Shown: piece after piece, positions 1 through 64,000 of the stretch | Layout of the letters: every line of letters begins with the position of its first letter | Numbering within the stretch: position 1 is the stretch's first letter | Assembly: GCF_039654945.1 (NCBI RefSeq) | Contig: NW_027361788.1 | Location: 33,852,001-33,916,000, forward strand | Reading direction: 5' to 3' | Origin: Dendrobates tinctorius | Taxonomy: Eukaryota | Length of the DNA stretch: 64,000 bases | Notes under the pieces: generated by a model | Told to the model about the DNA's origin: nothing | Database searches by the model: none | The model's input: only the letters and a program-made list of their open reading frames with translations | Made by a program: the position numbers and the translations under genes

Positions 1-2695
1 CTCATGTATGGTGGACTTGATCCACCTGGCAAGGGTAGCCTTGGAAGCCGGCAGTCCCTTGCGACTACCTTCTGGAAGAATGAAGAGGGAATCAGACTTC
101 CGGAAAGGTGCAGTCCTGGACACGTAAATCCGCAATGCTCTGACGAGGTCAAGCGTATGCAGAGCCTTCTCCACTCTATGAACCGGAACCGGGCAAAGGG
201 ATGGCAGTGAAATCTCCTCATTGAGGTGAAAGTTGGACACAACCTTCGGAAGGAAGGATGGTACCGTGCGGAGAACCACCTTGTCCTGGTGAAAGGCTAG
301 GAAAGGCCGTCTGCAGGAAAGTGCTGACAATTCCGACACTCTGCGTAACGAGGTGATCGCCGCTAGAAAAACCACTTTCAAAGACAGAATGGAGAGTGGA
401 ACTCCTCTAAGAGGTTCGAAGGGTGAAGCTTGCAATGCTGTCAGGACCAGATTGAGGTCCCACGTATCCAGCGGACGTTTGTAGGGAGGAACCAATCGGG
501 AAACTCCCTGGATGAAAGTCCTTACTTGCGGTTTAATAGCAATACGCTTTTGAAAAAGGACTGAAAGCGCCGACACCTGACTCTTAAGCGAACTTAAGGA
601 TAGCTTGGCATCTAGGCCCGATTGAAGAAAACCTAGTACCTTCGGGAGGTAATAAGGGAGTGGGACTTGTCCATGAGATTCGCACCAAGAAAAGAAAGCT
701 CTCCACCAGGTACGATAATAGATCTTGGTGGAGGCAGGCTTCCTTGCCCTGATCATAGTTGCAATGACTGCCGGTGAAAAACCTGCCTGGGTTAGAATCC
801 AGGTTTCAAGGGCCATGCCGTCAAATTGAGAGCCCCTGAATTCTGGTGGAAGAACGGACCTTGAGACAGAAGGTTGTGACGGTCAGGTAGACGCCAGGGG
901 GCGTCTGCTGTAAGTTGGACGATGTCGGCGTACCATGTACGTCTGGGCCAGTCTGGCGCGATGAGGATGGTCGGAACTCCCTCTTGCTTGATCTTCCTCA
1001 CGACCCTGGCGATTAGGGGGAGGGGTAGAAAAATGTACAGGAGTCGGAACTGGGACCAGTCCTGGACCAGAGCATCCGCTCCGAGCGACCGCGGGTCGTG
1101 TGTCCTGGCCGTGAAATTGGGGACCTTGGTATTGAGATGGGATGCCATTAGGTCCACCTCCGGGGTTCCCCAGCGTTGACAGATCTGGTAAAAAAATCTC
1201 GGGATGGAGAGACCACTCCCCCGAGTCCATTCCTTGCCTGCTGAGGAAGTCGGCTTCCCAGTTTTCTACACCCGGAATGTGTACCGCAGAAAGTACCGAC
1301 CTCGTGTCTTCCGCCCAGCGGAGGATATGAGCCACTTCTCTCATCGCCTGGGCGCTGCGGGTCCCGCCTTGGTGGTTCACGTATGCCACAGCCGTGGCAT
1401 TGTCCGACTGTATCCGTATGTGCGAGGCTGCAAGCGAGTGATGAAAGGCTCTCAGTGCCAAGAGGATGGCCCTGATTTCCAGAATATTGATGGGCAATGT
1501 CACTTCCCTCGGTGACCACTTGCCTTGTGCCCTGTGATGTAGGTGCACCGCCCCCCAGCCTGTCAGGCTTGCATCGGTAGTCAGGATCTTCCATTGTCCT
1601 GAGAGGAATGGCTTCCCTCGTGTAATCGAGGTTGGTTTGAGCCACCAATGCAGGGACCTCCTGGTTGATGACGTCAACCTGAACTCCCTGTCGAGGGAGA
1701 AGGGGTTCCTGTCCCAAAACCTGAGTATGGCTAGTTGAAGGACCCTGAGGTGAAACTGGGCAAATGGCACTGCCTCTATTGCTGCTGCCATCCGGCCTAG
1801 GACTCTCATGGCAATCCGGAGAGATCGAGGAGGACTGCGAAGGAGTGTGCGAACTCCCAGACGGATGGCCAGTGTCTTGTCCTTGGGAAGGAGTACCAGG
1901 CCCCTGGCGGTGTCGAATACCATTCCCAGGAATGTTAGAGTCCGAGTTGGGACAGTCGACGATTTCTGTAGGTTGACTAGCCATCCCAGGCGACTCAGAG
2001 TGTCTAGTGTGATTGAGACACTGACCTCGCAGTCCTTGAAAGTGGGAGACTTGATGAGGAGGTCGTCCAGGTACAGGATGACTAGAATGCCTCTTGAGTG
2101 CAGGGCGTCCATGGTGGCCGCCATGACTTTGGTGAACGTTCTTGGAGCCGTGGCAAGTCCGAACGGAAGGGCGACAAACTGGTAGTGATTTTGGTTGACC
2201 GCGAACCTGAGAAACCTTTGGTGGGCGGGAGCAATTGGTATGTGGAGGTACGCATCCTGTATGTCTATGGAGGCGAGGTATTCTCCCTGGTCCATGGATG
2301 CAATGATGGACCGGAGGGACTCCATGCGGAAATGACGGACCCGTACGTAATTGTTGAGCTGTTTTAGGTCCAGAATGGGTCAGATGCCGCCTCCTTTCTT
2401 GGGGACTACGAACAAATTTGAGTAGAATCCTCGGAATCTCTCGTTCGCGGGAACCGGCACCACAACTCCTGATTGAAGGAGAGAGGAAACCGCTTGGTGG
2501 AATGCACGAGCCTTTTCTGGTGGTGTTGGAGGAATAGAAAGGAAGAACCGGTTCGGTAGAGTTCACTTCCGTTCCATCTTGTATCCGGAAGACACTATTT
2601 CCCTGACCCACCTGTCTTCTGTAATAGGCAGCCAGACTTGCTGAAAGAGTAAAAGTCGGCCGCCTACTGGTGGGGTGTCTTCCGGAGGTCGCGAG
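1..2695 (-). pseudogene. DIRS copy A ORF3: long frame overlapping pol and ending in the tyrosine recombinase domain (domain ~820 to window edge)
   Basis: The ORF track 1148..2611 is in frame with gag and broken by an indel at the A-run near 1190-1197. Positions ~820..1 read MIRARKPAS..LKSQVSALS..LNLVL..LRRVSEL..ARWIKS, homologous to the YR domains of copies B and C. Confidence 0.85.
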
Positions 2696-2700
2696 TCATG
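792..2700 (-). pseudogene. DIRS copy A pol: reverse transcriptase, RNase H and DNA N6-adenine methyltransferase-like domain, disrupted
   Basis: Motifs include VGGRLLLF, FYSNLFVVPKK, IDIQDAYLHIPI, LPFGLATAPR, YLDDLLI, TTDASLTGWG, DLMAS and LIAPDWPRR. There are in-frame stops near 2563 and 2380 and a frameshift near 1195. Confidence 0.92.
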
Positions 2701-4266
2701 ATGAAGCGAAGTTCTGAGGTTTTCCTCCCTTGGGTTTCGCTTGGCCTGCTTTCGACTGCCTAGCCCTGTCCGGTCGCTGCTGCGTCCGTGGGTTGTCCCT
2801 GCGTGGAGAACGGTTACGGTTTTGCACTGGGTGCGAAACGGACCAGCCCGAGGAATTCCGAAAGGATCGGAATCGCGTCTGGTTTCTTCGTTTAAACGTG
2901 CGTTTCGGTTTTAGTTGAGGGAGAGAGGTACTCTTACCCCCAGTGGCATTGGCAATCATGGTGTCCAACTTTTCGCCGAAAAGTCTCCCAGTAAAATACG
3001 GAAGTCGCGTGAGGGACTTCTTTGAGGCCGCATCCGCTTTCCATTCTCGCAGCCAGAGGATGCGTCGGATCGTGATGGCGTTTGATGCTATTCCCGCTAC
3101 ACCTCTGGCGGAATCCAGGGCTGCATGAATCATGTAGTCTGCTACCACTGCTATCTGGACCGCTTGGTCCGAGAGCTCAGGATTTGAAGCCTGAAGACCC
3201 TCCTGTAGTTTTTTGGCCCAAGCCAGGATGGCCTTGGCTGCCCAAACTGAAGCAAACGCAGGGCCCAGAGAGGCGCCTGCCGCTTCGAAAATAGAACGAA
3301 CCATGCGTTCTACTTGCCGGTCTGCTGCGTCCCTGAGGGTTGAGCTATCCGGCAGAGAGAGTAAAGTCTGCGCTGCTAGCCTAGAAACCGGAGGGTCCAC
3401 TTCAGGTGGATCTGTCCATTGTTTGGTGTCTTTCTGTGGGAAGGGGTACTTCGCTTCCAAATATTTGCGATTAGCGAATTTTTTCTCAGGCTGCGCAAAC
3501 TGTTTGGTAAGTATTTTCTCAAACTCATCGTGATTAGGGAAGACCTTAGGTGGTTTCTGAACACTTTCGAAGCAAATCCTATGTTCTGGGACTTCCGGGG
3601 CCGACTCTGGAATTTTTAGCACCCGATGAATGGCAGAAATTATGTCCTCAACTAGCGCTGTATTGCTAGGGGGAGAAGGTACCACGGACCTGACCGTTTC
3701 GTTATCTGAGTCGGAGTCACAGATGCCCTCCGAATCCTGTGCCTCGCTAAGGAGATCCCTGGAGGGCGACCTGGGGCGGGGGTCTTCTGTGGTGGGGGAT
3801 CCCTGTGGTAAATTGCACTGTCTGTCTGTGGCAGGGGACTGCCCAGGAGACCTGGAATGACGCTGTCTCTCCCTGGAGGGGGACGACCTTGTGCTATAGT
3901 GCGACTCAGGTGATCGAGACCTGTGGGTCCGCTTACGTCTGTGAGAGTCGGAAGCAGCATGTTCCTGAGACAAGCTGTCCGTTTGCTGTGTACCGTCCAT
4001 AGCCGGGGCCCGACTCTGCAGAGCTTGCAGCAATGTGGCAGTTAGGTTGTCTATGGACTGTGTCATAGACTGTGACATCTGAGTTGCCCATTCCGGCGTG
4101 GCCTGTGACACTGAAGCGTCAGTAGGGACTCCCTGGGGTTCTGACCCAGAGTTCAGGATGCAGTCCCAGCAGTGCGGATACGTGCTGCCACTAGGGAGCG
4201 TGGCTTTGCAGGCTGTGCAGAATGCATAGAAACATCCTGCCTGGTTCTCTTCCTTGAGCCCGGCAT
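2696..4266 (-). CDS. DIRS copy A ORF1 Gag-like protein (N-terminal CxxC-x12-CxxC, LAP2alpha-like C-terminal domain)
   Basis: 525-codon open frame with CTACKATLPSGSTYPHCWDC and PEVDPPVSRL..DRQVE..RRILWLREWKAD..LFGEKLD. The likely true ATG at 4266 (MPGSRKR) is out of frame with the body, implying a small indel near 4225-4240. Confidence 0.85.
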
Positions 4267-5448
4267 AGTGCACAGAGGCTGGCTATAAGGGATCGTACAG
4301 GGGTGGCTACGCAGAGGGAACCCACAGAGAGCCTTATAGGAAGTATAGATTCACAGCTGAGTATGAGAACCCAGCTGTGAGCTTACCCCTCCGGTGTGCC
4401 CCTAGGTCCAGCGCCGACAGATCCCAGTTCTGTGCCCCCCGGAGACCGCTGTGATGCTCCTCTCCTGGATCTCATCCAGAAAAAATGGCCACCGGGACTC
4501 TGAGGAGAGGGAGGAGGGGGCGGAGAGCTGAAAAGGGCGCGCTGGGCTGTGTAAAAACGCGCCCTTTCTGCCTCAATCCGCCCCTTCTATGACACTCCAG
4601 CGTGTCATTTTGGTCATCCGGGGGGCGGGGAAAAGGCGGTGGCTTCGGCTAGGCCGAAGCCGCGGTCTAAATTAGAAGCCTGATGCCCGGGAGGGCTCCA
4701 GAGCGGGGCGGTAGTCCGGGGGGGGGGGGGGGATTTGTACCAGACCCCCCCAGAATGGTCGACTGGATAGCGGTGGGGGTAGCAGTTTCCATATGGGGGG
4801 CCCCTGAAGCGCTATGGAGCCGCTGCTGTTGCAGAGACAGGGATGCAGAAAAGCCCTGTCTCTGCTGTGCCATCCAGTCCGCACCCTCCCCCGGCCCCAA
4901 CAGGATCCCTCAGCCGGCCTGGGGTCCCTGGAAGCTGCGGAATGCTGCCTGATCTCCGACCCTACCTGAGGCGTCTCAACCTAATGCCCCCTGCGGGGGA
5001 AGAGGGAGGGTGCGTCTGTCACCGTCAGGGGGTCTTCATCCTCACCTCAACCCAGACCCCTTAAAGGGGTTGGGGAGGGAGGGGGGTCTCGACCTCGAAC
5101 CAGGACCCGAAGGACTGGGGAGGGAGCGACATGGGGAATAGCCACCTCGACCTCAACCGGGTACCCCTGATAGGGGACCGAGGAGGGAGCCATGCCGGGA
5201 GTCTCGCTGGAGACCCACTTTTCTTCATCTGTATTTCCGGACGAAAAAAGGAAAAAATGGAAGAAAAAAAAGGTGTGCCTCCTTGCGACACTAAGCAAAA
5301 ACTGGAGAAGGCTGACGCCGTCCAGGGGTGTATACTGCAGAGGAGGAGCCAAAGTTAATCTTTTTCAGATTATGCATAGTGTCGCCTCCTAGTGGACAGC
5401 AGCATAACACCCACGGTTCTGTGTCCCCCAATTAGGCGACAGAGTAAA

Positions 5449-6017
5449 AAAGTCAAAACGCCAAAATTACGCTTCTTTGGTTGCCATGACATTGCATTAA
5501 AATGCAATAATGGGCGATCAAAAGATTGTATCTGCACCAAAATGGTATCCTTAAAAACGTCAGCTCAGCACGCAAAAAATTAGACCTCACCCGACCCGAG
5601 AACATGAAAAATGGAGACACTACGGGTCTCGGAAAATGGCGCTTTTTTTTTTTTTTTTTTTTTTTAAACAAAGTTTGGAATTTTTTTTCACCACTTTGAT
5701 AAAAAAGAACCTAGACATGTTTGGTGTCTATGAACTTGTAATGGCCTGGAGAATCATAATGACAGGTCAGTTTCAGCATTTAGTGAACCTAGCAAAAAAG
5801 CCAGACAAAAAACAAGTGTGGGATTGCATGTTTTTTGCAATTTCACCACACTTAGAATTTTTTTCCCGTTTTCTAGTACACGACATGGTAAAACCAATGG
5901 TGTCGTTCAAAAGTACAACTTGTTCCGCAAAAATAAGCCCTCACATGGCCATATTGAAGAAAAACAAAAAAAGTTATGGCTCTGGGAAGCGAACGGCGAA
6001 AAAAGCTCTGGGGGTTA
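5449..6017. mobile_element. Fragment of a non-autonomous DNA transposon repeat into which DIRS copy A is inserted
   Basis: AT-rich repeat with motifs (CAAAAGTACAACTTGTTCCGCAAAAAATAAGCCCTCAC, AAAAAAGTTATGGCT) resembling fragments at ~7990-8157, 36120-36680 and 57540-57600. Two of those end in AAGGGGTTAA. Confidence 0.55.
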
Positions 6018-7115
6018 GATATGCAAATATCCTCTTCAGAGAAGAGGACAGGAGCTCTAGTGCCACCTACTGGGTGCAGTAATCCTAAAAGTCAATAGCG
6101 ACCCTTTAGCAAGATACTTCTTGGTCAAGGTGGACAACCCCTTTTAATAAGATTACCTGTCTATAGTCACAAGTTTAACTCGGTCTTTTTCTTTTACATA
6201 TCAGACACTGCTACTATTGGATTGTGCTAAAGCATTGCTCTGCATCAGCGATGTAACTACAGTCTGATGGGCACTGGTGCAAAATTTAGACCTGGGCTCC
6301 CAGCTGCATCTTGGTTATATGAATGGCTCCTCGTAGTGTTCTAGATCCTATAAAGACGTGTTCTGCAATCCTTCCCCCAATATAAGATGCCACATCCTGT
6401 AATGTCTCCCATCATGGGCCCCTTCTTGGTATAATAGCCCCAATCATGGGGCCCCTTCCTAGTCTGTCTTCTGTCCTTTTCTCCTTTTTTTTTTTTTTTT
6501 TTTATTTAAAGATTTTTCTTACCTTCCTCTGTTCCCACGACGAGCAGCATCCTCTTCTATAGCCCGTGCAGAAGCCAGTAGCTGACTTGACTGTGTCATT
6601 CAGGGGCAGCACGACTTCAGTGCCATGATCTGCCTGTGAGGGGCACCCCGACGTCGGCTCCTAGCCTCTGCTGGGCAGGGAGCAGGTATTGCAATGCAAC
6701 CGGCGGGTCTCTGTACCAGAATACATTTCAGCAGAATGTGCGTCTTCTTCTGATGCACATCCAAATGAAATTTGGCAGTGTCAGCTAGCCCCCTGCTGCA
6801 TGAGCCCAGTCATATCCTCTGCAACTGTTACACCCCATGCTCTGCATCCCCCACTTCCCTTTATATAACAAAAAAAAAAGTCTAAATGAAACTGGCCATA
6901 TGTTAAAATGCTTTAAGACAAGGGACACTTTTCACAGATAACACTATTACAACATTATACTATTATATAGCGCCCCCAAGAGGCAGCACTAAGTAAAACT
7001 TCACGGTCATAAATTTTCTACGTTGTAGGTAATAAATTAGAGTCTTCAGTTCCTTCTGTAAAGGAACTGGGCCACCTTGTGGAAATACATGAAAGTCGCT
7101 GGCATTGTACGGAGG

Positions 7116-8423
7116 TTAGACCCCCTCACCCTGCTGCGAGGGCCTGCTCGCTCCGTTCTGGTTTAGCTGCTCTTGGAAGTCACGTCGGGCCTGACGATTG
7201 GATTCTAGAAGATCCTGAAGCTGAGCGTGCAGGAGATCATTTTTCTCCTCCAAGTGATCCAAGCAGAAATTAATCTGGTCCAACATGAAGTCCAAGGCGG
7301 CGTAGTCTGAAAAATAAGCAGAAGATGTTAAAAAAACAAAAACAAGCCACCTTGGGTTGAATTGGGATGAAGAATCAAATAGGAATTCGCTTTCCTCCCC
7401 CTTCTCCACTCCCTCGGGGCCAGCACATAGCCTAGGAGCAGTCAGGTGAGAGATGTAAAAGGTCGAGAGACTTTATTTTCCCTGTCTTCACCTTCCTTTT
7501 GTAGTAAAGTTACAACACCCAGAGCTAGTTACCGGCTGTTGTAACTTGATCTAGACAACTGGAGGGCGTGCACTGATGTCCAGGAGTTCCACAAGGGTTA
7601 AGTAACTGAAAGACGCATATAATGCTGTTATTTCCAATGCAATAACAAACTGTAAGCTAACTGAAAAGATTTGGCCCCCTTGAAGTGATATTGTTAACAA
7701 ACGTATGTATTTTTGGCTATAAGTTATTTTCGCAATCGGGTTTCATCACAAATTTTGCACCGTTTGCATTTGATAGCTTGTGTGCTGCACGGTCTATTCC
7801 TGGTTGCAGAATGAGTTAACTGAGAATCCATCAGTAAACTTATTCTCATGGGACTTTTCCTTCTTGTGAGCGCTCAGGTGATTTATGACCATACAGTTCA
7901 TCTCTTCTTTCCTGGTTACCAGAGGTTGTAATGGAATCCTGGGGGGGGGGGGGGCATTTTCTCACCATCTCTTCCCATTCAGGGTTTTTTTAATCTGTTC
8001 TGTATTAAAGTGAATGGTGATATACAAAACTACGCCTCGTCCAGCAAAAATATTACAGCTATGGGGATGGAAATAAGGGGGAGTTCTGTCTTATTGAAGA
8101 CGGGAAGAGGAAAAAAAGAGCACAAAACCAAAGTGTGTCCAGGAGCGAAGGGGTTAAAGACCCCCTAATCCAGGGTCTGTGACCGCCTGGAACCAGGCAC
8201 TGCTGCCCGCATACAGACAGATGGGTGTTTATGGGTAAACAGGACCTGGCCGAGAAGAGATGGCGGCTACCAGTGTTATGTATAGCAGCTATTGCACAAC
8301 TACAAGTCCCAGCAGGAGACGCCCAGCTTGGGGAACAGCGGGTTAATAAGCAGGTACATTCTCACCTTCCTCCGCGGACACTTCGCCCAGAGGAACCTGC
8401 GGATCCCCGTTAGGTCCTGACAT
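7116..8423 (-). CDS. BBLN: Bublin coiled-coil protein (C9orf16 orthologue), 2 coding exons, 82 aa
   Basis: Exon 1 is 8423-8366 (MSGPNGDPQVPLGEVSAEE, donor GTGAG). Exon 2 is 7306-7116 (acceptor TTTTTCAG; DYAALDFMLDQINFCLDHLEEKNDLLHAQLQDLLESNRQAR..*). This matches human MSGPNGD..EYAAINSMLDQINSCLDHLEEKND as recalled. Confidence 0.95.
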
Positions 8424-8574
8424 GATCACCGCCACCTCGTCATGTGACCGCCAGTCATGTGACCATATCCTTATATACCTCTGCCGGCTGTGACAGGCTG
8501 CTGAGTTCTGCGTGCTGATTGGTTCACTTTCTGGCGCTTACTGTGAAGGGGCGGAGTTTTCGTATGTGGGCAAG
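8424..8574. promoter_or_regulatory. Compact bidirectional promoter BBLN/PTGES2
   Basis: 151 bp between divergent ATGs. It contains two GTCATGTGAC E/M-boxes (8439-8448, 8454-8463), ATTGG (8518-8522), a GC box GGGGCGGAG (8548-8556) and a YY1-like CAAGATGGCGGC over the PTGES2 ATG. An ACTACAAGTCCCA motif lies at 8299-8311. Confidence 0.75.
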
Positions 8575-12726
<4,152 letters not shown>

Positions 12727-13219
12727 TGATACCTGAGGACATTATATAGGACATATCAATAGTTTAAGGGCTTCACATCCTTGATCAGAGTCTAAACGTT
12801 TTTTACTCTGCCCCACAAGATTACGGTTAATTGTGAAATCCAGGTAGTGACGGACAAGTGACTGCTGGGGTCGTATTAAAGGGATATCTCCAATTGTGGT
12901 GGCTGTTGGGTGACATGGCTGTTCCTTACCTGCTTTTAAAATTGGGGGTACGTCTCTGCATACAAAGTCATTGTTGCTGCATCTCTGCATCGAAGGTCTC
13001 CAGAGTCAGAGACACGTTTCTTAAAACCAGGCAATCCCTTTAATAGATTCGGAAGCCACGTTTATTCTGATGACATCCTATGCTTGGCACTTGATGGCAG
13101 TGGTGCTTAAAGCATCATAGGTATTTAGGTAACTTTCATTAATGACGTCCTAGATACCATATCCCCAGCCTTAATACAAGTGTCATCATTGCAGTGATTA
13201 TATTACTTCTACAGTATCT

Positions 13220-13419
13220 TTAAAGGGGTTGTCCAGATATCTGAAGGATAGATCATCAGTATCAGATCGGTGGTGGTCCAACACCCAGTATCTCCACAGT
13301 CGGCTGTTACCAGATATGGTAGGTCAGTACATGGAGTAGTGGCCTTTCCTGGGTACTATAGCTTAGCTCCTATCCTAAGCAAAGGTCACCAGTATCTAAG
13401 TCTTGGACAGTCCCTTTAA
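13220..13419. mobile_element. Short T2-type MITE
   Basis: Inverted termini TTAAAGGGGTTGTCCA ... TGGACAGTCCCTTTAA with TTAA at both ends. Confidence 0.65.
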
Positions 13420-15575
13420 GAGTGAAGTAGTGAAACTTTTACTTGTTTCTTTGGTTATTTTAGGATTTTTTTTTTTTATTTATGACTATACAGATTTGCA
13501 CTTATTTTTAAAATGGCTGTAAATTGTAAAGTAAAAGAAGTTAAAGATGTATCTGCTCTCAGTTCAGATCACAGTCTGACTTATGACCCACGGCCCACGG
13601 GCGTCAATGAAACCGGATCAGAGCCATGTTATGAAATATTCTGGATTACTGGACAGCCATAGATGGAAAAAAAAAAAGTATATGCTGTTAATCTGCTACT
13701 AAAAAAAAAATTATTGCAGTTCTTAACCAAGCAAATATTCATTCATGTTACAATTCATACAAAATCTTTTATTGCTGTACGGCCGGGTTGTGGTTCACAC
13801 AGCAAATGTGAATATAAATCATTAAGTTAGCACTTTTCATAAATAATAGAAAAAAAGATATAAAATACAATGCAAACTCAGTAATAAATTATCTCCGGTG
13901 CTTGGGATTTAGCCTGGCTGGGGGCTGTCCAGTCCCTGTACCCCTTAAGGGATTCATTATTAGAGGACGGTCCTGTGTTTGGGATCCCCAGATCCTGACT
14001 GGTGGAGGGGGTCTCACTCTGGAGGACTAGTTCTGTCCTGAATCACACCGATAACCTGTGGACTCGGTGTAGTGCCTCACTTTTCCTGTATTGTCGGGGC
14101 AGGGAAACTAAACGCTTCTTGCTAGATTTGTGCAAAAATTATAGGTGACCAATGAGGTTCTCCATAGAGGATACTGTGATTAGCTCGTTAAGGGATTCTC
14201 CAATGGATGTCCAAAGTGGAGATCCCTTTAAGGACACCTGGTTAGTTTCTTTAAATTCTCAGTGGCTTTTTCTTTATCACTTCATTGGGGACACAGATTA
14301 CCATGGGTGTATGCTGCTGCTGCTAGGAGGCTGACACTATGCAAAAAAGGAAAATTAGATCCTCCCCGGCAGTATACACCCACCAACAGGCACCAAGTAC
14401 CTCAGTTTGTGCTTAGTGTCTGTAGGAGGCGGACCGGGATCTCCCCAGATCCGCAGTTAACAATCCCTTTTTTCCTTTTAGGTTTTTAGTTGTGTGTATT
14501 AATGTTTTCCCATTTATTTTTCAGATTCAGCTTCGGGAAACGGGCTAAATGTTCACCCTGCTTTCCCATATCAGGTGACTGAGCGAGCAATGTGGTGTTG
14601 CCCACATCGCAACTCTCAGGACTGCAGGCAGGACCTTTTCCCTATCACCTTCGGGTGCTACGGGCTGACGACAGGTGGCCGGTCCTTGCCGATTCCCCTC
14701 CTCACCCCTCTCCCGGGACAGGGCTGAGAGGAAGACGGCGGTCATCGGCGGTGACGTTCCCTTCTGATAAAAAGTTTTGGCGCCGTCATCTGCACTACTC
14801 AGACATGGTGCGGGTACAGAGGATCTTCATTCCCAGCGGCCTCCCCTCAACGTGGGCCCCTGTGGTTATCCTCGTCAGGGAAGCATGTGGACGTCAGGTA
14901 AGCGGTCTAATGCTCCCACCAGCCCCATGCTCGCCCCACATGGAAGTCACCGAGGTCTGCGCCGTTGATAGCCGACTTGGACCATTCTCCTTTTTGAAAT
15001 TCCCGACGTTTTTGGCAGGCGCGTGCCTCTCAGCTCTCCGCCCGCAGGGGGGTTCGGCATTGAAGCCGTAGACAGCGGGTCCCCCATCCCCTTACCTCCC
15101 TCATTGCTGTGGCATCACGGGCACCGGGTGCATCTATTCTGGATGAGAGACTACGGGGGTGGAAACCGGCACCACGTTTTTACTTTCACTTTCTTCGCCC
15201 GTTAATGCCCCCTGCCTTGCGCGCGCGCTCTGTTGGCGCCTTTTCTTAGCCCATCACAGAGCTACTTTCTTTTAGTTGCTCCCCTCCTCTCCTCCTTATC
15301 CGCACCCCTCGCATTCTCCAGCCAATCACGCAACACTGCCGTCCAGCACCGCCCATCGCTAAGGTCCTGCGGCTCTCTGGGACCCCGTGTGACGGCACAC
15401 CACGGATCTCAGCTTGGGGGACACATCGGCTGTCTGCTGCGCATAAGATTAGCGAGCTGGACACGGTAGGCTCTTCCCATATTTCTGAGCCCCTAATTAG
15501 CTTTCCTCGGCAGTATTCCCTCACTCCCTGCAGTACTCTCTCACATTTGCTGCTGTAATACTGCAGTCTTCACAT

Positions 15576-17054
15576 ATGCCCAACCCTGCAAGGGCTCCTT
15601 ATCCTAGACCCACTGTTACTCACTACGTCTGCGCGCGCTGTAAAAAGAAGTGGGCGTCAGGTCAGTCGTCTCCCTTCTGCCCGTCCTGCAGGCCTTTCAC
15701 TATGTCTGCCCCACTGGACCACCCAGAGTCCCGGGATGAGAGCACTCCCCCCTCCCCCAGAGTGGGCCGTTGCAATGTCTGTTGGTCTCTGACCTGCCTA
15801 AAGTTTCTCAGTCCCTGGTCCAGGTCTTAGAATGATTACCTCAGCTATCTACAGCTACCTGTGCGCTGACCGCCTCTCACGGTGAGTCGCCTGCACCTGA
15901 CCGTGACCTCCAGAGGGACAGACCGGGTTGGAGTTCTAGGAAACGGGCTCTGTCTGGCTCTTCTTCCAGCTCGCAAGGTCCTTCCGCTCTGCCCAGGCGA
16001 CTTTCCTCGTCTCCTTCCTCAGAAGACGACTTTAGGTCAGACTATGATTCCCAGTCGGGATCTGACTCAGAGGCAGACATGTCTAAAACACAGGACATGG
16101 TAAATAGTCTCATATCGGCTATTTCTCAAACGCTCAAAATAAAGGAAGACAAGGCGCCCCTCCAGGACTGCTCTGTCCCCTTTAAACGAGCGAAACCTCC
16201 CTCCCAAACCTTTCCTAATCACAAGGAGTTCGAGACTACTTTAACCAAACACTGGGAACACCCGGAGAAGCGTTTCTCAGGCCGCAGGTACTTAGGCGTC
16301 CTATATCCCTTTTGATGCGGATCTTCTCACTTCATGGACAAAAGCTCCTGAGGTGGATCCACCAGTTTCCCGTCTTTCCTCTAAGACGGTTCTATCCCTT
16401 CCGGACGGGGCATCTCTTAAAGATCCAACAGACAGGCAAATAGAATCACTGGCTAAATCAATTTTTGAGTCATCCGGCGCATCTCTCTGCCCTATTTTCG
16501 CCTCCTCCTGGGTGGCAAAAGTCCTTTCAGCTTGGGCAAAAATTCTTTGCAAAGGCATCTTGGCGTCGGCTCCTCAGGACGAGTTGGCAGATTTAGCAGA
16601 CCAAATTAATCATGCGGGTAAATACCTCTTGGCCGCCTCCTTAGCTCTTGCTGCGCACCCCGCCGCATCCAACAGCAACATAGTAGCCATACACCGTATC
16701 CTTTGGTTGAAGGCATGGAGTGCAGACACTACTAAAAAGTCACTCACCAGCCTGGCATTTCACGGTTCTAGGCTCTTTGGCGCCAAGCTGGATCAGATAA
16801 TTTCTGATGCCACTGGAGGTAAAAGTACCTCCCTTCCCCAGTCTCGGCCTAAACGGTTCTTCAACAGAAAAGCTTCTCGGCCGTTTAGGTCCTTTCGCCC
16901 CTTCTCTTCCGCGGAAGGGTTATCTCAGCAGGACCGGCCCTCTACCCCCAGTGAATGGAGAAAACCATCGTATAAGCCCGCTCCCCGCTGGAAATCAAGA
17001 GGCCAACCCTCCAGGTTGTCAGGCTCCCGCTCCGGTATATTTTCCTCTAAGTGA
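15576..17054 (+). pseudogene. DIRS copy B gag, frameshifted
   Basis: Fragments 15576.. (CARCKKK..CPSC), 16079.. and 16353..17054 (DPPVSRL..LFGAKLDQIISDATGGKSTSLPQ) are collinear with copy A gag. Confidence 0.88.
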
Positions 17055-19690
17055 CGGGTCACCCCCACCTGGAAGTTCTTCCAGGGTGGGAGGCAGACTT
17101 TCTTCTTTCATGGACGCATGGCTGTCTGTTGTCACCACATGAGGATCCTCCACTTCAAGATAGAGTCCCTGCGCTCGGTGATAGCCTCGATGGAACCCGG
17201 AGAGTTCCTCTGCTCTGTGGACATACAGTATGCCTATCTTCACATCCCTGTTTATCTGCAACATCAGAGATATCTTCGTTTTGCAATTCAGGAAAATCAC
17301 TATTAGTTCACGGACCTTCCCTTCGGCCCTTCCCCCGTGTCTTTACGAAGGTGATGGCAACGGTCATGGCCATTCTTCGCTCCAGGGGGATTCTCATTAT
17401 CCCTTATCTGGACGATCTGTTGATCAAGGGCTCGTCCCGCCAAGACTGTCTTCAAAGTCTTCAGCTATCTCTGGATACTCTTGCACGTCTCGGTTGGATG
17501 GTCAACAAAGAGAAGTCCATCCTGCACCCTACTCAGCGTCTGACTTTCTTGGGCATGGAATTCGACACAAATCTAGCCCGTGTGTTTCTTCCGAGGGACA
17601 AATTTTCAGCCCTTTGCAAGGGAATCCGACCCCTAAAACGACCAAGGCCCATTCCCCTTCGGTCCTGCATGAGGGTCCTGGAGAAGATGATAGCTTCCAT
17701 GGAAGCAGTGCCTTTCGTGCAATTTCACACTCGTCCTCTCCAGCTGTCCCTACTTTCAGCCTGGGACAAGACCTCTGTTTCTCTGGACCGCCCCATAATC
17801 CTTCCTCTCAGAGTACGGCAATCCCTGACTTGGTGGACAATTCCGGCGTCAGTTCTACAGGGGAGGTCCTTTCTCCCACTTCAGTGGCAAGTCATCACCA
17901 CCGATGCCAGTCTTCTAGGATGGGGGGCGGTTTTCAACCAGAAAACAGCTCAAGGGCGCTGGAACGCCCAGGAGACTTCTTCCCATCAACCTTCTGGAAA
18001 TCAGAGCGATCTTCCTTGCCCTCAGCTGGCAGCCTCTCCTCGCAGGCAAACCAGTCCGCATTCAATCAGACAACGCCACGGCCGTGGCGTACATAAACCA
18101 CCAGGGCAGTACTCGCAGCAGGCAGGTAATGGCAGAAGTGGCAAAGATACTGCGTTGGGCAGAGCGTTATGTTCCGGCGATCTCCGCCGTTCACATTCCA
18201 GGGGTGGAAAATTGGGCAGCCGACTTCCTAAGTCGCCAGGGCCTAGCGTAAGGCAAATGGTCCCTTCACCCCACAATCTTCAGTCAGATATGCCAGCGTT
18301 GGGGCACCCCAGACATCGATCTCATGGCATCTCTGATGAACCACAAAGTTCCTCACTTCATAGCCAGGTCCAGGGACCCTCTAGCTGTCTGTTGCGACGC
18401 CCTGGTAATTCCGTGGTCCCAGTTCCAACTTCCTTACCTGTTTCCTCCTCTTGCCTTGATCCCAAGGGTGGTCAAGAAAATAAAATCAGAAGGCATCCCA
18501 GTACTTCTCGTGGCCCCAGACTGGCCAAGACGACCTTGGTATGCGGAGCTGGTGAACATGCTCGTGGACGTTCCCTGGAGGCTTCCAGACCGTCCAGATC
18601 TTCTCACAAGGCCCCCTTTACCACCAGAATTCTCAGTCTCTGAGTTTAATGGCATGGCCGTTGAGGCCGCAATTCTGAGAGAATCAGGTTTTTCCAACCA
18701 GGTCATTCAGACCATGATCAGAGCTAGAAAGCCAGCTTCCTCCGGCATTTACCATAGGTACTGGAAGGCTTTTTTCCGTTGGTGCGACGATAATGTTTTT
18801 CCATTGTCGTTCTCCATTCCATCCATACTTGGCTTCCTCCATTCCGGCCTTGATGTGGGCCTGTCCCTCAGTACCCTCAAAGGCCAGGTCTCGGCTCTGT
18901 TGATTCTTTTCCAGAGGGATCTGGCCCCCTTACCGCAAGTTAAGACCTTTCTCCAGGGAGTCGCCCACGTGGCTCCTCATCATTCTCCGATAGATCCGTG
19001 GGACCTTAATCTCGTTCTCGGCTCTCCAAAACACGCTGTTCGAGCCTATCCAGGACATTCCTCTTTCCCTTCTCTCATGGAAGGTAACTTTCCTGATCGC
19101 CATTGCATCCATTAGGAGAGTTTCGGAGCTGGCGGCTTTATCCTGTCGTTCCCCGTACCTAATCCTCCATCAGGATAAGGTCGTTCTCAGGCCCGTCCCC
19201 TCCTTCCTTCCCAAAGTGGTATCCTCTTTCCACATTAATGAGGATATCGTCCTTCCCTCTTTTTGCCCTGCGCCTGTTCACCCTCTGGAAAAGTCACTCC
19301 ACAAACTGGATGTGGTGAGAGCCTTGCGTGTCTATCTTGCCAGGACCGCTTCTCTTCGTCAATCCGATTCCCTGCTTGTCATCTCTGAAGGTCGACGGAA
19401 AGGGCTTCCGGCATCCAAATCTACAATTGCTCGCTGGATTCGTTCTACCATACTGGAAGCTTACCGCCTCCAGGAGAAACTGCCCCCTTCCGGAGAGCCC
19501 ACTCCACCCGGGCAGTAGGGGCTTCTTGGGCTGTTCGACACCAGGCTTCGGCTTTACAACTTTGCAAGGCCGCGACCTGGTCGTCTTTGCACACGTTTGC
19601 GAGGTTCTACAAGGTTCATACCCAGGCCTCGTCTGATGCAGGTTTCGGTAGGAAGGTTCTGCAGGCGGCGGTAGCACACTGGCCGACCTA
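17050..19690 (+). pseudogene. DIRS copy B pol (RT, RNase H, MT) and tyrosine recombinase, disrupted
   Basis: Motifs VGGRL, PYLDDLLI, TTDASLLGWG, LVAPDWPRR, MIRARKPAS, LKGQVSAL, IRRVSELAAL and HSTRAVGASW occur across several frames. Confidence 0.9.
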
Positions 19691-20889
19691 AGCCTTTCCT
19701 TCTCGTTCCTTTATTGCTGTTCCTACCCTCGGGACTGCTGTGGAACGTCCCATGGTAATCTGTGTCCCCCAATGAAGCGATAAAGAGGGATTTTTGGGTT
19801 CTTACCGTAAAATCTCTTTCTTGGAGCCTTCATTGGGGGACACAGCACCCTCCCTGTTTAAGTTGTACCGTGTTGGGTCTTCGAGTCCCTTGTTGGGTTG
19901 GTACATATTTTAAGAGTTTTTGTTGCTTCTCCTACTGCTTTTTCACTAACTGAGGTACTTAGTGCCTGTTGGTAGGTGTATACTGCCGGGGAGGAGCTAA
20001 TTTTCCTTTTTTGCATAGTGTCAGCCTCCTAGCAGCAGCATACACCCATGGTACTCTGTGTCCCCCAATGAAGGCTCCAAGAAAGAGATTTTACGGTAAG
20101 AACCCAAAAATCCCTCTGTTTGGCCCATTAGAGAATCTACTAATGGCCTCAATCTGAACACTAATCCTGTACATCTAAATATCCATAGGACAATTATTGA
20201 AGTTGCCATGAGGCTGACGTCCCACATCCGACCTTCAGCGCCTGAGTACGGCTGAAACGCGACCGACTCATATGAGTCAGGAGACCCAGGACCTGTTTGT
20301 ACTCGGATGATGAATGTCGCATGGGTGAAGCCAGCTTATTGCATTACGCCTTCAGGGCTGCAGCTATCCTGCTTGGTGATGGTTTCTGGGTAGCATCAGA
20401 GTAAATGAAAAAAAAAAAAATTATAGATTTGCAAAAAAAATTATAAAAACACTATTGTCCTGAGTTTTAAAGCCCACCCAAGAATGAGATAAATATGGAG
20501 ATCATGGTCCCTGGGGCCAGGACACCCAATTAGTGAGAAGATCCCTTCATACAGTGCACAGCGACCTCTGTGTATTAATTCTTGCACCAACTTCTAACTG
20601 ATCAGATGTCTTCTTCCATTTTGTAACCATCATAGAATAATAAAATCTGGTGCTCAGATAAAGCCTGTACCTTGTTACACAAGATAGTATGTGATCAGGG
20701 TGCACAGTAATGGATGAAAACCGAAGTCTGAGCGCAGAAGACCTGGGTTTATACCTGGATTTCCAGAAATGTAAAAAAAAATATAAATTAGGAGAGGGTT
20801 TCTAATTTAGCCTTTTTAGTCAAATTTTGGTCCCTGCAATTTGTCCTTTCGTCGATGTCCTGTTATCCGTGGACTGTGCAGATCTAACT

Positions 20890-23800
20890 TCAGAGAGGGG
20901 TTCGAGGACGGATCGGGGAGCTGGATAAAGTAGCCTCCCCAAAAACATTGTTATATGAGGATTTCAGGAACTGGACATAGTTCTGCATGCTGCGGTTGGT
21001 GCTTTCGGACTGTTCCAGTCGGTCTTTTAGATCTTGTAAGCGACTCTGAAACCGTCTCTCAGCCTGGATGGGAGAAGAGGTATCAAATTGTGATCTTGTA
21101 AATAAGCCAGAAGCTCAAAAAGTAAAGCAAAAACCACTGCACACAGTAAACATCTATAGGAAGAAGGGGTACAGCTTGTACTCAGCACACAAACGGTCAC
21201 CTTCCAGTACTGTCTCCACTGCACCGGCCATACGGCGGCAGGGGGGGATAGGAAGAGGGAGGTGTCAGGATTACAAAAGGGTTAAATTAAATCTTTGTAT
21301 ATGGTCTTACTGAAACGGATTAAAGGGTTAAAAATGCCCAAATTCACATAATACGGCCCTGTAACTCACATATTCAGTAGCTGCAGGGCCTCCTACAAGT
21401 ACCCGTAATCCTTACCCACCAAAGTACAGGTGTCCCTTCTTATAAAGGCGCTATATGGAGGGACTGGAGCGGTGGTCGAGCGTGTGCACTAGGGTGACTG
21501 GATCTCAAATTGGGGGAAAAAATGTCAGAATCTTGTTCGTCTGGACCCCACAAAACGATTCCCCTTTCCAGATATTGAGAGAGCCAAAATTTGAGCTCGA
21601 TCAAACGACGTTAACCCGTGCCGCTCATCGCTCAAAGTTTGAAAAAATCCAAATTGAGGTGTTTTAAGATTTAGGTATTTCTCGTTCGCCTTATTGGGGG
21701 ACACAGAGACCTTGGGTGTATGCTGCTGCCACTAGGAGGCTGACACTATGCACAAAAAAAGGTTAGCTCCTCCTCCGCAGTGTACACCCCACCGACCGGC
21801 AGAGAATTCCTCAGTTTAGCTTAGTGTCAGTAGGAGGTGGACACGGGTCTTTTATTAGACCCATATCTACCTCGTCGTGCGTCGTTCCTTTTCAGGTTCT
21901 ACGGAGGGATACAGAGTGAAAAGTCACATCTGTACTCCCACATGGAGTCTGCAAGTACGGCGTGTACTGCCACCCCGTATCCTTGCAGTTCTCCGCGGCA
22001 GGACCAGCCAGACGGACGCCGACACCAAGACGTGCCAGCGACTCCAGGGGTCCTTGTCGCCAGTCTCCCTCCCACTCGCCTACCAGAGCCTGTCGGTTGG
22101 ATGAGACGCAAGACTTCTTCAGACAGGTAACGGATCGTGGATGGGTATTTTTTTTTTTTTTATTTTTATTTATTTACCTGGCTGCCCATTCCCGACGGTC
22201 GCCTCTTCAATGGTCACAGGGGAACCCCGGTTGTAGGCGCTGCGGTCGCTCGCAGTCGCCACAAGGCTATAGGCAGCTCAATGTTGCTGGGCATCCCCTC
22301 CTTCCCTCCCCCCTTTCTGGGGACAGGGAGCACAGGGTTTTTTCCCATTGGGAGCGGCTTGCGACTGCGGCGTCCCACTTTTTCGGACCTCCGCGCCGAC
22401 CCCCTGCTGACAGGCGGCCGCCGCAACTAATTTAGGCCCCGGCTTCAGTTCGGGCCTACCGCTGCGTCGCGGCCACGCCCCCCGCCCCTTTCTTCTAAGC
22501 GGGCTTCTCTCCCGCTCTTCCCAGGCCCTCCCACCGCCTGTCCTTCACCTGCCCAGCCTGTTATTGGCTAGAGGGCGGTGAATTATTAACCCTGCGTGGT
22601 GCTCCGCCCTCCCTCCTCTCCTGAACGCGCGCTTTTTCTCAGGAAGGCGCCATTTTCCCAGCCTGTTAGCCGGGCACCAGCTCCTCACTGGATAGCATCT
22701 TCTCCAGCTGGTTTTTTCAGGAGGTCTGTCGGCCGGATTTCGCTCTGACCTGCATCCACTGACAGGTCGCAGAGCATCGCTTCTGGGGACACCGGACCGT
22801 GAGTAGCTCTGCACTGCAGACTGACCCTTCTCCGCCCTCTGTCCCCCAACCTTCCGGCATTACCTCAGCTTTTCACTATGTCTAACTCTAAGTCTGATCG
22901 TACCCGCTCTACCGCCCCCCCCTGCACTTTAGTCAAGTACTTTGCATGTTCTTCGTGCAATCGCAAACTTCCCTCAGGCCAGTCCACTCCCCTCTGCCTG
23001 GATTGTAGCAATCCAATTCAGCCTGAGGCCGTCCAGGAGCCATCTGCGGCCCCAGGTGAGAGTGAGCCCCCCATGCCTGGCTGGGCCTCCTCGCTATCTC
23101 AATCAGTGGCAGACCTCACCAGGGTGTCTCAGTCCCTGGTGGCCGTTCTTGATAAGTTGTCCCTGGACTCTTCAGCAGGGCCAAGCAGGTCCCAAATTGT
23201 TCCATCTGAATCAGCCAGCGGTAGTCGCAAAAGACCCAGGCAAGATTCCCAGCCGGAATCCTCTCCTAGTCCCATCTCACCGCATAGCCCTTCTCACCAG
23301 CCTCCCTCTCGGGCCTCCTCCCGAGTCAGGGGAAGCGCTTTCGGAGAGGTCATCTGAGGGGATTTTAGAGCTGCATTCAGACCAGGATGCAAGCATGAAG
23401 GTCACAGTGCAGGACCTCATTGCTGCGATCCATCATACCTTCGATATTGCTGACTCCCCTGCGAAATCCTCAGATCAGGAGGTTTCGTTCAGACGGGCAG
23501 AAACTCCCTCCAGGGTTTTTCCTTTCCATTCCGAGTTTGGGAAAATTTTTACCAAGGAAAGAGAGGATCCGACCAGACGCTTTCAAAGAGGAAAACGTCT
23601 CGGCATACTCTACCCATTTGCTAAGGAGCTCACGGACAACTGGTCGGCCTCTCCCTCGGTCGATCCGCCCGTGTCCAGGCTATCCAATAACACGGTTCTC
23701 CCGCTTTCAGGCGTGGCGTCCCTAAAGGATTCTAATGACAGCATTATAGAATCCCTGGCGAAGTCTGCCTTTGAAGCGGCTTCAGCGGCGGTGTGTCCAA

Positions 23801-26800
23801 TTTTTGCTTCATCCTGGGCAGCAAAGGCCATAGCCACGTGGGCAGACGACCTTCGTCAGGGCATCTTAGATAAGGCGCAACCGGAGCATTTGGCCGATCT
23901 CGCCAATCAGATCTCCCATGCTGGGGACTATCTTCTCTCCGCTTCCTTGGATGCTGCATCCTGTGCAGTTCAGGCGTCAAGCAACGTTGTTGCAATTCGA
24001 CGTACAATTTGGCTAAAGGCATGGCAAGCTGACTTGTCTTCTAAAAAGTCCCTCACTAACCTGCCTTTTCAGGGGGTGCGCCTCTTTGGGTCCCAATTGG
24101 ACCAGATTATTAAGGACGCCACCGGAGGCACGAGTTCACTCCTCCCTCAGTCCAAGCCTCGCAGACCCCCACTAAGGTGTCAGTTTCGACCCTTTCGGAC
24201 TTTCCGCCGTTTCAATACGGCGGACAACTCCTCCAGCCAACAGAGACCGCAGGCTCGCCAGGAGAGAAAGAAAGAGTTTCCTTCAGACCCACTCCTTCCT
24301 GGCGACCCCACTCCTCCCAGGGCAGACCGTCCAGATCTAGATCTGGACGGTCTACTTCAGCATGACTATCATCGGGCACGCGAGGGGCCTTTCCAATTGG
24401 GAGGTCGACTTCTTTCCTTCAGGGACGTTTGGCTGGCCGCCGTGGAGGACGCCTGGGTCAGGGAGGTCGTATCCTCAGGATACAAGATAGAGTTCGTCTC
24501 TCTCCCACGGGATCGTTTCTTCGAATCCCGGCCTCCAAAGGATCCAGCCTTGATCCCGGGGTTCTCTACGGCTATCGCCGCTCTCCTCAGTTCCGGGGTG
24601 ATTGTGCCCGTTCCCGAATCGGAGCGCTTCACGGGGTTCTACTCGAACCTGTTTGTAGTGCCGAAAAAAGACGGCGCAGTTCGACCCATCTTGGATCTCA
24701 AGCTGCTCAACAAGAGGGTCCGCCTTCGCCACTTCCGCATGGAGTCGCTTCGCTCGGTCATCGCCTCCATGGAGGAGCAGGAATTCATGTGCTCAATAGA
24801 CATCCAAGATGCCTATTTACATGTTCCAATTTTCTCCGGACATCAGAAGTTCCTGCGCTTTGCGATTCGACAGCACCACTACCAGTTTGTCGCACTGCCC
24901 TTCGGTCTTGCCACCGCTCCCAGAGTCTTCACGAAGATCATGGCTGCGTTGATGGCTTTGTTGAGAGTCAGAGGCCTCGTTCTTTTCCCGTACCTAGACG
25001 ATATTCTGATCAAGGCTCCCTCATTCCAAAAGGCTCACCAAAGTTTGTCAATCGTCCTGGACACTCTTTCCAATTTCGGGTGGATCGTCAACAGGAAAAA
25101 GTCCTGTCTGGTTCCTACCCAACGCCTGGTCTTTCTAGGTCTTCTGTTCGACACTCGTCGGTCAAGGGTCTTTCTCCCACAAGAAAAGATTCTCTCTCTG
25201 CAGCAGGAAGTACGATCGCTGCAGACCTCGAGATTCCCATCCCTCCGTACAGCCATGAGGGTCCTGGGAAAGATGGTGGCGGCGATAGAGGCAGTTCCCT
25301 TTGCCCAATTTCACGCCAGGCCTCTCCAGCAAGCCATTCTGTCGAAGTGGAACAGGTCGCCTCGGTCCCTGGATCGCCCTGTCCATCTTTCTTACCGGAT
25401 CAAGCGGTCTCTCAACTGGGGGTTGTCGTCACCTCTCATTCTATCGGGTCGATCCTTCCTTCCCATTCACTGGCAGATAGTAACCACAGATGCCAGTCTC
25501 GGTTGGGGTGCTGTGTTCCGCAACCACACTGCCCAGGGTCGATGGTCGGATCGGGAATCAGCGCTGCCGATCAACGTTCTGGAGATTCGAGCGATCCATC
25601 TTGCTCTGGTCCACTGGGAAAGGCTCCTCAAGGGACTGCTGGTACGGATTCAGACAGACAACGCCACAGCGGTGGCATATGTCAACCGCCAAGGGGGAAC
25701 ACTGAGTGTCTCAGCCCTGGCGGAGGTGTCCAAGATTCTTCGTTGGGCGGAGATTTCCGTTCCGACAATTTCCGCGGTTCACATTCCCGGCGTAGACAAC
25801 TGGGCCGCCGATTTTCTCAGCCACGAGGGTCTCGCGGCGGGAGAATGGTCCCTACATCCGGAAGTGTTTCATCTGCTCTGCCTTCAGTGGGGAACCCCGG
25901 ATGTAGACCTCATGGCGTCTCGCCTCAACAGGAAAGTCCCACAATTCGTGTCCAGGTCTCGGGACCCTCTGGCAGTGGGCGCCGACGCCCTGGCCGTTCC
26001 TTGGTCCCAGTTCGAACTTCCCTACCTGTTCCCTCCTCTGCCTCTTCTTCCCAAGCTGTTGAAGAAGATCAAGGCAGAAGGACTTCCGGTCATTCTCATC
26101 GCCCCGAATTGGCCCAGAAGGTCTTGGTTCGAGGACATTGTCAACCTTCTCGCGGACGCCCCCTGGAAGCTTCCAGACAGAACAGATCTGCTGTCTCAGG
26201 GTCCGATTTGCCACCCCAATTCTCGGCCGCTCAATTTAACGGCGTGGCTGTTGAGACCGAGGTTCTGAAACGAGCAGGATTTTCCGACCACGTAATTCAG
26301 ACCATGATCCGAGCCAGAAAGCCATCATCTTCCAAGATTTACTACTGTACTTGGAAGGCCTATTCCACTTGGTGTGAGACCAATGACGTCGCGCCCATGT
26401 CCTTTTCGCTCCCTTCAGTCCTAGCGTTTCTTCAGGCAGGATTGGATGCGGGGCTTGCCCTCAGTTCCCTGAAGGGTCAAGTTTCGGCGCTGTCCATTCT
26501 GTTTCAGAAAACGTTGTCTTCCCTTCCTCAGGTTAAGACCTTTCTTCAGGGCGTGGCTCACACGGTCCCGCCGTACCGGGCGCCCGTGGATCCATGGGAT
26601 CTTAATCTGGTTCTTGAGGTTCTGCAAGGTCCGCCCTTTGAACCCCTCAGGGATATTTCCCTTTCTCTCCTTTCTTGGAAGGTAGCCTTTCTGGTGGCCA
26701 TCACCTCCGTCCGGCGCGTGTCAGAATTGGCAGCTCTTTCGTGCTCTTTCTGGTTCTCCACCAGGATAAGGTAGTTCTGCGGCCTCCGCCCTCGTTCCTT

Positions 26801-29800
26801 CCGAAGGTGTGGTGTCCTCGTTTCACCTCAACGAGGATATCGTGCTACCGTCCTTTTGTCCGAATCCAACTCATCCCCGAGAGCGGTCCTTGAACAAGCT
26901 GGACCTGGTTAGGGCGGTAAGAGTCTGTCTAGGACGACTTCCTTGCGAAAGACAGAGTCTCTTTTCATTATCCCTGATGGAGCGCGGAAAGGTCACCCGG
27001 CGTCAAAGGCCACCATTGCTCGCTGGATCAGATCGGCTATCCTGGAAGCCTACCGTGTTAAGCGTCTCGGAGCCCCTCCGGGTATCAGAGCCCACTCTAC
27101 TCGGGCAGTGGGTGCCTCCTGGGCGGTGCGCCACAGAGCTTCCGCACTGCAGCTTTGCAAAGCTGCAACATGGTCATCGGTTCACACGTTTGTGAAATTC
27201 TACAAAGTCCACACCTACGCTTCGGCGGACGCCAGTCTAGGTAGACGGATTCTGCAGGCCGCGGTGGTGAGTCCGCTGGCCTGATGGAAGTTTGTTTCCC
27301 ACCCCAGGGACTGCTTTGGGACGTCCCAAGGTCTCTGTGTCCCCCAATAAGGCGAACGAGACAACAGGATTTTTGGGTTGCTTACCGTAAAATCTGTTTC
27401 TCGGAGCCTTCATTGGGGGACACAGCACCCTCCCATGTTTTACAGCTCCTGTTCTTACTTTGGTTGAATGGTTACAGTTGAGTTGTTTATGTTGTCAACC
27501 TATTCTGTTACTTCTCCTACTGCTTTCTCACTAACTGAGGAATTCTCTGCCGGTCGGTGGGGTGTACACTGCGGAGGAGGAGCTAACCTTTTTTTGTGCA
27601 TAATGTCAGCCTCCTAGTGGCAGCAGCATACACCCAAGGTCTCTGTGTCCCCCAATGAAGGCTCCGAGAAACAGATTTTACGGTAAGCAACCCAAAAATC
27701 CTGTTTTTGCATAGTCTGTTAGACTATAAAGAATGTGACAACAACATTGCAGAAATAGCCCTGACCAAATTTTCGAACCATTTGTGGTATTTGAATGCAG
27801 AGTTGGTGGAATTATCGTTTTTTGATCCCACCATTACAGACAATGAAAAGTTGTTAATGGCTAATAAATTGCTCAGTAGCACAGATGAACCATCAGAGCA
27901 CGCTAAGCTACACGAGTTGATAATTTTACATAGTTATCTAATCTATTCTAGAGCTTTTGTTAAAGTAGTTTTTGAAACGTCAGAATATAATGCTCGGCAT
28001 TTGCTTACAACTTGCAGGACAAATTGCTTTTGTTCTTCATCTTTTGTCAGAAGGTCGTTAAAGTCGGTTACTTCCTACCTCTTAATTTTTCTTTCCTAAC
28101 TTTTGGATTTACAACCCTAGCGTGCTCTGATGGTTCATCTGTGCTACTGAGCAATTTATTAGCCATTAACAACTTTTCATTGTCTGTAATGGTGGGATCA
28201 AAAAACGATAATCCCACCAACTCTGCATTCAAATACCACAAATGGTTCGAAAATTTGGTCAGGGCTATTTCTGCAATGTTGTTGTCACATTCTTTATAGT
28301 CTAACAGACTATGCAAAATACCTAAATCTTAAAATACCTCAATTTGGATTTTTTCAAACTTTGAGCGACGAGCGGCACGGGTTAACGTCGTTTGATCGAG
28401 CTCAAATTTTGGCTATCTCAATATCTGGAAAGGGGAATCGTTTTGTGGGGTCCAGACGGACAAAATTCCGACATCGATTTTTTGCGGTCACCCTAGTGTG
28501 CACTGCCGATCAGGTTGGGTCCCAGCCGTCGCACACCCACTGATCAGCAAGTATTCACCTTCCTGGCTTGTTTTCATTGGACAACCCCTTTAAGAGGTAC
28601 ACTCCCAGTGCATTTTCCTCTGTCTTCATTTTACAGTGTCAGCATTGAGTGTGAGATTTAAGAAATGGCATGAACACGTAGCTAAAATGCGGCATGTCTG
28701 CTGTACAGATGCTATGTGAGAACAAACGGTAAAGAGATGAAGGGAGTAAGTCTGGCCCTGCACAGAAGATAGTAGTCTGCTGGACATTCACGGTTAGCTG
28801 AGAGCGATTCTTCCTAACCTCACCAGCTGCTTATTTCATTTAAAAGAGAGGTCCAGCATTAGAAAAAGATGGCTGCCTTCTTCTGAAAACGACGCCACAC
28901 TCGTCCTAGACGCTGGTGGTCTGCAGGTCACCAACTTTGTGTAGGGATAAGACATGATATTTCCATTCTGACATTCACATGAATCTGAACCCACAACTTA
29001 CGTCTTCTTTGCTGCGGCGAAATTGGTTTAATTCAGTTTTGGTTCTGCTTAGTTGAGTTTCCAGATCCAGAATTTTGGATTGTGTGACCCTCTCTTTGGA
29101 AGACGCTCGCTCCCTGGTCTGCTCTACCTAAAAAAAAAAAAAAGTGTTTTTGATTAGGGCTTAGAAAATTATGGCAGGGGACATCTTGTATAGTGATTGC
29201 TGGATGCAGTGCCGTCGCCTTACGCACCTTGTATACGCCCATAGGCGGAAAGTTACCATAGACCCCTATTCATACATAGAAGGCTAAAAAGGGTGTGTAC
29301 GATGAATACAAATGCCTTAAAGCCCAAATTCAGGGTGCAAAGATCTTGAAAGGGAATATGGTTGCATAAAATCAAACCAAGCACAGGTGCTCAGTGCACC
29401 CTTGGTGTGGCCAGACAGTTCAGTGTGTTTTCCCTCCCACTTGTTTCCCCTCTATCTTAGCCCTCTTCCTTGAGTGACAGCTTTGGCTTTACAGGAGCCA
29501 GATGAGGGGTGATGGATGTAAAACAAGTAATTAGGAAGGAGCACTGAACTGCTCTGCAGCACCAAGAGTGCACCCTGTACCTGTGCTTGGTTTGAAAAGT
29601 TGTAAATGTCCCTACTTGCCTGTCTACGGGAATCCTCGATGGCAGCCTCCAACTGTCGAGATAAAGAGGCACACTCCCGGGTTTTCTCCTCCAGGCGGAG
29701 CTGGTTCTGATGAATCGTCTCTTCTCGTTTGGCCACAACTTGTAGAAGTTCCCGGTTCTGAGCTCCAGCGTCGTCCAGTCTCCTTTATCAGAAGAGCATC

Positions 29801-32800
29801 GCGTAAAGTTTAGCCATGTGGGCGAGTGTGCAGCAACATTGCTGGGTCTGTGTCATGTGTGGTGCGGGTTGGGGGGCTGTACAGGACAAGAGTCCTCTCT
29901 GATGCCCATGAGTTGGGTCTTGCAGTATGCACGCCCAGAGTACTGATACTTGGCGCCCTCATGTTACAGATCACCTACCTTTCTAACTCTTCCAGTTTTA
30001 GAGCTTGAAGTTTGTTCTCTTCCATTGCAGACTGATAGCGATCTCTTGTGGACTCCATCTTGTCTCCTTGCTGCTCCATCTACAACATGAATAAAAAGTA
30101 GAGCCATTTGTATTCATTAACAACTTTACACTGCAGGTTACTGGTTGTCAGCCAGCTCTCCGAAATGCCTCTATCCTTTGGTCCACTTCCTACATTCTCT
30201 GTCTGGCGTTTGCTAATCCAGAGTCTGATGGTCCGATACTGTATGAGAACTGTGGTTTTGCCTCCTTTCCACCTCGCTTCTCCAGAATCTTCATGGTAGA
30301 GCCTGTTCCTTACCAGAATCCGCAGATCGGAGATGATGGAGGAAAGCTCGGCATTCTTCTGCTCGTACCCCTGCAGCTGGTCCTGACAGTCCTGAAGCTT
30401 CAGCTCCGTCATCTTCAGCATCTCTGGTAGCTTTTCCAATTCCTCCAAGCGATTCTGAAACTTTCGATGAATCTGCAGACAAGGGGGAGGCTACTTTGAG
30501 ATACATCTATGTGCAGGGAAAAGGCTAGTCTACGGGTACTGTTCTGGAAACTGGTGGACACAGACACCAAGAAGTTGGATCCCTTCGTGGAGTAAGAGGT
30601 GGCCATGCCTGGTCCTGGAGACTGGCATCGCTTCATATCCCAAATCTAGCTATAGGTCTGGCGCTCAATTACAATGGTTGTCCAGTTTGGCAAATCCATT
30701 TCCATACACGCCATTAGTTAGTAGAGGGGATCCATGTCTTGGACCGAGTGGATAACAACGGACCCGTCCTGTCCAAAATTTTACAAACTACTGACTTGAA
30801 TGGGCTCTGTGTAATACTTCACTTCCTCTATGGTGGCGCTGCAGGAAAAACTATAAAGTGGCAGGAGTTACCACAGATCAGTGGAGGGTCCCAGCAAGAG
30901 GGATGTATTGTGATCATTTTAGGGCTTGTCCAGTCCAGAGAACCCTTCTAATACATGTTGCAGATGGACGGCACAGAAGTGTAGAAAAATCGACATCAGA
31001 TCCAATCATTTTACTAAGTTGGAAAATTCATAAGTAGCCATTTGTAAGAATAAACGTTTTAGGTCAATCCTGTAATCTTCGGTAGCTGGCGCTGATCATC
31101 TGCTGGACCGGTTGTCCGATGCCTCAGTATTGTTAATAGCAACGTCTGATAACTTAATATTTTCACGAATGTAAAAATATCTGGTAATATGAAAACTGTA
31201 AATGTCCCATCCTCCATTGTGTCTGTGTCCACCAATTTCCAGAACACATCGGATTATGCAAAAGGAAGCCATGGTGGGTATGTGCTCAGACGGTACGTTC
31301 AATGTTTTATTATGCCCATATACCTTACATAAGGCAGCTGATCTACTGACATTGCCCCCACCATACACATTAGAGGGGGCTTTAGGTTATGAGGACAGCA
31401 ACAGTCTCTGTATAACGCTGCATTCACACATTGGTCTCTCAGAGTCTGTGATTCACGGACCAGCAGGATACACAGTCCTATGTGCCTATGAGGCTGTTGA
31501 GTTCAAGTCAGAAGACCCTCATCTGGTCTGTGAATGCGGCCTAAGGGTGCTGTGCAGTCAGCCTTGTCCCAAAGCTGGCTGGTCAATATGAGCCGAATGC
31601 TGTGGCGCCACTACACTGCAGACATGGCACATGTAGGACTGCATGTGTATCCTTTATTAGAGGTTATAGACTTGGAGATCGTGTTGTCCAGAATTAGGAA
31701 CACAAGGCTGCCTTTCCCTTTCAGAGACAAGTCCAGCAATACCTTCACGTACTTAGTTCTTTATTGAGAAATCAGAATTTGATTTAATATGCAAATGTGG
31801 CTGAAGAGCGATGGTAGATCTGAAGCCTCTGTCACTCCGGCTCTCTTCACTGACAAGCATAGCCTCCTCCTCGGGATTCGGTGCTTGACCCAGGGAGTAA
31901 AGCATACCTTGGTTGCCTTTCGTAAAACTGCAGCTAGGTGACGGGGTTCCAAAATCGGAAAAAAAACTCTTTAAAAAGGTGAAGAGTGCAGAGGTACAAT
32001 CCCATAGCCAACCTGCAGACAGGTGGTGCTGTTTTGAAGCAGCGTTTGGTAATCCAAGCCAACCACTTTAAATAAATCACTTATACCTGCTCCAGCTCCA
32101 CGTTCATTTCCTCCTTCATGTTCTTATTCTCCATGTCCGATCTTTCCAGCCGGACGCACATTTGATCGGCCTCCTGACGAGTTTTCTTCATCTATAGGAG
32201 AGAATTAGTGGGGTCTTTATGGATTGAACATGGGCGGTTGTGGAGCTTTGTCAGGGTGTAGCGCTAGGTGGTCCATGATATGGTATGTGGAAGGTAGTAG
32301 GATCAGTATTGGTTCTCACAGTGTATATTAGATTATCAGCCATTACTAGCGAGGGGGAACAAACCTGATCCTTGTAGGTGTCTACGAGACCCTCGTACTG
32401 CCGCAGAGAGCCCTTGAGCTGCTGCACCTCGCTGTGAGCCAGAGTCAGCTTTTCCTCCACCGTGGTTAGTTGTGCCTAGATAATAGTAACACAGTGACAT
32501 TTCTTCTGACCGCTGCCCTGTATCTCTTGACCGCTGCAGCCAATCAACACTTAACAGCTGCGGCCTTCAGTATTCCCTTAGAGAGGAAGTAAAGGCTGCA
32601 GCTGTTCAAAGGTCGCTGATTAACTGTAATGGTCACATGGTGTAGTCATACGACTGCTGGGAAAAACAGCTTTGTGATTGGAGGAAGGGTTCCTGGAAGA
32701 CAGTATGCACTTTTTTCTATACTACAGTGGAGCTCTGAAGAAGGAATTATCCAGGGGTAGAAAACCCCTTTAAATATCACTATATGGGTCATAAGACATT

Positions 32801-35800
32801 ATCACTATCATTTACCTTCTATTAAAACACACAAAAAAACACACAGAGTTATGCGATTTACTCAGTATGGTGCCATGACACACATGCTCAGTCACTGCTG
32901 CCGAGTAGGGATCATCGCGAGCAGCCAATAGACAGCTTTCTGGCCTGTGCATGGTTGTGGAGCCAAAGAGACACTCAGCAGGGATAGTAATAGGGGATGT
33001 CCGAGGGAGAAGGAGACGGATTTTGCTTATAGCCCACCATCAGCAGATCAGTGGGATAAGTAATTGCTGCGAGACCCAATTAAAAGCTAAAACAAAAAAA
33101 GGGGCACATTTTTTTTCCTACTATTAACAGACCTTAAGCTTCTCATACTCCAGGCGGAGGCTAGTGTTCTCTGCTGTCTGCTGGTGCAGTCGGTCTAGTA
33201 TGGATTCTCGTTCAGAGCGTGACTTCTGCTCGCCATGCTGCTTTTCTTCTAACATTTGGCTCATGCGGCTGTGAACACAGGACAGATTCAGATCTGAGGG
33301 CACAACTTTGGTAGATTTACAGTGAGTAATCAGAAAACACCCCATTAAAAGGGGTTCTCTGGGAGTTTTAATATTTTTGTGAATGGGGCTAACAAATTAC
33401 AGGCAGATTCTGCATGGCGTGGATCTCTGCCAGCGATTCTGCGACTTCTGATGTCCTCACGTCAACAAAGTAGAGTCTTACGCTCTGTTGATGGGGCGAC
33501 TCTGCCCATGCCATGCTGATTGATAGGAAGTAGGGGGCCAGCGAACTGAGGGGGTTTTGTATCAATCAGCCTGGCATCAGCAGTCAGAAATCACAGAGAT
33601 CTTCCCTGTGCAGAACAGGCAGGTAATTATCAACTACCTGTTCATTTGTCTTTAGCCCCATACATAAAAAGAATAATGGTTCTGGATAACCTCTTTAAAG
33701 CGTAGAAAAAAAGATCATAGTGCAGGACCGGGCAATATAATTTTCCCCATTATTAGAGGTTTTTGCTGTAAATCTGCAGCACCGACCACTGAAGTCCGCT
33801 CTGCACTAACCTGTGTCCTGCTCGGCTGCGTCTTCAGTGCGGGAGTGAGAATCATATGATCTTACACCGTTAGTTCCAGCACTGAAGCCGGGAGCTGCCT
33901 AGGATAGTGCAGCACAGACTTGGGCTGTCGGTGATGCAGGTTAATAGCAAACACCTCTAATAAAGTAATTGTAAAGAACGATTATACTGCCCAGTCCTGC
34001 ATATTAATGGTTTTTGTTCTGAAAGTGGATGAACATGTTTTTTTCCAGTTCAGAACCAGTGGTTTATACTGGTGTCGGCAATGTTCCCAGCACATCTGGT
34101 CTCCTGTCCTGTAGAAGCACTGCGTTGGATTGCAGTCGATAGTTGGGCTCATCTTACTCATTCAGCAGGGCAATCTCTGACTCCGTCTGACTCCTGTCTT
34201 TCGTCAGGACATTACATCGGCTCTTCAAGGTCTCAATACTTGCTAGAGCTGAAGAAAGCTCGGCGTCCTGTCATAAAAAATGGTGGCATTGAGCTCATGC
34301 GACCTACAGACAATAGGACAGCCAATGCGGACATTGATGGAGACTCAGCGGCTGGGTCTCACCCGTTCACACAATGACACTGACTGCTACTCGCCTTTGC
34401 CAGGAGCTGATTATTAAGCAGCTGCACAGTCTCCTCACTTTTCTCTGCCCGATGCTTCTGGGCACGAGCAGATTTCTTCAGACCCTCCTTGTCGGACTCC
34501 AGTTTGTGCCGGAGTTCATCAAGTTGTGCCGTCAGCAGTTCAAGTTCTTCCTTATGTCGGACTTCATTGTGCTCCATGTTCTGAAACCAAAAGACTGGTT
34601 AAAGGGGTACCCCAGGCTAGATAAACTATCATCAGTGGGATAGGTTATAATTGTTAGAGGAGTTTGGGTCCTACCGCTGGGACCCCTCTGACTACCAGAA
34701 TAAAGGATTTGTGTCTCAGTTCTGCAGCTCCTTTCAGCTCCTACTGGTTTCAACCGTGAAGGAACCAATGGAGACTGATTGCTGCGGGTCATACCTCTGA
34801 GACCATCCCCGAAAAGGAGAACAATTATCCCACTTCCATTTAAGTAGGTTAGTTATAGTGTGCTGACTCCTTTCCCTGCATTGTACTGCACATCCCCAAT
34901 TGTCACAACTCTGTTGTCAGATTACCAGGGGCTCCTTCCCTGTCCCTAACACTAGGGGCGCCCTAGCTATCCCTGCGCCCTGGATTACTTTTGATGGTGA
35001 AGACGCCGGGGTCATGTACCTTGCTAAATTTCTGAAACAGCACTATATCTGCCTGCCCAAGGGAGGACGTACAGGGATAAATGAATAGAGCAATCATACA
35101 AATATGCACTCACAGACAACAGAGAGGAACCCCGGGGAGAAAAGGAAGGAAAACAAAATAGGAGAGTATGAGGATTTGCATGCAGCAGAATTATTATGCA
35201 CCACTCCCAATGCCTCTACCAACAACGGACTCCTCCACTCCACACCAGGCAGTACAAGACTAACTCTGGCAATCCAGATTGTCAGGTTGAGTATATATAT
35301 ATAAGAGGAGAGAGTGGCCAACACTGAGCAGCTGAGATCATCCAAGCAGGAAAGCTTCAGAGACTCTAAGGTGAACGGTTTAATCCCTCGACTGCTAACA
35401 GAAACCTGCACAATTTAATATGAAGGAAAAGTGCTTCTAACCAGTAGGAAAGCTCAGACTCTGCAGTCTTCTGGCTCTTCTCTGTGACGGCAAACCCATG
35501 ACACCAATAAGGCAAACATGGGGCTGTGTTCTTACCCTCATCTGGACGGACAGTCGATTATTCTCAGCCTCCCGGCTCCGTAGCTGCCCCTGTAGGTGAG
35601 CTCTCGTTGCTTCTACAGATTTGGTAAATTCAGTTGATGTTCTACATAAATCCTATGGAAAAATAAATAAATCAGAACTAAAATTAAGAACTTCCCCAAT
35701 CCCCTCTCTGACAGACAGATGGGAATATTCCTCAAACCTTTTCTGTCTTCAATTGTACCCTGAGGTCTTCCAGCTCTTTATCCCTCTCGTGGAGTCTCAG

Positions 35801-36690
35801 CTGGAGATGCTATGGGAGCACAAGAAGGATTAGAGGTGGTCTTAGTGTACAGATGAGGGTCTTGGCAGAATTGAGACAGGGTGTATATTTTCCATCTTTA
35901 GCAGCAGACGTATCCTAAGTGCTCACTTTGTTAAGGTCAATTTATCCCCTTTGCACACACTGATGTACATGTCTGTATGTATGAGTGAGCACTGGCAATT
36001 ATAGGGCAGATGTCGGCTGCGTAATACAGCCCGCACCTGCCTCTAACAGCAGAGACCAGAGCTAGGTCTAGTAGGTGACGATGTGCGTGTGTATTGGTGC
36101 TGGCTCTGACATGGCAAATCATAAAGGAAAAAAAAATGGAAAATGACTTATTTCAGTGTCACCGCTCCCAAAAAATGCAAGGAAAAAGTGATCAAAGTGT
36201 TGTATATATCACTAGGTGGTATTGTTTAAAATGCCAGCTCGCGACACAAAAAGACAAGGCGTCACACAGCTCCACGGACAAAAAAAAAGTTACAGGTCTC
36301 TTAAGTTTAGAATTGTTTTTTTAAATTATATATATAAAAAAAGTTTGGCAACACTGTAATTGTCATGACATGGAGAATCGTGTCACTGGGTCAATTTTAC
36401 TTTATGATGAATGTCGTAAAAACAAAACAATGGTGAAAGTTTTATTTTTTAACTATTTCACTGCACTAGGATTTTTTTCCTGTTTTTTTTTCCAATAAAT
36501 TAAATGGTGAACTGAAAGTTTTAAATCTATGACTCGTCCAGCAAAAAAAAAAAAAAAAAAAATCACATGCTTATGTTGACCGTAAAATAAAAAAAAAAAA
36601 AAAAAAAGTAGTTCTTGGAAGAAAAAGCGGACAAAAAAACGGAAGTGCAAAAATTAAAAATGCAGTCAGGAAGGGGTTAACTACCCATGG

Positions 36691-36775
<85 letters not shown>

Positions 36776-39700
36776 CAGGTTTTAGATTTCTGCAAGCAGT
36801 AGTGAGGAATCCCATCACCTCTGGATTGCTGTCACCTCCCTCAGTTCCCCAGTGGAGGGCAGTGTCCATACCGCTCTCTCCGTGTCTGCATCTGACAACT
36901 TTCTCAGTAACAGCTCCTTCTGCTCCAGTAGTCGATGAGTCTCTGTCTGTTGGAAATTCAGAGTACATATGCCATCAATTATATTGCTATTGGAAAGCGC
37001 CTTTGATGTACTTGGGAACGCTTTCTCTAACCTTAATGAGTTCTGTGATCGCTAAAGTGTCTCATAATTTATAACATTTACCTGTATATCTGACGGATTT
37101 ATCGAAATTGTTGTGCACAAAATGTATGGAGGATTGATGAAATGTGTGGCATATTGGTGAAATGCGGGGAGGATTGGTGAAATGTGGGGAGGATTGGTGA
37201 AATGAGGGGAGGATTGGTGAAATGAGGGGAGGATTGGTGAAATGAGGGAAGGATTGGTGAAATGTGTGGAGGAGTGGTGAAATGAGGGAAGGATTGGTGA
37301 AATGCGGGGAGGATTGGTGAAATGTGGGGAGGATTGGTGAAATGAGGGGAGGATTGGTGAAATGTGTGGAGGATTGGTGAAATGAGGGGAGGATTGGTGA
37401 AATGTGTGGAGGAGTGGTGAAATGAGGGAAGGATTGGTGAAATGTGTGGAGGAGTGGTGAAATGAGGGAAGGATTGGTGAAATGAGGGGAGGATTGGTGA
37501 AATGAGGGGAGGATTGGTGAAATGAGGGGAGGATTGGTGAAATGAGGGAAGGATTGGTGAAATGAGGGGAGGATTGGTGAAATGAGGGGAGGATTGGTGA
37601 AATGAGGGGAGGATTGGTGAAATGAGGGGAGGATTGGTGAAATGTGTGGAGGAGTGGTGAAATGAGGGAAGGAGTGGTGAAATGTGTGGAGGAGTGGTGA
37701 AATGAGGGAAGGATTGGTGAAATGTGTGGAGGAGTGGTGAAATGAGGGAAGGATTGGTGAAATGAGGGAAGGATTGGTGAAATGAGGGAAGGATTGGTGA
37801 AATGCGGGGAGGATTGGTGAAATGAGGGAAGGATTGGTGAAATGAGGGAAGGATTGGTGAAATGTGGGGAGGATTGGTGAAATGAGGGGAGGATTGGTGA
37901 AATGAGGGGAGGATTGGTGAAATGTGGGGAGGATTGGTGAAATGTGTGGAGGAGTGGTGAAATGAGGGGAGGATTGGTGAAATGAGGGAAGGATTGGTGA
38001 AATGAGGGAAGGATTGGTGAAATGTGTGTAGGAGTGGTGAAATGAGGGGAGGATTGGTGAAATGAGGGAAGGATTGTGAAATGTGTGGGGGACTGGTGAA
38101 ATGAGGGGAGGATTGGTGAAATGAGGGGAGGATTGGTGAAATGAGGGGAGGATTGGTGAAATGAGGGGAGGATTGGTGAAATGAGGGGAGGATTGGTGAA
38201 ATGAGGGGAGGATTGTGAAATGTGTGGGGGACTGGTGAAATGAGGGGAGGATTGGTGAAATGAGGGGAGGATTGGTGAAATGAGGGGAGGATTGGTGAAA
38301 TGAGGGGAGGATTGGTGAAATGAGGGGAGGATTGGTGAAATGAGGGAAGGAGTGGTGAAATGAGGGAAGGAGTGGTGAAATGAGGGGAGGATTGGTGAAT
38401 TGAGGGGAGGATTGGTGAAATGAGGGGAGGATTGGTGAAATGAGGGGAGGATTGGTGAAATGTGTGGAGGAGTGGTGAAATGAGGGGAGGATTGTTGAAA
38501 TTTGTGTAGGAGTGGTGAAATGAGGGGAGGATTGGTGAAATGAGGGGAGGATTGGTGAAATGAGGGGAGGATTGGTGAAATGAGGGAAGGATTGGTGAAA
38601 TGAGGGAAGGATTGGTGAAATGTGTGTAGGAGTGGTGAAATGAGGGGAGGATTGGTGAAATGAGGGAAGGATTGGTGAAATGAGGGAAGGATTGGTGAAA
38701 TGAGGGAAGGATTGGTGAAATGAGGGGAGGATTGTGAAATGTGTGGGGGACTGGTGAAATGAGGGGAGGATTGGTGAAATGTGTGGAGGATTGGTGAAAT
38801 GAGGGGAGGATTGGTGAAATGAGGGGAGGATTGGTGAAATGAGGGGAGGATTGGTGAAATGAGGGGAGGATTGGTGAAATGAGGGGAGGATTGGTGAAAA
38901 GAGGGGAGGATTGGTGAAAAGAGGGGAGGATTGGTGAAATGTGGGGAGGATTGGTGAAATGTGTGTAGGAGTGGTGAAATGAGGGGAGGATTGGTGAAAT
39001 GAGGGGAGGATTGGTGAAATGAGGGGAGGATTGGTGAAATGAGGGGAGGATTGGTGAAATGAGGGGAGGATTGGTGAAATGAGGGGAGGATTGGTGAAAT
39101 GTGGGGAGGATTGGTGAAATGTGGGGAGGAGTGGTGAAATGAGGGGAGGATTGTTGAAATTTGTGTAGGAGTGGTGAAATGAGGGGAGGATTGGTGAAAT
39201 GAGGGAAGGATTGGTGAAATGAGGGGAGGATTGGTGAAATGAGGGGAGGATTGGTGAAATGTGTGTAGGAGTGGTGAAATGAGGGGAGGATTGGTGAAAT
39301 GAGGGAAGGATTGGTGAAATGAGGGGAGGATTGGTGAAATGAGGGGAGGATTGGTGAAATGAGGGGAGGATTGGTGAAATGAGGGGAGGATTGGTGAAAT
39401 GAGGGGAGGATTGGTGAAATGAGGGGAGGATTGGTGAAATGTGTGGAGGAGTGGTGAAATGCGGGGAGGATTGGTGAAATGAGGGGAGGATTGATGAAAT
39501 GTGTGGCATATTGGTGAAATGTGGGGAGGATTGGTGAAATGTGGGGAGGATTGGTGAAATGTGTGGAGGAGTGGTGAAATGAGGGAAGGATTGGTGAAAT
39601 GAGGGGAGGATTGGTGAAATGAGGGGAGGATTGGTGAAATGAGGGGAGGATTGGTGAAATGAGGGGAGGATTGGTGAAATGAGTGTAGGAGTGGTGAAAT

Positions 39701-42700
39701 GAGGGGAGGATTGGTGAAATGAGGGGAGGATTGGTGAAATGAGGGGAGGATTGGTGAAATGTGTGGAGGATTGGTGAAATGAGGGGAGGATTGGTGAAAT
39801 GAGGGGAGGATTGGTGAAATGAGGGGAGGATTGGTGAAATGAGGGGAGGATTGTGAAATGTGTGGGGGAGTGGTGAAATGAGGGGAGGATTGGTGAAATG
39901 AGGGTAGGATTGGTGAAATATAGGGGATTGGTGAAATGAGGGAAGGATTGGTGAAATGTGTGGGGGATTGGTGAAATGTGTGGAGGAGTGGTAAAATGTG
40001 TGGGGAACTGGTGAAATGAGGGGAGGATTGGTGAAATGTGTGGAGGATTGGTGAAATGAGGGGAGGATTGGTGAAATGAGGGGAGGATTGGTGAAATGAG
40101 GGGAGGATTGGTGAAATGAGGGGAGGATTGGTGAAATGAGGGGAGGATTGGTGAAAAGAGGGGAGGATTGGTGAAAAGAGGGGAGGATTGGTGAAATGTG
40201 GGGAGGATTGGTGAAATGTGTGTAGGAGTGGTGAAATGAGGGGAGGATTGGTGAAATGAGGGGAGGATTGGTGAAATGAGGGGAGGATTGGTGAAATGAG
40301 GGGAGGATTGGTGAAATGAGGGGAGGATTGGTGAAATGAGGGGAGGATTGGTGAAATGTGGGGAGGATTGGTGAAATGTGGGGAGGAGTGGTGAAATGAG
40401 GGGAGGATTGTTGAAATTTGTGTAGGAGTGGTGAAATGAGGGGAGGATTGGTGAAATGAGGGAAGGATTGGTGAAATGAGGGGAGGATTGGTGAAATGAG
40501 GGGAGGATTGGTGAAATGTGTGTAGGAGTGGTGAAATGAGGGGAGGATTGGTGAAATGAGGGAAGGATTGGTGAAATGAGGGGAGGATTGGTGAAATGAG
40601 GGGAGGATTGGTGAAATGAGGGGAGGATTGGTGAAATGAGGGGAGGATTGGTGAAATGAGGGGAGGATTGGTGAAATGAGGGGAGGATTGGTGAAATGTG
40701 TGGAGGAGTGGTGAAATGCGGGGAGGATTGGTGAAATGAGGGGAGGATTGATGAAATGTGTGGCATATTGGTGAAATGTGGGGAGGATTGGTGAAATGTG
40801 GGGAGGATTGGTGAAATGTGTGGAGGAGTGGTGAAATGAGGGAAGGATTGGTGAAATGAGGGGAGGATTGGTGAAATGAGGGGAGGATTGGTGAAATGAG
40901 GGGAGGATTGGTGAAATGAGGGGAGGATTGGTGAAATGAGTGTAGGAGTGGTGAAATGAGGGGAGGATTGGTGAAATGAGGGGAGGATTGGTGAAATGAG
41001 GGGAGGATTGGTGAAATGTGTGGAGGATTGGTGAAATGAGGGGAGGATTGGTGAAATGAGGGGAGGATTGGTGAAATGAGGGGAGGATTGGTGAAATGAG
41101 GGGAGGATTGTGAAATGTGTGGGGGAGTGGTGAAATGAGGGGAGGATTGGTGAAATGAGGGTAGGATTGGTGAAATATAGGGGATTGGTGAAATGAGGGA
41201 AGGATTGGTGAAATGTGTGGGGGATTGGTGAAATGTGTGGAGGAGTGGTAAAATGTGTGGGGAACTGGTGAAATGAGGGAAGGATTGTGAAATATGTAGG
41301 GGATTGGTGAAATGTGTGGAGGATTGATGAAATGAGGGAAGGATTGGTGAAATGAGGGGAGGATTGTGAAATGTGTGGGGGACTGGTGAAATGTGTGGGG
41401 AAATGGTGAAATGAGGGTAGGATTGGTGAAATGAGGGTAGGATTGGTGAAATATAGGGGATTGGTGAAATGAGGGAAGGATTGGTGAAATGTGTGGGGGA
41501 TTGGTGAAATGTGTGGAGGAGTGGTGAAATGTGTGGGGGACTGGTGAAATGTGTGGGGGACTGGTGAAATGTGTGGGGGATTGTGAAATATGTAGGGGAT
41601 TGGTGAAATGTGTGGAGGATTGATGAAATGAGGGAAGGATTGGTGAAATGTGTGGAGGATTGGTGAAATGAGGGGAGGATTGTGAAATGTGTGGGGGACT
41701 GGTGAAATGTGTGGGGAAATGGTGAAATGAGGGTAGGATTGGTGAAATGAGGGTAGGATTGGTGAAATATAGGGGATTGGTGAAATGAGTGAAGGATTGG
41801 TGAAATGTGTGGGGGATTGGTGAAATGTGTGGAGGAGTGGTGAAATGTGTGGGGGACTGGTGAAATGTGTGGGGGATTGTGAAATGTGTGGAGGATTGGT
41901 GAAATGTGTGGAGGAGTGGTGAAATGTGTGGAGGAGTGGTGAAATGTGTGGAGGATTGGTGAAATGTGTGGAGGATTGGTGAAATGTGTGGAGGATTGGT
42001 GAAATGTGTGGAGGATTGGTGAAATGTGTGGAGGATTGGTGAAATGTGTGGAGGAGTGGTGAAATGAATGGAGGAGTGGAGAAATGAGGGAAGGATTGGT
42101 GAAATGAATGGAGGAGTGGTGAAATGAGGGGAGGATTGGTGAAATGTGTGGAGGAGTGGTGAAATGAGGGGAGGATTGGTGAAATGTGTGGAGGAGTGGT
42201 GAAATGAGGGGAGGATTGGTGAAATGTGTGGAGGAGTGGTGAAATGAGGGAAGGATTGGTGAAATGTGTGGAGGAGTGGTGAAATGAGGGGAGGATTGAT
42301 GAAATGTGTGGAGGAGTGGTGAAATGAGGGGAGGATTGATGAAATGTGTGGAGGAGTGGTGAAATGAGGGAAGGATTGGTGAAATGAGGGGAGGATTGTG
42401 AAATGTGTGGGGGATTGGTGAAATGTGTGGGGCAATGGTGAAATGAGGGTAGGATTGGTGAAATGAGGGAAGGATTGGTGAAATGTGGGAAGGAGTGGTG
42501 AAATGCGGGGAGGAGTGGTGAAATGAGGGAAGGATTGGTGAAATGTGGGGAGGATTGGTGAAATGAGGGGAGGATTGGTGAAATGAGGGGAGGATTGGTG
42601 AAATGAGGGGAGGATTGGTGAAATGAGGGGAGGATTGGTGAAATGTGGGGAGGATTGGTGAAATGTGGGGAGGAGTGGTGAAATGCGGGGAGGATTGGTG

Positions 42701-45700
42701 AAATGTGTGTAGGAGTGGTGAAATGAGGGAAGGATTGGTGAAATGAGGGGAGGATTGGTGAAATGTGGGGAGGATTGGTGAAATGAGGGGAGGATTGGTG
42801 AAATGAGGGGAGGATTGTGAAATGTGGGGAGGATTGGTGAAATGAGGGTAGGATTGGTGAAATATAGGGGATTGGTGAAATGAGGGAAGGATTGGTGAAA
42901 TGTGTGGGGGATTGGTGAAATGTGTGGAGGATTGATGAAATGAGGGAAGGATTGGTGAAATGAGGGAAGGATTGTGAAATGTGTGGGGGACTGGTGAAAT
43001 GTGTGGGGAAATGGTGAAATGAGGGTAGGATTGGTGAAATTAGGGTAGGTTTGGTGAAATATAGGGGATTGGTGAAATGAGGGAAGGATTGGTGAAATGT
43101 GTGGAGGAGTGGTGAAATGTGTGGGGGACTGGTGAAATGTGTGGGGGATTGTGAAATATGTAGGGGATTGGTGAAATGTGTGGAGGATTGATGAAATGAG
43201 GGAAGGATTGGTGAAATGAGGGGAGGATTGTGAAATGTGTGGGGGACTGGTGAAATGTGTGGGGAAATGGTGAAATGAGGGTAGGATTGGTGAAATGAGG
43301 GTAGGATTGGTGAAATGAGGGTAGGATTGGTGAAATGAGGGAAGGATTGGTGAAATGTGTGGGGGATTGGTGAAATGTGTGGAGGAGTGGTGAAATGTGT
43401 AGGGGATTGGTGAAATGTGTGGAGGAGTGGTGAAATGTGTGGAGGAGTGGTGAAATGAGGGAAGGATTGGTGAAATGAATGGAGGAGTGGTGAAATGAGG
43501 GAAGGATTGGTGAAATGAATGGAGGAGTGGTGAAATGAGGGGAGGATTGGTGAAATGTGTGGAGTGGTGAAATGAGGGGAGGAGTGGTGAAATGTGTGGA
43601 GGATTGGTGAAATGTGTGGAGGAGTGGTGAAATGAGGGGAGGATTGGTGAAATGAGGGAAGGATTGGTGAAATGTGTGGAGGAGTGGTCAAATGAGGGGA
43701 GGATTGATGAAATGTGTGGAGGAGTGGTGAAATGAGGGAAGGATTGGTGAAGTGAGGGGAGGATTGTGAAATGTGTGGGGGATTGGTGAAATGTGTGGGG
43801 CAATGGTGAAATGAGGGTAGGATTGGTGAAATGAGGGTAGGATTGGTGAAATATAGGGGATTGGTGAAATGTGTGGGGGATTGGTGAAATGTGTGGAGGA
43901 TTGGTGAAATGAGGGAAGGATTGGTGAAATGAGGGAAGGATTGGTGAAATGAGGGAAGGATTGGTGAAATGAGTGGAGGAGTGGTGAAATGAGGGGAGGA
44001 TTGGTGAAATGTGTGGAGGAGTGGTGAAATGAGGGAAGGATTGGTGAAATGTGTGGAGGAGTGGTGAAATGAGGGAAGGATTGGTGAAATGTGTGGGGGA
44101 ATGGTGAAATGTGTGGAGGATTGGTGAAATGTGGGGAGGATTGGTGAAATGAGGGGAGGATTGGTGAAATGAGGGGAGGATTGGTGAAATGAGGGGAGGA
44201 TTGTGAAATGTGTGGGGGAATGGTGAAATGAGGGGAGGATTGGTGAAATGAGGGGAGGATTGGTGAAATGAGGGGAGGATGGTGAAATGTGTGGAGGATT
44301 GTGAAATGTGTGGGGGATTGGTGAAATGAGGGGAGGATTGTGAAATATGTAGGGGATTGGTGAAATGTGTGGAGGATTGGTGAAATGTGTGGAGGAGTGG
44401 TGAAATGAGGGAAGGATTGGTGAAATGTGTGGAGGACTGGTGAAATGAGGGAAGGATTGGTGAAATGTGTGGAGGAGTGGTGAAATGAGGGGAGGATTGG
44501 TGAAATGAGGGGAGGATTGTGAAATGTGTGGGGGAGTGGTGAAATGAGCGGAGGATTGGTGAAATGAGGGTAGGATTGGTGATATATAGGGGATTGGTGA
44601 AATGAGGGAAGGATTGGTGAAATGTGTGGGGGATTGGTGAAATGTGTGGAGGAGTGGTAAAATGTGTGGAGGAGTGGTAAAATGTGTGGGGAACTGGTGA
44701 AATGAGGGAAGGATTGTGAAATATGTAGGGGATTGGTGAAATGTGTGGAGGATTGATGAAATGAGGGAAGGATTGGTGAAATGAGGGGAGGATTGTGAAA
44801 TGTGTGGGGGACTGGTGAAATGTGTGGGGAAATGGTGAAATGAGGGTAGGATTGGTGAAATGAGGGTAGGATTGGTGAAATATAGGGGATTGGTGAAATG
44901 AGGGAAGGATTGGTGAAATGTGTGGGGCATTGGTGAAATGTGTGGGGCAATGGTGAAATGAGGGTAGGATTGGTGAAATATAGGGGATTGGTGAAATGTG
45001 TGAGGGATTGGTGAAATGTGTGGGGGATTGGTGAAATGTGTGGGGGATTGGTGAAATGTGTGGGGGAGTGGTGAAATGAGGGAAGGATTGGTGAAATGAA
45101 TGGAGGAGTGGTGAAATGAGGGAAGGATTGGTGAAATGTGTGGAGGAGTGGTGAAATGAGGGGAGGATTGGTGAAATGTGTGGAGGAGTGGTGAAATGTG
45201 TGGAGGAGTGGTGAAATGTGTAGAGGAGTAGTGAAATGAGGGAAGGATTGGTGAAATGTGTGGAGGAGTGGTGAAATGTGTGGAGGAGTGGTGAAATGAG
45301 GGAAGGATTGGTGAAATGTGTGGAGGAGTGGTGAAATGAGGGGAGGATTGGTGAAATGAGGGGAGGATTGTGAAATGTGTGGGGCAATGGTGAAATGAGG
45401 GTAGGATTGGTGAAATATAGGGGATTGGTGAAATGAGGGAAGGATTGGTGAAATGTGTGGGGGATTGGTGAAATGAGGGAAGGATTGTGAAATATGTAGG
45501 GGATTGGTGAAATGTGTGGAGGATTGATGAAATGAGGGGAAGATTGTGAAATGTGTGAAGGATTGGTGAAATGAGGGAAGGATTGGTGAAATGAGGGGAG
45601 GATTGGTGAAATGAGGGGAGGATTGTGAAATGTGTGGGGGACTGGTGAAATGTGTGGGGGATTGGTGAAATGAGGGGAGGATTGTGAAATATGTAGGGGA

Positions 45701-48700
45701 TTGGTGAAATGTGTGGAGGATTGGTGAAATGAGGGAAGGATTGGTGATATGTGTGGAGGATTGGTGAAATGTGTGGAGGATTGTGAAATGTGTGAAGGAG
45801 TGGTGAAATGAGGGAAGGATTGGTGAAATGTGTGGAGGAGTGGTGAAATGAGGGGAGGATTGGTGAAATGAGGGGAGGATTGTGAAATGTGTGGGGGATT
45901 GGTGAAATGTGTGGAGGATTGTGAAATGTGTGAAGGAGTGGTGAAATGAGGGAAGGATTGGTGAAATGTGTGGAGGAGTGGTGAAATGAGGGGAGGATTG
46001 GTGAAATGAGGGGAGGATTGTGAAATGTGTGGGACAATGGTGAAATGAGGGTAGGATTGGTGAAATGAGGGTAGGATTGGTGAAATGAGGGTAGGATTGG
46101 TGAAATATAGGAGATTGGTGAAATGAGGGAAGGATTGGTGAAATGTGTGGAGGATTGGTGAAATGAGGGGAGGATTGTGAAATGTGTGGGGGACTGGTGA
46201 AATGTGTGGGGGATTGTGAAATGAGGGGAGGATTGTGAAATGTGTGAAGGATTGGTGAAATGAGGGAAGGATTGGTGAAATGTGTGGAGGATTGGTGAAA
46301 TGAGGGGAGGATTGGTGAAATGAGGGGAGGATTGGTGAAATGAGGGGAGGATTGTGAAATGTGTGGGGGACTGGTGAAATGTGTGGGGGATTGGTGAAAT
46401 GTGTGGAGGATTGATGAAATGAGGGGAGGATTGTGAAATGTGTGAAGGATTGGTGAAATGAGGGGAGGATTGTGAAATGTGTGGGGGACTGGTGAAATGA
46501 GGGGAGGATTGGTGAAATGTGTGGAGGATTGGTGAAATGAGGGGAGGATTGGTGAAATGAGGGGAGGATTGGTGAAATGAGGGGAGGATTGGTGAAATGA
46601 GGGGAGGATTGTGAAATGTGTGGGGGACTGGTGAAATGTGTGGAGGAGTGGTGAAATGAGGGAAGGATTGGTGAAATGAGGGAAGGATTGGTGAAATGAG
46701 GGGAGGATTGGTGAAATGTGTGGAGGAGTGGTGAAATGAGGGGAGGATTGGTGAAATGAGGGGAGGATTGGTGAAATGAGGGGAGGATTGGTGAAATGTG
46801 TGGAGGATTGGTGAAATGTGTGGAGGAGTGGTGAAATGAGGGAAGGATTGGTGAAATGAGGGAAGGATTGGTGAAATGAGGGGAGGATTGGTGAAATGTG
46901 TGGAGGATTGGTGAAATGAGGGTAGGATTGGTGAAATGAGGGTAGGATTGGTGAAATATAGGAGATTGGTGAAATGAGGGAAGGATTGGTGAAATGTGTG
47001 GAGGATTGGTGAAATGAGGGGAGGATTGTGAAATGTGTGGGGGACTGGTGAAATGTGTGGGGGATTGTGAAATGAGGGGAGGATTGTGAAATGTGTGAAG
47101 GATTGGTGAAATGAGGGAAGGATTGGTGAAATGTGTGGAGGATTGGTGAAATGAGGGGAGGATTGGTGAAATGAGGGGAGGATTGGTGAAATGAGGGGAG
47201 GATTGGTGAAATGAGGGGAGGATTGTGAAATGTGTGGGGGACTGGTGAAATGTGTGGGGGATTGGTGAAATGTGTGGAGGATTGATGAAATGAGGGGAGG
47301 ATTGTGAAATGTGTTAAGGATTGGTGAAATGAGGGGAGGATTGTGAAATGTGTGGGGGACTGGTGAAATGAGGGGAGGATTGGTGAAATGTGTGGAGGAT
47401 TGGTGAAATGTGGGGAGGATTGGTGAAATGAGGGGAGGATTGGTGAAATGAGGGGAGGATTGGTGAAATGAGGGGAGGATTGTGAAATGTGTGGGGGACT
47501 GGTGAAATGTGTGGGGGACTGGTGAAATGTGTGGGGGATTGGTGAAATGTGTGGAGGATTGATGAAATGAGGGGAGGATTGTGAAATGTGTGAAGGATTG
47601 GTGAAATGAGGGAAGGATTGGTGAAATGTGTGGAGGATTGGTGAAATGAGGGGAGGATTGGTGAAATGAGGGGAGGATTGTGAAATGTGTGGGGGACTGG
47701 TGAAATGTGTGGGGGACTGGTGAAATGAGGGGAGGATTGTGAAATGTGTGAAGGAGTGGTGAAATGAGGGAAGGATTGGTGAAATGTGTGGAGGATTGGT
47801 GAAATGAGGGGAGGATTGGTGAAATGAGGGGAGGATTGGTGAAATGAGGGGAGGATTGTGAAATGTGTGGGGGACTGGTGAAATGAGGGGAGGATTGGTG
47901 AAATGTGTGGAGGATTGGTGAAATGAGGGGAGGATTGGTGAAATGAGGGGAGGATTGGTGAAATGAGGGGAGGATTGTGAAATGTGTGGGGGACTGGTGA
48001 AATGAGGGGAGGATTGTGAAATGTGTGAAGGAGTGGTGAAATGAGGGAAGGATTGGTGAAATGTGTGGAGGAGTGGTGAAATGAGGGGAGGATTGGTGAA
48101 AGGTGTGGAGGAGTGGTGAAATGAGGGAAGGATTGGTGAAAGGTGTGGAGGAGTGGTGAAATGAGGGGAGGATTGGTGAAATGTGTGGAGGAGTGGTGAA
48201 ATGAGGGAAGGATTGGTGAAATGTGTGGAGGAGTGGTGAAATGAGGGGAGGATTGGTGAAATGAGGGGAGGATTGGTGAAATATAGGGGATTGGTGAAAT
48301 GAGGGAAGGATTGGTGAAATGTGGGGAAGATTGGTGAAATGAGGGGAGGATTGGTGAAATGTGTGGGGGACTGGTGAAATGTGTGGGGGACTGGTGAAAT
48401 GAGGGGAGGATTGTGAAATGAGGGGAGGATTGTGAAATGTGTGAAGGATTGGTGAAATGAGGGAAGGATTGGTGAAATGTGTGGAGGATTGGTGAAATGA
48501 GGGGAGGATTGGTGAAATGAGGGGAGGATTGGTGAAATGAGGGGAGGATTGTGAAATGTGTGGGGGACTGGTGAAATGTGTGGGGGACTGGTGAAATGTG
48601 TGGGGGATTGGTGAAATGTGTGGGGGATTGGTGAAATGTGTGGAGGATTGATGAAATGAGGGGAGGATTGTGAAATGTGTGAAGGATTGGTGAAATGTGT

Positions 48701-51700
48701 GGAGGATTGGTGAAATGAGGGGAGGATTGTGAAATGTGTGGGGGACTGGTGAAATGAGGGGAGGATTGGTGAAATGTGTGGAGGATTGGTGAAATGAGGG
48801 GAGGATTGGTGAAATGAGGGGAGGATTGGTGAAATGAGGGGAGGATTGTGAAATGTGTGGGGGACTGGTGAAATGTGTGGGGGACTGGTGAAATGAGGGG
48901 AGGATTGGTGAAATGTGTGGAGGATTGGTGAAATGAGGGGAGGATTGGTGAAATGAGGGGATTGGTGAAATGAGGGGAGGATTGGTGAAATGAGGGGAGG
49001 ATTGGTGAAATGAGGGGAGGATTGGTGAAATGAGGGGAGGATTGTGAAATGTGTGGGGGACTGGTGAAATGTGTGGGGGACTGGTGAAATGTGTGGGGGA
49101 CTGGTGAAATGTGTGGAGGATTGATGAAATGAGGGGAGGATTGTGAAATGTGTGAAGGATTGGTGAAATGAGGGAAGGATTGGTGAAATGTGTGGAGGAT
49201 TGGTGAAATGAGGGGAGGATTGGTGAAATGAGGGGAGGATTGTGAAATGTGTGGGGGACTGGTGAAATGAGGGGAGGATTGGTGAAATGAGGGGAGGATT
49301 GGTGAAATGAGGGGATGATTGGTGAAATGAGGGGAGGATTGGTGAAATGAGGGGAGGATTGTGAAATGAGGGAAGGAGTGGTGAAATGAGGGAAGGATTG
49401 GTGAAATGTGTGGAGGATTGGTGAAATGAGGGGAGGATTGGTGAAATGAGGGGAGGATTGTGAAATGTGTGAAGGATTGGTGAAATGAGGGAAGGATTGG
49501 TGAAATGTGTGGAGGATTGGTGAAATGAGGGGAGGATTGGTGAAATGAGGGGAGGATTGTGAAATGTGTGGGGGACTGGTGAAATGAGGGGAGGATTGGT
49601 GAAATGAGGGGAGGATTGGTGAAATGAGGGGATGATTGGTGAAATGAGGGGAGGATTGGTGAAATGAGGGGAGGATTGTGAAATGAGGGAAGGAGTGGTG
49701 AAATGAGGGAAGGATTGGTGAAATGTGTGGAGGATTGGTGAAATGAGGGGAGGATTGGTGAAATGAGGGGAGGATTGGTGAAATGAGGGGAGGATTGTGA
49801 AATGTGTGGGGGACTGGTGAAATGAGGGGAGGATTGGTGAAATGTGTGGAGGATTGGTGAAATGAGGGGAGGATTGGTGAAATGTGTGGAGGATTGGTGA
49901 AATGAGGGAAGGATTGGTGAAATGAGGGGAGGACTGGTGAAATGAGGGGAGGATTGTGAAATGTGTGAAGGAGTGGTGAAATGAGGGAAGGATTGGTGAA
50001 ATGTGTGGAGGATTGGTGAAATGAGGGGAGGATTGTGAAATGTGTGGGGGACTGGTGAAATGTGTGGGGGACTGGTGAAATGTGTGGGGGACTGGTGAAA
50101 TGTGTGGGGGACTGGTGAAATGTGTGGGGGACTGGTGAAATGAGGGGAGGATTGTGAAATGTGTGAAGGATTGGTGAAATGAGGGAAGGATTGGTGAAAT
50201 GAGGGAAGGATTGGTGAAATGAGGGGAGGATTGGTGAAATGAGGGGAGGATTGTGAAAGGTGTGGGGGACTGGTGAAATGAGGGGAGGATTGGTGAAATG
50301 TGTGGAGGATTGGTGAAATGAGGGGAGGATTGGTGAAATGAGGGGAGGATTGTGAAATGTGTGGGGGACTGGTGAAATGTGTGGAGGATTGTGAAATGTG
50401 TGAAGGAGTGGTGAAATGAGGGGAGGATTGGTGAAATGTGTGGAGGAGTGGTGAAATGAGGGGAGGATTGGTGAAATGTGTGGAGGAGTGGTGAAATGAG
50501 GGAAGGATTGGTGAAATGTGTGGAGGATTGGTGAAATGTGTGGAGGAGTGGTGAAATGAGGGAAGGATTGGTGAAATGTGTGGAGGAGTGGTGAAATGAG
50601 GGGAGGATTGGTGAAATGTGTGGAGGAGTGGTGAAATGAGGGGAGGATTGGTGAAATGAGGGGAGGATTGTGAAATGTGTGGGGCAATGGTGAAATGAGG
50701 GTAGGATTGGTGAAATGAGGGTAGGATTTGTGAAATGAGGGTAGGATTGGTGAAATATAGGAGATTGGTGAAATGAGGGAAGGATTGGTGAAATGTGTGG
50801 AGGATTGGTGAAATGAGGGGAGGATTGTGAAATGTGTGGGGGACTGGTGAAATGTGTGGGGGATTGTGAAATGAGGGGAGGATTGTGAAATGTGTGAAGG
50901 ATTGGTGAAATGAGGGAAGGATTGGTGAAATGTGTGGAGGATTGGTGAAATGAGGGGAGGATTGGTGAAATGAGGGGAGGATTGTGAAATGTGTGGGGGA
51001 CTGGTGAAATGTGTGGGGGATTGGTGAAATGTGTGGAGGATTGATGAAATGAGGGGAGGATTGTGAAATGTGTGAAGGATTGGTGAAATGAGGGGAGGAT
51101 TGTGAAATGTGTGGGGGACTGGTGAAATGAGGGGAGGATTGGTGAAATGTGTGGAGGATTGGTGAAATGAGGGGAGGATTGGTGAAATGAGGGGAGGATT
51201 GGTGAAATGAGGGGAGGATTGGTGAAATGAGGGGAGGATTGTGAAATGTGTGGGGGACTAGTGAAATGTGTGGGGGACTAGTGAAATGTGTGGAGGATTG
51301 ATGAAATGAGGGGAGGATTGTGAAATGTGTGAAGGATTGGTGAAATGAGGGAAGGATTGGTGAAATGTGTGGAGGATTGGTGAAATGAGGGGAGGATTGG
51401 TGAAATGAGGGGAGGATTGTGAAATGTGTGGGGGACTGGTGAAATGTGTGGGGGATTGATGAAATGAGGGGAGGATTGTGAAATGTGTGAAGGAGTGGTG
51501 AAATGAGGGAAGGATTGGTGAAATGTGTGGAGGATTGGTGAAATGAGGGGAGGATTGGTGAAATGAGGGGAGGATTGGTGAAATGAGGGGAGGATTGTGA
51601 AATGTGTGGAGGATTGGTGAAATGTGTGGAGGATTGGTGAAATGAGGGGAGGATTGTTGAAATGTGGGGAGGATTGGTGAAATGAGGGGAGGATTGGTGA

Positions 51701-54700
51701 AATGAGGGGAGGATTGGTGAAATGTGTGGGGGACTGGTGAAATGTGTGGGGGACTGGTGAAATGTGTGGGGGACTGGTGAAATGAGGGGAGGATTGTGAA
51801 ATGTGTGAAGGAGTGGTGAAATGAGGGAAGGATTGGTGAAATGTGTGGAGGAGTGGTGAAATGAGGGGAGGATTGGTGAAAGGTGTGGAGGAGTGGTGAA
51901 ATGAGGGAAGGATTGGTGAAATGTGTGGAGGAGTGGTGAAATGAGGGGAGGATTGGTGAAATGTGTGGAGGAGTGGTGAAATGAGGGAAGGATTGGTGAA
52001 ATGTGTGGAGGAGTGGTGAAATGAGGGGAGGATTGGTGAAATGAGGGTAGGATTGGTGAAATGAGGGAAGGATTGGTGAAATGTGGGGAAGATTGGTGAA
52101 ATGAGGGGAGGATTGGTGAAATGTGTGGGGGACTGGTGAAATGTGTGGGGGACTGGTGAAATGTGTGGGGGACTGGTGAAATGAGGGGAGGATTGTGAAA
52201 TGAGGGGAGGATTGTGAAATGTGTGAAGGATTGGTGAAATGAGGGAAGGATTGGTGAAATGAGGGGAGGATTGGTGAAATGAGGGGAGGATTGGTGAAAT
52301 GAGGGGAGGATTGGTGAAATGAGGGGAGGATTGGTGAAATGAGGGGAGGATTGGTGAAATGTGTGGGGGACTGGTGAAATGTGTGGGGGACTGGTGAAAT
52401 GTGTGGGGATTGGTGAAATGTGTGGAGGATTGATGAAATGAGGGGAGGATTGTGAATTGTGTGAAGGATTGGTGAAATGTGTGGAGGATTGGTGAAATGA
52501 GGGGAGGATTGGTGAAATGAGGGGAGGATTGTGAAATGTGTGGGGGACTGGTGAAATGAGGGGAGGATTGGTGAAATGAGGGGAGGATTGGTGAAATGAG
52601 GGGAGGATTGGTGAAATGAGGGGAGGATTGGTGAAATGAGGGGAGGATTGGTGAAATGAGGGGAGGATTGTGAAATGTGTGGGGGACTGGTGAAATGTGT
52701 GGGGGACTGGTGAAATGTGTGGGGGACTGGTGAAATGAGGGGAGGATTGGTGAAATGTGTGGAGGATTGGTGAAATGAGGGGAGGATTGGTGAAATGAGG
52801 GGAGGATTGGTGAAATGAGGGGAGGATTGTGAAATGTGTGGGGGACTGGTGAAATGTGTGGGGGACTGGTGAAATGTGTGGGGGACTGGTGAAATGTGTG
52901 GAGGATTGATGAAATGAGGGGAGGATTGTGAAATGTGTGAAGGATTGGTGAAATGAGGGAAGGATTGGTGAAATGTGTGGAGGATTGGTGAAATGAGGGG
53001 AGGATTGGTGAAATGAGGGGAGGATTGTGAAATGTGTGGGGGACTGGTGAAATGAGGGGAGGATTGGTGAAATGAGGGGAGGATTGGTGAAATGAGGGGA
53101 GGATTGGTGAAATGAGGGGAGGATTGTGAAATGAGGGAAGGAGTGGTGAAATGAGGGAAGGATTGGTGAAATGTGTGGAGGATTGGTGAAATGAGGGGAG
53201 GATTGGTGAAATGAGGGGAGGATTGGTGAAATGAGGGGAGGATTGTGAAATGTGTGGGGGACTGGTGAAATGAGGGGAGGATTGGTGAAATGTGTGGAGG
53301 ATTGGTGAAATGAGGGGAGGATTGGTGAAATGAGGGGAGGATTGGTGAAATGTGTGGAGGATTGGTGAAATGAGGGAAGGATTGGTGAAATGAGGGGAGG
53401 ACTGGTGAAATGAGGGGAGGATTGGTGAAATGAGGGGAGGATTGTGAAATGTGTGGGGGACTGGTGAAATGTGTGGGGGACTGGTGAAATGTGTGGGGGA
53501 CTGGTGAAATGTGTGGGGGACTGGTGAAATGTGTGGGGGACTGGTGAAATGTGTGGGGGACTGGTGGAACTGATTAATAAATTGTATTTATAGACCTGTT
53601 GGTGTCAGCAGAGATCTGGACTAGAAATCATTTTGTTAAATATATTCACACTCCTTTTTTTGTAGCATCTTAATGTTTTGTTTGTTGTCATAAATGAAGT
53701 AAATAACTTTAAAGCGTTAATTAAAAAAAGGAATTATAAAAAAAAAATTGAGTATGTGAGAACAATCTATATTCTTAGTGCCGCCACCATTTACCTGGCA
53801 AGCTCACATATTTAGGAGCCACAAAGACAAGGGGTTGTCAAAGAGCATCTGTGCACTTCTTCGGGCTAGTCACAGAGTCACCCAGGCTTCCTATAGACGC
53901 CTAGCCCCTGCTTTGCGTCCATAAGCCCCTATGGCTGCCAGGCATTGCCACTACTCACAGCCACCACCAGGAGACGCCCTTTTTGCTGCTCACCTCCCGG
54001 CAGTGCTGCGCTCTCAGCAGAGTCCTCAGTGACCGGTTTGTCTCCTCAAATGTGCTCAGCTTCTCCAGCAGGGTTTCCTTCTGCCGAGTGAGAAGGTTGA
54101 AGTCTGTACTTGTCATTCTCTTCTCCTGCAATGAATATGAGTCCTCAGAATGTGGATGGGGGGGGGCTTCATCTACGGGATCGCCATACAAATGCTGTGT
54201 GATCTACTGATCACCTACATGTCTCATCTGATTAATGGTGTCCCGCAACTGGTCAACCTGTCTCGCAGCCTCGGCCCCGTCCATCTCAGCCTCCACCAGC
54301 TTAGACAGCAAATGCGACTTCTCCTGCTGCAGCTGCTGCTTCTCCCGCCTGAAGTTGTGGATAGAAAATACAACACATACTATACTGGGGGAGCTTTATG
54401 GTGCCTTATGGAGGGGCATACAGCCTCTATCAGCCATCACACTAGTCATGTTATTCTCCAATATCAATCTTGCTACCGTAAGTGTCTGCAATCTTATAGT
54501 CACTTTGTCAATTTTTCAAAATCCTCTGCTTGCTGTCAATCATTGCAAACATTCAGACCCCCAAACACCTGCCAATTAATGGATCCCATATAACAATGTG
54601 CACAGATCTCTTTTATCCAGCCCTGCAGCTAAGGTTCCTACAATTTGGGATTTTTAACCCCTTTGAGACCCAGCCTGTTTTCACCTTCCTGACCGAGCCA

Positions 54701-57700
54701 ATTTTTACAATTCTGACCACTGTCAATTTGAGGTTATAGCTCTGGAACGCTTCCGTTGATTCTGACATTGTTTGCTCGTGACATATTGTACTTCATGATA
54801 GGGGTAAAATTTCTTTGATATGACATGCGTTTATTTGTGGAAAAAGCGGAAATTTGACTAAAATTTCACAATTTTCAAACTTTTAGTTTTTATGCTCATA
54901 AATCAGAGTTATATCACACAAAATAGTTACTAAATAACATTTCCCACATGTCTACTTTACATCAGCACAATTTTGGAAATAATTTTTTTTTGTTAGGAAG
55001 TTATAAGGGTTAAAAAATGACCAGCAAGTTCTCATTTTTACAACAAAATTTGCAAAACCATTTTTTTTTTTTTTTTTTTTTTTTAGGGACCACCTCACAT
55101 TTGAAGTGACTTTGAGGGGTCTATATGACAGAAAAAACCCCAAAGTGACACCATTCTAAAAATTGCACCCCTCGAGGCGCTCAAAAGTTTATTAACTCTT
55201 CAGGTGCTTCACAGGAATTTTTGGAATGTGGAAGAAAAAAATAAACATTTACTTTTCTTTCACAAAAATTTTCTTTTAAACATTATTTATTTTTACTTTT
55301 GCAAGGGTAAAAGGAGAAAATGGACTATACATTTTGTTGTGCAATTTCTCCTGAGCATGCCGATACCCCATATGTGGGGGAAATCTACTGTTTGGGCGCA
55401 CGGCAGTGCTCGAAAGGGAAGAGCACCATTTGAATGCAAAATTTGATGGAATAATTAACGGACACCATGTCACGTTTGAAGAGCCCCTGATGTGCCTAAA
55501 CAGTGGAAATCCCCCACAAGTGACACCATTTTGGAAACTAGCCCCATTAGGGAACTTATCTACAGGTGTATTGAGCACCTTGAACCTACAGGTGCTTCAC
55601 AGAAGTTTATAGCATAGAGCCATGGAAATTAAAGAGAAAAAAAAATTAAATCACATTTTTCCCACAAAAATCAATTTTAGCTACAAATTTTGTATTTTCA
55701 AAAGGGCAAAAGGGACCCCAGAGTTTGTTGTGCAATTTCTCCTGAGTACACCGATACCCCATATGTGGTCGAAAACTACTTCTGAGGCACAGTGAAAGCC
55801 TCTGTTCAGCAGTGTCCTTTTCAGAAGTGCACAAAAATGTGCACTCTAAAAAAGCTGGACACCGCCGGATCACAGGTCCTATGGCATCCACAGTGCCTCC
55901 ATCTGCCTCATTATAGGGAATCTTTCACTGGAGGTTCTGTCTGAATCATGTACTTCAGAGATTTACACGGCAACCCCGGTGTAAGCACTCAGCGTAGAGA
56001 CCAAGATAAATGTGCGCCGAACCTTACTGCGATCTTTGGGAGGCAGAATGAAAGCGATACCTCATTTATATCATTTTTTATGTTTTGGCGCTTTTACACA
56101 ATAAAAACTTTTATAGAAAAAATAATTATTTTTGCATCGCTTTATGCTGAGAGCTATAACTTTTTTATTTTTTCGGTAATGGAGCTATATGGCGGCTTGT
56201 CTTTTTCCGGGACAAGATGACGTTTTCAGCTGTACCATTTTTATTTACATCCGTCTTTTTGATCGTGTTTTATTGCACTTTTTTCGGCAGTATGATGATA
56301 AAGCATTGTTTTTTGCCTTTTTTTTTTTTTTTAACAGTGTGCACTGAATGGGTTAACTAGTGGGACAGTTCTATCGAGTGGGTCATTACAGATGTGGCGA
56401 TACCAAATATATGTACTTTTATTTTTTTTGTTTTTTTTACATAAATAAATGTATTTATTGGTAAAATATTTATTTTCTTCATTTAGGGGTTTTAAAAAAA
56501 ATATTTTTACAATGTCATATTTTTTTTTTTTTTTTTTACTTTGTCCCAGTATGGGACATCACTGTATAATCCTTTGAAGCTCAACCAGAAGGCTGACACC
56601 AAGGGTGCATTTAGCAGCACTCACCTGCCATAACATCCAATCATCATCCTGCAATCTCATTGGAAGCCTTCCCACTATCCTACTCCCTCCATGTAGCCAC
56701 TGCCATTCATTGGCAACATCATTTAAATGGGTAAAATGAATTGCTATACCCCTTACAGGTGACCGCCTATCCAAAGTTTGAGTATCTGGAGGGTCGCCCC
56801 TCTGATCCCAAGAAAAAGGCTGTGAAACACCCCCTTGGAGCCCAATTAATTCTCTTAAAGATGGCTGCAGATTGTCCAGTACTCTGTTATCTCCAACAGT
56901 CTCATGTACATAAGCGTGCACATGCATCGGCAGCCAATGCTCCATCAGACAAGGCTCTGATCTCGGGATCGCTGAGGGTCCCCATTAATCTGCAATCCCG
57001 TAATACCTACAAGCTAATGTCGGTCTCCTCCTTGATCCGGTCAATGCTCCTCCTCAGACGGGAGTTTTCATTTTCAGTCTCTGCCAGTTCCAGTGACACT
57101 TCGTTCAGCTCCTCGTTCCTGGCGGTCAGCGCCCGCTTGGACGCTGCCAGTCGCTCCTCATATCGCTCGGTGGAGTGGTCCCTCTTCTGCTGCTCCACCT
57201 GCAGAGGTTGGATTGTCATCCTTGTGCCAATGCAGTACGGCGGTCGCCCCTTGCTGGTCCCCTTACCTCGTTCTTCAGGGTGCCCACTTCAGACATCAGG
57301 CTGTCAATCTTCTTTTCGTAGGAGTTGATCTTGCCGCGCATGTACTCCTCCTCGTCGGTGGACAGGTCGCTCATACGCAGGGCGGACATCATCTTCTCCA
57401 CGTCCGGGGGGGTGATCTCCAAACGATGGCTCAAACCCTAGGGAAGATGAACCTGGATGTGATTTTTATAATCACTGCACCAGTTAGATTGGTAGAAACT
57501 GCAGTCGAGGTCCGATCAGGGGCGAACACGAGAACTACAAATTCTGCTATGGAAAACAGCCTCATACATAGAATAAAAAAAAGTTATGGCTTGTAGAAGA
57601 AAGGGGGGGAGGGGGGGGGAGATTGGCTGCAGCGTGGCAAGGTTAACCCTCTCTATCTCTCTACATTTGCCTGGCGATCACTTACCTCCCACTTGAAGCC

Positions 57701-58172
57701 GGCATCCCGCATAGATGTCTTTCCCGGGGGAATCCAAGGAACTCTGGTCTTTACCTTAACACTTCGCCGGAAGTTTCCCACGTCGCCCTTTATTTTGCTT
57801 TTGGTCCCTTTCTGTTTACAGAATCAAAAATATTACAAAGCAGCAGCACCTCTTGAATCAGCTGATTGGCCGGGGTGGTGGAAGATACTTAGGATAAGTG
57901 AACAAATTTATAGTTATAAAGAATCCCTTTAAATAATAAAACTGTCACTAGGTGGCGCTCACAGCAGACGTATTTAATAGGAGTCTAAAGCAAATCCCCC
58001 CCAGTGGCTGCTGCAAGTACAACGTGATTAAAGGGGTGAAAAGTTTTCCTGGTAGCGGTTGTCCTACCTGTACTTTGGAAGTGATTTTCGGACCCTTCTT
58101 AACATGGACGTGTACGGGAGTGCTCTCGTCTACATGGACGTGCAATGGTGGAGACGGGGAGCGGTTCTTCAT
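20890..58172 (-). CDS. ODF2: Outer dense fiber protein 2 / cenexin isoform, 19 coding exons, ~828 aa
   Basis: Exons (minus) are 58172-58068, 57811-57686, 57437-57267, 57198-57011, 54348-54219, 54125-53994, 36946-36872, 35809-35738, 35652-35536, 34580-34395, 34267-34158, 33268-33133, 32475-32365, 32191-32087, 30472-30314, 30079-29979, 29782-29620, 29127-29002 and 21063-20890, totalling 2487 nt in frame. The N-terminus is MKNRSPSPPLHVHVDESTPVHVH and the C-terminus is LEQSESTNRSMQNYVQFLKSSY..SSPIRPRTPL*. Confidence 0.95.
22878..24365 (+). pseudogene. DIRS copy C gag (two compensating frameshifts)
   Basis: ATG at 22878 (CSSCNRK..CLDC). The body is in another frame from ~23320 to ~24270. The native C-terminus SFRPTPSW..RSGRSTSA* ends at 24365 and is homologous to the copy B end. 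Confidence 0.85.
24361..26268 (+). CDS. DIRS copy C pol: reverse transcriptase, RNase H and methyltransferase-like domain, open frame
   Basis: Uninterrupted frame LGGRL..FYSNLFVVPKKDG..RPILDLK..DIQDAYLH..LPFGLATAPRVF..PYLDDILI..TTDAS..IQTDN..DLMAS..YLFPPL..APNWPRR..LTAWLL*. Confidence 0.93.
   Translation, partial: HDYHRAREGPFQLGGRLLSFRDVWLAAVEDAWVREVVSSGYKIEFVSLPRDRFFESRPPKDPALIPGFSTAIAALLSSGVIVPVPESERFTGFYSNLFVVPKKDGAVRPILDLKLLNKRVRLRHFRMESLRSVIASMEEQEFMCSIDIQDAYLHVPIFSGHQKFLRFAIRQHHYQFVALPFGLATAPRVFTKIMAALMALLRVRGLVLFPYLDDILIKAPSFQKAHQSLSIVLDTLSNFGWIVNRKKSCLVPTQRLVFLGLLFDTRRSRVFLPQEKILSLQQEVRSLQTSRFPSLRTAMRVLGKMVAAIEAVPFAQFHARPLQQAILSKWNRSPRSLDRPVHLSYRIKRSLNWGLSSPLILSGRSFLPIHWQIVTTDASLGWGAVFRNHTAQGRWSDRESALPINVLEIRAIHLALVHWERLLKGLLVRIQTDNATAVAYVNRQGGTLSVSALAEVSKILRWAEISVPTISAVHIPGVDNWAADFLSHEGLAAGEWSLHPEVFHLLCLQWGTPDVDLMASRLNRKVPQFVSRSRDPLAVGADALAVPWSQFELPYLFPPLPLLPKLLKKIKAEGLPVILIAPNWPRRSWFEDIVNLLADAPWKLPDRTDLLSQGPICHPNSRPLNLTAWLLRPRF
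24366..27284 (+). pseudogene. DIRS copy C ORF3 tyrosine recombinase (long N-terminal overlap with pol; indels in the catalytic half)
   Basis: Frame 0 is open from 24366 to 26774. YR motifs VRRVSELAAL, HSTRAVGASW and TFVKFY (the catalytic R, HxxR and Y) are split by indels near 26745, 26808 and 26930. Confidence 0.9.
33345..33698. mobile_element. T2-type MITE in an ODF2 intron
   Basis: Ends TTAAAAGGGGTTCTCTGG ... TGGATAACCTCTTTAA with internal inverted blocks. Confidence 0.55.
33715..34010. mobile_element. Palindromic MITE
   Basis: TGCAGGACCGGGCAATATAAT..TTATTAGAGGTTTTTGCT..CTGCAGCACCGAC is mirrored by GTCGGTGATGCAG..AGCAAACACCTCTAATAA..ATTATACTGCCCAGTCCTGCA. Confidence 0.65.
34901..35503. 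mobile_element. Solo LTR (603 bp) of an LTR retrotransposon
   Basis: Termini TGTCA...TGACA are flanked by a 5-bp direct repeat CCAAT (34896-34900, 35504-35508). Confidence 0.8.
36694..36772. repeat. (TA)n microsatellite
   Basis: Pure AT dinucleotide run of ~78 bp. Confidence 0.97.
37119..53568. repeat. Giant intronic minisatellite, 20-bp unit GGTGAAATGAGGGGAGGATT (19- and 17-bp variants), ~16.4 kb
   Basis: Direct tandem periodicity throughout. It lies between ODF2 exons 54125-53994 and 36946-36872. Confidence 0.99.
54654..56570. mobile_element. Non-autonomous DNA transposon with TTAACCCCTT terminus (piggyBac/Kolobok-like), with internal direct duplication
   Basis: Starts TTAACCCCTTTGAGACC. 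Duplicated blocks CAGGTGCTTCACAG..TTTGTTGTGCAATTTCTCCTGAG..CCGATACCCCATATGTGG lie at ~55200-55380 and ~55590-55770. The right boundary is approximate. Confidence 0.6.
57947..57960 (+). promoter_or_regulatory. CTCF-like motif in an ODF2 intron
   Basis: CACTAGGTGGCGCT is close to the CTCF core consensus. Similar motifs occur at ~6058-6073 and ~6970-6985. Motif match only. Confidence 0.4.
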
Positions 58173-58929
58173 TGCTCTCTGTTGGATGGTTTTCTGAAAA
58201 AAAAAAAAAAAAAAAAAGCAAAGAAGAAATAATATGTAAAAAAAAATAAATAAATAAATTCCACCAAAAATCCTCAAGACTGCAGCAACATGTGCTTATA
58301 TATTAATTCCTCATATATCACATTCCTCAATAAATAAGACGTTCATCAGACAACATGCTGCCGCCTAGGGCAGCCTGTACTATGCAGACCGCTATCAGAC
58401 AGCAGCAGACGTCAGGAAGGCTCTTAATGGGGTATTTCTAGAATAATCCAGTGCAAAATGTCCAGATTTTGCTTGAAATTCATCTGCACAAATCCACAAT
58501 CTTCCCGTTATATTTGCATCTTCCCCGATGATCTGGATCAGAACAGACTCCCATTGATGCGGATTAAGCCCATCTGTAGTCAGCAGCGCTGAGAGCGAGC
58601 CTGATGGGCTGGGGGAAATGCTGCGGCCCTGGGGAGATGACGGCCATGCTTATTTATCCCCATGGAGCATTGCTGGTACATCTGGATCTGTTCCACCAGA
58701 AGCAGCACCCGGAGCACTCACTAGAGGAGACGGCAGATATACTGGCAGCACGGCGGCATCCTCCCGGGTGCTGAGGAGCCGTCTCCTGGGCTGCACCGAC
58801 TGCAGCGATCCCCGGAGACTGTAAACTGTCCCTATAGTTACCGATGCTTCTTACAACTGTCTGATCCCGAAGCCAAGACGCTCCCTGATGTGGGAGAGGC
58901 CGAGTGACATAGGAGCTCAGGACACCGGG

Positions 58930-61352
58930 TGTGTACAGCATGAGGGACAGCGTACACAGCACGAGAGACAGTGTATACAGCATGAGGAATGGCGTACACA
59001 GCATGAGGGACAGTATATACAGCACGGGGGGACACAGCAATACAGCATGGGGGACGGCTTACACAGCACGAGAGACAGTGTATACAGCATGAGGGATGGC
59101 ATACACAGCATGAGGTACAGTATATACAGCACGGGGGACGGCTTACACAGCACGAGAGACAGTGTATACAGCATGAGGGATGGCATACACAGCATGAGGT
59201 ACAGTATATACAGCACGGGGGACGGCTTACACAGCACGAGAGACAGTGTATACAGCATGAGGGATGGCATACACAGCATGAGGGACAGTATATACAGCAT
59301 GGGGGACGGCTTACACAGCACGAGAGACAGTGTATACAGCATGAGGGACGGCATACACAGCATGAGGTACAGTATATACAGCACGGGGGACGGCTTACAC
59401 AGCACGAGAGACAGTGTATACAGCATGAGGGATGGCATACACAGCATGAGGGACAGTATATACAGCATGGGGGACGGCTTACACAGCACGAGAGACAGTG
59501 TATACAGCATGAGGGACGGCATACACAGCACGAGAGACAGTGTATACAGCATGAGGGATGGCATACACAGCATGAGGTACAGTATATACAGCACGGGGGA
59601 CGGCTTACACAGCACGAGAGACAGTGTATACAGCATGAGGGATGGCATACACAGCATGAGGTACAGTATATACAGCACGGGGGACGGCGTACACAGCATG
59701 AGGGACAGTATATACAGCACGGGGGACGGCTTACACAGCACGAGAGACAGTGTATACAGCATGAGGGATGGCATACACAGCATGAGGTACAGTATATACA
59801 GCACGGGGGACGGCTTACACAGCACGAGAGACAGTGTATACAGCATGAGGGATGGCATACACAGCATGAGGTACAGTATATACAGCACGGGGGACGGCGT
59901 ACACAGCATGAGGGACAGTATATACAGCACGGGGGACGGCATACACAGCAAGAGAGAGAGTATATACAGCACGGGGGACGGCATACACAGCAAGAGAGAG
60001 AGTATATACAGCACGGGGGACGGCGTACACAGCAAGAGAGAGTATATACAGCACGGGGGACGGCGTACACAGCATGAGGGACAGTATATACAGCACGGGG
60101 GACGGCATACACAGCAAGAGAGAGAGTATATACAGCACGGGGGACGGCGTACACAGCAAGAGAGAGTATATACAGCACGGGGGACGGCGTACACAGCAAG
60201 AGAGAGAGTATATACAGCACGGGGGACGGCGTACACAGCAAGAGAGAGTATATACAGCACGGGGGACACAGCAAGAGGGACAGTATATACAGCATGGGGG
60301 ACGGCGTACACAGCACGGGAGACAGTGTATACAGCATGAGGGATGGCATACACAGCATGAGGTACAGTAAATACAGCACGGGGGACGGCATACACAGCAA
60401 GAGAGAGAGTATATACAGCACGGGGGACGGCGTACACAGCAAGAGAGAGTATATACAGCACGGGGGACGGCATACACAGCAAGAGAGAGTATATACAGCA
60501 CGGGGGACGGCGTACACAGCATGAGGGACAGTATATACAGCACGGGGGACGGCATACACAGCACGGGAGACAGTGTATACAGCATGAGGAATGGCATACA
60601 CAGCATGAGGTACAGTAAATACAGCACGGGGGACGGCATACACAGCAAGAGAGAGAGTATATACAGCACGGGGGACGGCGTACACAGCAAGAGAGAGAGT
60701 ATATACAGCACGGGGGACGGCGTACACAGCAAGAGAGAGAGTATATACAGCACAGGGGGACGGCGTACACAGCAAGAGAGAGAGTATATACAGCACGGGG
60801 ACACAGCAAGAGGGACAGTATATACAGCATGGGGGACGGCGTACACAGCACGGGAGACAGTGTATACAGCATGAGGGATGGCATACACAGCATGAGGTAC
60901 AGTAAATACAGCACGGGGGACGGCATACACAGCAAGAGAGAGTATATACAGCACGGGGGACGGCGTACACAGCAAGAGAGAGAGTATATACAGCACGGGG
61001 GACGGCGTACACAGCAAGAGAGAGTATATACAGCACGAGGGACGGCATACACAGCATGAGGGACATTAAATACAGCACAAGGAACAGTATATACAGCACT
61101 GGTGACAGCGTACACAGCATGAGGGACAGTATATACAGAACAGGGGACAGTATATACAGCACGGGAGACGGCGTACGCAGCACGGGGGACAGTATATACA
61201 GCACGAGGGACAGCGTACGCAGCTTGGAGGACAGTATATACAGCACAGGAGACAGTATATACAGGACGGGGGACCGAGCAAGGGAGACTGTATATACAGG
61301 ACGGGGGACCGAGCAAGGGAGACTGTATATACAGCACAGGGGACAGTATATA
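58930..61352. repeat. Second minisatellite, ~20-bp unit (TAYACAGCAYGRGGGACRGY) with 40/80-bp higher-order structure
   Basis: Tandem units alternate TATACAGC and TACACAGC. Two further degenerate units resume at ~62965-63000, after the Tc1 element. Confidence 0.97.
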
Positions 61353-62973
61353 CACTACCGTGTAGAAGTTTAGGGTCACTTAGAAATGTCCTTATTTTTG
61401 AAAGAAAAGCACATTGTTTTCCAATGAAGCTAACATTAAATGATTCAGAAATACACTCTATATATTGTTAATGTGGTAAATGACTTTTCTAGCTGCAAAT
61501 AACTGGTTTGCAATGCAATATCTTCATAGGTGTATAGAGGCCCATTTCCAACAACCATCACTCCAGTGTTCTTATGGTACTTTGTGTTTGCTAACTGTGT
61601 AAGGCGGCTAATGGATGGTTAGGATACCCTTGGAAACCCTTGTGCAGGTATGTTAGTACAGCTGAAAATAGTTTGGCTGATTAGAGAAGCTATATACCTG
61701 ACCTTCCTTTGAGCTAGTTGAGAGTCTGGAGCATTATATTTGTTGGTTCCATTAAACTCTCAAAATGGCCAGAAGAAAAGAACTTTCATGTGAAACTCAA
61801 CAGTCTATTCTTGTTCTTAGAAATTAAGGCTATTCCATGCGAGAAATTGCCAAGAGACTGAAGATTTCCTACAACGGTGTGTACTACTCCCTTCAGAGGA
61901 GAGCACAAACAGGCTCTAACCAGAGTAGAAAGAGAAGTGAGAGGCTCCCCTGCACAACTGAGCAACAAGACAAGTACATTAGAGTTTGTAGGTTGAGAAA
62001 TCGACGCCTCACAGGTCCTCAACTGGCTGCTTCATTAAATAGTACACGCAAAATGCCAGTGTCAACGTCTACAGTGAAGAGGCGACTCCTGGATGCTGGC
62101 CTTCAGGGCAGAGTGGCAAAGAAAAAGCCATATCTGAGACTGGCTAATAAAAGGAAAAGATTAATATGGGCAAAAGAACACAGACATTGGACAGAGGAAG
62201 ATTGGAAAAAAGTGTTATGGACAGACGAATCCAAGTTTGAGGTGTTTGGATCACACAGAAGAACATTTGTGAGATGCAGAACAACTGAAAAGATGCTGGA
62301 AGAGTGCCTGACGCCATCTGTCAAGCATGGTGGAGGTAATGTGATGGTCTCGGGTTGCTTTGGTGCAGGTAAAGTGGGAGATTTGTACAAGGTAAAAGGG
62401 ATTTTGAATAAGGAAGGCTATCACTCCATTTTGCAACGCCATGCCATACCCTGTGGACAGCGCTTGATTGGAGCCAATTACATCCTACAACAGGACAATG
62501 ACCCAAAGCACACCTCCAAATTATGCAAGAACTATTTCGGGAAGAAGCAGGCAGCTGGTATTCTATCTGTAATGGAGTGGCCAGCGCAGTCACCAGATCT
62601 CAACCCCATTGAGCTGTTGTGGGAGCAGCTTGACCGTATGGTACGCAAAAAGTGCCCATCAAGCCAAACCAACTTGTGGGAGGGGCTTCTGGAAGCATGG
62701 GGTGAAATTTCTCCAGATTACCTCAGCAAATTAACTGCTAGAATGCCAAAGGTCTGCAATGCTGGAATTGCTGCAAAGGGAGAATTCTTTGACGAAAGCA
62801 AAGTTTGAAGGAGGAAATTACTATTTCAAATAAAAATTGCTTTTCTAACCTTGTCAATGTCTGGACTAGATTTTAAATTCATTTGGCAACTCATTTGATT
62901 AATAAAGGTATGAGTTTTCATGGAAAACACAAAATGGTCTGGGTGACCTCAAACTTTGGAACAGGGGACCGTG
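61353..62973 (+). mobile_element. Tc1/mariner transposon, DD38E type
   Basis: Left TIR TA|CACTACCGTGTAGAAGTTTAGGGTCAC and degenerate right TIR GTGACCTCAAACTTTGGAACAG..GTG|TA enclose a transposase ORF and an AATAAA. Confidence 0.93.
61765..62808 (+). pseudogene. Tc1-like transposase with one premature stop
   Basis: ATG at 61765 gives MARRKELSCETQQSILVLRN, then TAA at 61825-61827, then an in-frame 323-aa ORF with WTDESKF, QQDNDPKH and WPAQSPDLNPIE. Confidence 0.92.
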
Positions 62974-63557
62974 TATACAGCACAGGGTACAGTGTATGCA
63001 CCACTGCCATACTGGCTCCCAGAGTGGACTCCTTTTACGTTTGGCTTCTGTAACGTTCTTCACTGAACACCGCACAATGCTCACTGTTGACATTCTTTCT
63101 TCCTTCCCAGACCTCTGCTTGCTGTTAGTGAATGTACACGCCATTGTTGTGCCATGATGCCGCTGATTATCAGGATTTACACAGGAAGGTTCTCATGGAC
63201 TAAAATCAAGCAGAGGTCCAAAACAATCACTGCCTATAGATTGGTGGTCTCTAAAGTGCAGTCCCTCGAAACTGCTGCAAAACTACAACACCCAGCATGC
63301 CCCATCCACTCAGGCTGCGAGATGTGTCTGTAGAGGCCTTGGGCATGCTGGGAGTTGTAGTTTTCCAGACTGATGAGAAAAGATTTGAGACTACCACTAT
63401 GGAAAAATAATCAAGGTCTAAGTGGCAGGCGATATGGGACTACAAGTCACAGAAAAACCATAATACCATTCATCAGGACTGCTGAGAGTTGTAATCTCCC
63501 AACTATAGCAAAACAATAACTCGTCACCCACATTATCCCCACCAGCTTCGCTCTTAC

Positions 63558-63650
63558 CAATGGCGGCGGCATCTTTAGCAGCGACCACTGCCAAAACCCC
63601 TTTCTCCCCCTATTGGAGTCCCATCAGCTTCAGCAGCTCTGCGGCTCAGC
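63558..63650 (-). other. ODF2: Probable first exon of ODF2
   Basis: CpG-rich segment next to the promoter, ending in the strong donor TTG|GTAAGA at 63558. The 5' limit is approximate. Confidence 0.6.
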
Positions 63651-63860
63651 TTTGTTCCGGGACACGCCCCCTCGGGCCAATCATTGGTTACTTCAAACGT
63701 CGTCCCAAATGAATTCGCCCTTTGATTGGTGGAGGCAGAAAAAAGGGGCGGTACTTTGAAACGGCTGTTGTCCTGACAACACTCGAAGACGCGTTCGGTT
63801 TCCTGGTTTGGTGAAGTCATGACCCGGAAGCAGTAAGGCGTAGCCCGGAAGTGGTCGTTC
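63650..63860. promoter_or_regulatory. Bidirectional CpG-rich promoter ODF2/GLE1
   Basis: CCAAT boxes at 63677, 63683 and 63725, GC box at 63745-63751, CHR-like TTTGAA at 63755-63760 and reversed at 63692-63697, and ETS CCGGAAG at 63824 and 63845. Confidence 0.75.
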
Positions 63861-63912
63861 TGTGTTGCCGTTGCTGCTGCCGTTGCTGCTGCTTTCGCCG
63901 AGATCTGCAGCC

Positions 63913-64000
63913 ATGCCGAGGAAGTTGGACATGGAGACCCTGGAGGCGCTGAGGAACTCTTCTAAGGGGAGGCTGCAGTATAACAGAGGCAGGGGATTGG
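63913..64000 (+). CDS. GLE1: mRNA export factor GLE1, start of exon 1 (runs off window)
   Basis: GCAGCCATG opens MPRKLDMETLEALRNSSKGRLQY, versus human [24 protein letters not shown] as recalled. GLE1 neighbours ODF2 in human. Confidence 0.88.
   Translation, partial: MPRKLDMETLEALRNSSKGRLQYNRGRGL

What the first reader, a model, noticed from the sequence alone, without database searches (positions are those of the whole stretch)
24357..24432. One TGA-C stop may drive two recoding events in frog DIRS elements: readthrough to Gag-recombinase and +1 shift to Gag-Pol
Seen: in three diverged copies gag ends in TGA followed by C. Copy C reads GCA TGA CTA (24363-24365), copy B AAG TGA CGG (17052-17054) and copy A TCA TGA CTC (2698-2696, minus). 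In copies A and C frame 0 continues with no stop directly into the long ORF that ends in the tyrosine recombinase; in B it is open up to a deletion. In copy C that frame has no ATG for ~390 codons. In all three, the +1 frame reads GAC (Asp) across the stop and, about ten codons later, a conserved GGRL..F..W with synonymous variation (GGC GGC CGA CTT / GGA GGC AGA CTT / GGA GGT CGA CTT). No in-frame ATG lies between the stop and GGRL. Established: UGA-CUA and UGA-CGG are the alphavirus/tobravirus-type readthrough contexts, and +1 shifting at a slow UGA is used by antizyme and bacterial RF2. Inference: one leaky stop sets the Gag : Gag-YR : Gag-Pol ratio. I do not know of this being described for DIRS.
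Basis: partly seen in the sequence, partly recalled or inferred. Interest (0 to 1): 0.85.

Follow-up and report, generated by a model that had tools for sequence, protein, structure and literature searches.

The report
One stop codon, three DIRS proteins
In frog DIRS retrotransposons, and in relatives from caecilians, fish and marine plankton, the capsid-like gene ends at one leaky-looking TGA stop, with the recombinase reading frame running straight on and the reverse-transcriptase frame starting one base over, so this one stop probably controls how all three proteins are made, though nobody has yet shown this at the protein level.

Summary
All three DIRS1-like copies have a gag-frame TGA followed by C. 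The +1 frame reads GAC and then, 10-11 codons later, GGRL..F..W of pol. The gag frame runs on without a stop into the tyrosine recombinase (YR).

One caveat: all three copies are decayed. In copy C a 1-nt indel puts the gag body in the pol frame, so only the last 83 gag-frame codons end at that TGA.

The layout extends to 14 families (frogs, a caecilian, two fish, marine metagenomes). The stop is TGA in 13 and is followed by C in 9. In 13 of 14, pol is +1 and the YR frame equals the gag frame.

- The roughly 630-codon frame overlapping pol has 0 stops where synonymous shuffles give 14-26, and it has no conserved ATG.
- Substitution phase flips from gag to pol at the stop.
- The RNA 3' of the stop is unusually stable.
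- Contigs cross the junction unspliced.

The "long ORF overlap" is already published, but I found no mechanism for it. Readthrough plus a +1 shift at one stop is the best reading (about 0.5) and is unproven. TGA-C is enriched, not invariant, and the Asp codon is forced by TGA. Two other first-reader notes on this genome raise the same idea.

The parts
2696..2698 (-). Copy A gag stop codon TGA, followed by C (TCA TGA CTC). This is the proposed recoding site.
2699..4273 (-). Copy A gag ORF (525 codons) with a LAP2alpha-type domain.
   Evidence: PF11560, E = 9e-14
2584..2686 (-). Copy A long RNA stem-loop. It starts 9 nt after the stop codon.
   Evidence: -51.8 kcal/mol, z = -5.4. The D. tinctorius relative L001 keeps it (z = -2.6).
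1189..2695 (-). Copy A pol (RT/RNase H) in the +1 frame relative to gag. The frame has no ATG before GGRL. It contains one in-frame stop at a small rearrangement (2557-2576).
795..1202 (-). Copy A pol C-terminal (methyltransferase-like) part. It is displaced by a private 1-nt insertion near 1190.
   Evidence: the base at 1190 is left out in most contigs.
1153..2695 (-). Copy A 'X' frame: the gag frame continues after the TGA, open for 515 codons over pol, with its first ATG at codon 237.
1..825 (-). Copy A tyrosine recombinase, cut off by the window start.
16353..17051 (+). Copy B gag C-terminal ORF.
17052..17054 (+). Copy B gag stop codon TGA (AAG TGA CGG).
17053..17130 (+). Copy B pol N-terminus in the +1 frame (DGSPPPGSSSRVGGRLSSFMDAW). 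A deletion of about 95 pol codons follows.
17151..19673 (+). Copy B remainder of pol and the recombinase, broken by several frameshifts.
22878..23357 (+). Copy C gag N-terminal ORF, starting with ATG.
23308..24270 (+). Copy C gag body (LAP2alpha domain). It lies in the pol frame because of an indel.
24114..24362 (+). Copy C gag tail in the original gag frame (83 open codons). It is homologous to the gag tails of copy B and L006.
24363..24365 (+). Copy C gag-frame stop codon TGA (GCA TGA CTA).
24364..26268 (+). Copy C pol (RT/RNase H/methyltransferase-like) in the +1 frame, 634 codons.
24366..26774 (+). Copy C X frame, running from the stop into the recombinase N-terminal part. It has 802 codons without a stop and its first ATG is at codon 392.
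26235..27275 (+). Copy C tyrosine recombinase homology, in the same frame as X. A stop at 26772 marks a decayed stretch; the frame reopens downstream.

Best explanation
These are decayed copies of DIRS1-like retrotransposons. Their intact relatives encode three products from one full-length RNA around a single gag stop codon.

- Most ribosomes end at the gag TGA and make Gag.
- A minority read the TGA as sense. They carry on in the same frame through a sequence-unconstrained spacer of about 630 codons ('X'), overprinted on pol, into the tyrosine recombinase. This gives Gag-X-YR.
- Another minority shift +1 at or next to the same stop, antizyme-style. The next codon is then GAY, and they make Gag-Pol (RT/RNase H/methyltransferase-like).
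- A weak termination context (TGA, mostly followed by C, often A at -1) and a stable RNA structure starting 6-10 nt downstream would stimulate both events.

Shown here: the conserved layout, selection keeping X open, the lack of usable ATGs, the switch of coding phase at the stop, and the 3' structure.

Inferred: that readthrough and the +1 shift really occur, that both happen at this codon, and what their rates are.
For: Layout:
- In 13 of 14 families gag and X-YR share one frame, separated by one stop, with pol in the +1 frame. The stop is TGA in 13 of 14 and the +4 base is C in 9 of 14.
- In the frog-type families (including the caecilian copy) the stop sits a fixed 10-11 codons before GGRL, although the linker sequence is not conserved.

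The X frame:
- It has 0 stops where synonymous-codon shuffles give 14-26. No shuffle went below 5. The third frame has the expected 20-52 stops.
- Its first ATG falls anywhere from codon 43 to codon 620. The pol frame has no ATG upstream of the junction in 3 of 6 intact families, and in others the first downstream ATG lies beyond the conserved N-terminus.

Coding phase:
- Between copy A and L001, substitutions fall at gag third positions up to the stop and at pol third positions just after it.
- The Ser codon two positions before the stop varies synonymously in the gag frame (TCA/TCG/TCC). In the pol frame the same changes give Q/R/P.

RNA:
- The RNA after the stop is more stable than other windows of the same element in 9 of 10 junctions.
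- Against dinucleotide shuffles, z is negative in 10 of 13 families.
- No -1 slippery heptamer is conserved at the pol end.
- A 616-nt contig in a probable RNA run spans the junction unspliced.

Precedents:
- UGA-CGG/CUA readthrough, with A at -1 and a stem-loop after a 7-9 nt spacer (PMC3159437).
- Antizyme +1 shifting at the codon before a UGA that sits in the poorest termination context. That stop is UGA in about 97% of cases (PMC1874602).
Against: - There is no protein, ribosome-profiling or reporter evidence.
- The +4 base is not invariant, and one family uses TAG-G.
- Only 5 of 14 families have the classic CGG or CUA triplet.
- The last gag codon varies (GCA in 5 families; also TCA, AAG, CAA, ACC, AAT, ACA, CGC), so no single shift codon is defined.
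- The 3' structures share no conserved pairing (RNAalifold -1.3 kcal/mol). Two frog-type copies (C and L002) are not significant against shuffles.
- The pol frame is open for 65-109 codons upstream of the stop. One search shows that gag-tail composition explains this, but an upstream shift site still cannot be excluded.
- A Gag-X-YR protein would carry about 630 residues of apparently meaningless sequence, and DIRS elements have no protease to remove it.
- One catfish copy has X-YR in the +1 frame and pol in the +2 frame.
- Contigs cannot exclude rare spliced RNAs.
Confidence: 0.5

Rival explanations
1. Only one recoding event happens at the stop: +1 frameshifting to make Gag-Pol. The recombinase is reached some other way. 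That could be a later -1 shift from pol into the YR frame, giving Gag-Pol-YR, or internal or non-AUG initiation inside X.
For: The YR frame is -1 relative to pol, and the two overlap by only 10-15 conserved codons at the pol end. This is the classic geometry for a -1 shift. It would also avoid translating about 630 codons of spacer.
Against: It does not explain why X has 0 stops along its whole length, starting exactly at the gag stop, in every family. No X_XXY_YYZ heptamer is conserved in the last 80 pol codons. The first ATG in X varies between codon 43 and codon 620.
Confidence: 0.2
2. Pol and/or X-YR are translated from spliced or subgenomic RNAs rather than by recoding. The stop is then an ordinary terminator.
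For: Copies A and C have a pyrimidine-CAG motif about 55 nt after the stop. Assembled contigs drop rare isoforms. Some retroelements do use splicing.
Against: No joint lies near 2600-2750 in four runs, and contigs cross the junction colinearly. Full-length contigs L006, L009 and L011 are also colinear. The CAG motif is just the F-Q/R codons of pol and is missing in the X. laevis copy. Splicing would not require X to share the gag frame, nor to be open right up to the gag stop, in 13 of 14 families.
Confidence: 0.12
3. The +1 shift to pol happens at an unidentified site upstream in the gag tail, inside the 65-109-codon overlap, and not at the stop. The TGA serves only for termination or readthrough.
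For: The pol frame is open well upstream of the stop in all families. Decayed copies fused by 1-nt indels in this tail (copy C, X. laevis L003, P0027) give uninterrupted gag-pol ORFs.
Against: The open window is what gag-tail composition predicts: observed lengths match the shuffle medians. No nucleotide motif is conserved in the tail. Gag-frame-synonymous variation continues to two codons before the stop. The fixed distance from the stop to GGRL argues that the stop position itself matters.
Confidence: 0.12
4. The open X frame is a by-product of base composition or codon bias and is never translated.
For: The elements are GC-rich, and long alternative-frame ORFs can arise by chance in GC-rich DNA.
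Against: Shuffles that preserve both codon usage and protein sequence give 14-26 stops, with a minimum of 5, against 0 observed in seven families. The other alternative frame has 20-52 stops, as expected.
Confidence: 0.03

Closest known systems
DIRS1-like retrotransposons with 'long ORF overlap' (Piednoel et al. 2011, PMC3266345; XtDIRS2/3. Xenopus families in PMC9210276)
   Same: The gene set matches: gag with a LAP2alpha-type domain, RT/RNase H/methyltransferase-like pol, and a tyrosine recombinase. The recombinase ORF extends far upstream over pol in another frame, and the catalytic part lies in the non-overlapping 3' end.
   Different: The papers I could read describe the overlap but give no expression mechanism. 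They do not state that the YR ORF is in frame with gag across a single TGA, or that pol starts in the +1 frame at that stop. Older subscription papers (Goodwin and Poulter 2001, 2005) could not be read.
Readthrough of UGA-CGG/CUA with an extended 3' stem-loop (alphaviruses, tobra-, peclu-, furo- and pomoviruses; Firth et al. 2011, PMC3159437), and MuLV gag-UAG-pol readthrough
   Same: The stop is a UGA, often with A at -1 and CGG, CUA or UGG after it. A stable stem starts 6-10 nt downstream, the region just 3' of the stop is more conserved than its surroundings, and a long in-frame downstream ORF encodes an enzyme.
   Different: Here the read-through ORF begins with about 630 codons overprinted on another gene and shows no sequence constraint of its own. 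The 3' triplet is the canonical CGG/CUA in only 5 of 14 families. No pairing is conserved between families.
Antizyme +1 frameshifting at the codon before a UGA (Ivanov and Atkins 2007, PMC1874602); Ty3 GCG-AGU-U; bacterial RF2 CUU-UGA-C
   Same: ORF2 is in the +1 frame, overlaps the end of ORF1, has no start codon of its own, and is reachable only by ribosomes that translated ORF1. The stop is almost always UGA in a weak context, a 3' structure lies close to the site, and the first codon in the new frame is GAY, as in UCC-U-GAU.
   Different: The codon before the stop is not UCC, CCC or UUU. It is mostly GCA or TCA and varies between families. No 5' module was identified. The same stop would also have to be read through, which is not known for antizyme.

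Membership tests
DIRS1-like retrotransposon (order DIRS) | Gag-like ORF, with a LAP2alpha-type domain in vertebrate families | tested here: met
   PF11560 hits in copies A, B and C
DIRS1-like retrotransposon (order DIRS) | RT/RNase H pol followed by a methyltransferase-like region, with no protease or DDE integrase | tested here: met
   RVT_1 hit. Pol aligns 45-54% over its full length to frog-type relatives including the C-terminal region. The absence of a protease was not searched for specifically.
DIRS1-like retrotransposon (order DIRS) | Tyrosine recombinase encoded at the 3' end | tested here: met
   tblastn YR hits at 1-825 (-), 18645-19673 and 26235-27275, with E down to 1e-102. Pfam found nothing on the N-terminal piece alone.
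DIRS1-like retrotransposon (order DIRS) | Long overlap of the YR ORF with pol | tested here: met
DIRS1-like retrotransposon (order DIRS) | Inverted terminal repeats and an internal complementary region | not tested
Programmed stop-codon readthrough (type II, UGA-CGG/CUA plus 3' stem-loop) | Leaky stop context | tested here: inconclusive
   TGA in 13 of 14 families, +4 C in 9 of 14, CGG or CUA in 5 of 14, A at -1 in 8 of 14
Programmed stop-codon readthrough (type II, UGA-CGG/CUA plus 3' stem-loop) | Long in-frame ORF after the stop that is kept open and lacks its own start | tested here: met
Programmed stop-codon readthrough (type II, UGA-CGG/CUA plus 3' stem-loop) | Stimulatory RNA structure about 8 nt 3' of the stop | tested here: inconclusive
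   Stable hairpins start 6-10 nt after the stop in most families, but no conserved pairing was found.
Programmed stop-codon readthrough (type II, UGA-CGG/CUA plus 3' stem-loop) | Read-through protein detected | not testable with these tools
   Needs reporters, mass spectrometry or ribosome profiling.
Antizyme-type +1 frameshifting at a stop | ORF2 in the +1 frame, overlapping the ORF1 end, with no initiation codon of its own | tested here: met
Antizyme-type +1 frameshifting at a stop | UGA in a poor termination context 3'-adjacent to the shift codon | tested here: met
   Compare PMC1874602.
Antizyme-type +1 frameshifting at a stop | Conserved shift-prone P-site codon | tested here: not met
   The last gag codon varies between families: GCA in 5, and TCA, TCT, AAG, CAA, ACC, AAT, ACA and CGC elsewhere.
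Antizyme-type +1 frameshifting at a stop | Trans-frame protein, and dependence on polyamines or another effector | not testable with these tools
   Experimental question.

The most novel reading that the evidence does not exclude
A single stop codon acts as a three-way translational switch in DIRS1-like retrotransposons from vertebrates to marine eukaryotes. Termination gives Gag. Readthrough gives Gag-X-recombinase, through a spacer of about 630 codons overprinted on pol whose only constraint is to stay open. A +1 frameshift at the same codon gives Gag-Pol. This would be the first case of two different recoding events programmed at one stop. It would also explain the 'long ORF overlap' that has been described for DIRS elements without a mechanism.
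Probability: 0.4. Interest if true: 0.88.

Novelty: new variant of a known kind. Interest (0 to 1): 0.78.

Why it matters
DIRS elements make up a whole order of retrotransposons. They are abundant in amphibians and fish and form centromeres in Dictyostelium. In the literature I could search, how one RNA yields Gag, Pol and the recombinase has been left open, and the extensive pol/YR overlap is reported only as a curiosity.

The layout found here is one in-frame TGA between gag and a stop-free frame leading to YR, with pol in the +1 frame at that same stop. It is conserved in 13 of 14 families. That turns the puzzle into a concrete hypothesis testable with a 200-nt reporter.

If it holds, it adds a new recoding configuration: readthrough and a +1 shift competing with termination at one codon. 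It also gives an extreme example of a translated spacer selected only for being open. In practice it explains why genome annotations of these elements produce inconsistent 'gag-pol' models, and it suggests how to annotate them.

Tried and rejected
- Long pol-frame overlap upstream of the stop as evidence for an upstream shift site. Rejected: synonymous shuffles of the gag tail give the same open lengths.
- 'Conserved Asp' at the junction as evidence. Rejected as circular: T-GA-N forces Asp or Glu.
- A conserved consensus RNA structure. RNAalifold on 7 junctions gave only 6 weak pairs (-1.3 kcal/mol). Only family-specific hairpins exist.
- The splice acceptor at the CAG about 55 nt downstream. 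It is not conserved and no joint was seen. The joints seen in the leader (4599->4937 and 4757->4960) are non-canonical and lie in a repeat array.
- ATG overlapping the stop (GC-ATG-AC) as a reinitiation start. It lies in the third frame, which is full of stops.
- A -1 slippery heptamer at the pol/YR overlap. None is conserved.
- Copy C's fused gag-pol ORF as a genuine single-ORF family. Rejected: its gag tail is homologous to others in the other frame. The fused proteins P0027 and P0028 were picked because they carry both domains.
- Literature searches for a described DIRS recoding mechanism found nothing. Goodwin and Poulter 2001 was not retrievable.
- The huge ORFs at 37062-50687 and 58838-61379 are satellite artefacts.
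Full report
**What is in the window**

The window comes from a dendrobatid frog. The best protein hits are Dendrobates tinctorius and Ranitomeya. It holds three DIRS1-like retrotransposon copies:
- Copy A: minus strand, about 1-5400.
- Copy B: plus strand, about 15550-19700.
- Copy C: plus strand, about 22878-27290.

Each has a gag with a LAP2alpha-type domain, an RT/RNase H/methyltransferase-like pol, and a tyrosine recombinase (YR). All three are decayed:
- A has private 1-nt differences at 1190, 4234 and 4362, which most contigs of related sequence lack.
- B has a deletion of about 95 pol codons and several frameshifts.
- C has at least two frameshifts in gag.

**The observation**

The quoted sequences are exact:
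- A: TCA TGA CTC (2698-2696, minus strand).
- B: AAG TGA CGG (17052-17054).
- C: GCA TGA CTA (24363-24365).

In each copy the +1 frame reads GAC and reaches GGRL..F..W after 10-11 codons, with no ATG in between.

After the stop the gag frame stays open:
- 515 codons in A, ending just after A's private indel.
- 802 codons in C, running into YR.
- 83 codons in B, across its deletion.

C's first ATG in that frame is at codon 392.

There is one correction. In copy C the gag body lies in the pol frame, so ORF 22942-26268 is a fused gag-pol ORF. Only the last 83 codons before the TGA are open in the gag frame. That tail (..SFRPTPSWRPHSSQGRPSRSRSGRSTSA*) is homologous to the gag tails of copy B and of L006. 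A 1-nt indel near 24270-24290 explains the fusion.

**Does the layout hold elsewhere?**

I fetched DNA for relatives:
- D. tinctorius (L001), from the same family as copy A.
- Pseudophryne corroboree (L002), nearly intact.
- Xenopus laevis (L003).
- The caecilian Rhinatrema bivittatum (L004).
- Three frog-type elements on contigs assembled from public runs (L006, L009, L011).
- Two elements from marine metagenomes (L012; L013, L014 and L016).
- One further run contig (L017).
- A sea bream (L018).
- A catfish (L005).

Counting A and L001 as one, that gives 14 families. In 13 of them the gag or gag-tail frame and the YR frame are the same, and a single stop separates them. Pol is in the +1 frame, beginning at that stop.

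In the intact examples the post-stop ORF is very long:
- L009: gag 1008-2438, TGA, then 970 open codons to the end of YR.
- L004: 981 open codons.
- L012: 1038 open codons.
- L013: 993 open codons.

The stop is TGA in 13 of 14 families; L017 has TAG-G. The base after the stop is:
- C in 9 families.
- T in 2 (L004 TGA TGG, L006 TGA TGT).
- A in 1 (L009).
- G in 2 (L018, L017).

In the frog-type families (including the caecilian copy) the stop lies a fixed 10-11 codons before GGRL, GARL or GGKL, although the linker is not conserved.

The exception is the single catfish copy. It has ACC TGA CGC, with X-YR in the +1 frame and pol in the +2 frame. About 400 extra nucleotides lie between the gag stop and pol. 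I could not tell whether this is a real variant or damage.

**Is the overlapping frame ('X') kept open by selection?**

Yes. I shuffled synonymous codons within pol, which keeps the protein sequence and codon usage. The frame -1 to pol then acquires 14-26 stops on average, and no shuffle had fewer than 5. The observed number is 0 in seven families. The other alternative frame has 20-52 stops, as expected. This confirms and quantifies the published 'long ORF overlap' (PMC3266345).

X shows no constraint on its own sequence. Between A and L001, substitutions downstream of the stop fall on pol third positions, which are X first positions. X therefore behaves like a spacer that must only be translatable.

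Its first ATG lies anywhere from codon 43 to codon 620, so entry by ordinary initiation is unlikely. No -1 slippery heptamer is conserved at the end of pol. The simplest reason for a frame to be open from exactly the gag stop to YR is that ribosomes enter it from gag.

**Where does pol decoding start?**

Three of six intact families have no ATG in the pol frame upstream of the junction. In several, the first downstream ATG lies far beyond the conserved N-terminus. Pol therefore has to be made as a trans-frame fusion.

The pol frame is open for 65-109 codons upstream of the stop, but the hydrophilic composition of the gag tail fully explains this, since observed lengths equal the shuffle medians.

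Between A and L001, substitutions show gag-frame periodicity up to the last 30 nt before the stop. For example the counts at codon positions 1, 2 and 3 are [1,1,4] in the last bin. Pol-frame periodicity starts immediately afterwards.

Across families the gag C-terminus is K-x-(T/P)-S-A-stop. The Ser codon varies synonymously in the gag frame (TCA/TCG/TCC), and those changes give Q, R or P in the pol frame. Gag is therefore the selected frame to within two codons of the stop.

The Ala codon is GCA in all five families that have Ala, which hints at a nucleotide-level constraint at position -1.

The 'conserved Asp' is not independent evidence, because T-GA-N forces Asp or Glu.

**RNA context**

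Copy A has a 103-nt stem-loop starting 9 nt after the stop (-51.8 kcal/mol, z = -5.4). L001 keeps it (z = -2.6). L003, L004, L006, L009, L012, L013 and L017 have strong hairpins starting 6-10 nt after the stop.

The 60-110 nt after the stop fold more stably than other windows of the same element in 9 of 10 junctions. The Fisher combined p is about 2e-7 at 110 nt, though part of this is due to GC content.

Against dinucleotide shuffles, 10 of 13 families have negative z. My arithmetic gives a Stouffer z of about -4.5, or about -3.2 without copy A.

No pairing is conserved between families. Copies C and L002 are not significant on their own.

The first 120 nt after the stop are also the most conserved stretch between A and L001: 13 substitutions, against about 28-39 per 150 nt elsewhere.

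**Transcripts**

Four public runs of the same organism were laid on copy A. Contigs cover the whole element. A 616-nt contig in a probable RNA run spans 2536-3151 colinearly, and there is no joint near the junction.

Contigs cannot exclude rare isoforms, and the RNA label on that run is a guess.

**Comparison with known systems**

The readthrough half matches the UGA-CGG/CUA class in three ways: A at -1, an extended stem-loop after a 7-9 nt spacer, and enhanced conservation just 3' of the stop. That class even includes a UGA-UGG variant like the caecilian one (PMC3159437).

The +1 half matches antizyme. There ORF2 is in the +1 frame, has no start of its own, and is entered at the codon before a UGA. 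That stop is UGA in about 97% of cases and sits in the poorest termination context, with a nearby 3' structure and branch-specific shift codons that include GCG-UGA (PMC1874602).

Both mechanisms exploit slow termination, so one weak stop could serve both.

I found no paper proposing either mechanism for DIRS elements. The older subscription papers could not be read.

Two other first-reader notes on this genome raise the same idea, and both are unchecked.

**Verdict**

My estimates are:
- The conserved, selected architecture is real: about 0.95.
- X is translated: about 0.8.
- Entry into X is by readthrough of the gag stop: about 0.6.
- Pol is reached by a +1 shift at or next to that stop: about 0.6.
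- Both together: about 0.4-0.5.

It is a new, testable variant built from known kinds of recoding, in a known element family.

Noticed in passing
window 37120-53566: A 16.4-kb satellite with a 20-bp unit (AAATGTGGGGAGGATTGGTG), about 829 copies at 87% match. It creates the spurious 4541-aa and 2762-aa 'ORFs' on the minus strand.
   Followed up: partly
window 59040-61264: A 42-bp minisatellite of about 54 copies. It explains the overlapping long ORFs in several frames and on both strands at 58838-61379.
   Followed up: partly
window 61837-62808 (+): A 323-aa ORF with HTH_Tnp_Tc3_2 and DDE_3 domains. It is a Tc1/mariner-type transposase.
   Followed up: partly
window 1190, 4234, 4362 (copy A): The 1-nt differences that break copy A's pol and gag frames are absent from most contigs of three small, probably RNA, runs. 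The relatives represented there are more intact than this copy.
   Followed up: partly
window 24270-24290 (copy C); L003 about 5460; protein P0027: Independent 1-nt indels in the gag tail fuse gag to pol into one long ORF. Such decayed copies are what gene predictors report as 'gag-pol' proteins carrying both LAP2alpha and RVT_1 domains.
   Followed up: partly
window 26220-26268 (copy C) and homologous sites in L002, L006, L009: The pol C-terminus (..LNLTAWLL..) and the recombinase N-terminus (..FDG(M/V)A(V/L)E..) are encoded by the same nucleotides in two frames. Both peptides are conserved across families, so this is a short stretch of true dual coding.
   Followed up: partly
L005:4750 (catfish Tachysurus vachellii): The gag stop is ACC TGA CGC, but here X-YR is in the +1 frame and pol in the +2 frame. 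About 400 extra nucleotides lie between the gag stop and pol. This is either a different layout or a damaged copy.
   Followed up: partly
L017:2788: This is the only family whose gag stop is TAG (ACA TAG GAT). It otherwise has the same frame layout and a stable 3' structure (z = -2.7).
   Followed up: partly
window 4599-4960 (copy A leader): Contigs in run X1 skip 337 and 202 nt here with non-canonical ends. This looks like copy-number variation in the leader hairpin array, which other first-reader notes flagged (s1-382985).
   Followed up: no
L006:3919 and L002 about 7367: Otherwise intact elements carry single nonsense codons inside the recombinase N-terminal region (WCE*RS and TMI*ARKP). 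In L006 the same stop appears in contigs from three separate runs.
   Followed up: no
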